Assembly (NCBI GenBank): GCA_002269645.1
Contig: NIVC01000864.1
Coordinates: forward strand, 124,001-188,000
Direction: 5' to 3'
DNA: 64,000 nt
DNA from: Macrostomum lignano
Lineage: Eukaryota
The notes beneath the pieces are model-generated. The model searched no databases, was not told where the DNA came from, and saw only the letters and a list, made by a program, of their open reading frames with translations. Both the position numbers and the translations under genes were made by a program. This document shows positions 1 to 64,000 of this stretch, piece by piece; the stretch's first letter is position 1, and each line of letters starts with the position of its first letter.

Positions 1-165
1 TCCCCATACATTCTCTACATTCCTCTACATTCTCTGCATTCCCCATACATTCTCTACATTCCTCTACATTCTCTAAATTCCCCATAAATTCTCTACCTTC
101 CCCTACATTCTCTGCATTCCCCATACATTCTCTACATTCCGCTACATTCTCTACATTACCCTTCA
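1..165. repeat. Degenerate pyrimidine-rich tandem repeat (CCCCATACATTCTCTACATT-like), truncated by the window edge
   Basis: Repeated CATTCTCTACATT/CATTCCCCATA words are directly visible. Confidence 0.8.
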
Positions 166-1094
166 CCCCGAATAACAAGCGCCGAATTAACTATGACGTG
201 AGAGCTGAACTGCACCACCCCGTCACGTGACTACTCTCCGATGAAAATAGTAAAAAAACGGGCTGACAAGCAGATAAGATAAGTCAGGAGACAAGTGGGT
301 TGCCCAGATAAAGAAGCAGCCAATCAGATTTCAGCAGTCAATTCTATCAGACGTTCAGTTGCGAGTGTACAATTAATCACGTGATCCATTTTAAAAAAAG
401 GTCGATAGCCAAGTCCCAATACGCAGAGAGTGCACATGCCTGACAATTAGAAATTCAGGGCCGCTGTAGCTCGTACACCCTGTGTGAGCGTGTTGTATGA
501 GCATTTTCTTCTTCAGCAGCAGCAGCAGCTGAGAGAGCAGAAATAACAGTAACTCCGAAAAAAGAAAATGAATAAACAGAAAAGCGAAAGCAACAGGAAG
601 TCAGGGGAATGGCAATATACAGTTTTTCTGGGGGAGATCCAGCCAGCTTAGCAGCTCGGGATTAAACCGCGGCTCATCAAACTCGGGAGGGGGGGGGCTC
701 CCCGAGACTTCCCTGAGTCGTAAATCAGTCGCGGGCCCGTCAGTGTCAGCGTGCCAGCCGGGCAGTTCCAGTTAATGAATACCGACTTCCGTGAGACTCT
801 TCGAGAGCCCGAATTCCCGATCTTATCAGCCTATCACTGCCGCAGTTCCTTTCCCTGCCCGCTATGCCACTCTGGCCACTCCCCTTAGACAGCATTTGGG
901 GCTGCTGGCTCTTATTGCGAGTCTACCATATCATGCCAAGGCCCCTTACTCACTCGAGCCGATGTCCCTACATGATAAGCTCGCGCCTTGTGCACACCGG
1001 GTCTCAACTAGTTCTTGGTCGGGCCGTCTTGAACACCTTCTGAATCCTGGTCTGGAAGGTTTCAGTCTCCTTGATTTTGATCTGGTTCATGGAC

Positions 1095-1580
1095 TCAAAA
1101 AGTTTCTGGGTCATGGGTCTTGAAGGTTTCTGCGGGTCATGGGTCTTGAAGGTTTCTGCGGGTCATGGGTCTGAAGGTTTCTGCGGGTCATGGGTCTTGA
1201 AGGTTTCTGCGGGTCATGGGTCTTGAAGGTTTCTGGGTCATGGGTCTGAAGGTTTCTGGGTCATAGGTCTGAAGGTTTCTGGGTCATGGGTCTGAAGGTT
1301 TCTGCGGGTCATGGGTCTTGAGGGTTTCTGGGTCAATGGTATTTACAAGGTTTCTGGGTCATGGGTCTGAAGGTTTCTGGGTCATGGGTCTGAAGGTTTC
1401 TGTGTCATGGGTCTTGAAGGTTTTTGGGTCATGGGTCTGAAGGTTCCTGTGGGTCATGGGTCTGAAGGTTTCTGGGTCATGGGTCTGAAGGTTTCTGGGT
1501 CATGGGTCTTAAAGGTTTCTGGGTCATGGGTCTTGAAGGTTTCTGGGTCATAGGTCTTGAGGGTTTCTGGGTCATGGGTC
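1095..1580. repeat. Minisatellite, unit about 23-26 bp (GGGTCATGGGTCTGAAGGTTTCT)
   Basis: About 20 near-identical copies are visible; they explain ORFs 1477..1689 and 1502..1693. Confidence 0.9.
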
Positions 1581-2063
1581 CTACAAATGTCTTGGTCAAT
1601 GTTTTAGGGCATCGGGCTTCCTTTTCTGAACTTTTCCTTTTTTCATTGGGTATCAGTATTAATATTGTTAGTATTATATTCGTTTGCAAATGAAAATTAG
1701 TTCACTTTAGACGTGAGTACTTCTAAGAATCAGAAATTTCCCCTGACTAGGGCAATTATAATCACACGTGCGTTTCGACACTGAGTGGCATCCTTTAGAG
1801 TAGACGGAGATCTGCGCTCAGCACTTGAAGTCACCCTTACAACCCCCTCCCTGCTCGTGCCGCCATAGCAGTGTGTAAATCGAATTCGATCCTGTTAATC
1901 TGGCAATACATGTGTTTAATAGTAGGCATGTCCGTCTTGTTGGCCTCTCAACGTGTAAAAAAGCCCCAAATTATAAGAGAGCGAGAAAATGAGGAGCCGG
2001 ACAATTGGCATTAATAAGCGACTTCAGGCCGCAGGCCGGCGCTGAAGGGTCGGCACTTCAGCC

Positions 2064-2065
<2 letters not shown>

Positions 2066-2128
<63 letters not shown>
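2066..2128. repeat. (CT)n microsatellite
   Basis: Perfect dinucleotide run. Confidence 0.98.
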
Positions 2129-2132
<4 letters not shown>

Positions 2133-2459
2133 GGTGGAGCATTAAAGTAGTCTGCTTCGGTTCAGCTCTGCTTAAGCCTTGACCCCGCACAGTGCTCTTA
2201 TCAATCAGTCTGTATTAGAGTCTCTCATTCCTACTCTTACTCACTCAAAAATTTCTTCTCTTAATTACAATTTCTAAAAGAATCATACTAGTACAGCCAG
2301 CGACCATTATTGTACGAGCTATATTTAGGTTCAATTAAGACCAAAACCTTTGACTTAATCTAATTTCTTGCCTGATACTTGCATTTCATGAAAATCTATC
2401 CATCTCAACTCTGTATTGACATTATCTGTAAATTCCCTCGGTTTCAATACATCTCCCTA

Positions 2460-2835
2460 TAAACACCTTCCCATCCTAAACACCCTCTCCCCCTTTAAAC
2501 ACCCTTTTCAACACCCTCCCTCTAAACACCCTCTCTCTCTAAACACTTTCATCCTCTAAACAGCCCCCCTAAACACCCACTTCCTCTAAACACACTCTCC
2601 CTTTAAACACCCACTTCTTCTAAACACCCTCTCCTTCTAAGCCCCCCTCTAAACACCCTTCTAAACACTCCTCTAAACACCCCTCTTAACACCCCCTCTT
2701 AACACCTCGTCTCTTAAACATCCTCCCTATGTAAACAACCTCTCGCTTTAAACACAACCTTTAAACACCATCTTCTAAACATCCCCCTTTTAAACACCCC
2801 CTCTCTTTAAATACCCTCTCCCTCTAAACACGCCT
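2460..2835. repeat. Degenerate TAAACACCC(CT)n low-complexity repeat
   Basis: Recurrent TAAACACC words separated by pyrimidine tracts. Confidence 0.8.
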
Positions 2836-2875
2836 CTAGAATCTCGTTTCCCTGCACTAAAAACCGCTCTCTCAG

Positions 2876-3132
2876 CCAAGCCTCTCAAAACTGCACCTCG
2901 GTCCCGCAGGGCTCCGCTCTGAACACAACGGAGGCCTCGTTCGCGCCCGAAGCCAAGCGAGGCCCCGTTGCCATGGTGAGCTCCGAGGAGAAGCTCGGCC
3001 AGCGCCGGCACAACGGCGTCGTTTTCAATCTTCTACCGGAGGCTGCGCACGACATCAGCTTGAAATCTTGCAACAGGCACGGCTGCAGCGAATTCTCGCG
3101 GCCTGTACGAGTTCGGACAGTGGCTCAGAGCC
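2876..3132 (+). CDS. Penultimate exon of a fibronectin type III domain cell-surface protein (upstream exons not identified)
   Basis: Acceptor ctctctcag| at 2875 and donor |gtgagt at 3133. The open frame ...HNGVVFNLLPEAAHDISLKSCNRHGCSEFSRPVRVRTVAQS fits the C-terminal strands of an FN3 fold (L-x-P-x-x-x-Y/H-x-I-x-V/L...N-x-x-G-x-S-x-x-S-x-P-V-x-V-x-T). Confidence 0.65.
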
Positions 3133-3229
3133 GTGAGTAGATGAGGATTTCTCTCTGGCCATAAAACTATCATTAAGCCCCTATCACGCAAGGGAATCCT
3201 TCGCAGTGGTGCATTGTCTCGATAGGATT

Positions 3230-4190
3230 TACCAGCTGGGAAATTCCCCAGCTTTTATGTACACAGCTGTTTCCTGGGAATTCTACAGAAAGTAATGCAT
3301 GCCGATGTACACGGCTGTTTCCTAGGGATTCACCTTGAGGGAAATCCCTGGCCGATGTACAGTTTCCTTGGGATTCCCCTGGAGGGAAATCCCTCGCCTA
3401 TGTACACAGTTTCTTTGGGATTCTCCTGGAGGGAAATCCCTGTCCGATGTACATATTTTCATTGGGATTCGCCTAAAGAGAAAAATCCCTGTTCGATTTA
3501 CAGTTTCCTCGAGAGTCACTTGAAGTGAAATCCCTAACCGATGTACAATTTCCTTGGTATTCACCTAGAGGAAAATCCCTGGCCGATTTACAGTTTCTTT
3601 GGGATTCCCCTAGAAGGAAATCCCTGGCCGGTGTACAGTTTCCTTGGGATTCACATGGAGGGAAATTCCTCGCCGATGTACACAGTTTATTTGGGATTCG
3701 TCTAAAGAGAGAAATACCTAGTCGATTTACATAGTTTCCTCGGGATTCACTTGAAGGGAAATTCCTAGCCGATGTACATTGCTATCTTGGGATTCTCTTG
3801 GAGGGAAATTCCTAGCCAATGTACATTGCTATCTTGGGATTCTCTTGGAGGGAAATTCCTAGCCGATGTACATTGCTATCTGGGGATTCTCTTGGAGGGA
3901 AATTCCTAGCCGATGTACATTGCTATCTTGGGATTCTCTTGAAGGGAAATTCCTAGCCAATGTACATTGCTATCTTGGGATTCTCTTGGAGGGAAATTCC
4001 TAGCCAATGTACATTGCTATCTTGGGATTCTCTTGGAGGGAAATTCCTAGCCGATGTACATTGCTATCTTGGGATTCTTTTGGAGGGAAATTCCTAGCCA
4101 ATGTACATTGCTATCTTGGGATTCTTTTGGAGGGAAATTCCTAGCCGATGTACATTGCTATCTTGGGATTCTCTTGGAGGGAAATTCCTA
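3230..4190. repeat. 47-bp minisatellite (GGGATTCTCTTGGAGGGAAATTCCTAGCCGATGTACATTGCTATCTT) in the last intron of the FN3 gene
   Basis: Copies are diverged at 3230-3740 and homogeneous at 3740-4190. Confidence 0.92.
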
Positions 4191-4449
4191 GCACCAATTC
4201 AGTGTTCAGGAATTCTCTATAGAGCAAAGATCTTCATAAAAAGATGTAAACCTTGGCGCTAGTACTGATTTTAAAGTTATTCATTTTTCAAAAGAAAGCG
4301 TGAAAAAAGTTAATAATCTACTTTTTCAGACACGACATTCAACGACCCCAACAATCCAAAATATAGACGTGAGTTGCTCTACAATCCTGAGCTTCTACTC
4401 AAGGGTTGCAAGACTTGACAATATTGTTATCAACTTTTACCTTTTCCAG

Positions 4450-4550
4450 GACCGTTAAACATGGCCTCCCTGGGCCCGGCAGCGCCCAGCTGGAGTTTGC
4501 CGCTGGCACTGCTGGCGACGTCTTTAGTCCGACGGCTCACTGAGGACTGA
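4450..4550 (+). CDS. Terminal exon of the FN3 protein with a hydrophobic, GPI-signal-like tail
   Basis: Acceptor cttttccag| at 4449; the phase-1 join to exon 2876-3132 gives RPLNMASLGPAAPSWSLPLALLATSLVRRLTED*, with TGA at 4548-4550. Confidence 0.6.
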
Positions 4551-5479
4551 CTCAGACAGCCAGCCAGGCCAGATAGCGCTAATCCGGTAATCCCATCAGC
4601 CTAGCAACTGGGATTCCAACTCTTCACACTCAATATATTTATTTATTGTTCTGAAAAAATTAAGCCCGCTTTTTTAGTACACCGTCTCAGTTTTTTGTTG
4701 TAGAACAAAAAATTCCAGCAAACTGTTAGATTTCATTTACTAATAGTAGTACGACAATGTTTTAGCAACTATTCTATCGCATAGCGCGCATAAATAATTG
4801 TTCATATCCCGAAAACGTATTGTTTTAGCTTTCTAGAGCATTTTTTGTTTGTAAATTTTTAACCATGTGTCTGATAAAAAGCTGGTTAAAGTTTGCAGTG
4901 CTTTTGTTTATAATAGGAAAGAAGCGACTCTAGACGACTCAAAAACGACGAAATGTCACGGGTACAAGCCGTCAAAAAGTTGTCAAAGAGTTGCACAAGA
5001 CTAAGTGCTTTTTATGTGTTTAATATGTGCATGAAAATCGCTTCTGTGCTATTGTTATACTTATAAACTACTGCGAGTAGGTAAAAAGCGAATTTAATTA
5101 TTCATTATTATTTATAAATGTTTTAATTATATTATTCCCAATGTGTGCACACCTGTGCATGTGCGCTGTGGTGTGGCAAGCATTTTCGGTTGCCATGTTA
5201 CTCCGATGTCAATGATGTAACTGTTGTGCCCTAACTGAAATGCCCCCTCTATCATACCTATTGAACCCCTCTATTACAGTGGCTGAAAAACTAAACTGAC
5301 TGTATTCAATTTAAATATACGATGTGACAGTTGCTGACGCTGAAGAGGTAACCTTAAATGATGCTAAACTAGCTGTATCATTATGTCACAATTCATTGGC
5401 TTTTATTGACTTACGCAATTTCTAGAGGGTCGAAACTTCATTTGTTTATTTCGGTGCCATTGTGATTAGTGGGAGGGAC

Positions 5480-6230
5480 AGGCGGGTAGGGAGAGGCGGG
5501 TAGGGAGAGGCGGGTAGGGAGAGGCGGGTAGGGAGAGGCGGGTAGGGAGAGGCGGGTAGGGAGAGGCGGGTAGGGAGAGGCGGGTAGGGAGAGGCGGGTA
5601 GGGAGAGGCGGGTAGGGAGAGGCGGGTAGGGAGAGGCGGGTAGGGAGAGGCGGGTAGGGAGAGGCGGGTAGGGAGAGGCGGGTAGGGAGAGGCGGGTAGG
5701 GAGAGGCGGGTAGGGAGAGGCGGGTAGGGAGAGGCGGGTAGGGAGAGGCGGGTAGGGAGAGGCGGGTAGGGAGAGGCGGGTAGGGAGAGGCGGGTAGGGA
5801 GAGGCGGGTAGGGAGAGGCGGGTAGGGAGAGGCGGGTAGGGAGAGGCGGGTAGGGAGAGGCGGGTAGGGAGAGGCGGGTAGGGAGAGGCAGGTGAGGAGA
5901 GGCAGGGAGGAAGAGAAAGGCGAGGACAGGGGAGTAGGGCGAGGCGGGTAGGGAGAGGCGGGTAGGGAGAGGCGGATAGGGAGAGGCAGGTGAGGAGAGG
6001 CGGGGAGGGAGAGGCGGGTAGGGAGAGGCAAGTGAGGAGAGGCGGGTAGGGAGAGGCAGGTGAGGAGAGGCGGGGAGGGAGAGGCGGGTAGGGAGAGGCA
6101 GGTGAGGAGAGGCGGGGAGGGAGAGGCAGGGAGGAAGAGGCGGGTAGGGAGAGGCAGGGAGGAAGAGGCAGGCGAGGACAGGGGAGTAGGGAGAGGCGGG
6201 TGAGGACAGGCAGGTAGGGAGAAGCGAGCA
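5480..6230. repeat. G-rich 14-bp minisatellite (GGCGGGTAGGGAGA)n, perfect to about 5890 and then degenerate
   Basis: Directly visible; source of the spurious ORFs 5438..6368. Confidence 0.95.
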
Positions 6231-6678
6231 TAGAGTGTTAAGAAAGTATTTTAGTTGAAGAAGAGAGAGGCAAAGTTGCTCTTCTGCGCAAGTTGATTGC
6301 GCAGTGCCGTGAAGAGTGAACTCCCCCTGAAATGCGCTATCCAGGCTCAAACTGTTGATCAAGCCCAATATAATGGCGCCTTCCGGGTCTGGCGTGTGGC
6401 GCGGGTATTCTATTAGAAACGCGAGAAGCGGTGAGCCTCTCGCTTAAATTTGGCATCCATTGTGAGCGTGAACATTATGGTAAACTTCAACTTATCTTGA
6501 TATGGATGGCTAAAATTAAAAACTGCTCCTATGAATGCTGTTGGTACGCGATTGGCTCCTTTAATGCATAAATAGTCTACAAGACTGAGTAAACTGTTGA
6601 AGATGCAGTGAAGAAGCTGACTATACTATGTATTAAAACTTCGCCATTAGATTTAGATTTAGATATTCTATTAAAAGC

Positions 6679-7275
6679 ATGTTATCAGGCGTTCACACAG
6701 CGGAACAGAATGGCCAGATCAGAAGCAGAAAAATTGGAATAGACGGAAGCGGAAGCGGAAACCGAAGCGGAGGCCGAGCAGAGCTGGTCGGGGTCGATTG
6801 GCGATCAGCACTGGCTGCTCTTGGTCAGCGGCCTCTGCGCAGACTGCCGCCGCCGCCGCCGCCACCTCTGCCGGCTCCTCTGCCGCCGTTGATTGCTCAG
6901 AGTGGGTTTCGCTGGGCACATCCGCCGAATGAGCTGCAGCCGCCACCTCCACCGACCCCGTCAACACCACCCCAGGAGCAGCAGCAACACCAGCAGCAGC
7001 AGCAGCAACAGCAGCAGCAGAAGAAGAGCTTTAGTCGCACCACACGACCGGCTCGGCTGTCGCAGGATCTGTTCGATGCCAGACTGTCGGTGGAGCAAAA
7101 ATACGACCGATATGTCAGACTGCACTGCGGCGGAGGCGGCGGAGGTCGACGCGAAGTCGGTGATGGCGGTGGCAGAGCCGGCGGCCTCTGGGTGGTCGGC
7201 AGTCGCCTTCGCCGCGGTCGGCAAGACGTGGCTCCGGGTTTCCCCTGCTACAGCTACTGGTGGCGCTGCTTCTAG
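6679..7275 (+). CDS. Unknown Pro/Gln/Gly-rich ORF ending in RRGR-QDVAPGFPCYSYWWRCF* (single or terminal exon)
   Basis: 198-codon GC-rich ORF in AT-rich surroundings, followed by AATAAA at 7328-7333. No recognisable domain; start uncertain. Confidence 0.4.
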   Translation: MLSGVHTAEQNGQIRSRKIGIDGSGSGNRSGGRAELVGVDWRSALAALGQRPLRRLPPPPPPPLPAPLPPLIAQSGFRWAHPPNELQPPPPPTPSTPPQEQQQHQQQQQQQQQQKKSFSRTTRPARLSQDLFDARLSVEQKYDRYVRLHCGGGGGGRREVGDGGGRAGGLWVVGSRLRRGRQDVAPGFPCYSYWWRCF

Positions 7276-7552
7276 AGGAGAGCAGCCTTTCTATCAGCTT
7301 TTTCAATGCCATAACTGGACCGTAGAAAATAAAAATCAAATGAAGACAAAAATTTTTTTTCTAATATACAAAGCATACGAAGTATGTTTTGATTGACTGT
7401 TTTATTAGTGCATTATTAACATAAAAACCGATTATTTATCAATAAAACACGATTAATTCAAATTCTATTAAAACAGCTTTTCTTGACAGTCCTGACGTAA
7501 AAACAGTATATAAACTTTGTTTAATTTCAATGCTGATTTGTTTTGCGCACTG

Positions 7553-7618
7553 TCAAACAACCAATCGCTTCGAGTTGATATCGCGGATCAGGCAGCATGC
7601 GATAACCACGCCAATCAC
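7553..7618 (-). CDS. Tetraspanin exon 5/5 (end of TM4 and C-tail: VIGVVIACCLIRDINSKRLVV*)
   Basis: Acceptor cattgcag|, phase 0, TGA at 7553-7555; AATAAA on the minus strand at 7401-7406. Confidence 0.9.
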   Translation of the reverse strand: MIGVVIACCLIRDINSKRLVV

Positions 7619-7659
7619 CTGCAATGATAGGAAAACTCTGGTAAGACGGGCTTTCAGAC

Positions 7660-9100
7660 ACGGTTAATCACCCGCTTTCAGACACAATCACCCGGTTTCA
7701 GACACAATCACCCGCTTTCAGACACAATCACCCGGTTTCAGACACAATCACCCGCTTTCAGACACAATCAGTCACCGGCTTTCAGACCCAATCACCCGCT
7801 TTCAGACACAATCAATCACCCGCTTTCAGACACAATCACCCGCTTTCAGACACAATCAATCACCCGCTTTCAGACACAATCACCCGGCTTCAGACACAGT
7901 CACCCGCTTTCAGACACAATCACCCGCTTTCAGATACAATCACCCGCTTTCAGACACAATCAGTCACCGGCTTTCAGACCCAATCACCCGCTTTCAGACA
8001 CAATCAATCACCCGCTTTCAGACACAATCACCCGCTTTCAGACACAATCAATCACCCGCTTTCAGACACAATCACCCGGCTTCAGACACAATCACCCGCT
8101 TTCAGACACAGTCACCCGCTTTCAGACACAGTCACCCGCTTTCAGACACAATCACCCGCTTTCAGATACAATCACCCGCTTTCAGACACAATCACCCGCT
8201 TTCAGACATAATCCATCACCCGCTTTCAGACACAGTCACCCGCTTTCAGACACAATCACCCGCTTTCAGACACAATCACCCGGTTTCAGACACAATCAAT
8301 CACCCGCTTTCAGACACAATCACCCGCTTTCAGACACAATCAATCACCCGCTTTCAGACACAATCACCCGCTTTCAGACACAATCAATCACCCGCTTTCA
8401 GACACAATCAATCACCCGCTTTCAGACACAGTCACCCGCTTTCAGACACAATCACCCGCTTTCAGACACAATCACCCGGTTTCAGACACAATCAATCACC
8501 CGCTTTCAGACACAATCACCCGCTTTCAGACACAATCAATCACCCGCTTTCAGACACAATCAATCACCCGCTTTCAGACACAATCACCCGCTTTTAGACA
8601 CAATCACCCGCTTTCAGACACAATCACCCGCTTTCAGACACAATCAATCACCCGCTTTCAGACACAATCACCCGCTTTCAGACACAATCAGTCACTTTCA
8701 GACACAATCACCCGGTTTCAGACACAATCAATCACCCGCTTTCAGACACAATCACCCGCTTTCAGACACAATCAATCACCCGGTTTCAGACACAATCAAT
8801 CACCCGCTTTCAGACACAATCACCCGCTTTTAGACACAATCACCCGCTTTCAGACACAATCACCCGCTTTCAGACATAATCCATCACCCGCTTTCAGACA
8901 CAGTCACCCGCTTTCAGACACAATCAATCACCCGCTTTCAGATACAATCACCCGCTTTCAGACACAATCAGTCACCGGCTTTCAGACCCAATCACCCGCT
9001 TTCAGACACAATCAATCACCCGCTTTCAGACACAATCAATCACCCGCTTTCAGACACAATCACCCGCTTTTAGACACAATCACCCGCTTTCAGACACAGT
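7660..9100. repeat. 20/24-bp minisatellite (TTCAGACACAATCACCCGCT) filling tetraspanin intron 4
   Basis: Dozens of visible copies. Confidence 0.95.
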
Positions 9101-9145
9101 CACTATACAACAGAACAGACTCAGTAGTTCCAGAGAACAGCTCAC

Positions 9146-9229
9146 CTCACAAAAGGCGACCAAGCTGGCGATAACGATGATGGGGACAGCGTGCCGGTTG
9201 GAAAAACTGACAATACTTGAAATGCAGGT
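9146..9229 (-). CDS. Tetraspanin exon 4/5 (TCISSIVSFSNRHAVPIIVIASLVAFCE)
   Basis: Acceptor cttccag| and donor |gtgag, phase 0/0; contains the last EC2 Cys and the start of TM4. Confidence 0.9.
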
Positions 9230-9319
9230 CTGGAAGTTGGAGACGAAGCGGGAATATTGTTAGTTAGCTCTATCGATAATGGATGAAGCTGCCATATTAA
9301 AATCAGTTTAATCTCTCAC

Positions 9320-9559
9320 CTTGGTGTGCAGAGTATTGCCAGTGAACGGACAGTCCGCATCAACCAGAGTGCTGTTAAGCCTGTCCAACGAGTCAAAGAT
9401 GCTGCCTCTGCTGTTGAGGACGGCTGGCTTTTGATCTTGGCGCACCTGGCAGCAGGTGACAGGAAAGGTCAGCTGGCGACCGTCGTAGCTGCCGTTGGAC
9501 TCGAGAAAGCTGCTGCTTAAAGCGATGTCGCCTGGGACCACGGCGCCGCAGCACTCGAA
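9320..9559 (-). CDS. Tetraspanin exon 3/5 (EC2 loop: FECCG...FPVTCC...DCPFTGNTLHTK)
   Basis: Contains the hallmark CCG motif and PxxCC motif; acceptor ctccag|, donor |gtgaga. Confidence 0.93.
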
Positions 9560-9597
9560 CTGGAGGTGTACCGCTGATAAATGGTATTGATACCACA

Positions 9598-10100
9598 GGC
9601 TGCTAGCATCTGACTATCAAGAGTAGGTCTGCTAGCATCTGACTATCAAGAGTAGGTCTGCTAGCATCTGACTATCAAGTATGTCTGCTAGCATCTGACT
9701 ATCAAGAGTAGGTCTGCTAGCATCTGACTATCAAGAGTAGGTCTGCTAGCATCTGACTATCAAGAGTAGGTCTGCTAGCATCTGACTATCAAGTATGTCT
9801 GCTAGCATCTGACTATCAAGAGTAGGTCTGCTAGCATCTGACTATCAAGAGTAGGTCTGCTAGCATCTGACTATCAAGAGTAGGTCTGCTAGCATCTGAC
9901 TATCAAGAGTAGGTCTGCTAGCATCTGACTATCAAGAGTAGGTCTGCTAGCATCTGACTATCAAGTATGTCTGCTAGCATCTGACTATCAAGAGTAGGTC
10001 TGCTAGCATCTGACTATCAAGAGTAGGTCTGCTAGCATCTGACTATCAAGAGTAGGTCTGCTAGCATCTGACTATCAAGAGTAGGTCTGCCAGCATCTGA
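9598..10100. repeat. 29-bp minisatellite (CTGCTAGCATCTGACTATCAAGAGTAGGT) in tetraspanin intron 2
   Basis: About 17 visible copies. Confidence 0.95.
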
Positions 10101-10157
10101 CTCTCAATGGGGCATTAGAGCTTTTAACTAAATGACAATAGTGAAAGTAGCACAAAC

Positions 10158-10367
10158 CTTAATCTGCAGATAGTTGATAAGCATAGTGACAGTCTTCTTA
10201 TCCTCGCTGATCTGTCCGTTTTGATAGTCAGGCATAGCAACGAACATCCTGTCCTGCAGGTCGAACATGCCCAATTCGGATGAGGTGCGGACGTGGTTCT
10301 GGAATACTCCGGCAATGACGGCCACGGCTACTTCAACTCCCAGGCCCAGGCCCATCAGGATTACGTA
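10158..10367 (-). CDS. Tetraspanin exon 2/5 (TM3 and start of EC2: YVILMGLGLGVEVAVAVIAGVF...INYLQIK)
   Basis: Acceptor ttcacag|, donor |gtttgt, phase 0/0; contains the TM3 Glu typical of tetraspanins. Confidence 0.9.
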
Positions 10368-10699
10368 CTGTGAACAGGTGGGGGCGAAGGAAAATTTTCG
10401 GTTTAGCCAAACCAATTTATTATATACTATTTCATTCGTATTTATAAAAGACGCATACAGAAAACGAAAAAAAGCAAAGCTTCGTTTCCTCGCTGCTATT
10501 TACAGCTCGCTCTAACGCCGATGCGTTCACAGAAAAGACGAGAGGGCTGGTCAGCAGACTGTGGGCTGGGAGACAGTTCTCTATAGTCCAGGCTATAGAG
10601 GCTTGAATCATTACCAATAGCAGTATAGCTCGTATAAGAGAGCCTCAATAGTCAACTCAATAGCTGTATACGAACTAGAGAACACCGAATCACAGTCAA

Positions 10700-10990
10700 A
10701 CAGTAGAGAGCCTCAAATCACAACTAGTAGCAGTAGAGAGCCTCAAATCACAACTAGTAGCAGTAGAGAGCCTCAAATCACAACTAGTAGCAGTAGAGAG
10801 CCTCAAATCACAACTAGTAGCAGTATAGAGAGCCTCAAATCACAACTAGTAGCAGTATAGAGAGCCTCAAATCACAACTAGTAGCAGTAGAGAGCCTCAA
10901 ATCACAACTAGTAGCAGTATAGAGAGCCTCAAATCACAACTAGTAGCAGCATAGAGAGCCTCAAATCACAAGCTGAGAGCCTCAGATCAC
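10700..10990. repeat. 30-32-bp minisatellite (AGAGAGCCTCAAATCACAACTAGTAGCAGT) in tetraspanin intron 1
   Basis: About 9 visible copies. Confidence 0.9.
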
Positions 10991-11157
10991 AACCAATTAT
11001 AGGGTAGGGTGTCCTAAATCGCTAACTATTGGGAGCCTTGAAATTCCTACCAATGCCATGACAGTAGGGGAGCCTCTAAACTCAAAATTTATAAGTCTCT
11101 AAAAATTAGACTGAAGAAAGACAAATTTTACATAATTTTAAAATGATCGTTGCTCAC

Positions 11158-11442
11158 CCAAGCAAGCAAGTGCTTCGATTCCTTAATAGCGCCGCAGTAG
11201 CCGCAGCAACCAACCAGAAGCATCGATGAACCAGTGATAATCAGAATATAGCCGGCGGCAAGAAAGAGTCCATGCTGATTGGCTGCCGAACTAATCTCTG
11301 CATGGTTAATCACGTTGATGAAGCGAAACAGCTCGCTATTGCTGACTACAATCCAAATTCCCAGACCGAGACAGGTCGTTCCCAGAAGCAAGTAGAAAAT
11401 GCTGAAAACGATCATAACTAACTTGGCTAAAGAGACAGTCAT
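11158..11442 (-). CDS. Tetraspanin exon 1/5 (TM1-TM2); complete protein 294 aa from 11442-11158, 10367-10158, 9559-9320, 9229-9146, 7618-7553
   Basis: MTVSLAKLVMIVFSIFYLLLGTTCLGLGIW...GCCGYCGAIKESKHLLAW matches the tetraspanin G-C-x-G-A-x-K-E-S motif; donor |gtgagc. All five exons join in phase 0. Confidence 0.93.
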
Positions 11443-11867
11443 GATGATTTTTTGCTACAAATTATAGTGCGACTTTAGACAAGCAGACGATCCAGCTCTG
11501 ATCCGAATTTAGTGTTAAGTATATATATATATATACTGCAACACCTTTTGCAATTAAATGAGTCATCTGGAGTGTGCATGTCGGTTTTATTTTATAGTCT
11601 CACCAGATGTACGTATTCCTTGCCAGCTTGGTTAATAGGAATCGTAATTGCATTTCAGCATTTCTCTCTTGTGATTGGCTGGAGACCCTCGGCCAGCTTT
11701 ATTTGATAGCATCAACCAATGGAGTAATTCCAAATGTACACTAAGTGCTCGCATGCACACAATTCACTAAGAAGATGATCCAATCATGTTTCAATTGTGT
11801 CTCCGCTCTACCTCGCTAAAATTAGGGTGTAACTTTTTCTTTTTACAAAACAAACTCAAACTAACTA

Positions 11868-12560
11868 CGGTCCCCGCCAAACTGGTGAAGTGAAGTGTAA
11901 GAAAAGTACATAAACCCAGCAACATACTAGTACTCAGCAACAGTCAAAAGGTCCACGCTTCAAGCGAGATGAAAATTTTCTCACGTTTTGCGACAACTTC
12001 TTACTCACAATTCAACCCTCCAGTTACGCAACTATAGCCGCCGCGAGGAATGGAAAGTTGGTATCAATACTCGTAATAAACGTCAGTCGCACAAAATAAT
12101 TTTATGCAATAATCGCGATTCTCAATAACGCGTGTGGGATCCCCTCTCACGCAGAAGTGCGGCGACTCTGCGGTGCATCCTCAGGATGAGGCGGCCACAG
12201 AAAGTCCTGTTAAAGCTGCTGCCAAGCGCAACATTCTGCCTTAGTGGATTTTCGTTTCGAACACAGAATTTTAGGAAGTCCCAAACATGCTCGATGGGAT
12301 TCATGTCTGGGGATCGGGAAGGCCAGCGCAGAGTGCGCGGCTGTAGCTGTTCTTTCGCCCAGTTGACTAACAGCATCGGCTCGGTGTGGCGGCGCGTTGT
12401 GATCTTGGACCATTAAGCTAGCGGACCCAAACCACCCCAAGTGGCGATTAAGCTTTGCGCGTGGGTAGTAATTTTGTTGCGTCACTCGCAATAGTGAAAA
12501 AAATTCATCTTGCTTGGAGGGTGGAACTTTTGACTGTTGCTGAGTATAATACAATTTTAC
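11868..12560 (-). pseudogene. Truncated, frameshifted Tc1/mariner DDE transposase relic
   Basis: VQDHNAPPH (12210..12554 frame) and WPSRSPDMNPIEHVW...RGSHTRY* (12122..12376 frame) are Tc1-family motifs split across frames. A possible element end TA|CGGTCCCCGCC lies at 11866-11878; no matching second TIR was found. Confidence 0.85.
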
Positions 12561-13436
12561 AATACTTTTTTAAAGTCAATTCAAAGCATTTGCTAATTGA
12601 GCCTTTAGACAGGCTAGTATCATGTAAAATTAAAGCCGGAAACGTGTGTTACTAACTAATCCATTCCACCGACTCCCCTGAGCAGGCACATGCAACAATT
12701 ACGCAGTTATACACACAGGCACACATTCACAAAGGAGTGTACAGAGGCCCTAAATTTATTTATCGTTAGACATGTACACATCTACACTGTTTGCTAAGGG
12801 GGGGGGGTTGGCCATCAAGGACAGGGCCACTGCTCTCGGTCACTTCGTCAACCAGGGCCAATCAATTTAGTAGACCTCTTAAACTTTGATCCCATCGTCA
12901 ATTGCCAATTGCGAAGCCCAAAAATGGTGGTCACTTCGTCAACTCCGCATTCGTGCATGTGTATGCAGTACAAGATGTTGAAACCCGCGGAGAGAGAGAG
13001 TCCGAAAGCCGACTACGAAACCGGCCCAGTCCAATTGATCTTAAATAATTGGTTGAAGATCGTTGATCAACTAAAACTTTGATTAATGGCTGCGTCTCTA
13101 TCCTTCCATCATTGGCTCTGGAACTTTTATCACTTCTTGACGCATGTCTCAGCTTTGCAGTGACATCTTAGACACATGATTGCCTTTTGTATTTCCCGAG
13201 ATATTTGCATGCTTCCAAATTGTGCCAAGGGGTGCCAACTAACTGAATTCGTCTTTTGACACAATGTGGTATTCATGCCAATGTTTTTTCTTTAGGACAG
13301 AAAATTTTTGCTTATAAAATTTGAAAACTGAATACGACGTCAGAGTAAGGAATGTATCCCAAAGCATGAAATCATTTTTTGTTTGAATTACTTGTTCGAA
13401 GGAAAAATATTCTGTTGGAAAATCTGCGAACGCACG

Positions 13437-13889
13437 TGTGACGAGTTTATTTAGTTCGAGAACATGGGACTGATGCGCGTGCGCGTGCTGAGTCTGAGTG
13501 TTGATCTTGTCCTAGGCCAATATACGTATTATTAATTTAACAACTCAATTGCTAGTCTGAATAATGGTGAGTAGGTCAGAAGCAGTATGGCAATGCCAAC
13601 TATTTACCAAAGGGTAATCTGAGACGATAATATAATGTTAATGCCACCCAGCCTACGGGAACTAAGACCAACACACAGAGCGCAGGACTCTACACAAAAA
13701 CTATCAAGAAGCAAAATTTGAATAACTGCACTAATTGAAAATAGAAAAACAAAATTAAACCAAATGAGGAAAGTAACTAAAAAATAAGTTACAAACATTA
13801 GACCAAAATAGATATAGTTTTAAATATTAATTGCAAAAAAACATAAATACGAAATTGAACATTTTCAATACAGAAGCGACGACGTTACA
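13437..13889 (-). repeat. 3' LTR of element A
   Basis: TGTGACGAG...GACGTTACA; adjacent to the minus-strand polypurine tract GCGGAAAGGGGCGGA at 13890-13904. Confidence 0.96.
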
Positions 13890-14169
13890 TCCGCCCCTTT
13901 CCGCAAAAATTAGGGAACGGCCTGGCGATCTTATGAATTCGAAAATAACAGGGCTTAAAATGTAATAAAATGTCAACGAAGTTGTTATTTGAGCGCACTC
14001 GAACTCCACAAATATTGGTTGGGAATAAAAGCAGTAGACGATCGATTAAGCAATAAGTAACGATATAAAATTCAGTAATATAACTATTGTATATTCGCGA
14101 AAAATTAATTGAGAGACAAACGGTCAGAAGGAATCAAAAGTGGATTAAGACATACGAGCGAACGAAACG

Positions 14170-14665
14170 CCAAAGGAGGCCGATGGTAGCCGGCATTAGG
14201 CCGATGGTAGCCGGCAGGAGCAGGCCGATGGTAGCCGGCGTGAGCAGGCCGATGGTAGCCGGCAGGAGCAGGCCGATGGTAGCCGGCAGGAGCAGGCCGA
14301 TGGTGGCCGGCAGGAGGCCGATGGTAGCCGGCAGGAGGCCGATGGTAGCCGGCAGGAGGCCGATGGTAGCCAGCAGGAGGCCGATGGTAGCCGGCAGGAG
14401 CAGGCCGATGGTAGCCGGCAGGAGCAGGCCGATGGTAGCCGGCAGGAGGCCGATGGTGGCCGGCAGGAGGCCGATGGTAGCCGGCAGGAGGCCGATGGTA
14501 GCCGGCAGGAGGCCGATGGTAGCCGGCAGGAGGCCGATGGTAGCCGGCAGGAGGCCGATGGTAGCCAGCAGGAGGCCGATGGTAGCCAGCAGGAGGCCGA
14601 TGGTAGCCAGCAGGAGGCCGATGGTAGCCGGCAGGAGGCCGATGGTGGCTGGCAGGAGACCGATC
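14170..14665. repeat. 21/24-bp minisatellite (AGGCCGATGGTAGCCGGCAGG[AGC]) in the 3' untranslated region of element A
   Basis: About 22 visible copies between the pol stop and the PPT. Confidence 0.93.
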
Positions 14666-15018
14666 CCCCCCCCTAATAACTACAACTGCAGAACCCCCCC
14701 CCAAAGACGAAAGAAAAGAACCTAAGGTGGAAAGGCACAAGAAAGCTAGGAAAGTTTCACACCAGGCTTAGAGCGTTGCAGCAACGATAGCCCGCAACAC
14801 AGCCAAGGCAAACGATATGTGTGAAAACCAAAGCAGACCACCAGCACTGAAAACTGAAAATTCAAATTTACCTTTTCATGGTTACTTTAACGACTGCTGC
14901 AATGTCGTATTCGAATATTTCCATTTCAATATTTTTGGATTTTTTAAAAGTTTTTTTGTCAGTTACAAATCATTAGTAGTGAGCAATGACCCCAAGTAAG
15001 CCCCATTAAGGTTAAACG

Positions 15019-18000
15019 CTAGGCGCTGTTGCTTAAATGTCCGTTCCTCGAACACAGACGCACTATAGTGTTCAAGAAACGCTGAGGCTTACGCACCAGA
15101 CGGCCGGAACGGGTCGTCGTAATCGGCGTAGTGACTGGACCAGCTGGAAATGCTTCCACTTTATCACTATCCACGGTATCTTGCGCTGGTGGTGTCTCTT
15201 GAATACAATGGCTGCCACTCGTTGGACTTTCTGGACGCAAGCCGTCCATTGCAGGCATGGTAGTGCTGCTTTCATGGACTCGAGATTCTGGCAGCTGTTC
15301 TTCTGTGTTGTTCTGCGGTACTTCCACTTCTGCACCAATTTCAGGTACCTGGTAATCCTGTTGCAGATTCCCCGAGTCTGCCACTTCTACGAAAGCGCTA
15401 GGCAAGCTTGGCGACTGGTTTCGTGCTAAACGATCAGGCGACGATGTGCACAGAAAATCAGGCGCTACTGTGCGCGGTGGATCAGGCGCTGATGGGTGCG
15501 GTGGATCAGGCGCTGATGTGTGCGGTGGATCAGGCGCTGATGTGCGCGGTGGATCAGGCGCTGATGTGTGCGGTGGATCAGGCGCTGATGTGTGCGGTGG
15601 ATCAGGCGCTGGTGGATGCGGTGGATCAGGCGCTGATGTGCGCGGTGGATCAGGCGCTGATGTGTTCGGTGGATCAGGCGCTGATGTGTGTGGTGGATCA
15701 GGCGCTGATGTGTGCGGTGGATCAGGCGCTAATGTGCGCGGTGGATCAGGCGCTGGTGTGTGTGGTGGATCAGGTGCTGATGTGTGCGGTGGATCAGGCG
15801 CTTCGTCATCCTGTGTGTTGGGAACTTCAGCTTCTGGTTCCGGCTCACTGCAGGTAGTGGCCGATGAACCCCAGGAGTCACTGCGAGACTCGGATTGATC
15901 ATCCAGTTGGCCTAATCTCGAAGGTGGAATCAGAGCTGGGACCCTGAGTTCGAACCGGTCGGCGATATCTTGGTACGTTTGCTTGCGGATACACCGCTTC
16001 ATTCGGTCTACGTTGTAGATGTTATGACTCGGATTTGGTGTTTGGCAGATTGGATTGATGCGAGCGAATTCGGGAATGAGGCGGTAGTTTCGCTCAGAAA
16101 CCTTTTGAACTACTTTGTATGGCCCTAACCAGACGGCTGAGTCTAATCCCCGATGGTCGGGGTTGAGTACCCACACCAGTTCTCCGATTTCGAAGTTGGA
16201 GTGAATGGTATTACGATCATAATTCCGCTTTTGCCTCTGTTGGGCCTTACCTCGCTCCATGCGGGCGATCGCCGATACCTCCACCAATAGTTTGTGCAGC
16301 TTGTGTGCATAACAGTCTGGATCATACCTGTCGTGCCTTGGCGGGTTGAACAGCAGGTCTAGAGGCAGCACAAGTTCCCGACCGAAAAAGAGCCTGGCTG
16401 GGGTCCAGCCTGTGGATTCGGCCACAGTCGTCCGGATTGAAAGACCGGCCAAACGAGCTGCATAGACCCAATTGACTCTTTTTTCAAGGCAAATTGCACG
16501 AATCTGCGCTTTGATTGATTGTATGGTCCTTTCCGCTTTACCGTTTGATTGCGACCTGTGTGCGGTGATACGTGCCATGTCTATTTCAAGTAGTCTGGTG
16601 AGCTCCGCTACCGTTTTATTTATGAAGGCCGTGCCATTATCCGAAACAAGTTTCTCCATAGTGCCATATCGAACTATCCACTCGGTTAGTATAACTGTGG
16701 CGGTAGTTGCGGCCGAGACGTCTGGGACAGGCACGATCTCTACATACCCAGAAAAGTTATCTACTAGCACCAGCAAGTAACGGTTGCCCTCCTGCTCTGG
16801 GAAAGGCCCTGCGTGGTCAACGTGCACAATTTGATTTGGATAGCCTGATAAAATTGGTTCTAATGGTTCTTTATTCTTCCGTTTGTTCTTCTTAGTGCAG
16901 CAGCATACCTCGCATTCAGCAATGATTCCCTTCACGAATACTTCGAGGTTTGTGATTTGGAACCTTTGTTTTAAGGCCCGGACTGTTTTGTTGATTCCGC
17001 AGTGATTAATGTCTCTGTGATAGCAGGAAACTAGCTCATCAACATCTGCTGTCTCTGGTATGATTATGAGTCGCTGACTGACTTGGCCCTGCTTAGCGGG
17101 TTTGACGCGAGTCAGAAGGCCATTTACAACTTCGAGTTCGTCAAACATGGCCCAAAGCGTTCGAATTTCACGACTGCAGTCCTGGACTTCAACCTTAGTT
17201 AGTCTTGGAGATTTCCCTTCAACGGCCTCAATCAATCTCACGAGATCTGTGCTAGATTCTTGAGCTTCTCTAGCCCATAGATTCTCGGAGTTTTCTGACA
17301 TCTCATCCTCAGATGTTTCTCCCTCCGGGTCCGGATCCTGGGCTGTCGAAGGCAAGCTAAGCGACCGATGGCTTCTGACCTCATCCGACCCTTCATGGCT
17401 GGTCAAAATCTCGGAAGGATACTTCGGCTCTTGGTTTGATTGGTGGGGCTCCGTCTGGCAGCAAGCGTCTATTTGTGCTGTTCTCAGCTGCACAGCGGGC
17501 ATGCTGTCTGTATCCTCATCCTCGTCCTGGCACCTTTGCTCCTCCAACTTCCTAAATTTGTCTTGGAAAGCAGGGATTTTGCTGCACGTTGGGCAGTCAT
17601 GGTGATCTGACCTAAACCTGGGGTTGCGGCTGAGCATATCCGCGTTAACATGATCACGGCCAGGACGATGCTCCACTGAGAAGTCATACTCCGCAAGTCG
17701 TTCCAGTGGTGTCTGACATACCTTAAAGTTGTAGACGTCAATGGTTGCCAGCCACTGAGCTAGCATGCCCGTGCTATGTTTTTTGGTGTGCAGCCACTGC
17801 AAGGCTGCTGCATCGGAACGCACCAGAAAACTGCGGTCCAAGAGGTACGTTCTGAAGTGTTCTAACATAATGACCAAGCCAAGTAGTTCGCGCATAGTAG
17901 CACAATAGTTCCGCTGGGAGTGCGTGAATTTCTTGGACGCGTACGCCACAACGTGCTCTTGTCCATCTGGGCCTTCTTGTGACAATACTCCGCCAACTCC

Positions 18001-21000
18001 TTCGAGCGAGGAGTCACAGTCCAAGATGAAGGGCCCAGCTGACGGCTTGAGGTCAGGATATGCTAGAACTGGAGGAGCACATAAATTGGCCTTCAACTCT
18101 TCAAATGCTCTGTCGTGATGTTCGAGCCAGCAGAATTTTGATGACCCTTTGGCCAACGAATACAGAGGAGATGCGATTACAGAAAATCGAGCTACAAATT
18201 TCCTGTAGTAATTCGCGAATCCAAGAAAAGCTAGTAATTGCCTCTTGTCTGTTGGCTTGCACCAGTTTCTAACAGCGTCGATCTTAGTCGGATCTGCTTC
18301 TATGCCCTGGGAGGAGACGACGAATCCTAAGAAACGAACTCGATCCTTAAAAAGTTCACATTTCGATGGCTTGATTTTTAGATTGGCCTTTTTAAGTTGC
18401 CAAAGGACAAGGGCCAGGTGGACGATCATTTCGTCATTGTCTCTGGCTTTTATAATGATGTCGTCCAAGTAGATGAGGCTGACGCGCATTAATAAAGGTC
18501 GGAAAACTTTGTGCATCAACTTGGCAAAGTTCGCTGGGGCTGTTTTTATCCCGAATGGGACAACTTTCCAGCGATAGGTCCCCTGGGGACATGTGAAGGC
18601 CGTGAGATCACGGTCCTGTTCTCGGATACCTACCTGCCAGTAGGCAGATGTAAGATCTAAACTTGAGAATACCTTTGACCCCGCTAAGCTATCAAAGGAC
18701 TCCTCTATTAGAGGCAGCGGAAAGGTGCACGGTTTTATGACTTTGTTGACACTACGGTAATCAATGCAAAGGCGCTGCGAGCCGTCTTTTTTCCTAACTA
18801 AGACTATGGGAGAAGCCCATTCTGAGTTGCTTTCTTCGATTACTCCTTGTTCAATTAGCTGGTTTATGTGCCGATCTAAAAATTCTTTTTGCGCTGGTGT
18901 TGTGCGTCTTGAGGGTTGCGAGATGGGTCGGCAGGTTGGTTCGTTGAGCTCAATAGCCATCTCGTGAAGGTGTGTTTTCCCTAAATCCGTGTCACTTTTA
19001 GATATCGCACTGAGGAAATAGTTTAACAGTTTTAATGTTATTGTCAACTGGGTTTCTGACAGGGTGGACTCTTCTAGTTTGAACTGCTTCTTTAGCCAAG
19101 ATGCTGTGCCAAGATCAGGGTCAGGAAGTTTAGCAAGCTTGGTTCCCAGATCTTTGGAACTGCTAACTGAGAAGTCCTTCTCGGTGAGAGCAGTGTGCGA
19201 GATGGTCTCACCAACTCTTAAGCTTTGAAAGGAGGCGATCTCCTGTCCCGCAGCAATTTCGGACGGCTGGTTGCCACTATTCAATAGGCGTACCAGGACA
19301 TGACCAGTGCTGCTCACACTATCCACAGAATGAGCCACAAAGAATTCCGAGTCAGAACAAAAGAGCTTGGTGCCCAGGAATCCAGGAGAGCCAGGATCTG
19401 CACCAATGACTCGGCTTGGCACCATGGTCTCTGATCTGGGGGGTAACTGCACGTTGCAAGCTGCAGTGACTCTGCGAGCTTGAAAGACTCCCCGATCGCC
19501 TTCAATCACAGGTACCACTTCGCCCGCTACAGTTACCTGACCATCTGCAACAAGCAGGTTCACGTTAAAACCTCTCATAAAGTCTATTCCTAAGAGGACG
19601 TCTGTAACTTGACCTTCTGTGACTAGGAACACGTGAGTCTGTGATATTTTGCCCAGCTTGACTTCACAGTGTAGGGTGCCTAGAATCTGTGTCGAGGTAC
19701 CATTAAATGCTGTTGCAGCTTGGTATTTTCTAGCAGGAATAAATGTATTGTTGATTGGATCGTTTGCAATCAGTTGGTCTCTGACTTTGGTGCCCATGAC
19801 GCTTGCATTGCAACCTGAATCAAGGCAAGCGATGACCTTGTTGTCTCCAATTCCCAACTGCACAAACATACTAGACTCGACTGGAGTATCGGCCGCCCAG
19901 GATTGGTCACATCGGACAGGCATTTGGTAGCGACAGACCCCTACTGCTCTATCATGTTTGTGACCAGGATCTGCTCGGCGTAAGAATTGCACAGTTGTGC
20001 CTACTAACTGATGGCTGTTTGCAACCTGTTTTAACTCGTTGTCAAGGCTGGAATAATGGCAAAAGAGGGAGTCTGGCATCTGACTTGGCTGGATAAAGCC
20101 AAATCCACCTTTCCAAACCGTTATGGTTCCTATTTCCATCATTGGGGCCATACCAGTTGGTCTTCCACCTGCCCCTACCCCATTGGAGGGCGGTGGTTTC
20201 GGGCAGTCCGCAGTTAAATGGTCATGGTCGCTGCACCGATTGCATCGCTTAGGGGATTTAGACCAACGACTACTGTTCTTGTACTGGCCAGATTGTCCCA
20301 GATTGACAGGCGGCACTTGTGAAGGAAAGTTCTGAAAATCTTTTGAATTATGATCTGAAGACTGAGTGGTCTGATTCTGTTGAACTAGTTTTTCAAGCTC
20401 GCGGATTCGGGCTTCTAATTCTGCTGTTCTGTCAGGGGCGGCAGCTCTGATGACTGGAGTTACTTCACTAGATAAGAGCTTCTTGACACCGGCAATTTCC
20501 CTGGCCTTTTTTGCTAAATCTTCAGCAGACCATGTTGGGTTTTCTTGACCCAGGAGGATCAGTCTTTCAGCAAGACCCTTATCTCTCAGACCATAGCAAA
20601 ACCGAGCTCGCACCAAGGGTTCGGCGGTAGGTTTTTTAAGATTAGCAGACTTTGATAGTCTTGTTAGTCTGTCAAAGAACTCCTGTGTTGTTTCCGAGTT
20701 TAACTGTTCGGCAACCGCAAGCTCTAAGTAGCTTTTGTGTTCTGTTCCCGAATCTGTGAATCGATCTTTCAGACTTTTTAGTGCAGTTTGAATGGACTCG
20801 CGGTGCAGAGAGTTGTTAAAAATGAATTCTTGGCACTCAGGTGCGAGCATTGACAATAGGACAGCTGGTTGCTGAGGTGTTGGGACATGATGAGCTTCAA
20901 CATAAGTCAGAAACTGTGTCTCCCATAGTTCGAAATTCATTTGGGGTTGAAAGGGTGGTGGTGGTGGTAGCTTTGGGCTCGAGTTTGAAAGTTTCTCAGC

Positions 21001-21270
21001 TGCTGCGGAAGCCTCTCTGTCACAAGTTTTCTCTAGGATCATTGTTAGAGTCTGGAGGACCTTACTTAAGTCTGACTGCTCTGCCATACCATGTGGTGGT
21101 TTCGCATCCCTACTTGTGTCTCCAACCTGTGCAGCCTGTTGGCTTGAGGCACCAGCTTCAGGTGGCGTTGATGTGCTACTCTCTGTCTGCAACTGTAAAA
21201 CCTGCTGGCCCTGGCCAGCAGCCCCATTGGGCGACAAGGCCTCATCACTTTCTTCGTTAGAAGAGGACAT
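15019..21270 (-). CDS. Element A gag-pol polyprotein, 2083 aa: Gag, CCHC knuckle, cold-shock domain, aspartic protease, RT, RNase H, integrase, TSAPDPPH-repeat tail
   Basis: Motifs seen: CNRCSDHDHLTADC, GFGFI/LFCHYS, LDSGC, YLDDII, CDSSLEGVGGVL, H-x4-H...CEVC, HVDHAGP/SDNG/NGKAE. Single uninterrupted ORF in the Gypsy order PR-RT-RH-IN. Confidence 0.97.
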   Translation of the reverse strand: MSSSNEESDEALSPNGAAGQGQQVLQLQTESSTSTPPEAGASSQQAAQVGDTSRDAKPPHGMAEQSDLSKVLQTLTMILEKTCDREASAAAEKLSNSSPKLPPPPPFQPQMNFELWETQFLTYVEAHHVPTPQQPAVLLSMLAPECQEFIFNNSLHRESIQTALKSLKDRFTDSGTEHKSYLELAVAEQLNSETTQEFFDRLTRLSKSANLKKPTAEPLVRARFCYGLRDKGLAERLILLGQENPTWSAEDLAKKAREIAGVKKLLSSEVTPVIRAAAPDRTAELEARIRELEKLVQQNQTTQSSDHNSKDFQNFPSQVPPVNLGQSGQYKNSSRWSKSPKRCNRCSDHDHLTADCPKPPPSNGVGAGGRPTGMAPMMEIGTITVWKGGFGFIQPSQMPDSLFCHYSSLDNELKQVANSHQLVGTTVQFLRRADPGHKHDRAVGVCRYQMPVRCDQSWAADTPVESSMFVQLGIGDNKVIACLDSGCNASVMGTKVRDQLIANDPINNTFIPARKYQAATAFNGTSTQILGTLHCEVKLGKISQTHVFLVTEGQVTDVLLGIDFMRGFNVNLLVADGQVTVAGEVVPVIEGDRGVFQARRVTAACNVQLPPRSETMVPSRVIGADPGSPGFLGTKLFCSDSEFFVAHSVDSVSSTGHVLVRLLNSGNQPSEIAAGQEIASFQSLRVGETISHTALTEKDFSVSSSKDLGTKLAKLPDPDLGTASWLKKQFKLEESTLSETQLTITLKLLNYFLSAISKSDTDLGKTHLHEMAIELNEPTCRPISQPSRRTTPAQKEFLDRHINQLIEQGVIEESNSEWASPIVLVRKKDGSQRLCIDYRSVNKVIKPCTFPLPLIEESFDSLAGSKVFSSLDLTSAYWQVGIREQDRDLTAFTCPQGTYRWKVVPFGIKTAPANFAKLMHKVFRPLLMRVSLIYLDDIIIKARDNDEMIVHLALVLWQLKKANLKIKPSKCELFKDRVRFLGFVVSSQGIEADPTKIDAVRNWCKPTDKRQLLAFLGFANYYRKFVARFSVIASPLYSLAKGSSKFCWLEHHDRAFEELKANLCAPPVLAYPDLKPSAGPFILDCDSSLEGVGGVLSQEGPDGQEHVVAYASKKFTHSQRNYCATMRELLGLVIMLEHFRTYLLDRSFLVRSDAAALQWLHTKKHSTGMLAQWLATIDVYNFKVCQTPLERLAEYDFSVEHRPGRDHVNADMLSRNPRFRSDHHDCPTCSKIPAFQDKFRKLEEQRCQDEDEDTDSMPAVQLRTAQIDACCQTEPHQSNQEPKYPSEILTSHEGSDEVRSHRSLSLPSTAQDPDPEGETSEDEMSENSENLWAREAQESSTDLVRLIEAVEGKSPRLTKVEVQDCSREIRTLWAMFDELEVVNGLLTRVKPAKQGQVSQRLIIIPETADVDELVSCYHRDINHCGINKTVRALKQRFQITNLEVFVKGIIAECEVCCCTKKNKRKNKEPLEPILSGYPNQIVHVDHAGPFPEQEGNRYLLVLVDNFSGYVEIVPVPDVSAATTATVILTEWIVRYGTMEKLVSDNGTAFINKTVAELTRLLEIDMARITAHRSQSNGKAERTIQSIKAQIRAICLEKRVNWVYAARLAGLSIRTTVAESTGWTPARLFFGRELVLPLDLLFNPPRHDRYDPDCYAHKLHKLLVEVSAIARMERGKAQQRQKRNYDRNTIHSNFEIGELVWVLNPDHRGLDSAVWLGPYKVVQKVSERNYRLIPEFARINPICQTPNPSHNIYNVDRMKRCIRKQTYQDIADRFELRVPALIPPSRLGQLDDQSESRSDSWGSSATTCSEPEPEAEVPNTQDDEAPDPPHTSAPDPPHTPAPDPPRTLAPDPPHTSAPDPPHTSAPDPPNTSAPDPPRTSAPDPPHPPAPDPPHTSAPDPPHTSAPDPPRTSAPDPPHTSAPDPPHPSAPDPPRTVAPDFLCTSSPDRLARNQSPSLPSAFVEVADSGNLQQDYQVPEIGAEVEVPQNNTEEQLPESRVHESSTTMPAMDGLRPESPTSGSHCIQETPPAQDTVDSDKVEAFPAGPVTTPITTTRSGRLVRKPQRFLNTIVRLCSRNGHLSNSA
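15455..15805 (-). repeat. In-frame 24-bp repeat encoding (TSAPDPPH)n in the integrase C-terminal tail
   Basis: Visible GGATCAGGCGCTGATGTGTGCGGT units. Confidence 0.93.
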
Positions 21271-21886
21271 TAGGAGACGAGATATGACAGATATTGCTTT
21301 GCCAGAGAGTGGCGAGAGGAAAGGCCAGATAATAAAAACACGAAAGAAGTCTGGCAGAGTTAAAGAGCCTCACTACAATTCCTAGAAAAATTAGACTAAC
21401 CCAGAAAATATTATACTGGCTCTGCCAGACAGGCCCTATGTTCCTATGCAGAGTTGAATACTAAGAAAACTCCCTCACCTAGCTGGTCTCCTGCCACTGC
21501 CACGTGATTCGGTGTAGTCCTGGGTTGCCGCCGGCGTTGGCTTGGCCTCCCGGCTTAAGCTCAATTTGTTGTTGGTCAGTTGGTCTCTTGGCGCTTGTAC
21601 TTGTAGTGCAGTCTCGATTGGCTGACTCTGACTGGCGTTGATTCTGACAGGGGTATCGTTGCGCGCAACCCCAAAGGACGAAAACTTGCAGGCAGTCGGG
21701 CAGGTAGCTTCTGGTTGGCCAGCTAAGGGGTGACTCGCGGTCACGTGATGGCGGGGGTTTGTCTCGCTCTCGCTGTTGGATGCAGGAACACTTGCCACTT
21801 GGTTTTAGAGTACCTGTGCACTGCTGCAGATACTTGATGGCATATAGCCGTATGCGAGCTGAATCCGAGCTGATGCGAGTTCGACG

Positions 21887-21905
21887 AATTCGGTGGGACC
21901 CTCCA
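21887..21905 (-). promoter_or_regulatory. Primer-binding site of element A, tRNA-Gln-like
   Basis: Minus strand TGGAGGGTCCCACCGAATT lies 6 nt inside the 5' LTR and resembles the complement of a tRNA-Gln 3' end (...CGGTGGGACCTCCA). The tRNA identity is from memory. Confidence 0.7.
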
Positions 21906-21911
21906 AATTTA

Positions 21912-22186
21912 TGTGACGAGTTTATTTAGTTCGAGAACATGGGACTGATGCGCGTGCGCGTGCTGAGTCTGAGTGTTGATCTTGTCCTAGGCCAATATAC
22001 GTATTATTAATTTAACAACTCAATTGCTAGTCTGAATAATGGTGAGTAGGTCAGAAGCAGTATGGCAATGCCAACTATTTACCAAAGGGTAATCTGAGAC
22101 GATAATATAATGTTAATGCCACCCAGCCTACGGGAACTAAGACCAACACACAGAGCGCAGGACTCTACACAAAAACTATCAAGAAG
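21912..22186 (-). repeat. 5' LTR of element A, internal part (275 bp)
   Basis: Identical by eye to 13437-13711. Confidence 0.95.
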
Positions 22187-22571
22187 TGTAGTACACCTTA
22201 ATTTCGTAATTTAAATTGGTGCCAACTCGAGGCGTGTGTTAAGTAAAGCAAAGTAATCGCATAGCAATGTAATAATACTCGTATATTTTCGTTTCGTTCA
22301 ATACTTATATTCGTAACTTTATATCAGCTGAATTTCATCGCCTTAGCTCGATGGTGAGTCCAATAAATGCTGAATCATAGCTCGAACTGTTACTGGCTAT
22401 GCTTTAGAGTGTGCCTAGTAAGCAGGCAGCTGTGCAAGCTTGTGATTGGGCGGTCAAGGCTCAAAGTCAAATTTAGTGTCCTGCCTCCGTTCTTGTTACA
22501 TTTGGCGACCACGCCAGGACGAATTTCTTCATAGCATAAAAGACCGAAGGTTGCACCTGTCATCGATCATC

Positions 22572-25500
22572 ATGTGGTCAGAACGTGAGGCAGAAGAGCC
22601 TCAACGGCTAAGACTGAGAAATCGCGATATTTTACGTCCGACCGCTGCGGCTACGGCTTACACCTCTTCGTCAACCAGTGAGCCAGAATCCGAACGGGAG
22701 GCGAACTGGCGGCGCTATCAAGAGCTTCGTGACCTCGATCCTGTGCAAATCTCTGTCGATGAAGCACGCTGCTGTCAGTCTCAAGTGCCAGTGCCCCCCG
22801 GGCCCGGCCAACCGTCAACGAACTACATGGCGACGGGAGACTCATTCCTGCTGGACACCAGGCCTTCCGCGGCAGCTGCGGCAGCTGCAGTGACACATCC
22901 ACCAAGACCCTCTGTGCACCGTATGGCCGAACCATGGGCTCCGTTGCTCCAAGGCGGATCTCACCCTGGCGCTGGCGACCGCAACCTGTGCGCACCGGTA
23001 TATCAACAAGCAATCCAGCTTCCGTCGGTGCCGAAGCCGGCGCCCTTCAACGGATCCGAACCGTTCGATGACTTTCTGGGTCGAGTGTCTTCGTATTTAA
23101 GCCGGCACCAAGGACTGAGTGACTACAGCAAGATCAACACGCTCAGCAGTTACCTGGGACCAGCATTCGCTACCTACGAGGTCTGGCTCTACCAACTGTG
23201 CGCGCAGCATGGACAGCCCGTTGGGACTTCACTGCAGTTCCTGCCAGGTGCCCGCTATGAAGATCTCCTGCAGCACCTTCGCGCTCGTCATGGCGGTGCC
23301 ACCAGCACTGCGCTACTTCGGCGCGAGCTTCACAGTCGGTGCCGGGGCAGGGACGAGAGGTTCGAGGATTTTCTGACTGCCCTCCAGCGACTCGCGTTCA
23401 AGGCCTACCCAGAGCTCGGTGCTCAAGACTGTCGCCAGCAGACTGTGCTTGAGCGGTTCATTCAAGGGCTGAACGACAACTACGTGACGGAGCGGCTGCT
23501 TAATATGCAGCTGCCTCTTACTACACCGGATCAGGCCCTGCATTATGCCCAGCAAGTGCGCGAGACCCGGCAGATAATGAATTCCCAGTCGCAGCACCAC
23601 AGCGCCGAGGCGTCAGCTCCAGCGGCACCGGTTCAGTCAACACCGACAGGAACCCGACCGCAGCATGGGCCACAGACGACACAACATCACCAGCCAGCGG
23701 CTCATCGAGCGCAGACAGCCCCAGCGCCACCATGGAGATCAGCTGACGCCGCTGCACATCAACAGCAGCAGCCTAGGGCGGTGCCCATCTGCTACGGCTG
23801 CCATCAGCCTGGCCACATCCGCCGGAGGTGCCCAAACGCTGGGGGGGGCTGGTCCAATGGGCCAGCACCGGCCCTCTCAGCACTAAACAGTTCGGCCCAG
23901 CCCCCACGCCCCAGCTGCCAGCCCGACCAAGTGCGCTTCATCACCTCGCGCATGCTCAGAAAACGCCGGCCGTGCATGATCGACACCGGTGCCGAGATCT
24001 CCTGCATCAACGGCGACATCGTGCACTCGGCCAGGCTCAGACGGCAGCTGAGACCCAGCTCAACAACCATCTATGGCGTGGGCGGCAATCAAGCAACAGT
24101 GCTGGGCGAAATTGAGATAAGTTTTTTTCTTGGTCCGCTTCATTTTCGACACAGATTCCTGGCAGTGACCTGCCTCAGCGCACCGGTAATTCTGGGCTGC
24201 GACTTCCTAAACAAATTTGACATTTCGATTCACCTGAGATCAGGCATTCTCGAGTTCAACGGCCTCGGCGTCACCTTGCCAATGCGGACATCCAGGCAGG
24301 CGGCCCAGACTTGCAAGCTGGCAGCGGCAGCCACGGTTCGACTGCAGCCAGGCGATGGCTGGATCATTCCGGTGCGGCCAGCGAGCGCGGCAGCGTGGAC
24401 GAACTCGGAGGCACCAGGCGTTGTCTGCGGCAGCAAGGCGGCCAAAGTGATGATCGGCCGCAGCGTGTCCAAGCTGGTTGACCACGGAATGGGGGTTGCT
24501 GTCATCAACACCAGAGATGAGACAGTCGAGATCAAGGAGGGCGACATCGTCGGCAACTTCAACCCGCTGTCTGGCCGAGCCCTGGCGCACCTGCAAGCCG
24601 GAGGATCTGGTGATGCCAGCGAGGCAGATCCGACTACTGCAACGACCTGGCAGGACGAGGTGCAAATCGCCGATGACATCCCAACCGAGGAGCGGCAGCA
24701 AGTCGAACGCCTTCTGCTGGAGTTCAGTGACGTATTCGCGAGCCCCAGCAACCCAGGCCGCACCCAATTGTTAAAGCACGAGATCGACACAGGCAACGCC
24801 AGGCCAATTCGCCAAGGACTGCGGCGCCTGGCTCCCACAGCGATCGCACAGCAGAAGGAGCTGGTCAACGAGATGCTGGCAAAGGGAGTCGTCCGACCAT
24901 CGTCATCACCTTGGGCATCTCCGATAGTTCTGGTTCGCAAGAAGGACGGGTCGGCCAGATTTTGCTTGGACTACCGCCTGCTGAACGCGGTGACCAAGCC
25001 CGATGCCTTCCCGATGCCCCGCATCGATGACACTCTGGATGCCCTCGAAGGAAACAGCTACTTCTCAGCGCTGGATCTCGAAAGTGGCTACTGGCAAGTC
25101 GAGATGAATGACCGAGACAAGGAGAAGACGGCATTTGTGTGCCATGAAGGCCTGTTTGAATTCAACGTGATGCCGTTCGGACTCCGGAATGCACCAGCCA
25201 CCTTTCAGCGGCTCATGCAGCTGGTGCTCCGGGGGCTGACGTGGCAGGCCTGTCTGGTGTTCATTGACGACGTCATCGTGATGGGCCAGACCATCGGCCA
25301 GCACAACGATCGGCTGCGTTCAGTTCTGGAGCGACTGCGCGAGTTTAACCTGCGCCTCAAGCCGTCAAAGTGCCGATTTGCAAATACCAGCATGTTAGTC
25401 CTGGGCCACCGCGTCAGCAAGACCGGCATCACCGTCGATGAGGGCAAAACCGCGGCTGTGCGAGACTGGCCGGTGCCCCGAGCTCGAAGGACGTCAAGAG

Positions 25501-27759
25501 CTTCCTCGGCATGACCTCCTACTACCGAAGATTTGTGCGCGAATACGCCAATATCGCCGAGCCTCTGCGCCGCCTTACACTGCCTACGCCCTTCGAGTGG
25601 ACGCCAGAAGCCGAGGCGGCCTTCAACCAGCTGAAGCAAGCGCTGCTGTCAGCTCCGATCCTGGCGTTCCCGGACATGAGCGAGTCGGGCTCCGAATTCA
25701 TCCTCGACACCGACGCAAGTGACTGCGCAATCGGCGCGGTGCTGTCGCAAGTGCAGGCGAGCGAAGAGCGGGTTATCGCCTACGCCAGCCGCGCCCTGTC
25801 AAGAGCTGAGCGCAACTACTGCGTGACGCGGCGCGAGCTCCTGGCTGTTGTCGAGTTTGTTAAGAAGTTCCGGAGCTACCTGCTGCCACGCGCCTTCACC
25901 GTTCGAGTGGATCACCAGGCGCTCACCTATCTGCTGGCATTCAAAGAGCCCGAAGGCCAGCTGGCCAGATGGCTGCAGCTGCTCGATGAGTTCAACTTCA
26001 AGGTCGTCTTTCGCCGAGGCCGCCAACACGGCAACGCAGACGCCCTCTCTCGGCGAGAGCAAAAGTGCACCAGCCAGTGTCGAGTCTGTCGGCCAGGGAC
26101 GACAGCGGTGGCGCCAGCCGAGACTTCAACAGCCGCCTGCCAGACGGAGCCGACGGTCGAGGCGCCAGTGCCAATCGCGGAGCCTGCTGGCCGGGTCGAC
26201 ACAGTCAGAGTCAACTCCGTGCAAACCAACGCAGCGACATCAGCGCCGGCTACCTCTGCGGCTGCCCAGACCAACGCCGAGCCGGAACGTCAGGGCACCT
26301 CAAGGCGGAAGCAGCAGCTTCAACCGCGGCCAAGCGAGAGCGAGGACTCCAGCGAAGACGAAATCAGCGACGAGGCCATTCAGGAAGGCGACGCGCTGTC
26401 AGATGCGTCTCAGTCACTGCGTGAACTGCAGCTCCGTGATCCAGACATCGGCCCGGTGTTTCGCCTGCTGTCCAACGGCAAGACAAGGTTCAGCGCCAGC
26501 AGACGTGACCGACTGTCGCCTGAGAGTCTAATTCTGGCACAGAAGATCGGCGACCTGTGTTTCGTCGACGGCGCCCTGAACAAGCTGGTGAAGCCAAGCC
26601 TGTGCCTGTGATTCCGCGCTGCAGACAGGAGGAGTTCATCGAGGAGGTCCATGAGCTTGGGCATCTGGGCGAGGACAAGACCTTGGCAGCCCTCAAGCAG
26701 CGTTGCTACTGGCCGAAAATGGCGGAGAGCGTTCGCCTAGCGGTCAGGTCCTGCCAAGTGTGCCAGCGCGCTAAGACACCGAGTCAGCGCCGAGCTCCAC
26801 TGCAGACTATGGCCAGTGGATTTCCTATGCAGCGCGTGGGCATCAACGTGGTCAAAGTTGGACTGTCACGGCGGGGAAACGATCGGCTGCTCACCATTGT
26901 CGACTACTTCACCAAGTGGGTCGAGCTGGTGCCACTCCCCGACGAGAAAGCGGCCACCATCGCCAAGGCACTGTTCGACAACTGGGTGACGCGTTTCGGA
27001 GCCCCGCACATTCTGCACTCCGACCGTGGCAAGGCCGTGGACGGAAAGGTCATCAGGAGCCTGTGCCGGCTGCTGGAGATTCAGAAGACGCGGACATCCG
27101 GCTACCATCCGCAGTGCGACGGCCTAGTAGAAAGGTTCCACCGCACTCTGCACCAGATGCTCCGCTGCCACCTGCAGTCAGTTCAGCCGGAGGACTGGGA
27201 AGAAGTGCTGCCGCATTGTCTCCTGGCCTACCGCAGCAGCGTCAATGCTACAACCGGGTTTACTCCTCACTGCCTGCTGACTGGCCGGGAAATGACGCTT
27301 CCAGTTGACGTCGTCTACCGGCCACCGGAGCCGCCAATGACAGTCGGCCAGTTCGCCGCCAACAACCGCGACCAGCTGCTTCGCGCCTACGACTCCGTGC
27401 GGCGATCGATGGCACAACGACGCCAGCGGCGGTACTACGACCGGAAGGCCAAGCGGTGCAGATTCCGGGTCGGCGACCTCGTATGGGTTTTCGTTCCGCC
27501 GTCGGCGCTTTCAAGGACGACTGGACTGGCTCCGAAACACCAGGCGCCCTGGACCGGCCCGTTCCGGGTGCTGCAGCGAACGTCGCCGGTGAACTACCTG
27601 GTTCGTCCTATCGATTACAAGGACGGCGACACCGGTCGGGTGGTCCACGCAAACAAGCTGAAACGTGCGCACCAGCCCCGCGCTCCCGACCCGGCGCGGA
27701 GTGAGGCGACCAGCGACTGCAGCAGCGAAGTTCTTGACGATGGCTGGGTCCTAGTGTGA
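22572..27759 (+). pseudogene. Element B gag-pol, broken by two apparent -1 frameshifts (about 25480 and about 26590)
   Basis: CYGCHQPGHIRRRC, IDTGAEIS and FIDDVIV are in frame 1; SFLGMTSYYRRF, TDASDCAIG and RNase H are in frame 2; HELGHLG...CQVC and the integrase core are in frame 3. The first ATG after the PBS is at 22572; the track start at 22446 is a TTG inside the LTR. Confidence 0.9.
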
Positions 27760-28427
27760 GTCTGACAATCTTTTTTGCCGATTTCTGCGACCTGCGCAGT
27801 TTGTGCTTGAGTTGTGCATTTGTGCGCTGTTCCAGCAGAGCTGCCTTTGCGTGTCTCTTGGCTGAGTATTTTTTGCGTTTAATTCGTTTTTAAGATTCAA
27901 ATCCGCTGTCTTTTCGAGTTTTAATCAGTTGTGGTTTCCGAGTTCCAGGCCGGTGCTTTATATATTCCCTTATATATTAAATCGCATTTTGCTATCAAAA
28001 TATTTATTTTCGATTTCAACAATATTTTCTAAATTCAAAAAAATTGGTAAATTTTCGCGTTGAAGTGAATATTGCATTTTTATTCCGCATTGACATAATT
28101 GTTCGATTTTTAGCATCCGTTAGGGTATGTGCGTTGATCATCATCCGATATTCTACTGAATTAGACTCGAGCATTTTCGTTCCGCGTTAGGTTCAAACTG
28201 CATTGGTGAAGTCCTAAATTGCTGTGGTTGAAGAATTTTGCCGCTATTTTTGAAGTTGGCTTTTAACTTTTGCTCATACGCGATTCGATCCTTTAGTGTC
28301 CGTCTTGTGAGCGTGCATTGAACGCAACTTGTATTGTGTCAAAGAAATATTTTCATAAAGTAGATTTTGTTCGAACTGTCAATTTTCAGCGCAATGGGGA
28401 CATTGTTTTTTTTCGCGAGGGGGGTAG

Positions 28428-28741
28428 TGTAGTACACCTTAATTTCGTAATTTAAACTGGTGCCAACTCGAGGCGTGTGTTAAGTAAAGCAAAGTAATCG
28501 CATAGCAATGTAATAATACTCGTATATTTTCGTTTCGTTCAATACTTATATTCGTAACTTTATATCAGCTGAATTTCATCGCCTTAGCTCGATGGTGAGT
28601 CCAATAAATGCTGAATCATAGCTCGAACTGTTACTGGCTATGCTTTAGAGTGTGCCTAGTAAGCAGGCAGCTGTGCAAGCTTGTGATTGGGCGGTCAAGG
28701 CTCAAAGTCAAATTTAGTGTCCTGCCTCCGTTCTTGTTACA
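28428..28741 (+). repeat. 3' LTR of element B
   Basis: Copy of 22187-22500. Confidence 0.96.
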
Positions 28742-28745
28742 GAAG

Positions 28746-28923
28746 CAAAATTTGAATAACTGCACTAATTGAAAATAGAAAAACAAAATTAAACCAAATG
28801 AGGAAAGTAACTAAAAAATAAGTTACAAACATTAGACCAAAATAGATATAGTTTTAAATATTAATTGCAAAAAAACATAAATACGAAATTGAACATTTTC
28901 AATACAGAAGCGACGACGTTACA
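28746..28923 (-). repeat. 5' LTR of element A, outer part (178 bp)
   Basis: Identical by eye to 13712-13889 and followed by TSD CACG. Confidence 0.95.
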
Positions 28924-30194
28924 CACGGGCCCGCACGCATGCATGGCATTGGCATGATGATAGGTCGGTTGGGTTAAAAGGTTATGAAATCCTAGAATTA
29001 ATTATTTGCCTAATAACTACCTATCCTACAAAATGGCTGTTTGTCCTGGTAAAATAATTTCTGCTAACTAAAAATTTGTAAGTCTGATTTAGTGATTAAA
29101 AGCTATTTCAAGTAATATACATATAATTCATTTAACAGAAAATTAAAACACAAGTTCTAGCACTTAGTTTCTACCTTTTCTACAGACGAGTCTACAATTA
29201 TAAAATTGGCACTATAATTATATTTGGCTTAAACAACTTTTATTTCTTCAATTTGATTATAAATTAGGCCTAGGATATATTAGGCCTAATATTATTTATT
29301 TATTTATTTATTTTGGATTTTTTATGAAGTATATATAGGACTAGCAAAATTGTAAATATAGATGTCTAAGTTTTAGTATATTTAGATATCTAAGAATCTA
29401 TAATATTTTCCAATGAAATTTGTATCATTTTCCATATATGAAAAATGAAAAAGGTATAAGGCACTAATATGCCTATATTATAATTTCTATTTCTGATGCA
29501 AGCCTATTATATTATAAAAAAACCTCAAAATTTGAGTTAAATTAAAATTAGGCTTATGTTTCCAAGCTTTGAAGATTATCTCATTAAAGACTTTTTAAGT
29601 AATTCTAGATAGATATTATATAGAAAAGTTTGACTTTTTGTATAGGCTTAATTTATTTAGTTGTTCAAAAATATATATTTGATATGAAATTGCTAAATTT
29701 TGTTTATAATGACTTTGCACTTTGACTTTTATAGATCCAAAATATTGAAAAATGATAATTCAAATCTATATTAAAAAAAGAAAATGGTCTTATTGGTCTA
29801 TAATCTGCTAGATTTTTATCTCAGTAGGACTAGACTTTACCACCTTATATAGCTCAAAGACTCTAGTTCAAATCAGCATCATACATGTGCAATAGTTGGC
29901 TGAGTTGGCCAATTTGGCCGACCAATTTGGTGGCCAACCAAGGTAAATAATTGCAAAAAGGCCATCCATATTAATGCCCAAGTAGTACTAAGTACATGAT
30001 GAGGCATTTTGCCTTAATTAGACAGTCATAGTTACTCCTGTCATTGACCCAAAGTTGCATTAATTTTGCATTAGGGTTTCTTTTACATATAAGTTGCATT
30101 TTTGGCCAAAAACTATGTCGCATTTTTGTTAAAACTAAGTCACATGGCCGACCAAATTTTAGAGGTTGCGCATGTATGATTAGCATCATAGGAG

Positions 30195-30710
30195 AGTGTA
30201 GATTCAATCAGCATAACAAGAGACTATAAATCCAATTAGCATCACAAGAGACTATAGATCAAATTAGCATCACAGAAAACTGTAAATCCAATTAACATCA
30301 CAGGAGGCAGTAGATCCAGTCAGCATCACAGGAGGCTGTAGATCCAATCAGCATCACAGGAGACTGTAGATCCAATCAGCATCACAGGAGACTGTAGATC
30401 CAATCAGCATCACAGGAGGCAGTAGATCCAATCAGCATCACAGGAGGCAGTAGATCCAATCAGCATCACAGGAGACTGTAGATCCAATCAGCATCACAGG
30501 AGGCAGTAGATCCAATCAGCATCACAGAAGACTGTAGATCCAATCAGCATCACAGGAGACTAGATCCAATCAGCATCACAGGAGACTGTAGATCCAATCA
30601 GCATCACAGGAGACTGTAGATCCAGTCAGCATCACAAGAGGCAGTAGATCCAGTCAGCATCACAAGAGGCAGTAGATCCAGTCAGCATCACAAGAGGCAG
30701 TAGATCCATG
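30195..30710. repeat. 28-bp minisatellite (GTAGATCCAATCAGCATCACAGGAGACT) directly upstream of CWF19L1
   Basis: About 18 visible copies. Confidence 0.93.
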
Positions 30711-30773
30711 TGAACCACAAAAACTCTCCGAATGGCACCAAATCCAAAGCTACTATTAGAAATTGCAGCCAAC

Positions 30774-31125
30774 ATGTCGGAGCCAGTTAAGCTGCTAATC
30801 AGTGGCAGCGTAGGCGGTCGCTTAGACGATGTCTACAAGCGCTGCTTGAGGGCTCAGAAAAAATCTGGAGCCAAATTTGCCATGCTATTCTGCGTTGGCG
30901 ATTTTTTCGGCGCCGAATCTGGTCCGGGCGTCGAAGTGATTAAGCGTTACATTAGCGGCGCCACCAAAGCGCCACTGACGACTTATGTGGTGTCGCCTCT
31001 GCCTGAATGGGCCAATGCTCTGGTGCCCGATCCCAGTGGCTGCGAGATCGGGCCCAATCTGATCTACCTGGGCCGGCGAGGACTGTTCTCTGGCCAGACT
31101 GGGCTCAAGGTGGCCTACTTGGCTG
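30774..31125 (+). CDS. CWF19L1: CWF19-like protein 1, exon 1/3 (N-terminal metallophosphoesterase-like domain); full protein about 553 aa from 30774-31125, 32114-32629, 34251-35044
   Basis: MSEPVKLLISGSVGG...FAMLFCVGDFFG...YLGRRGLF...GLKVAYLAG matches the CWF19L1/Drn1 N-terminus; donor |gttagt, phase 1. An alternative upstream ATG lies at 30732. Confidence 0.88.
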
Positions 31126-31164
31126 GTTAGTGCCGCCTTTATCACCTCTTCGACTTCAATTCCT

Positions 31165-32100
31165 TGCTACCCTCCGATGCTTCAGCTGCTACCCTCCCGA
31201 TGCTTCAGCTGCTACCCTCCCGATGCTCCAGTTGCTACCCTCTCCGATGCTTCAGTTGCTACCCTCTCCGGTGCTTCAGTTGCTACCCTCTCCGATGCTT
31301 CAGCTGCTACCCTCCCGATGCTCCAGTTGCTACCCTCTCAGATGCTTCAGCTGCTACCCTCTCCGATGCTTCAGTTGCTACCCTCTCCGGTGCTTCAGTT
31401 GCTACCCTCTCCGATGCTTCAGCTGCTACCCTCCCGATGCTTCAGTTCAGTTGCTACCCTCCCGATGCTCCAGTTGCTACCCTCTCCAATGCTTCAGCAG
31501 TTCAGCTGCTACCCTCCCGATGCTTCAGTTGCTACCCTCTCCGATGCTTCAGTTGCTACCCTCTCCGGTGCTTCAGTTGCTACCCTCTCCGATGCTTCAG
31601 CTGCTACCCTCCCGATGCTTCAGCTGCTACCCTCCCGATGCTTCAGTTCAGTTGCTACCCTCCCAATGCTTCAGTTCAGTTGCTACCCTCCCGATGCTCC
31701 AGTTGCTACCCTCCCGATGCTCCAGTTGCTACCCTCTCCAATGCTTCAGCAGTTCAGCTGCTACCCTCCCGATGCTTCAGCTGCTACCCTCTCCGATGCT
31801 TCAGTTCAGTTGCTACCCTCCCGATGCTCCAGTTGCTACCCTCCCGATGCTCCAGTTGCTACCCTCCCGATGCTCCAGTTGCTACCCTTCCGATGCTTCA
31901 GTTCAGTTGGTACCCTCTCCAATGCTTTAGCTGCTACCCTCCCGATGCTCCAGTTGCTACCCTCCCGATGCTCCAGTTGCTACCCTCCCGATGCTCCAGT
32001 TGCTACCCTCCCGATGCTCCAGTTGCTACCCTCCCGATGCTCCAGTTGCTACCCTCCCGATGCTCCAGTTGCTACCCTCCCGATGCTCCAGTTGCTACCC
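31165..32100. repeat. 23-25-bp minisatellite (TGCTACCCTCCCGATGCTCCAGT) filling CWF19L1 intron 1
   Basis: Visible copies; explains ORFs 31007..31930 and 31164..32156 and the 5' half of 31177..32664. Confidence 0.93.
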
Positions 32101-32113
32101 TCCCATCCCACAG

Positions 32114-32629
32114 GCACCAGCCGCGGCGAGGAGTCCCGCCGATTCAGAGACTCTGAGCTGGCCTGGCTGGCCGGCCAAGCCTCAGACGCAGAGTTCCCAG
32201 GCGTGGATTTGTTGCTAACCTGCGCCTGGCCAGCTGGCACTCTGACTGGCTGCGAAGACTGGCTACCAATGGACGAGTGCCAGGCGGTGGAGTCCGCCTC
32301 CAAGCCGTTTGCTCATCCCGCCATTGCCAGGCTGGCCGCCCGTCTCCGCCCGCGCTATCACGTTGTCGCCTGCGGCGACGGCTCGGACAGCGGGCTGGAC
32401 TTCGAACGGCTGCCCTATCGGAATCACCGGGTCGGCTCGGAACGGGAGCGGCACTCGACCAGGTTCCACTCGTTGGCTGGCGTTAGCAGCGGCAGGCGCT
32501 GTCTGTACGCTTTACAGTTGACCCCTTTGGCTAAGATTGATCGGGTTGAACTGCTGAAACAGACTCCCAGCGGCGCTGGCGTCACCGACTGTCCGTATAA
32601 GGATGACGGCAAGGATGTCAGCACAGTTG
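32114..32629 (+). CDS. CWF19L1: CWF19L1 exon 2/3
   Basis: Acceptor cccacag|, donor |gtgagc, phase 1/1. GVDLLLTCAWP, RLRPRYH, FERLPYRNH and TRFHSLA are CWF19L1-like motifs. Confidence 0.9.
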
Positions 32630-32659
32630 GTGAGCTGGGGTGCTATTTTGTGTCTGAGC

Positions 32660-34190
32660 TGTAGCTGTTTATATTGGTCAGCTGTAGCTGTTTATATTGG
32701 TCAGCTGTAGCTGTATATATTGGTCAGCTGTAGCTGTTTATATTGGTCAGCTGTAGCTGTATATATTGGTCAGCTGTAGTTGTATATATTGGTCAGCTGT
32801 AGTTGTTTATATTGGTCAGCTGTAGCTGTATATATTGGTCAGCTGTAGTTGTTTATATTGGTCAGCTGTAGCTGTTTATATTGGTCAGCTGTAGATGTTT
32901 ATATTGGTCAGCTGTAGTTGTTTATATTGGTCAGCTGTAGATGCTTATATTGGTCAGCTGTAGATGTTTATATTGGTCAGCTGTAGATGTTTATATTGGT
33001 CAGCTGTAGATGCTTATATTGGTCAGCTGTAGATGTTTATATTGGTCAGCTGTAGATGTTATATTGGTCAGCTGTAGATGTTATATTGGTCAGCTGTAGA
33101 TGTTTATATTGGTCAGCTGTAGATGTTTATATTGGTCAGCTGTAGATGTTATATTGGTCAGCTGTAGATGTTATATTGGTCAGCTGTAGATGTTATATTG
33201 GTCAGCTGTAGATGTTTATATTGGTCAGCTGTAGATGTTTATATTGGTCAGCTGTAGATGTTATATTGGTCAGCTGTAGATGTTATATTGGTCAGCTGTA
33301 GATGTTATATTGGTCAGCTGTAGATGCTTATATTGGTCAGCTGTGGATGTTTATATTGGTCAGCTGTAGATGTTATATTGGTCAGCTGTAGATGTTATAT
33401 TGGTCAGCTGTAGATGCTTATATTGGTCAGCTGTAGATGTTATATTGGTCAGCTGTAGATGTTTATATTAGTCAGCTGTAGCTGTTTATTTTAGTCAGCT
33501 GTAGCTGTTTATATTAGTCAGCTGTAGATGTTTATATTAGTCAGCTGTAGCTGTTTATATTAGTCAGCTGTAGACATCAACTGGTCAGCTGTAGACAGCA
33601 ACTGGTCAGCTGTAGACAGCAACTGGTCAGCTGTAGACAGCAACTGGTCAGCTGTAGACAGCAACTGGTCAGCTGTAGACAGCAACTGGTCAGCTGTAGA
33701 CAGCAACTGGTCAGCTGTAGACAGCAACTGGTCAGCTGTAGACAGCAACTGGTCAGCTGTAGACAGCAACTGGTCAGCTGTAGACAGCAACTGGTCAGCT
33801 GTAGACAGCAACTGGTCAGCTGTAGACAGCAACTGGTCAGCTGTAGACAGCAACTGGTCAGCTGTAGACAGCAACTGGTCAGCTGTAGACAGCAACTGGT
33901 CAGCTGTAGACAGCAACTGGTCAGCTGTAGACAGCAACTGGTCAGCTGTAGACAGCAACTGGTCAGCTGTAGACAGCAACTGGTCAGCTGTAGACAGCAA
34001 CTGGTCAGCTGTAGACAGCAACTGGTCAGCTGTAGACAGCAACTGGTCAGCTGTAGACAGCAACTGGTCAGCTGTAGACAGCAACTGGTCAGCTGTAGAC
34101 AGCAACTGGTCAGCTGTAGACAGCAACTGGTCAGCTGTAGACAGCAACTGGTCAGCTGTAGACAGCAACTGGTCAGCTGTAGACAGCAAC
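32660..34190. repeat. Compound minisatellite in CWF19L1 intron 2: a 22-23-bp unit (GGTCAGCTGTAGATGTTTATATT) switching to a 21-bp unit (GGTCAGCTGTAGACAGCAACT)
   Basis: Shared core GGTCAGCTGTAG; the switch is near 33570. Confidence 0.95.
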
Positions 34191-34250
34191 TGCAGACCCT
34201 CTGCCCACCAATCGCCACCAATCTGGATTCCCAATCCCCTCCCCCCTCAG

Positions 34251-34327
34251 AAGCCGGGCCGCGCAGTTTCTTCTTCGCCGAAGCCTCCGGCAAGCCGGGC
34301 CACGCCGGTCAGAAACGGAGATCCGAA

Positions 34328-34358
<31 letters not shown>

Positions 34359-35044
34359 GCGAGGCCAAGCGGCGGCAGCAGCAGGCGGCCTGCTGGTTCT
34401 GCCTGGGGAACCCGGAAGTGCAGCGGCAGCTGGTTGTATCCGTGGCCAAGTCAACTTACCTGGCTTTGGCCCGCGGTCCCCTGGTGCCGCAGCACGTGAT
34501 TGCCCTGCCAATCGGACATCACAAATGCCTGTCCGACTGTCCAGCCGAGGTTCTGTCCGAGTTCTCCCGCTACAAGCGCTGCCTGGCCCAGCTGTACGCC
34601 GCCTCCGAGCTGGCCCCGGTGTACATCGAGCGGAATTTCAAATGCTTCCACGCCCAGCTGCACTGCATCCCCGTGCCCGTGGCCTCCCTGCCCGGCCTCA
34701 AAGCCGCTTTCCTGGACGTCGCCGACAAGCACGAGCCAAGGCTGAGTCTTCGCGAGCTGCACCCTGGCGCCGATCTGGCCGATCTCGTGCCGCCCGGGGC
34801 GCCGTATTTCTGCGCCGACCTGCCCACTGGCGAGCGGCTGTTCTGCCCGATTCGTCGGGACCAGTTCGACACGTTTCCGTTGAGCTTCGGCCGCGACGTC
34901 CTGGCCTCGCATCACGTCTACGACTGTCCGACTCGCGTAGACTGGCGCGACTGTCTGCAGTCCGAGGCCGAGGAGACCGCCGCGGCCGAGGAGTTCAAAA
35001 AATCGTTCGCCCCGTTCGATTTTTCATTGAACTGCGACGAGTGA
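34251..35044 (+). CDS. CWF19L1: CWF19L1 exon 3/3 (CwfJ C-terminal domains)
   Basis: Acceptor cccctcag|; CWFCLGNPEVQRQLVVSV...YLALARGPL...HVIALPIGH...ERN...HAQLHCIPVP...FGRDVLA...DWRDC...FAPFDF; TGA ends at 35044. Confidence 0.93.
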
Positions 35045-35189
35045 AGCTGCATTTTTGTTTGCCTGTAAACCTTGTGTGGTATTGAAAATAGTAGTTATAG
35101 CACCTGGACTGCTAATCTGGCCAAATTAGGGTTTGGGGAAATTCCATACTTTTATATTTGCTTTTCTGTACTATGTGGATATCGTCTGA

Positions 35190-35580
35190 GATGTGGGACA
35201 GGGTTTAGTCTTGGGTGTGGGACAGGGTTTAGTCTGGGGTGTGGGACAGGGTTTAGTCTGGGGTGTGGGACAGGGTTTAGTCTGGGGTGTGGGACAGGGT
35301 TTAGTCTGGGGTGTGGGACAGAGTTTAGTCTGGGGTGTGGGACAGAGTTTAGTCTGGGGTGTGGGACAGGGTTTAGTCTGGGTGTGGGACAGGGTTTAGT
35401 CTTGGGTGTGGGACAGGGTTTAGTCTGGGGTGTGGGACAGGGTTTAGTCTAGGGTGTGGGACAGGGTTTAGTCTGGGTGTGGGACAGGGTTTAGTCTGGG
35501 GTGTGGGACAGGGTTTAGTCTGGGTGTGGGACAGGGTTTAGTCTGGGTGTGGGACAGGGTTTAGTCTGGGTGTGGGACAT
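35190..35580. repeat. 23-24-bp minisatellite (GTGTGGGACAGGGTTTAGTCTGGG)
   Basis: About 16 visible copies. Confidence 0.93.
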
Positions 35581-35904
35581 GGTTTATTCTATGGTCTTCT
35601 GTACACTTGGGAAATGAAGAAAGTTTGAGAATTAAAATTTTAACGCATTTAGGTCTTGATAATTGATATTTTTATATCTTTTTCAACCGTTTTATGAACT
35701 TTGTGTGTACTCAGCTTTGTTCCTAAACTCAATGAATCGACATATTTTCAGGCGTGTCATACTACTCTCAAGTAAATCCAGAAGGAATTTGCAGTCAAAA
35801 AATTTTTTGTTGTCAGACTTTGACGGAGCTGTCAGACAAAATAAATGTTAAGACAAAAATATTTTATTACTTCTTTTTTCGAAGCAGATAGACAGAATGG
35901 ATAG

Positions 35905-38120
35905 GTAAATAAGAGACTGAGGATAGCAGGTGTAGGTAGATAAGAGACTGGGGATAGCAGGGGTAGGTAAATAAGAGACTGAGGATAGCAGGGGTAGGTA
36001 GATAAGAGACTGAGGATAGCAGGTGTAGGTAGATAAGAGACTGGGGATAGCAGGGGTAGGTAGATAAGAGACTGGGGATAGCAGGTTTAGATAAATAAGA
36101 GACTGGGGATAGCAGGTGTAGGTAGATAAGAGACTGGGGATAGCAGGTTTAGATAAATAAGAGACTGGGGATAGCAGGGGTAGGTAGATAAGAGACAGGC
36201 GATAGCAGGTGTAGGTAGATAAGAGACAGGAGATAGCAGGGGTAGGTAGATTAGAGACTGGAGATAGCAGGTGTAGGTAGATAAGAGACTGGGGATAGCA
36301 GGTGTAGGTAGATAAGAGACTGGAGATAGCAGGTGTAGGTAGATAAGAGACAGGAGATAGCAGGGGTAGGTAGATTAGAGACTGGAGATAGCAGGGGTAG
36401 GTAGATAAGAGACTGGGGATAGCAGGTGTAGGTAGATAAGAGACTGGGGATAGCAGGGGTAGGTAGCTAAGAGACTGAGGATAGCAGGGGTAGGTAGATA
36501 AGAGACTGGGGATAGCAGGGGTAGGTAGATAAGAGACTGGGGATAGCAGGTGTAGGTAGATAAGAGACTGGGGATAGCAGGGGTAGGTAGATAAGAGACT
36601 GGGGATAGCAGGGGTAGGTAGATAAGAGACTGGGGATAGCAGGGGTAGGTAGCTAAGAGACTGAGGATAGCAGGGGTAGGTAGATAAGAGACTGGGGATA
36701 GCAGGTGTAGGTAGATAAGAGACTGGGGATAGCAGGGGTAGGTAGCTAAGAGACTGGGGATAGCAGGGGTAGGTAAATAAGAGACTGAGGATAGCAGGGG
36801 TAGGTAGATAAGAGACTGAGGATAGCAGGTGTAGGTAGATAAGAGACTGGGGATAGCAGGGGTAGGTAGATAAGAGACTGGGGATAGCAGGTTTAGATAA
36901 ATAAGAGACTGGGGATAGCAGGTGTAGGTAGATAAGAGACTGGGGATAGCAGGGGTAGGTAAATAAGAGACTGAGGATAGCAGGGGTAGGTAGATAAGAG
37001 ACTGAGGATAGCAGGTGTAGGTAGATAAGAGACTGGGGATAGCAGGGGTAGGTAGATAAGAGACTGGGGATAGCAGGTTTAGATAAATAAGAGACTGGGG
37101 ATAGCAGGTGTAGGTAGATAAGAGACTGGGGATAGCAGGGGTAGGTAAATAAGAGACTGAGGATAGCAGGGGTAGGTAGATAAGAGACTGAGGATAGCAG
37201 GTGTAGGTAGATAAGAGACTGGGGATAGCAGGGGTAGGTAGATAAGAGACTGGGGATAGCAGGTTTAGATAAATAAGAGACTGGGGATAGCAGGTGTAGG
37301 TAGATAAGAGACTGGGGATAGCAGGTTTAGATAAATAAGAGACTGGGGATAGCAGGGGTAGGTAGATAAGAGACAGGCGATAGCAGGTGTAGGTAGATAA
37401 GAGACAGGAGATAGCAGGGGTAGGTAGATTAGAGACTGGAGATAGCAGGTGTAGGTAGATAAGAGACTGGGGATAGCAGGTGTAGGTAGATAAGAGACTG
37501 GAGATAGCAGGTGTAGGTAGATAAGAGACAGGAGATAGCAGGGGTAGGTAGATTAGAGACTGGAGATAGCAGGGGTAGGTAGATAAGAGACTGGGGATAG
37601 CAGGTGTAGGTAGATAAGAGACTGGGGATAGCAGGGGTAGGTAGATAAGAGACTGAGGATAGCAGGGGTAGGTAGATAAGAGACTGGGGATAGCAGGGGT
37701 AGGTAGATAAGAGACTGGGGATAGCAGGTGTAGGTAGATAAGAGACTGGGGATAGCAGGGGTAGGTAGATAAGAGACTGGGGATAGCAGGGGTAGGTAGA
37801 TAAGAGACTGGGGATAGCAGGGGTAGGTAGCTAAGAGACTGAGGATAGCAGGGGTAGGTAGATAAGAGACTGGGGATAGCAGGGGTAGGTAGATAAGAGA
37901 CTGGGGATAGCAGGGGTAGGTAGATAAGAGACAGGAGATAGCAGGGGTAGGTAGATAAGAGACTGAGGATAGCAGGGGTAGGTAGATAAGAGACTGGGGA
38001 TAGCAGGGGTAGGTAGATAAGAGACTGGGGATAGCAGGTGTAGGTAGATAAGAGACTGGGGATAGCAGGGGTAGGTAGATAAGAGACTGGGGATAGCAGG
38101 TGTAGGTAGCTAAGAGGGAG
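35905..38120. repeat. 31-bp minisatellite (GTAGGTAGATAAGAGACTGGGGATAGCAGGG), about 70 copies, with internal higher-order duplication
   Basis: Visible copies; rare variants recur at 1178-bp spacing. Confidence 0.95.
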
Positions 38121-38544
38121 GGCAATGGCTCTTTAAAGAAGTGAATATGCGAAGATTCGAATCCCAGAGCCAGAACAGTTACGGGTGACGCGCCGGCCGA
38201 GTTCGGGCAGACTTTGAGCAGTTTGTCACGCTTCCATTCCGAAAATTTGTTGAACGCCGGCTTTTAATTATCGCCTCGGGGTGTCGCCACGCCCTGACTC
38301 GGCTTGAAAATTGGCTTCGTCAGGAGATGAGCGACGTGCTGGCAGTGCCAGTTTTGCCTGTTTTTGTAATCTTTGTTCCATATTTGGCCACTTTAGCTAA
38401 CGTGGTGGTGCCTTTGAAAGAATTTTGTTGGGTGGCGAAACAGTCTTTGCCGGTAGCAGAGCACATCTTGCGCTTTGACTTTTCTATTTATAGAAGAGAT
38501 GTCTGCTCAAGCCTTACAAAAATCAATGGAGCAATAAAACACGT

Positions 38545-39107
38545 AATAAAACCCTGTCCCACACCCAGACTAACCCTGTCCCATACCCCAGTACCCCAGT
38601 CAAACCCTGTCCCATACCCCAGACAAACCCTGTCCCATACCCCAGTCAAACATGTCCCATACCCCAGTCAAACCCTGTCCCATATCCCAGTCAAACCCTG
38701 TCCCATACCCCAGACAAACCCTGTCTTATACCCCAGTCAAACCTTGTCCCATACCCCAGACAAACGCTGTCGCACACCCTAGAAAAAACCCTATCTCCCA
38801 CACAAGACAAATCTTGTCCTTCACCCCAGACAACCCTGTCCCACACTCCAGACAAACCCTTTCCCATACCCCAGTCAAACCCTGTCCCAAACCCCAGTCA
38901 AACCCTGTCCCATACCCCAGTCAAACCCTGTCCCATACCCCAGACAAACCCTGTCCCATACCCCAGTCAAACATGTCCCATACCCCAGTAAAACCCTGTC
39001 CCATATCCCATTCAAACCCTGTCCCATACCCCAGACAACCCTGTCCCACACCCCAGACAAACCCTGTCCCACACCCAGACAAACCCTGTCCGATACCACA
39101 TACAAAC
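38545..39107. repeat. Minisatellite (AAACCCTGTCCCATACCCCAGTC), an inverted relative of the 35190-35580 array
   Basis: Unit AAACCCTGTCCCACACCCAGACT at about 38548 is the reverse complement of the 35190 unit. Confidence 0.88.
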
Positions 39108-39519
39108 CCCTGGCTGATTTTTCGATAAGTATTGAGAACACAAGTGCAAGAAGTACGGGTGTTCGAATTTTGTTCGGAAGGGAAGCCATCAAGTGCACTG
39201 AAGGGACTTTTTGCGATCCAAGTGTCTGCTTAATCCCTGCAGTGTCTTCTCAATAAATTTGTTTTCACCGAAAATTTTTAGACGACGCTAATTTTATAAT
39301 TACAAGGCGTTTTGAGGCCTTAGCAGGTGCTTTTGAAGCATTTCTGCTGCTCATTCATCTTTAGTCTTTGATGTGGGTCTCGCATCTTTGTTATCTGAAA
39401 ATCACTGTTTACGCCCATGATATTGACACGAATCTTGTCGCTAATGGTATAATTAGGGAATTAGAAGCATTAATGCATAAACTGGTTAATTATAACTAAT
39501 TGACATGTAGACAGATAGA

Positions 39520-40440
39520 CTAAGCCCCAGACAGACACTATGGCAGACACTAGGGCAGACTCCAAGGCAGACACTAAGACAGACACTAGGGCAGACACTA
39601 GGGCAGACACTAAGGCAGACACTAAGGCAGACACTAAGGCAGACACTAGGGCAGACACTAGGGCAGACACTAAGACAGACACTAGGGCAGACATTATGGC
39701 AGACTCCAAGGCAGACACTAAGACAGACACTAGGGCAGACACTAGGGCAGACACTAAGGCAGACACTAAGGCGGACACTAAGGCAGACACTAGGGCAGAC
39801 ACTAAGGCAGACACTAGGGCAGACACTAGGGCAGACACTAAGACAGACACTAGGGCAGACACTAAGACAGACAACATGAGACACTAGGGCAGACACTAGG
39901 GCAGACACTATGGCAGACACTAGGGCAGACACTAAGACAGACACTAGGGCAGACACTAAGACAGACAACATGACAGACACTAGGGCAGACACTAAGACAG
40001 ACACTAGGGCAGACACTAGGGCAGACACTAAGACAGACACTAGGGCAGACACTAAGACAGACACTATGGCAGACACTAGGGCAGACACTAGGGCAGACAC
40101 TAAGACAGACACTAGGGCAGACACTAGGGCAGACACTAAGACAGACACTAGGGCAGACACTAAGACAGACACTATGGCAGACACTAGGGCAGACACTAGG
40201 GCAGACACTAAGACAGACACTATGGCAGACACTAGGGCAGACACTAGGGCAGACACTAGGGCAGACACTATGGCAGACACTATGGCAGACACTAGGGCAG
40301 ACACTATGGCAGACACTAGGGCAGACACTAGGGCAGACACTAGGGCAGACACTAGGGCAGACACTAGGGCAGACACTAGGGCAGACACTATGGCAGACAC
40401 TATGGCAGACACTAGGGCAGACAACATGGCAGACACTAAG
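39520..40440. repeat. 12-bp minisatellite (GCAGACACTAGG)
   Basis: Visible; explains the DTRA/VSAL ORFs. Confidence 0.95.
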
Positions 40441-40615
40441 GCAGACAGAAATAAATTGATCAAATGATTGATACAGTGCCAGCTAAACAGGCTGACTGAT
40501 AGGTCAGCAGCTCGTTGCTCCCGGGCCCCCAGTTCAGCCGAAGGCCGCCCCGCCCGGCCCAATCGCTGCCCCGAGTCGCCGCTGGCCGGCCCGCCCACGC
40601 ACCGAGCGCCGCCGC

Positions 40616-40621
40616 TATAAA
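40616..40621 (+). promoter_or_regulatory. TATA box of NPF precursor gene 1
   Basis: TATAAA preceded by GC-box-like sequence, 124 nt upstream of ATG 40740. Confidence 0.6.
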
Positions 40622-40739
40622 TCCGGGCAGCCCGGCATCTCGAAGGCTCGCCGCGCAGAAATCCCCCCGCCTAGCAGCTAACGGCAGGTCAAACAACACC
40701 CACAAACTGATCAACCGCAACCTCGGCCAAGCAGCAGAA

Positions 40740-41153
40740 ATGAACGCGGCTCAACTGTCAACTCTTCTGCTTTTGCTCCTGTCCGCCGCCGCCCTCGGCC
40801 AGTCCAAGTCTCTGGCCAGAGCGCCCGAGGAGGTGAACAAAGACTTCACCTCGGCCGACGACGTGGCCGAGTACTTGCACTACCTCAACAAGTACTTTCA
40901 CTCGGTCAGCCGGCCCCGATTCGGCAAGCGCGGCAACGCCTACGACTTCCGCTCGCCAGCCGAGGCTGCCAAGTATGTGACCAGCCTGAACCAGTACCTG
41001 CACTCGGTCAGCCGGCCCCGCTTCGGCAAGCGGCAGGCCTCCTTCGACACCCCGGCCGCGGCCGCCGAGTACATCAACAACCTCAACCAGTACCTGCACT
41101 CCATGAGCCGGCCCCGCTTCGGCAAGCGGATGTACCGCATTGACAGGCGATGA
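40740..41153 (+). CDS. NPF: NPY/NPF-family neuropeptide precursor 1: signal peptide plus three ...SRPRF-GKR peptides, intronless, 137 aa
   Basis: MNAAQLSTLLLLLLSAAALG signal; three cassettes ending RPRF-G-KR, each with Tyr at -10 and -17 from the C-terminus; AATAAA at 41295 and 41308. Confidence 0.92.
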   Translation: MNAAQLSTLLLLLLSAAALGQSKSLARAPEEVNKDFTSADDVAEYLHYLNKYFHSVSRPRFGKRGNAYDFRSPAEAAKYVTSLNQYLHSVSRPRFGKRQASFDTPAAAAEYINNLNQYLHSMSRPRFGKRMYRIDRR

Positions 41154-41399
41154 TTCGATTGGATTGAGCAGCGTTTCCTAGAAACTGGACCGACTGAGTC
41201 GATTGCTGGCCCGTCTCAATCTTCACTCGAACCTCTCTCTGTGTCTCTCACAGCTCCTACTTGGCGAACTGTTATTGCTAACACGATGCGTCAAAATAAA
41301 ATCCGACAATAAACGCGTGCAATTGTGAAAACTAAATTGTTTTGCCACTGCTTTCTGAACTACTGCTTAAGATTGTTGCTTTCGGACATGGATTATAGC

Positions 41400-42580
41400 A
41401 GAACTGGTAACTATGAGTCTATGACCAGAGCGGAACTCGTAGCTATGAGTCTATGACCAGAGCGGAATTAGTAGTTATGAGTCCATGACCAGAGCGGAAT
41501 TAGTAGCTATGGGTCTATGACCAGAGCGGAATTAGTAGTTATGAGTCCATGACCAGAGCGGAATTAGTAGCTATGAGTCTATGACCAGAGCGAAATTAGT
41601 AGCTATGAGTCTATGACCAGAGCGGAACTCGTAGTTATGAGTCTATGACCAGAGCGGAATTAGTAGTTATGAGTCCATGACCAGAGCGGAACTAGTAGCT
41701 ATGAGTCTATGACCAGAGCGGAATTAGTAGTTATGAGTCTATGACCAGAGCGGAACTAGTAGGTATGAGTCTATGACCGGAGCGGAACTAGTAGCTATGA
41801 GTCTATGACCAGAGCGGAACTGGTAGCTATGAGTATATGACCAGAGCAGAACTGGTAGCTATGAGTCTATGACCAGAGCGGAATTAGTAGTTATGAGTCT
41901 ATGACCAGAGCGGAACTAGTAGCTATGAGTCTATGACCGGAGCGGAACTAGTAGCTATGAGTCTATGACCAGAGCGGAACTGGTAGCTATGAGTATATGA
42001 CCAGAGCAGAACTGGTAGCTATGAGTCTATGACCAGAGCGGAACTCGTAGCTATGAGTCTTTGACCAGAGCGGAACTAGTAGCTATGAGTCTATGACCAG
42101 AGCGGAACTAGTAGCTATGAGTCTATGACCAGAGCGGAACTAGTAGCTATGAGTCCATGACCAGAGCGGAACTGGTAGCTATGAGTCTATGACCAGAGCG
42201 GAATTAGTAGCTATGAGCCTATGACCAGGGCTCAACTAGTAGCTATGAATCTCATGACCAGAACAGAACTAGTAAGCTACGAGTCCATGACCAGAGCGGA
42301 ACTAGTAGCTATGAGTCCATGACCAGAGCGGAACTCGTAGCTATGAGTCCATGACCAGAGCGGAACTAGTAGCTATGAGTCTATGACCAGAGCGGAACTA
42401 GTAGCTATGAGTCTATGACCAGAGCGGAACTAGTAGCTATGAGCCTATGACCAGGGCTTAACTAGTAGTTATGAATCTCATGACCAGAACAGAACTAGTA
42501 AGCTATGAGCCTATGACCAGGGCGGAACTAGTAGCTATAAATCTCATGACCATAGCGGAACTAGTTTGTATGACCATAAT
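41400..42580. repeat. 32-bp minisatellite (CTAGTAGCTATGAGTCTATGACCAGAGCGGAA) downstream of NPF gene 1
   Basis: About 36 visible copies; the same family occurs at 44345-44935. Confidence 0.95.
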
Positions 42581-43064
42581 CCTCCGCTGACTGAGGTATG
42601 ACCATTGACGTTAAAACCGAATAAAGAGATTCAAATAAGCAGGTTCAATTTATTTGCTAAGCCACAGTGCCATCTTCAACGAGGCCTTCTTGTAATTCTG
42701 CTAAGCTTTCTAATTTCCTTTCGATGAATGAGGAAATTAAAAAAACAGCTCTTTTGTCACGAGGCTTCTGCTTTGATTTTCGATTCTTCACCTCTCCGTA
42801 ATGCGTCCGTGATTTCAGTTCGCACTGCGCCCCTTCGTTTCCCGGAGGAAGAACAAAATTGCGCCATTGATAATTCCGCATTCGCCGAGTTTCCATAGCA
42901 ACCAGACTAAGATAAGAACGATTGGTTAGTTTAAAGAGAGTGGCTGCTAACACTTTGCTTGAATTTGTAGCAGATTGCATGCAAATGAAGAGGATTAAAT
43001 GTAGCAATTGTTCCCAAAATTTCTTTTAAAGACCTCTTCGATTTTCGTCACAGCATGCAGTGCA

Positions 43065-43530
43065 CTTTCTCGCGAACTGTCTAAACTGTCTATGACCATT
43101 GTGTAGCTAAACTGTCTATGATCATTGTGTAGCTAAGCTGTCTATGACCGTTGTGTAGCTAAGCTGTCTATGACCGTTGTGTAGCTAAGCTGTCTATGAC
43201 CGTTGTGTAGCTAAACTGTCTATGACCATTGTGTAGCTAGGCTGTCTATGACCATTGTGTAGCTAAACTGTCTATGACCATTGTGTAGCTAGGCTGTCTA
43301 TGACCATTGTGTAGCTTAACTGTCTATGACCATTGCATGTGTAGCTAAGCTGTCTATGACCATTGCATGTGTAGCTAAGCTGTCTATGACCATTGTGTAG
43401 CTAAGCTGTCTATGACCATTGTGTAGCTAAACTGTCTATGACCATTGTGTAGCTAAGCTGTCTATGACCATTGTGTAGCTAAACTGTCTATGACCATTGT
43501 GTAGCTAAGCTGTCTATGATAATTGTGCAG
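43065..43530. repeat. 26-bp minisatellite (CTGTCTATGACCATTGTGTAGCTAAA)
   Basis: About 17 copies; shares the GTCTATGACC core with the 32-bp family. Confidence 0.92.
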
Positions 43531-43774
43531 CTAACATTGCTTTCACGACCACTGCACATGAATATGCTTTCCGGCATATACTACTATCAGTAGGAAATAT
43601 GGACACGATCTTAAAATTTATCAATGCGCAATCTGCAGCTTGAAAAATATGAAGTGACATCCTTTGGGAATGCCTAAAGAATGGGAACTCTCGTTTCTCT
43701 GCACCTTTCCGCCTCTGTTCCTCCGTATACTTCGTAATCTTAATCTTAATCTTAATCTTAAAGTGAATCAAACC

Positions 43775-44087
43775 ATGGCTCGACTCCCAACTCTAATTCT
43801 GGTGCTGGTGCTCATCTTTGGGACTCTGGATCCGCCCAGGTGCCTGGCAGAAGTTCCAGAAGCTCCAACAAAGTTCAACTCGGCCGACGAAGTTGACGAG
43901 TACTTGCAGGACCTCAACAAGTACTTCCTACTGGCTCAGCCTTTCCCGGTTCGGCAAGCGCAGCAAGACCAAAGACTTTCGCTCACCTGAAGAGGCCACC
44001 AAGTACGTGATCAGCCTGCTGCAGTACGTGTAGTGGGCCAGTCGGCCTCGCTACGGCAAGCGGTAGTACAGAATTAATAGACGATGA
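43775..44087 (+). pseudogene. NPF: NPF precursor paralog 2: two peptide cassettes, disrupted by a +1 frameshift and stop codons
   Basis: Signal MARLPTLILVLVLIFG...; EVPEAPTKFNSADEVDEYLQDLNKYF, then a shift to ...SLSRFGKR SKTKDFRSPEEATKYVISLLQYV*WASRPRYGKR*YRINRR*. TAG at 44031 and 44064; the 3' UTR is homologous to gene 1. Confidence 0.85.
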
Positions 44088-44344
44088 TTCGATTCCATTG
44101 CAGGGCGGTTTTTCTTGGAAACTAGACCCTTTCACTCGGACCTCTCTCTGTGTCTCTCCCCGTCAGCTCCTGTTTGGCAAACTGAGCATGCAGCACATAA
44201 ACTGTTATTGCTAACACCATGCCCCCATGAGAGGCAAGTGGGTCAAAATAAAATATCCGACAATATACGCGTGTAATTAATTGTGCGAAAGATTTTAATT
44301 TCTGCATTTAGGCGCGAATTGTGGCGGAACTAAGTACATGTTGC

Positions 44345-44935
44345 TGTGAGTCTATGACTAGAGCGGAACTAGAACTAGTACATGTTGCTGTGAGTATATG
44401 ACCAGAGCAGAACTAGTAGCTATGACTCTATGACCAGAACGGAACTAGTAGCCATGAGTCTATGACCAGAGCGGAACTAGTAGGTATGAGTCTATGACCA
44501 GAGCAGAATTAGTAGCTGTGAGTCTATGACCAGAGCGGAACTAGTAGCTATGAGTCTATGACCAGAGCGGAACTAGTATCTATGAGTCTATGACCAGAGC
44601 GGAACTAGTAGCTATGAATCTATGACCAGAGCGGAACTAGTATCTATGAGTCTATGACCAGAGCGGAACTAGTAGCTATGAATCTATGACCAGAGCGGAA
44701 CTAGTATCTATGAGTCTATGACCAGAGCGGAACTAGTAGCTATGAGTCTATGACCAGAGCGGAACTAGTATCTATGAGTCTATGACCAGAGCGGAATTAG
44801 TAGCTATGAGCCTATCACCAGAGAGGAACTCGTAGCTATGAGTCTATGACCAGAGCGGAACTAGTAGCTATGACTCTATGACCAGAACGGAACTAGTAGT
44901 TATGATCCTTTGACCGGAGTCTAACCTGTTTGCAT
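44345..44935. repeat. Second array of the 32-bp CTAGTAGCTATGAGTCTATGACCAGAGCGGAA minisatellite
   Basis: Same unit as 41400-42580, in the same position relative to the NPF paralog. Confidence 0.93.
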
Positions 44936-45279
44936 GACCACATTCAATTCATTTGCTAAAGCTAGGCCAAAAAAACCATCCTCACGCCTTTTTGTACTTT
45001 TGCTAAGCTGCCTATTTTTTTTCGCTGAATGAGGAAATTAAAAAAAACTGCTTTTACACTGCGCCTCTTTGGCTTCCCGTAGGAACAACAAAATTGCGAC
45101 ACTGATAATTCCGCATTCGCCCAGTTGCCGTAGCAACCAGACTCAGATTAAGGACGATCGATTAGGTTGCAGAGAGTGCCTGCTTGAATTTGTGCAGATT
45201 ACATGCAAATGAAAGGGAATTAAAGGTAGGTAATCTGTCCATGAACATTATGTAGCTTATCTCCCTCTCTTTATCTCCC

Positions 45280-45780
45280 CTCTCCCCTAGGGAGATCCCC
45301 TCTCCTCTCTCCCTACACTCTCCCTGTCTCCCTACACTATCCTTGCCTCCCTTCACTCTCCGTGTCTCCCTACAGTCTCCCTTCACTCTCCCTGTCTCCC
45401 TTCACTCTCCCTGTCTCCCTTCACTCTCCCTGTCTCCCTTCACTCTCCCTGTCTCCCTTCACTCTCCCTGTCTCCCTTCACTCTCCCTGTCTCCCCTCAC
45501 TCTCCCTGTCTTCCTTCACTCTCCCTGTCTCCCTTCACTCTCCCTGTCTCCCTTCACTCTCCCTGTCTCCCTTCACTCTCCCTGTCTCCCTTCACTCTCC
45601 CTGTCTCCCTTCACTCTCCCTGTCTCCCTTCACTCTCCCTGTCTCCCTTCACTCTCCCTGTCTCCCTTCACTCTCCCTGTCTCCCTTCACTCTCCCTGTC
45701 TCCCTTCACTCTCCCTGTCTCCCTTCACTCTCCCTGTCTCCCTTCACTCTCCCTGTCTCCCTACAGTCTCCCTCTCTCTT
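45280..45780. repeat. 19-bp pyrimidine-rich minisatellite (CTCCCTGTCTCCCTTCACT)
   Basis: About 20 near-perfect copies. Confidence 0.94.
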
Positions 45781-46504
45781 TGACATCCGCCCAAACGCGG
45801 CAGTCAATCTCCATCAACACTATTTCAAGCTTCTTTTCTTCCCATTTTTTGCCTAATCCCCTACATTGATCCTTTCATTTTGTGAATGCTAAACCCCAAA
45901 TTTAAACTGGCATGCATTTCATTGTTTTTCAAAGGTTTTTCCCTAATCCGTCTGCTAAAAACTCCATTTGCAGACATGAATGGAAATGTTTTAGATTAAA
46001 TTTGCTAAAAATGGAGAAAAATCGAAATTAAAAAAAATTCAGCGCGGCTGCATTGAGAAAAACTGCTAAAAAAATAGAATCCAACAACAGGCAAATGGCA
46101 GAATATATCCAAAAAATTGCAGGCATACGCGGCACTTGTCAGTCAATTCTGAAAAAATGCTCACTTACTGGTTGTTGACTGTATCGAAAACAAAATGTAG
46201 TGAAATTTCACAGCTAGTACAAATACACCTTTTTCCCGCTTTGATCGAATGAGCCAAAATAGATTGAATCCTAAAGTGAAGACAGTTCACCTCTCTGGAG
46301 GAGATCAACGACTACCTGGACGATGGTAAAGACGCGGCCAGCAGCAAAGCTTCATCCGCTAATGACGATCGCTGATCCAAAAACCGTTTACCTTGACAAC
46401 CAAAATGATTTTCCAAACTGAAATATACAGATAGAATATGATTATGGATGCTGCACACTTGCAGTAAATTGCTTCTTTAATGAATTGTCTTTTTCAAGGG
46501 TTAT

Positions 46505-47075
46505 CACAGATCCCATGTTAGGGAGAAATCATCCCAGATCCCCATGTTAGGGAGAAATCATCCCAGGTTTCTCCCTAATATATTACTCGTAGGGAGAAAT
46601 CATCCCAGATCCCCATGTTAGGGAGAAATCATCCCAGATCCCCATATTAGGGAGAAATCATCCCAGGTCCTCATATGAGGAACCTGGATCCCATGTTAGG
46701 GAGAAATCATTCCAGATCCCCATGTTAGGGAGAAATCATCCCAGATCCCCATGTTACTCGTAGGGAGAAATCATCCCAGGTTTCTCCCTAATATATTACT
46801 CGTAGGGAGAAATCATCCCAGATCCCCATGTTAGGGAGAAATCATCCTAGATCCTCAAATTAGGGAGAAATCATCTCAGATCCCCATATTATTGGGTGAA
46901 ATCATCCCAGTTCCCCATATTAGGGAGAAATCATCCCAGATCTCCATATTAGCGAGGAATCTTCTCAGATCCCATATGAGCGAAACATCATCCCAGATCC
47001 CCATTTTAGTGACACATCATCCTAGATCCTCATATTAGGGAGAAATGATCCGAGATCCCCATATTAGGGAGAAAT
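46505..47075. repeat. About 29-bp minisatellite (AGGGAGAAATCATCCCAGATCCCCATGTT)
   Basis: Visible copies ending just upstream of the NPF gene 3 promoter. Confidence 0.9.
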
Positions 47076-47104
47076 ATGGAGGTGAGACTCTGATGAAGCG
47101 GCGT

Positions 47105-47149
47105 CCAATCAGAGAGCAGTGCAGCCAGCCTGCAAGATGCTGATATAAA
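47105..47149 (+). promoter_or_regulatory. CCAAT and TATA core promoter of NPF precursor gene 3
   Basis: CCAAT at 47105-47109, TATAAA at 47144-47149, ATG at 47221. Confidence 0.6.
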
Positions 47150-47220
47150 CTTGCCAGGTGCTATAATGATGTCTTCTTTCGCGCTCCTGTTTCGAATAAA
47201 GCTTCGCTGAGACACAGCAA

Positions 47221-47646
47221 ATGGCTGCTGCCAGAGGAATTAGCCTGCCGTGTCTACTCCTCATTCTGCTGTCGACTGCCGCTCTGGTCCAGTCGAAGTA
47301 TCTGCTCAAAGCGCCGCAGGAGGCCGCTGACAGCTTCGAATCGGCTGATGACGTAGCTGAATACCTGAATTACCTTAGCCGGTACTTCCGCTCCGTGAGC
47401 CGGCCTCGCTTCGGCAAGCGCAGCAGGTCGTCGTTTGACACCGCGGCTGCTACGGCCGAGTACATCAACGGCCTCAACAAGTACTTGCACTCGATGAGCC
47501 GGCCTCGCTTTGGCAAGCGCAGCAGGTCGTCGTTTGACACCGCGGCTGCGACGGCCGAGTACATCAACGGCCTCAACAAGTACTTGCACTCGATGAGCCG
47601 GCCCCACTTCGGCAAGCGCAGGTTACACCTGTACTATCTGTACTAA
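47221..47646 (+). CDS. NPF: NPY/NPF-family neuropeptide precursor 3: signal peptide plus three peptides (SRPRF, SRPRF, SRPHF, each followed by GKR), intronless, 141 aa
   Basis: MAAARGISLPCLLLILLSTAALVQS signal; cassettes end at 47412, 47511 and 47610; Tyr -10/-17 conserved; AATAAA at 47714-47719. Confidence 0.92.
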   Translation: MAAARGISLPCLLLILLSTAALVQSKYLLKAPQEAADSFESADDVAEYLNYLSRYFRSVSRPRFGKRSRSSFDTAAATAEYINGLNKYLHSMSRPRFGKRSRSSFDTAAATAEYINGLNKYLHSMSRPHFGKRRLHLYYLY

Positions 47647-47944
47647 CAACCCCTTTGAATAAGTGAAACGCACGCAGGTGAAGCTAATTAGAATTTAAAA
47701 CAGCTGTGGAATGAATAAATAACCGAAACAAATAAAACGAAACGGACACAGAGTCAAAAAGTACTTTTTGTTAATTGTGTCGCATCTGTCTGTTGCAATT
47801 TACTGCATTGATCATTATTTACTAGCAGATTTTTTACAGTAATAACCATGTTTGAATTCTCACAGAACGTTGACCATTCGCTTTTGATGAAAAACTACCT
47901 TTTAGAGCATTTTATTGTAGGCAAATGTTAATCACTCCGTTGAG

Positions 47945-48155
47945 CATGCTAGAAGAACAACTTTCCTCTTTGAGCATGTTGGAAGAGCAGCTTCCCCTTT
48001 GGTTGGAAGAGCAGCTTCCCCTTTGGTTGGAAGAGCAGCTTCCCCTTTGGTTGGAAGAGCAGCTTCCCCTTTGGTTGGAAGAGCAGCTTCCCCTTTGGTT
48101 GGAAGAGCAGCTTCCCCTTTTGTTGGAAGAGCAGCTTCCACTTTGAGCATGTTGG
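47945..48155. repeat. 24-bp minisatellite (TTGGAAGAGCAGCTTCCCCTTTGG)
   Basis: About 8 copies between the convergent 3' ends of NPF gene 3 and ROR. Confidence 0.92.
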
Positions 48156-48364
48156 AAGAGAGGGGTTTAATAACCTCAGCTTTGGAAACTATCTCAGGAG
48201 GGGTGCTCCTGCATTAGAGAAAGATACATGCTGAATCAAATGAGAACCGAATGTTTGCCAAAGCGGCTAGACAGTGCCGCAGGGAGGATTAACTAAAAAT
48301 CAATAAATACGACTTGGTCTCCAATGAGTTCAATGAGTTGACGGTCTGTCGATATGACCGTCAG

Positions 48365-49388
48365 TCACTGACAGAAGCTGCTGAATCCGCCGCCTACAGA
48401 AGGCGGCAGCGGCTGCGGATGCGGCGGCAGCGGCATCAGCCACGCTGACGAAGCTGAACCCGACGACAGCGTCGAGGAAGCTCCAACCTGCGGCGGCGTC
48501 ATCGGCATCGCCAGCTCCTCCGCGTGCCACAGCCGCAGCTGGTCGCGGGCGGCTCGGCTGGACAGGCGGGCACCGGCCGGGTCCGCCCAGAGCGCCAGCA
48601 TCAGGCCGAACACGCGGGCCGGACAGGCGGCCGGACAATCCAGCAGGCGGCGCGCCCGGATCAGGCCGATGACGGCGCTGTTGCCGCAGCCGCTGTAGGG
48701 CTGGGCGCCAAGCGACCAGACCTCCCACAGCAGCACCCCCAGGCTGTAGGCGTCGCTGTGCTCCGAGTAGCTGCCGTACAGAATTGACTCTGGCGGCATC
48801 CAGCGGATTGGAAGCCGGCCGCCGACGCCTCCTCCGCGCGACACCTGCAGCCGGTAATAGTCAGCTGAATAGGCTTCCCGGCACTGGCCGAGATCTCCCA
48901 GCCGGCAGTGCAGCAGCTGGCCGGGGCAACAAGCGTCCACCTGGACATTTCTGGCCGCCACGTCGCGGTGTACAAATCCCCGGCTGGCCAGGTAGTCCAG
49001 CGCGCAGGCCACCTGAGCAGCCGCGTGCAGCATCTGCTGCTGGCTGAGCGGCCCCGCCGGCGGCTCGCAGTCGCCGGACGCAGCCGAGGCCGAGGCGACC
49101 AGCAGCTCGTGAAGATCGCGACTGGCGGCGAGCTCGACGACGGTGCACCAGGGGGTCTGGCGCAGCGAGGCGCCCAGCAGCCGCGCCAGGTTGGGGTGGC
49201 CGCCGGCGCCCCCGGTGGCCTCGGCCTGGGCGCGGAACTCGACGAGGAAGCGCTGACGTTCGGCTGCGTCAGCGCCGGCTCGGAGGCAGCGAATGACCAC
49301 CGGAGTGAGCGAGCTGGCCGAGTGCAGGCCGATGAGCTCGCCGCGGTACGCCCGGCCGAAGGCGGCGTCGCCCAGCTGCTCACCGAAG
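48365..49388 (-). CDS. ROR: ROR-family receptor tyrosine (pseudo)kinase, exon 7/7: kinase domain and Ser/Pro-rich tail
   Basis: Acceptor cccacag|, phase 2; RFGEQLGDAAFG, HRDVAARN, DLG, YSADYYR, LPIRWMPPESILYG, SDAYSLGVLLWE; TGA at 48365-48367. Confidence 0.92.
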
Positions 49389-49494
49389 CTGTGGGAAATC
49401 ACGGATCAGCTGGTGAAATTCCTCATGGTTGAGTTTCACCAAGAAGGCGCCATTGCTGTTAATTTTCCAGGAACCTGTGAAAATTTTCTAGGAA

Positions 49495-49790
49495 ACACAA
49501 ATTCATATTTAAAGAGTCACAAATCAATATTTCCAAGAATCTCAAATTCATATTTCCAAGAATCCCAAATTCATATTTCCAAGAATAACAAAAATCCATA
49601 TTTCCAAGAATCACAAAAGTTAATATTTCCAAAAATCACAAAAATCCATATTTCCAAGAATCACAAAAATCCATATTTCCAAGAATCACAAAAATCCATA
49701 TTTCCAAGAATCACAAATTCATTTTTCCAAGAATCACAAATTCACATTCTCTTTCCAGGAATAACAAATCTATATTTCCAGGAATCTGTA
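49495..49790. repeat. Degenerate about 25-bp repeat (ATATTTCCAAGAATCACAAAAATCC) in ROR intron 6
   Basis: Recurrent ATATTTCCAAGAATC words. Confidence 0.8.
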
Positions 49791-49808
49791 ACAGGAAACA
49801 GTCCTCAC

Positions 49809-50130
49809 CGCAGCCGACTCAACGGGATCTCCATCGATGCGTCGCCAAAAAGCGGCAAATTTTCCCAGTCGTCGACGCGCAATGCCTTCAGCTGGCTCGA
49901 CGTCGGGTTCCATGGCGGAGCCGACTGTCGCCGCAGTCGCCGGATTCGACAGCCCGCCAGAAGCGCCAGCAGCGACAGCAAAGCCAGCGCCGTCAGGCCG
50001 CCCAAGCTGCCAAAAATCGGTGCCAGTGCCGGCAGGCTTCGAGCGCTGCCGCCACCAGACGGCGGACTGGGCCGGACCAGCGGAAACTCTTGGCCGTCTG
50101 CGGCTTGGCTCCCAGCGGTGGCCGATTCTG
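49809..50130 (-). CDS. ROR: ROR exon 6/7: transmembrane helix and juxtamembrane (…IFGSLGGLTALALLSLLALLAGC RIRRLRR…EIPLSRLR)
   Basis: Acceptor tcgcag| (a tandem CAGCAG site), donor |gtgagg, phase 1/2. Confidence 0.88.
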
Positions 50131-52745
50131 CTGCGAGTTGCGAATAGTCAAGGCAATAAAATTATGTGTAATTTTTGTCTGGCTCTCAACTCATGATTTA
50201 CGGCCTAACAGGTAGCACACTCCTATTTAACAGGTGCCACACTCCTATTTAACAGGTGCCACACTCCTATCTAACAGGTACCACACTCCAATCTAACAGG
50301 TGCCACACTCCTATCTAACAGGTGCCACACTCCTATCTAACATGTGCCACACTCCTATCTAACAGGTGCCACACTCCTATCTAACAGGTGTCACACTCCT
50401 ATCTAACAGGTGTCACACTCCTATCTAACAGGTACCACACTCCTATCTAACAGGTACCACACTCCAATCTAACAGGTGTCACACTCCTATCTAACAGGTG
50501 CCACACTCCTATCTAACAGGTACCACACTCCTATCTAACAGGTGCCACACTCCTATCTAACAGGTACCACACTCCTATCTAACAGGTGTCACACTCCTAT
50601 CTAACAGGTACCACACTCCAATCTAACAGGTACCACACTCCAATCTAACAGGTGCCACACTCCTATCTAACAGGTGTCACACTCCAATCTAACAGGTGCC
50701 ACACTCCTATCTAACAGGTGCCACACTCCTATCTAACATGTGCCACACTCCTATCTAGCAGGTACCACACTCCTATCTAACAGGTGTCACACTCCTATCT
50801 AACAGGTGCCACACTCCTATCTAACAGGTACCACACTCCAATCTAACAGGTGCCACACTCCTATCTAACAGGTACCACACTCCTATCTAAAAGGTACCAC
50901 ACTCCTATCTAACAGGTGCCACACTCCTATCTAACAGGTGTCACACTCCTATCTAACAGGTGCCACACTCCTATCTAACAGGTGCCACACTCCTGTCTAA
51001 CAGGTGCCACACTCCTATCTAACAGGTAACACACTCCAATCTAACAGGTGCCACACTCCAATCTAACAGGTGCCACACTCCAATCTAACAGGTGTCACAC
51101 TCCTATCTAACAGGTGACACACTCCTATCTAACAGGTGTCACACTCCTATCTAACAGGTGTCACACTCCTATCTAACAGGTACCACACTCCTATCTAACA
51201 GGTACCACACTCCAATCTAACAGGTGTCACACTCCTATCTAACAGGTGCCACACTCCTATCTAACAGGTGCCACACTCCTGTCTAACAGGTGCCACACTC
51301 CTATCTAACAGGTAACACACTCCAATCTAACAGGTGCCACACTCCAATCTAACAGGTGCCACACTCCAATCTAACAGGTGTCACACTCCTATCTAACAGG
51401 TGCCACACTCCTATCTAACAGGTGTCACACTCCTATCTAACAGGTGTCACACTCCTATCTAACAGGTACCACACTCCTATCTAACAGGTACCACACTCCA
51501 ATCTAACAGGTGTCACACTCCTATCTAACAGGTGCCACACTCCTATCTAACAGGTACCACACTCCTATCTAACAGGTGCCACACTCCTATCTAACAGGTA
51601 CCACACTCCTATCTAACAGGTGTCACACTCCTATCTAACAGGTACCACACTCCAATCTAACAGGTACCACACTCCAATCTAACAGGTGCCACACTCCTAT
51701 CTAACAGGTGTCACACTCCAATCTAACAGGTGCCACACTCCTATCTAACAGGTGCCACACTCCTATCTAACATGTGCCACACTCCTATCTAGCAGGTACC
51801 ACACTCCTATCTAACAGGTGTCACACTCCTATCTAACAGGTGCCACACTCCTATCTAACAGGTACCACACTCCAATCTAACAGGTGCCACACTCCTATCT
51901 AACAGGTACCACACTCCTATCTAAAAGGTACCACACTCCTATCTAACAGGTGCCACACTCCTATCTAACAGGTGTCACACTCCTATCTAACAGGTGCCAC
52001 ACTCCTATCTAACAGGTGCCACACTCCTGTCTAACAGGTGCCACACTCCTATCTAACAGGTAACACACTCCAATCTAACAGGTGCCACACTCCAATCTAA
52101 CAGGTGCCACACTCCAATCTAACAGGTGTCACACTCCTATCTAACAGGTGACACACTCCTATCTAACAGGTGCCACACTCCTATCTAACAGGTACCACAC
52201 TCCTATCTAACAGGTACCACACTCCAATCTAACAGGTGCCACACTCCTATCTAACAGGTGTCACACTCCAATCTAACAGGTGCCACACTCCTATCTAACA
52301 GGTGTCACACTCCAATCTAACAGGTACCACACTCCTATCTAACAGGTACCACACTCCTATCTAACAGGTGTCACACTCTTATCTAACAGGTGCCACACTC
52401 CTATCTAACAGGTACCACACTCCTATCTAAAAGGTCGCACACTCCTATCTAACAGGTGCCACACTCCTATCTAACAGGTGCCACACTCCTATCTAACAGG
52501 TACCACACTCCTATCTAACAGGTACCTAACACACTCCTATCTAACAAGTGCCACACTCCAATCTAACAGGTGCCACACTCCTATCTAACAGGTACCACAC
52601 TCCTATCTAAAAGGTCGCTCACTCCTATCTAACAGGTGCCACACTCCTATGTAACAGGTGCCACACTCCTATCTAACAGGTGCCACACTCCTATCTAACA
52701 GGTACCACACTCCAATCTAACAGGTGCCACACTCCTATCTAACAG

Positions 52746-55700
52746 TGTAGGCTTGCGCCTTAGCAGTGTCATTCTATATCGGCGTACATTCAACTCTCTA
52801 ACCATGCACGCGATAACCCCCCATTGACTAATATTTAAATACACGCATTGGCATTTACTCGTATTTGGAACTTTGCTATCTGTATCGATCCAAGCAAACT
52901 CACACGGCTTGTCAGACTTCCTACAGTGGCGTCGCAAACACACAAACCTACGCGAGGGCAATGGCCACTAACTACGTTTCACTGCCCCCACCAGAGCCGT
53001 TCTCAATTATCAGCGACCCTCACAATGCTGGCAAACGCTGGAGCGAGTGGTCAGCACGCTTTCAAGATTTCATTGACGCTTCGGGCATCACCAATGAAAA
53101 CCAACGGTGCAAGCTGCTAAGCTACACAGCAGGGAAAGAAATTGCAGACATAATCCGAGCTCTGCCCCCGCCAGCTGAAGGGAATCAGACCACACTCGAC
53201 AACACGCTAAATGCTTTAAAGCAGCAGTTTGACGAGAGAAAGAACATCGTCTTCGCTCGATACCAATTTAGGAACTGCATCCAGCAACAAGGAGAGAAAA
53301 TCGAAGCTTGGTATTCACGAATGCGTGCTTCAGCCGAGGCTTGTGAGTTCGAAAATCTGAAGGACTCCCTTATCAGAGACCAGCTTGTAGCGACCTGTAC
53401 ATCAGACAAGTTACGACGGCGGCTACTCCAAGAGACCAACATTTCCTTGGACGAAGCCCTGCGAAAAGCGAGAGCGTTTGAAGCAGCGGAGGAGCAGGCA
53501 TCGGAGATGCAGAAAACAGATTCGCAGGTGGCAAGCGTTACAAGATCCAACAAGCCCCGGATGAACGGACGCGAAGCATCCAGCACCGCCAGCAGCAGCA
53601 GCAGCAGCAGCAGCAGGCAATCTCAACAGCAGACATGCTACCGCTGCGGACAAAAAGGTCACTCTACATGCGACTTGGCGAGAGGAAAAATCTGCCTCAA
53701 CTGCGGGAAAACCAATCACCTAGCCAAAGCATGCCGCAAAGCACGCTCGAGTAACAACACGATTCGATCGCAAGTCAGCGCTAACCTAGTGAGCACCTCA
53801 CCGGAGCCAAACTTCGATGCTAGCATCGGCGAAGACGTTTTTGGCTTGTGCAAAGACAGCAGCTACCCAGCAGACGTCTCGTTAACTGTCGAAATCGGAG
53901 ACTGTAAGCTACCGGTGATGGTGGACAGCGGAGCCAGCTGCAGTATCATGAGCATCAAAACATTCCGGCAGCTGGGTGATCAGCGAATTCGAACCACCAA
54001 GGTAAAAGTTCATGCATATGGAACGCCCGAACCTCTCAAAATCATCGGTACTGCGAGCTTAGGCATCAAAATAGGTACCGCTAGCGCAACTGTGCCTTTC
54101 CACGTTCTCGACGGCGACGGTCTAACGATACTCGGACGCCAAGCTGCCTTTGAGCTAGGAATCCTGCATATCCAGCGGCCAATTCTCAGCCAGACAGAAG
54201 ATGTCAACTCCAACGTCAAGGCAGCCGAGGGGTATAAAAGCCAGAATATTCAGGACATCTTGCATCAGCACAAAAAAGTATTTGACGGAATTGGATGCAT
54301 CAAAGGCGTGCAGGTCGAAGTTCAGCTGTCGGACAACGCGGCCCCGGTGTGTCATCCGCCAGCCCGAGTTGCAGCGCATCTCCGAGAATCTGTTATCAAG
54401 GAGCTGAAAGACTTAGAAAGGCAAGATATCATCGAGCCAGTAAAAGGACCCTGCGCGTGGGTGGCCCGCATGGTAGTAGTTCCAAAGGACGATGGCGGAG
54501 TCCGAATCTGCCAGGACCTGCGCAACCTAAACGCCTATGTCATCCCTGAAAAACAACAAATACCGACATTGGACGAGGTCACCGAGGAAATGTCCGGAGC
54601 CAAGCTGTTCAGCGAGCTAGATATTCGTAAAGCCTTTTACCAGATCCCAGTGCACGAGAACAGCCGGCACCTTTTCACATTTAGCACGCCGCTCGGACTA
54701 ATGCGCCTCAAAAGACTGAGCATGGGCTTTACGAATGCATCCGAAATCCTACAAAGAGTCATGCTCGGCGTGCTTAGCGGAATCGATGGTGTTCGTTGGG
54801 TCCACGACGACGTCATCGTATACGCTTCGGACCTGCAAGAGCACTGCAAAAGACTCGAAGCCTGTCTGCAGCGTCTCGAAGAATTCGGAATTACGCTAAA
54901 TAAGTGCAAATTCGCCGTCCCCGCTGTCGAGTTCTTGGGAATGCGCCTATCTGCAAAGGGAGTGCAGCCTGCTAATGAGAAGATCGAAGCTATGAAGCAC
55001 TTCAGACAGCCGACCAACGTATCCGAAGTTCGCTCGTTCCTAGGCACAGCAAACTTTCTGGCAAAATTCATACCTAACTTCGCTGATGTCTCCGCACCGC
55101 TGCGCAGATTAACAAAGAAAGGGGAGACATTCGAGTGGACTGCCAGCCACTCAAAAGCCTTCGAAGAGATCAAATTGATCATCAGTAAGGCAGAAACTCT
55201 TGCCTTTTTCGACCGCAAACACCAAACAGAGCTTATAGTTGACGCATCACCAATCGGACTTGGTGCGATCCTGACACAAAAGCAGCCGGACGGAATCTGC
55301 AGACCAGTGGCTTACGCCAGCAGAGCGCTGTCACAAGTTGAGCAGCGGTACGCCCAGATTGAGTGGGAGGCGCTGGCTATCAAATTTGGCTGCTTGAAGT
55401 TCGAAAACTACCTGGCTGGTGATCCAAGTTTTACAGTGGTGACCGACCACCGACCGCTCCTGCCACTCTTCAGACCAGGATCCCGCCCGCCACCACGGAT
55501 TGAACGCATGGTTCTTCGGATTCAACACCTCCGCTTCAACTTGGTGTACAGACCAGGGCCGTCCAACCCAGCTGATCTACTAAGCCGCCAACCGCTTCCA
55601 GAGATCAGGAAAAACTGGGGAGAGGTCTTCGACACCGCATACGTCAACGCTGTATCAACAGGAGCCGTGCCAAAAGGTTTCAGTGCGGAACAAATCCGAG

Positions 55701-57569
55701 ACGCAGCAAAGACAGACGCAGGAATTCAAGCCGCGCTGAGTGCCATCAAGACAGGAAACTGGAACACACACGACTCGGTACAACGCGCACTAAAAGCCAT
55801 CAGCAGCGAACTGACAGAAGACAATGGAATGCTACTTCGAGGAGACCTCATTGTCGTCCCAGAGTCACTACGGAGACCAATTTTGCAACTGGCCCACACC
55901 GGACATCTTGGTGCCGATCGAACACTCAAGCGTCTGCAGACCAAAGTCTGGTGGCCAGGGATGCGCAGTGACTGTGGTGCTTTCGTGAAATGCTGCATTC
56001 CTTGTCAAGCGTCGGACACTCTTACCAATCAGACACCTCTGAGACCGACAAAGTTACCCGAGGGTCCCTGGCAGCAACTTGGAATGGACTTCTTCGGACC
56101 TGTTCAAGGCCAAATGCTTCTAGTTACCACGGACCTGTATTCTAAATACCCGGAGATCAACATTTTGAGCTCGACAACAGCAGAGAGTGTAAAACCGCAT
56201 CTGAGGAGACTTTTCAGCAGGCACGGCGTTCCAGTCGAAGTCGTGACAGACAACGGACCTCCTTTCAGTTCGGCCGATTTTCGTAGCTTTCTAGCCGACT
56301 TCGGAGTCCATCATCGCCTCATCTGCCCGCTGCATCCGGAGTCCAATGGGGCCACCGAGCGCCTCAATCGAAGCATCGGCAAAGCAGTGAAAACCGCAGT
56401 TTCTGAAGGTCGCAATTGGAGAGAAGCCATCGAAGACTGGCTGCTGGCTTTCCGCACGACACCACACAGGGCTACCGGACGCACTCCTGCAGAGCTTCTA
56501 ATGGGCAGAAAAATGAACGACGGAATCCCGACTAGCAAACCGTTCGTTCCAACAGCCGGTGAGGTCCACGACACTGTTAGAGCCTGGAATCGCAAGTATG
56601 CCGACAGCATGAAGCAGCAATTTGACACGCGCAACGCAGTGAAGGATCACAGCATCCAACCCGGCAACCAAGTGCTCCGCAAACAACAGACGCGAAACAA
56701 ACTGCAACTGCCTTTCGAGCCTCTGCCATGGACGGTAAAGGAAGTTCGAGGAGACACCTGCATCTTAGAGCGAGGGCGACAGTCCTGCATGCGCCATGTA
56801 ACGCATCTGCGACCTATCAGCCAACCTGCCTCTGCCGGCCAGCCGGCCTCAGCCGGCCAACCTGCCTTAGCCGGCCAGCCTGCCTCAGCCGGCCAACCTG
56901 CCTCAGCCGGCCAGCCTGCCTCAGCCGGCCAACCTGCCTCAGCCGGCCAACCTGTCTCTGCCGACCAACCTGCCTCAGCCGGCCAACCTGCCTCAGCCAG
57001 CCAACCTGCCTCTGCCGGCCAGCCTGCCTCAGCCGGCCAACCTGCCTCAGCCGGCCAGCCTGTCTCTGCCGGCCAACCTGCCTCGGCCGGCCAGCCTGTC
57101 TCTGCCGGCCAGCCTGTGTCTGCCGGCCAACCTGCCTCAGCCGGCCAGCCTGTGTCCGCCGGCCAGCCCGCCGGCCAGAGGGACTTCCTAGCCTTCAGGA
57201 GGCATCCACGTGAGGCTAAAGAGGGGCCGAAAATTTACAAATGACAAACGCTGTTTGAATCACTAACTGAACTGACAACAACAATATTATTTTTATTCCC
57301 TTCAACTGATTTACTGACAATAACAATATTTTTTCTTTCCGTCAGCTGTTTTTTTATTCCTCATCACTTTTTCCTTAGGGGGGAAGAATTGTAGGCTTGC
57401 GCCTTAGCAGTGTCATTCTATATCGGCGTACATTCAACTCTCTAACCATGCACGCGATAACCCCCCATTGACTAATATTTAAATACACGCATTGGCATTT
57501 ACTCGTATTTGGAGCTTTGCTATCTGTATCGATCCAAGCAAACTCACACGGCTTGTCAGACTTCCTACA
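52746..57569 (+). mobile_element. Full-length Ty3/Gypsy LTR retrotransposon C
   Basis: 180-bp LTRs at 52746-52925 and 57390-57569 (TGTAGG...CCTACA; one mismatch seen, 52870 A vs 57514 G); 5-bp TSD AACAG at 52741-52745 and 57570-57574; PBS-like TGGCGTCGC from 52927; PPT AGGGGGGAAGAAT at 57377-57389. Confidence 0.97.
52961..57244 (+). CDS. Element C intact gag-pol polyprotein (Gag with two Cys/His knuckles, protease, RT, RNase H, integrase, QPASAG-repeat tail)
   Basis: CYRCGQKGHSTC and CLNCGKTNHLAKAC, VDSGASCS, VHDDVIV, VDASPIGLGA, HTGH...CIPC, MDFFGP/TDNGP/NGATE. First ATG at 52961; the track start at 52865 is a TTG in the LTR. Confidence 0.95.
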   Translation: MATNYVSLPPPEPFSIISDPHNAGKRWSEWSARFQDFIDASGITNENQRCKLLSYTAGKEIADIIRALPPPAEGNQTTLDNTLNALKQQFDERKNIVFARYQFRNCIQQQGEKIEAWYSRMRASAEACEFENLKDSLIRDQLVATCTSDKLRRRLLQETNISLDEALRKARAFEAAEEQASEMQKTDSQVASVTRSNKPRMNGREASSTASSSSSSSSRQSQQQTCYRCGQKGHSTCDLARGKICLNCGKTNHLAKACRKARSSNNTIRSQVSANLVSTSPEPNFDASIGEDVFGLCKDSSYPADVSLTVEIGDCKLPVMVDSGASCSIMSIKTFRQLGDQRIRTTKVKVHAYGTPEPLKIIGTASLGIKIGTASATVPFHVLDGDGLTILGRQAAFELGILHIQRPILSQTEDVNSNVKAAEGYKSQNIQDILHQHKKVFDGIGCIKGVQVEVQLSDNAAPVCHPPARVAAHLRESVIKELKDLERQDIIEPVKGPCAWVARMVVVPKDDGGVRICQDLRNLNAYVIPEKQQIPTLDEVTEEMSGAKLFSELDIRKAFYQIPVHENSRHLFTFSTPLGLMRLKRLSMGFTNASEILQRVMLGVLSGIDGVRWVHDDVIVYASDLQEHCKRLEACLQRLEEFGITLNKCKFAVPAVEFLGMRLSAKGVQPANEKIEAMKHFRQPTNVSEVRSFLGTANFLAKFIPNFADVSAPLRRLTKKGETFEWTASHSKAFEEIKLIISKAETLAFFDRKHQTELIVDASPIGLGAILTQKQPDGICRPVAYASRALSQVEQRYAQIEWEALAIKFGCLKFENYLAGDPSFTVVTDHRPLLPLFRPGSRPPPRIERMVLRIQHLRFNLVYRPGPSNPADLLSRQPLPEIRKNWGEVFDTAYVNAVSTGAVPKGFSAEQIRDAAKTDAGIQAALSAIKTGNWNTHDSVQRALKAISSELTEDNGMLLRGDLIVVPESLRRPILQLAHTGHLGADRTLKRLQTKVWWPGMRSDCGAFVKCCIPCQASDTLTNQTPLRPTKLPEGPWQQLGMDFFGPVQGQMLLVTTDLYSKYPEINILSSTTAESVKPHLRRLFSRHGVPVEVVTDNGPPFSSADFRSFLADFGVHHRLICPLHPESNGATERLNRSIGKAVKTAVSEGRNWREAIEDWLLAFRTTPHRATGRTPAELLMGRKMNDGIPTSKPFVPTAGEVHDTVRAWNRKYADSMKQQFDTRNAVKDHSIQPGNQVLRKQQTRNKLQLPFEPLPWTVKEVRGDTCILERGRQSCMRHVTHLRPISQPASAGQPASAGQPALAGQPASAGQPASAGQPASAGQPASAGQPVSADQPASAGQPASASQPASAGQPASAGQPASAGQPVSAGQPASAGQPVSAGQPVSAGQPASAGQPVSAGQPAGQRDFLAFRRHPREAKEGPKIYK

Positions 57570-58068
57570 AACAGGTACCACACTCCAATCTAACAGGTGC
57601 CACACTCCTATCTAACAGGTACCACACTCCTATCTAACAGGTGCCACACTCCTATCTAACAGGTGTCACACTCCAATCTAACAGGTACCACACTCCTATC
57701 TAACAGGTGTCACACTCCTATCTAACAGGTGTCACACTCCTATCTAACAGGTACCACACTCCAATCTAACAGGTACCACACTCCTATCTAACAGGTGTCA
57801 CACTCCTATCTAACAGGTGCCACACTCCTATCTAACAGGTAACACACTCCTATCTAACAGGTGCCACACTCCTATCTAACAGGTGCCACACTCCTATCTA
57901 ACAGGTGTCACACTCCTATCTAACAGGTGCCACACCTATATCTAACAGGTGCCACACTCCTATCTAACAGGTAACAAACTCCTATCTAACAGAAACGATG
58001 TCAGTGTTAATCTCCTTGCTCGCACTCAATCAGCACTACACGCATCGCTTCCTAGCCAGGCGACTTGC

Positions 58069-58356
58069 CTGCAAAGCTGCCGCACAAGTTCAATTCCTTG
58101 CAGATTTCCATCTCTCCAGCAGCGTTCACGTAGCACCTCCGAGTCGATTCGAACCCGCGACTACCTTCAGCTCCAGAGTTCATCCCGGCTGGATGGCATC
58201 GGTTGGCGGGAGGCAGGCAACGCTGTCCTGACCGACTGCCGACGGCCACGAAGCAGCCGTCCGGTTGGTGGGCGGGGCCGGACAGCGAGGCGAGGCTCTG
58301 GCAGGGACTGCCAGGAGGTGGCAGCGAGTCACAGTCTGGCAGCAGCTGGTGAAACT
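58069..58356 (-). CDS. ROR: ROR exon 5/7: end of the CRD and a divergent kringle-like domain
   Basis: Acceptor cgttcag|; LPDCDSLPPPGSPC...CFVAVGSRSGQRC...CYVN...EICKELNLC; ends at an AG|GCAAGT (GC) donor, phase 1/1. Confidence 0.8.
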
Positions 58357-58603
58357 CTGAACGGTTGGTGATTGGTGGGGGTGGCGGTGCCATCTCACCC
58401 CATCCAATTCAATTCCATCCGATCTCATCTCATTGTATCTCCTCTCCTCCCATCCCATCCCATCTTATCTCATCACATCCTATCTCATTCTATCCCATCT
58501 ATTTTAAATCCACGGAATTCCATCCAGCTCATTGAGTCCAGTTTTACCTCTAACAATGGCCCCATCAAATCCCGTATCTCTCAGAGAAAGCTGAAAAACT
58601 CAC

Positions 58604-58864
58604 GCGCTCCAAAACTGCTGAGGCTGTCATAATAACCCAGACTGACGTTCAGTTTGATGAAGCTGTCCCGGCAATGGTTGCCAAGCGTCAGCCGCTTGCA
58701 GTCCTCCTGGCACAGACGCCGAACTCGCTGGCGCCGAAGTCTGACACCGACGACTTTGCGGCCGCTCACGGCTGAGTCGCAGGCTGGGAAACTGTGCCGA
58801 CAGACAGCCTCCATCAGGGCCGGCAGGCAGGTCTCCCTTGTCAGATCGTGCATCATATTTAGCA
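58604..58864 (-). CDS. ROR: ROR exon 4/7: Frizzled-type cysteine-rich domain
   Basis: Acceptor ttttgcag|, donor |gtgagt; CLPALMEAVCRHSFPACD...RLCQEDCKRL...HC. Confidence 0.88.
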
Positions 58865-58934
58865 CTGCAAAATAGTTATGGTATGTGAAAAAAGCTTTGA
58901 TTGTAATTCAAATACATCTGACACCAACAACCCC

Positions 58935-59100
58935 CACCTCACTCCGCGGCCCCGTCACTCCATTCGCCAACGCTTGAAAGGCTTCACCCTATTGGCTGGC
59001 ACTGACAGCCACCTCACTCCGCGTCCCCGTTACTCTATTGGCCGACGCTTGAAAAGCTTCACCCTATTGGCTGGCACTGACAGCCACCTCACTCCGCATC
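58935..59100. repeat. About 75-bp tandem duplication (about 2.2 copies) in ROR intron 3
   Basis: CCACCTCACTCCGCG...GCTTCACCCTATTGGCTGGCACTGACAG occurs twice, followed by a partial third copy. Confidence 0.8.
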
Positions 59101-59521
59101 CAACTCCAACTCCGACTGACACAGGCAACCAACCAGTCTTCTGCCACCATAACGCTAGAAAATGTGAAAACTTATAGCTAAATTAGCTATTTAATTCAAG
59201 GATTATGCAGTCTCGGTTGAACGCATGCAACTATACAAATGTACTTAGTATCCGAACTGACACTTTCACTTTTCACTACCCTTTTTACAGTTCCCAGATT
59301 GTCGCAGTCATACTCATAGCCATAAATCTCATCGATAACGAATGCCTGAAATGGACTACAAGAACCAATCTTCCTTTTAGTAGCCTTCTGAGGACCTGAT
59401 TCTTCCATTTTTCCATTAGTCCCATTCACTCAGTTCCCAGTTGGATATAAAATCATAGTTTTATGAAGGCCAGGTAATCAAATTGTCAAACAGAATATTT
59501 ATGGTCCAGTTGTGTGCTCAC

Positions 59522-59784
59522 ATCGCCTCAGCGTCTCCTCCCTGTCCCTCTGGAACCGGTCCGCTCGAGCTAAGGCGAGCCGCCCGGTCAGGAAGCCGCT
59601 GCAGACACTGGTCCTGAAGGTCTGGCAGTGTCCCAGCGGGCTGCATCGGTTGTTGTCGTCGTCGAACTCTTTGTCCTGGCCAGTGACAAAGAGCTGCGCA
59701 TCTGTGCTGAGCGTCCCCTTGGCGTTGGTGGCAACGCAGCGGTACTGCCCGGCGTCTGAGCGGCGCAGGCACCTTATTTTCAGG
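59522..59784 (-). CDS. ROR: ROR exon 3/7: Ig domain C-terminal half and start of the CRD
   Basis: LKIRCLRRSDAGQYRCVATNAKG...LFV...HCQTFRTSVCSGFL; acceptor ttgccag|, donor |gtgagc, phase 2/1. Confidence 0.9.
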
Positions 59785-59919
59785 CTGGCAAGTTAGGGCA
59801 TTGCGCTAGACAGACTATTGATAGTAGTAGTTAGTAAATTGGAAGTTTTCACATTTATCTTTTAATTATATTTCCCTCAGGACCTGCTACACGAATCTAT
59901 GCAAAGTACTTCATTATTC

Positions 59920-60440
59920 AGTGCCTTCGTCTCACACTCATACTGCCTTCATCCCACACTCATACTGCCTTCATCCCACACCCATACTGCCTTCATCCCA
60001 CACCCATACTGCCTTCATCCCACACCCATACTGCCTTCATCCCACACCTATACTGCCTTCATCCCACACTCATACTGCCTTTATCCCACACCCATACTAC
60101 CTTCATCCCACACCTTATACTGCCTTCATCCCACACCCATACTACCTTCATCCCACACCCATACTACCTTCATCCCACACCCCAGTGGCCTCATCCCACA
60201 CCCCAGTGGCCTCATCCCACACCCCAGTGGCTTCATCCCACACCGCAGTGGCTTCATCCCACACCGCAGTGGCTTCATCCCGCACCCCAGTGGCCTCATC
60301 CCACACCGCAGTGGCTTCATCCCACACCGCAGTGGCTTCATCCCGCACCGCAGTGGCTTCATCCCGCACCCCAGTGGCCTCATCCCACACCGCAGTGGCC
60401 TCATCCCACACCGCAGTGGCTTCATCCCACACCGCAGTGC
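59920..60440. repeat. Compound minisatellite in ROR intron 2: a 22-bp unit (CATACTGCCTTCATCCCACACC) followed by a 21-bp unit (CCAGTGGCCTCATCCCACACC)
   Basis: Shared TCATCCCACACC core; the switch is near 60180. Confidence 0.92.
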
Positions 60441-60453
60441 CACCCGAACTCAC

Positions 60454-60693
60454 GATGAGCCGAACTGCTCCACCCGCACGGAGAACCTCGGCCAGTTGTC
60501 CACCTCGACGCCGTCCTTCAGCCAACGGTAGCGCGGCACCGGCTTCCCAATGATGTCGCAGATCAGCCTCACCTGCCTGCCCGCCTCTGCCGTCCTGCTG
60601 ATCATCGCTCTGGACAGCCGGATGTGGCCGCTGCCGGGGACGCCTTCGAGACCCGTGGTTCCGGTCGGGTGCTCTCGCTTGATGCCGTCGGGA
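60454..60693 (-). CDS. ROR: ROR exon 2/7: Ig domain N-terminal half
   Basis: GRQVRLICDIIGKPVPRYRWLKDG...FSVRVEQFGS; acceptor accgcag|, donor |gtgagt, phase 2/2. Confidence 0.9.
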
Positions 60694-60861
60694 CTGCGGT
60701 GAGATAAAATTTATCATCTGCACTCCCTGCCTCAAACTGATTATTTCACTTTTGGTTTCAAGTGGGAGGGGAGTGTATTTATTTGTTATTGACACACTGG
60801 TTACTTATTGATTTCTTGATTGATGTATTGATGTATAGATCATAGATTGATTTATTGGTTG

Positions 60862-61250
<389 letters not shown>

Positions 61251-61358
61251 TTAGAGGTTGATTTATACAGCGCTTATTTTACATCAATCATAAGTCATAA
61301 GAGCAGCGAGTCGCATAAATGATTGAGTAAAAATTTTTAAAGTGTGAGACGGACTCAC

Positions 61359-61468
61359 ATTTCCACCGGCAGGTTTGCCGAGTCAGTCTCATCAGCTCTC
61401 GCTTCAGAACCTGTCAATCCCAGACTTAGCAGGCATAGCAGAGCAGCCAGTCGTATATGAGACCGCAT
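61359..61468 (-). CDS. ROR: ROR exon 1/7 (signal peptide); full protein about 835 aa
   Basis: MRSHIRLAALLCLLSLGLTGSEARA-DETDSANLPVE; donor |gtgagt, phase 2, joins exon 2. The seven exons total 2508 nt with consistent phases. Confidence 0.82.
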
Positions 61469-61629
61469 CTCCTAGTACTCGACTGTCGGCTTACTGGAGA
61501 AAATTGGCAGGCAAGTTGTTTATGCACTTGTCAGCTGCTCACAATGCCGCTTTTCATTGCTAAAGACAGTTTGCTAAATCTTGCTTTGATTCCTGAGCCA
61601 CTAGTCTGCGGAACCAGCCTTCCTGCTAC

Positions 61630-62400
61630 CCTTCACACTCTCCTTTGTACACCTCACTCTCTCCTTTGTACACCTCACTCTCTCCTTTGTACACCCCACT
61701 CTCTCCTTTGTACACCTCACTCTCTCCTTTGTACACCTCACTCTCTCCTTTGTACACCTCACTCTCTCCTTTGTACACCTCACTCTCTCCTTTGTACACC
61801 TCACTCTCTCCTTTGTACACCTCACTCTCTCCTTTGTACACCCCACTCTCTCCTTTGTACATCTCAATCTCTCCTTCTACACCTCACTCTCTCCTATATC
61901 TCACTCATTCTACACCTCACTCACTCATTCTACACCTCACTCTCTCCTACATCTCACTCATTCTACACCTCACTCTCTCCTACATCTCACTCATTCTACA
62001 CCTCACTCTCTCCTACATCTCACTCATTCTACACCTCACTCTCTCCTACATCTCACTCATTCTACACCTCACTCTCTCCTACATCTCACTCATTCTATAC
62101 CTCACTCTCTCCTACATCTCACTCATTCTACACCTCACTCTCTCCTACATCTCACTCAGTCTACACCTCGCTCTCTCCTACATCTCACTCATTCTACACC
62201 TCCCTCTCTCCTTCTACATCTCACTCATTCTACACCTCACTCTCTCCTACATCTCACTCATTCTACACCTCACTCTCTCCTACATCTCACTCATTCTACA
62301 CCTCACTCTCTCCTACATCTCACTCATTCTACACCTCACTCTCTCCTACATCTCACTCATTCTACACCTCCCTCTCTCCTTCTACATCTCACTCATTCTA
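61630..62400. repeat. Compound minisatellite: a 21-bp unit (CACCTCACTCTCTCCTTTGTA) followed by a 33-bp unit (CACCTCACTCTCTCCTACATCTCACTCATTCTA)
   Basis: Visible; the switch is near 61865. Confidence 0.93.
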
Positions 62401-62944
62401 CACCTGACCGCCTTCTCATATTCCATTTTCACGCCAACCTCGCCCTATCCATTGAACCTAAAAGTCATTCACGTCGATCAAAAGTCACCCTAGGCTCTGA
62501 CCAAAGTCGGGTGTTTAATTTCAGGCTCCCTACGTCTAGATACTCGTAAGACATACGATGCAATTATTGTAGCCGGGCAAGCCGCCAAGCAGCCACCTGC
62601 GCGACTAGGAGATGCTTGCTTAACTAAGGAAAGAAGTTTGCAACAGAGAGGCAGTTAACAAGTTTAGCTGGGTGACGAAGGGAAGAGGGAGAAAGTTGGT
62701 AAAGGGACATGTAAGGCTCTTGCTAGGTGGCCGACACAATACCCATAACACATGCCGCTGCGCACAGCCATGACTCACCGCCCTGACCTGCGCGGGCCTC
62801 TGGCGCAGTCATTAACCTGGCTGCGTAAAGTGTGACTAGGCCAGTAAGCATTCCGTTTTCTGGGCACAGCACTTACAGTTGAAGATCGGCTGGGGTGGCA
62901 TTTTTGCGATGATTGAAAATTATTTTTCTGTCCGTATTCTCTCA

Positions 62945-64000
62945 TTGTCACTCTCTCGCTGATCCCTGTCACTCTCTCGCTGATCCCTGTCACTCTCTTA
63001 CTGATCCCTGTCACTCTCTCTCACTGATCCCTGTCACTCTCTCGCTGATCCCTGTCACTCTCTCGCTGATCCCTGTCACTCTCTCTCTGATCCCTGTCAC
63101 TCTCTCGCTGATCCCTGTCACTCTCTCGCTGATCCCTGTCACTCTCTCGCTGATCCCTGTCACTCTCTCTCACTGATCCCTGTCACTCTAGCTCTCACTG
63201 ATCCCTGTCACTCTCTTACTGATCCCTGTCACTCTAGCTCTCACTGATCCGTCACTCACTGATCCCTGTCACTCTAGCTCTCACTGATCCGTCACTCACT
63301 GATCCCTGTCACTCTAGCTCTCACTGATCCGTCACTCACTGATCCCTGTCACTCTCTCGCTGATTCCTTTCACTCTCTTACTGATCCCTTTCACTCTAGC
63401 TCTCACTGATCCCTGTCACTCTCTTACTGATCCCTGTCACTCTCTTACTGATCCCTGTCACTCTCTAACTTATCCCTGTCACTCTCTCTCACTGATCCCT
63501 GTCACTCTCTCGCTGATCCCTGTCACTCTCTCGCTGATCCCTGTTACTCTCTCGCTGATCCCTGTCACTCTCTCTTGCTGATCCCTGTCACTCTCTCTTA
63601 CTGATCCCTGTCACTCTAGCTCTCACTGATCCGTCACTCACTGATCCCTGTCACTCTCTCGCTGATCCCTGTCACTCTCTCGCTGATCCCTGTCACTCTC
63701 TCTTGCTGATCCCTGTCACTCTCTCTTACTGATCCCTGTCACTCTAGCTCTCACTGATCCGTCACTCACTGATCCCTGTCACTCTCTCGCTGATTCCTTT
63801 CACTCCTTACTGATTCCTTTCACTCTAGCTCTCACTGATCCCTGTCACTCTCTTACTGATCCCTGTCACTCTCTTACTGATCACTGTCACTCTCTTACTG
63901 ATCCCTGTCACTCTCTTACTGATCCCTGTCACTCTTTTACTGATCCCTGTCACTCTCTTACTGATCCCTGTCACTCTCTTACTGATCCCTGTCACTCTCT
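62945..64000. repeat. About 21-bp minisatellite (CTGATCCCTGTCACTCTCTCG), running off the window end
   Basis: Visible copies. Confidence 0.94.

Follow-up and report, generated by a model that had tools for sequence, protein, structure and literature searches.

NPY/NPF peptides form one of the best-studied neuropeptide systems of bilaterians. Two features of their genes are used to judge orthology, for instance in the debate on the relationship of NPY to PrRP and sNPF: the precursor carries a single peptide, and a phase-2 intron interrupts an arginine codon. That canonical NPY/NPF precursors yield one peptide is a stated rule (PMC3749230), as the initial annotation of the DNA studied here had taken it to be; in such precursors, a C-terminal flanking peptide comes after it. 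The intron lies inside the Arg codon that precedes the terminal Phe or Tyr of canonical genes (Mair 2000, as cited in PMC7314547 and PMC2953531), and 10 of the 11 planarian npy genes retain it (PMC2953531).

In flatworms, described members of the family include NPF of Moniezia and the products of npy-1 to npy-11 of Schmidtea, whose precursors have a signal peptide followed directly by a peptide with an amphipathic helix, tyrosines at positions 10 and 17 from the C-terminus and the ending RPRF-Gly-Lys-Arg. One of the planarian peptides, NPY-8, has a predicted active form of 28 residues without the proline-rich N-terminal arm (FDSADAF...GRPRF-amide), which activates the receptor NPYR-1 with an EC50 of 36.7 nM (PMC4862687); the activity of this arm-less peptide shows that an NPY-family receptor can be activated without the arm. 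Several RFamide peptides between dibasic sites are found in the sNPF precursors of protostomes, but sNPFs are only 8-12 residues long, end in xPxLRLRF-amide, have neither the helix nor the tyrosine spacing of NPY and constitute a separate family with its own receptors.

Our window, a stretch of 64,000 nucleotides from contig NIVC01000864.1 of the flatworm Macrostomum lignano, contains at 40740..41153 of the forward strand one continuous ORF of 137 residues without interruption, which we call gene A (Table 1). Its layout is MNAAQLSTLLLLLLSAAALG / QSKSLARAPEEVNKDFTSADDVAEYLHYLNKYFHSVSRPRF-GKR / GNAYDFRSPAEAAKYVTSLNQYLHSVSRPRF-GKR / QASFDTPAAAAEYINNLNQYLHSMSRPRF-GKR / MYRIDRR, followed by the stop codon, so that a long C-terminal flanking peptide is absent and only a tail of seven residues remains. 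The initial annotation had described three NPY/NPF-like peptides of 41, 31 and 29 residues in one ORF, all with Tyr at −10 and −17 and each followed by GKR for amidation and cleavage; we recovered this ORF letter for letter, and lengths, tyrosine positions and processing motifs all agree with the sequence. A triple-cassette ORF of this kind is far beyond chance. Tandem Repeats Finder detected the repetition with a period of 96 nt and 2.7 copies (40866-41129), and an Rfam scan of the window gave no match. The signal peptide was assigned by eye, based on a hydrophobic Leu/Ala core and the residues A-L-G ahead of the cut (A-x-G, −3/−1). Upstream, a TATAAAT box is located about 40 nt 5' of the start of the public transcript-derived gene model (40662); downstream, the 3'UTR matches that of the neighboring gene B as far as the poly(A) signals, as seen in a DNA alignment.

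Table 1. Gene A, its neighbors and the surrounding repeats, in window positions.
Feature	Position	Strand	Basis or remark
TATAAAT box of gene A	40616..40622	+	sequence; putative promoter
Start codon and predicted signal peptide of gene A, aa 1-20, MNAAQLSTLLLLLLSAAALG	40740..40799	+	first in-frame ATG
Gene A cassette 1, QSKSLARAPEEVNKDFTSADDVAEYLHYLNKYFHSVSRPRF + GKR	40800..40931	+	41 aa; 34 aa with an additional cut after Arg27
Gene A cassette 2, GNAYDFRSPAEAAKYVTSLNQYLHSVSRPRF + GKR	40932..41033	+	31 aa
Gene A cassette 3, QASFDTPAAAAEYINNLNQYLHSMSRPRF + GKR	41034..41129	+	29 aa, possible pyroGlu
Gene A tail MYRIDRR (7 aa) and stop codon	41130..41153	+	sequence
Two AATAAA poly(A) signals	41295-41300 and 41308-41313	+	sequence
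Gene B, decayed two-cassette paralogue	~43775-44087	+	tblastn, ORF list, DNA alignment to gene A
Gene C, intact paralogue with three cassettes, 141 aa	47221-47646	+	tblastn, ORF translation
Satellite, 31-bp unit	36000-38116		scan began at 36000; GC skew extreme, 0.72
Satellite, 23-bp unit	38587-39109		
Satellite, 12-bp unit	39532-40447		directly 5' of the putative gene A promoter
Satellite, 32-bp unit	41397-42565		trails gene A
Satellite, 26-bp unit	43081-43534		
Satellite, 32-bp unit	44387-44919		trails gene B; unit as behind gene A
Satellite, 19-bp unit	45300-45778		
Ty3/gypsy-type LTR retrotransposon (RT, RNase H, integrase)	15019-21270	-	intact 2083-aa ORF
Ty3/gypsy-type LTR retrotransposon (RT, RNase H, integrase)	22446-27759	+	three ORFs
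Ty3/gypsy-type LTR retrotransposon (RT, RNase H, integrase)	52865-57244	+	PNMA-like gag region
345-aa ORF, complete tyrosine/serine-threonine kinase domain	48365-49402	-	PF07714, E=6.9e-53
CwfJ-family gene end	~34064-35044	+	PF04677/PF04676, public annotation; equals L002 1-981

Searches against Pfam place all three cassettes in the family. The whole gene A protein matched PF00159 (Hormone_3) with 96.1 bits (E=1.1e-27) in three stretches and, scanned singly, cassettes 1, 2 and 3 obtained 34.9, 39.3 and 34.2 bits, respectively, all above the curated cut-off of 28.7, with cassette 2 scoring highest. These matches span profile positions 8/9-36, which correspond to the helix and the C-terminus and leave the polyproline arm outside. 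Cassettes 2 and 3, whose match begins at position 9, lack the Pro-rich arm, as had been noted in the initial annotation, and cassette 1 is the only one with a remnant of it, a single proline (APEE). The three cassettes are 53-56% identical to each other, and the alignment shows both conserved tyrosines in each of them. RPRF-GKR, which combines a glycine as amidation donor with a dibasic cleavage site, occurs three times in frame.

The 18-residue helix segments of the cassettes are amphipathic, with hydrophobic moments of 0.44, 0.37 and 0.35 for cassettes 1 to 3 (p<=0.009 against shuffled sequences; p=0.001 for cassette 1), and in this they resemble the NPY helix. A single-sequence AF2 model of gene A shows a single helix in each cassette, with the SRPRFGKR stretches as non-helical linkers, at low confidence (mean pLDDT 44.5). 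At the peptide level, gene A thus has the features of the NPY/NPF family, whereas two defining features at the gene level are missing, namely the conserved intron and the single peptide with its flanking peptide. The N-terminal polyproline arm, together with a length of about 36-40 residues, is a further characteristic of the family that gene A does not show. It has the multi-copy layout of sNPF precursors, but its peptides, with 29-41 residues and SRPRF endings, lie outside the definition of sNPF.

A tblastn search of the window with the gene A protein found two further loci on the same strand, genes B and C (Table 1). Gene B has a +1 frameshift near 43929 and in-frame TAG codons at 44031-44033 and 44064-44066; its first cassette has lost the RP of RPRF, and it lacks both a third cassette and a matching promoter. 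These defects identify it as a pseudogene, so far unannotated, between genes A and C. It aligns with gene A from the start codon through the poly(A) signal, an extent of homology that would also fit a retrocopy. We rejected this origin because the same 32-bp satellite trails both genes, which points to a tandem segmental duplication at the level of DNA. Gene A, pseudogene B and gene C form a tandem cluster that arose by segmental duplication.

Gene C is intact. Its first cassette ends in ...YFRSVSRPRF-GKR, the second is SRSSFDTAAATAEYINGLNKYLHSMSRPRF-GKR, and the second and third, SRSSFDTAAATAEYINGLNKYLHSMSRP[R/H]F-GKR, differ in the window copy only in the R/H position. Both originated in a recent 99-nt tandem duplication (dS 0.15). 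In the window, cassette 3 ends in SRPHF due to a G to A change in codon 129 (47605-47607), and two further substitutions of the same copy are F15I, in the signal peptide, and S135L, in the tail; in the public copy of the gene (L001, 5001-5426), all three cassettes have SRPRF. The window copy may represent an allele whose third peptide is inactivated. The public gene C protein (P0002, 108 residues, BOX15_Mlig007142g2, named 'Neuropeptide Y' automatically in UniRef) skips one of the 99-nt repeats; in genomic DNA, three cassettes are present in both the window and the public copy. The gap of 99 nt can be placed in 128 equivalent ways, one of them GT-AG (47427-47525), and would reflect either a mapping artefact over the tandem repeat or a real splicing event that skips a cassette.

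A fourth gene, gene D (BOX15_Mlig025228, locus L003), is unlinked to the cluster and encodes two cassettes within one exon. Its first cassette keeps a PQPPSP arm and ends in PRPQF; its second ends in SRPRF-Gly-stop. The number of cassettes is therefore three in genes A and C and two in B and D, and the multi-cassette layout is found in at least three M. lignano genes with transcript-derived models (A, C and D). We propose unequal exchange as the process that alters the number of cassettes, with the recent 99-nt duplication having brought gene C to three.

The ORFs of genes A, C and D are uninterrupted at every RPRF, so the hallmark intron is absent from all of them. Many genomic NPF calls of other animals break off at '...GRPR', as the Arg-codon intron predicts, and M. 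lignano genes have on average 4.9 introns (PMC5730564). The multi-cassette genes of M. lignano have lost the ancient Arg-codon intron, a loss that makes in-frame duplication of cassettes easy. Intron loss as a general prerequisite for cassette multiplication was also considered and rejected, since a three-cassette gene of krill (see below) spans 48 kb and hence has introns.

In public records, the gene A product is 100% identical to the GenBank entry 'hypothetical protein BOX15_Mlig009822g2, partial' (P0001) of M. lignano. With 163 residues and a stop codon (492 nt), this entry spans 40662 to 41153 and is N-terminally extended relative to the 137-residue ORF; the exact 137-residue protein was not found in public assemblies or transcript contigs, where P0001 is the only record. 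A second public contig encodes the same gene A protein, with 7 of 492 nt different and no amino-acid change. RNA-seq transcripts were the sole basis of the GenBank annotation of NIVC01 (PMC5730564), so the gene model, the 5' end of which lies just past the TATA box, is indirect evidence that gene A is transcribed. The sequences of these genes are thus already in public databases, though without annotation or with faulty models. Two annotation errors can be noted in these records: gene A is listed as a 'hypothetical protein', and gene C as a model of 108 residues that lacks one cassette.

We computed dN/dS between corresponding cassettes of the paralogues, for which synonymous sites are near saturation. 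The values were 0.11 for A1-C1 (dS 1.8), 0.13 for A3-C2 (26/32 identical) and 0.19 for A2-D2 (20/32 identical), and 0.09 for the young pair C2-C3 at dS 0.15. Cassette 2 of gene A is nearest to the second cassettes of gene D and pseudogene B. Between the window and public copies of gene A, five of the seven differences fall into the CDS, every one of them synonymous (P=8.5e-4 under neutrality). These values indicate that every cassette, not just cassette 1, is under purifying selection, and the conservation of cassettes 2 and 3 as peptides argues against the view that the first peptide alone matters. The SRPHF ending in the third cassette of the window copy of gene C is one sign of relaxed constraint and suggests that extra cassettes can drift.

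Relatives were sought with HMMER, which scanned 1.84 billion representative proteins exhaustively, and with two profile searches of 5.8 billion. Among the matches listed (the best 120 of 528 relatives), multi-cassette NPFs came only from M. lignano and the krill Meganyctiphanes norvegica, apart from some plankton transcripts whose units are shorter; the longer matches that we inspected were all single-cassette. One of the searches with a cassette profile returned neither P0001 nor P0002, so retrieval was non-exhaustive. Within this scope, the HMMER scan and the profile searches listed no canonical single-cassette NPF of M. lignano. In the searchable literature, neither multi-copy NPF/NPY precursors nor NPFs of M. 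lignano are described; it covers the flatworm neuropeptide catalogues only in part, and an earlier description is possible.

For the M. lignano cassettes, the closest named profile matches among those listed were such flatworm prohormones, especially planarian NPY-8 and NPY-1. Gene A has the same succession of signal peptide and peptide, the same amphipathic helix and tyrosine spacing and the same RPRF-Gly-Lys-Arg as the flatworm peptides described above. The predicted active form of NPY-8 is moreover arm-less, as cassettes 2 and 3 are, and has the motif F-[DE]-S-A-D in common with the M. lignano peptides. The difference lies in the architecture and the ending: planarian npy genes encode one peptide each, with GRPRF, whereas those of M. 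lignano encode two or three in one exon, with SRPRF.

The 'Neuropeptide F' genes of M. norvegica, at least three in number (P0005, P0045, P0046), are the only other three-cassette NPFs among the matches listed, with three cassettes each of about 31-34 residues and RPRF-GKR after a signal peptide, and they match Pfam Hormone_3 in three stretches (E=2.1e-30). Unlike those of M. lignano, however, the krill cassettes end in AIAGRPRF, belong to an arthropod lineage and are encoded by a gene that contains introns. By these differences, the two multi-cassette layouts are almost certainly of independent origin. A study of ice krill from 2013 had only a partial NPF2, which was interpreted as a single 17-residue peptide, and concluded that it was present in single copy; this partial Euphausia sequence probably belongs to the krill multi-cassette type. 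The plankton transcripts, which are arthropod-like and come from marine metatranscriptomes (Tara-type; P0007/P0015, P0008, P0009), have a single NPF-like unit and, behind it, two to four shorter ones with [SV]RPRF-GKR. Unlike the M. lignano cassettes, these units comprise about 20-25 residues and are mostly below the Pfam threshold.

The initial annotation had further proposed a distinct multi-peptide NPF subfamily and had contrasted its SRPRF endings with the common GRPRF. The subfamily is supported: cassettes 2 and 3 are as conserved as cassette 1 (dN/dS 0.11-0.19) and the layout recurs in genes C and D, so multi-peptide NPY/NPF-type precursors would form a small subfamily in M. lignano, although the krill genes show that the layout is not restricted to flatworms. 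The two neighboring family members and the loss of the hallmark intron had escaped the initial annotation. As to the endings, all three gene A cassettes do end in SRPRF, but this is not unusual. Decapod NPF-1 ends in ...SQVSRPRF-amide, and NPY-4 of Platynereis dumerilii, an NPF-like peptide, has SRPRF-amide as well (PMC8557429), which makes this ending ordinary rather than distinctive. NPY-4, which we compared by description, differs from gene A in that it belongs to a set of four NPF paralogues with 38-48 residues and that its known receptor lies outside the NPY/NPF receptor clade; the descriptions consulted mention no second copy in its precursor.

Under standard prohormone processing, the signal peptide of gene A would be taken off after Gly20, a prohormone convertase would cleave after each Lys-Arg, a carboxypeptidase would remove the basic residues and the exposed glycine would be converted to a C-terminal amide. 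One transcript would then yield three different ...SRPRF-amide peptides in a ratio of 1:1:1, one of them long (41 or 34 residues) and two short (31 and 29 residues) and without the Pro-rich arm. The predicted monoisotopic masses of the amidated products are 4813.40 (4796.37 as pyroGlu) or 4042.96 for peptide 1, 3542.78 for peptide 2 and 3310.59 (3293.57 as pyroGlu) for peptide 3. Since the amphipathic helix and the Arg-Pro-Arg-Phe-amide, which NPY-family GPCRs recognize, are kept, one or several receptors of the NPY/NPF type would be the most likely target of all products. Such processing is plausible in flatworms, given the NPY-8/NPYR-1 precedent and the M. lignano homologue of PC2, which is expressed in neurons and essential (PMC4490696).

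It could be argued that the hormone is the first, long peptide alone and that cassettes 2 and 3 are leftover internal duplications, with a role as spacer or flank, that are not released or lack bioactivity. This would preserve the rule of one peptide per canonical precursor (PMC3749230) and would suit the missing Pro-rich arm of the two shorter cassettes, with their Pfam match from profile position 9; also, the change from RPRF to RPHF in the third cassette of the window copy of gene C and the loss of cassette 3 in gene B indicate that extra cassettes are sometimes dispensable. We nevertheless consider it improbable, as cassettes 2 and 3 retain Gly-Lys-Arg, Tyr-10 and Tyr-17 and RPRF, show dN/dS values of 0.13-0.19 between paralogues near synonymous saturation and include, with cassette 2, the top Pfam score of the three. 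An arm-less planarian NPF of 28 residues, NPY-8, is moreover a proven receptor agonist (PMC4862687). The peptides might, on the other hand, be members of another RFamide family with multi-copy precursors, either as sNPF/PrRP-like peptides or as ligands of the Platynereis 'NPY-4 receptor' clade, their likeness to NPY being partly convergent. Against this stand the length of the cassettes (29-41 residues), their NPY-type helix and tyrosine spacing and their scores above the curated Pfam cut-off, since sNPFs have 8-12 residues and xLRLRF-amide ends. The PQPPSP arm in cassette 1 of gene D and the nearest named relatives among the matches listed, which are Schmidtea NPY-1, NPY-8 and NPY-2 and mollusc and annelid NPFs, speak for the NPY/NPF family as well. 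Membership in another family is thus unlikely, even though sNPF precursors typically have several copies (PMC7314547), the genes lack the hallmark intron of NPY/NPF and Platynereis NPY-4, also with SRPRF-amide, acts on a receptor that falls outside the clade of NPY/NPF receptors (PMC8557429).

Gene A lies in a repeat-rich region, flanked by long satellites and LTR retrotransposons, next to a pseudogene and not far from a gene whose public model shows how tandem cassettes can confuse annotation. In such surroundings, the three-cassette ORF could be an assembly or repeat artefact or a young pseudogene without function. We regard this as highly improbable, because an independent public contig with 7/492 nt different encodes the same 137-residue protein, because cassettes of 53-56% identity make a collapse or expansion error impossible, and because a TATA box, poly(A) signals and a transcript-derived model are present. 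The reading we prefer, to which we give a probability of roughly three in four, is that gene A is a functional multi-peptide precursor of the NPY/NPF family, in which the NPF-coding unit was tandemly multiplied within a single exon. As such, gene A, which is probably functional, represents a rare architectural variant of a well-known family and not a new kind of system.

A clearly NPY/NPF-like family that breaks both hallmarks shows that they are not absolute, and it provides a concrete case of cassette multiplication within a family of long peptides. It does so in M. lignano, a flatworm that is tractable by RNAi and transgenesis, and offers three candidate peptides with which receptors could be deorphanised, within a phylum in which germline maturation is under the control of NPY-8/NPYR-1. 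The effect is incremental, in that a known family is refined and no new system is revealed.

A broader evolutionary scenario is conceivable, though we consider it rather unlikely. In macrostomorphs, loss of the Arg-codon intron might have given rise to a fast-evolving, intronless family of multi-cassette NPFs, whose copy number is altered by unequal exchange and whose long and short products diverged toward different members of an expanded repertoire of NPY receptors. If true, these genes would represent a living intermediate between precursors with a single long peptide and precursors with multiple shorter ones, which is the contrast that separates NPF-type from sNPF-type genes. More speculatively, some of these peptides could have a role beyond the nervous system, such as in secretions with an effect on the mating partner.

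Several observations concern the surroundings of the cluster, which, with retrotransposons, a kinase ORF and long satellites, look like those expected in a repeat-rich animal genome. Dense satellite arrays occupy the space between the NPF genes (Table 1), and the 12-bp array upstream of gene A gives rise to long spurious ORFs on both strands. The kinase ORF, on the other strand, follows gene C at a distance of about 0.7 kb, and the end of the CwfJ-family gene lies about 5.7 kb upstream of gene A. Just ahead of this gene end, at ~33560-34190, there is a tandem repeat of about 21 bp, which is visible only as laddered BLAST matches. Finally, the segment 28001-30000, which adjoins the second retrotransposon, has a GC fraction of 0.31, compared to 0.42-0.60 elsewhere in the window.
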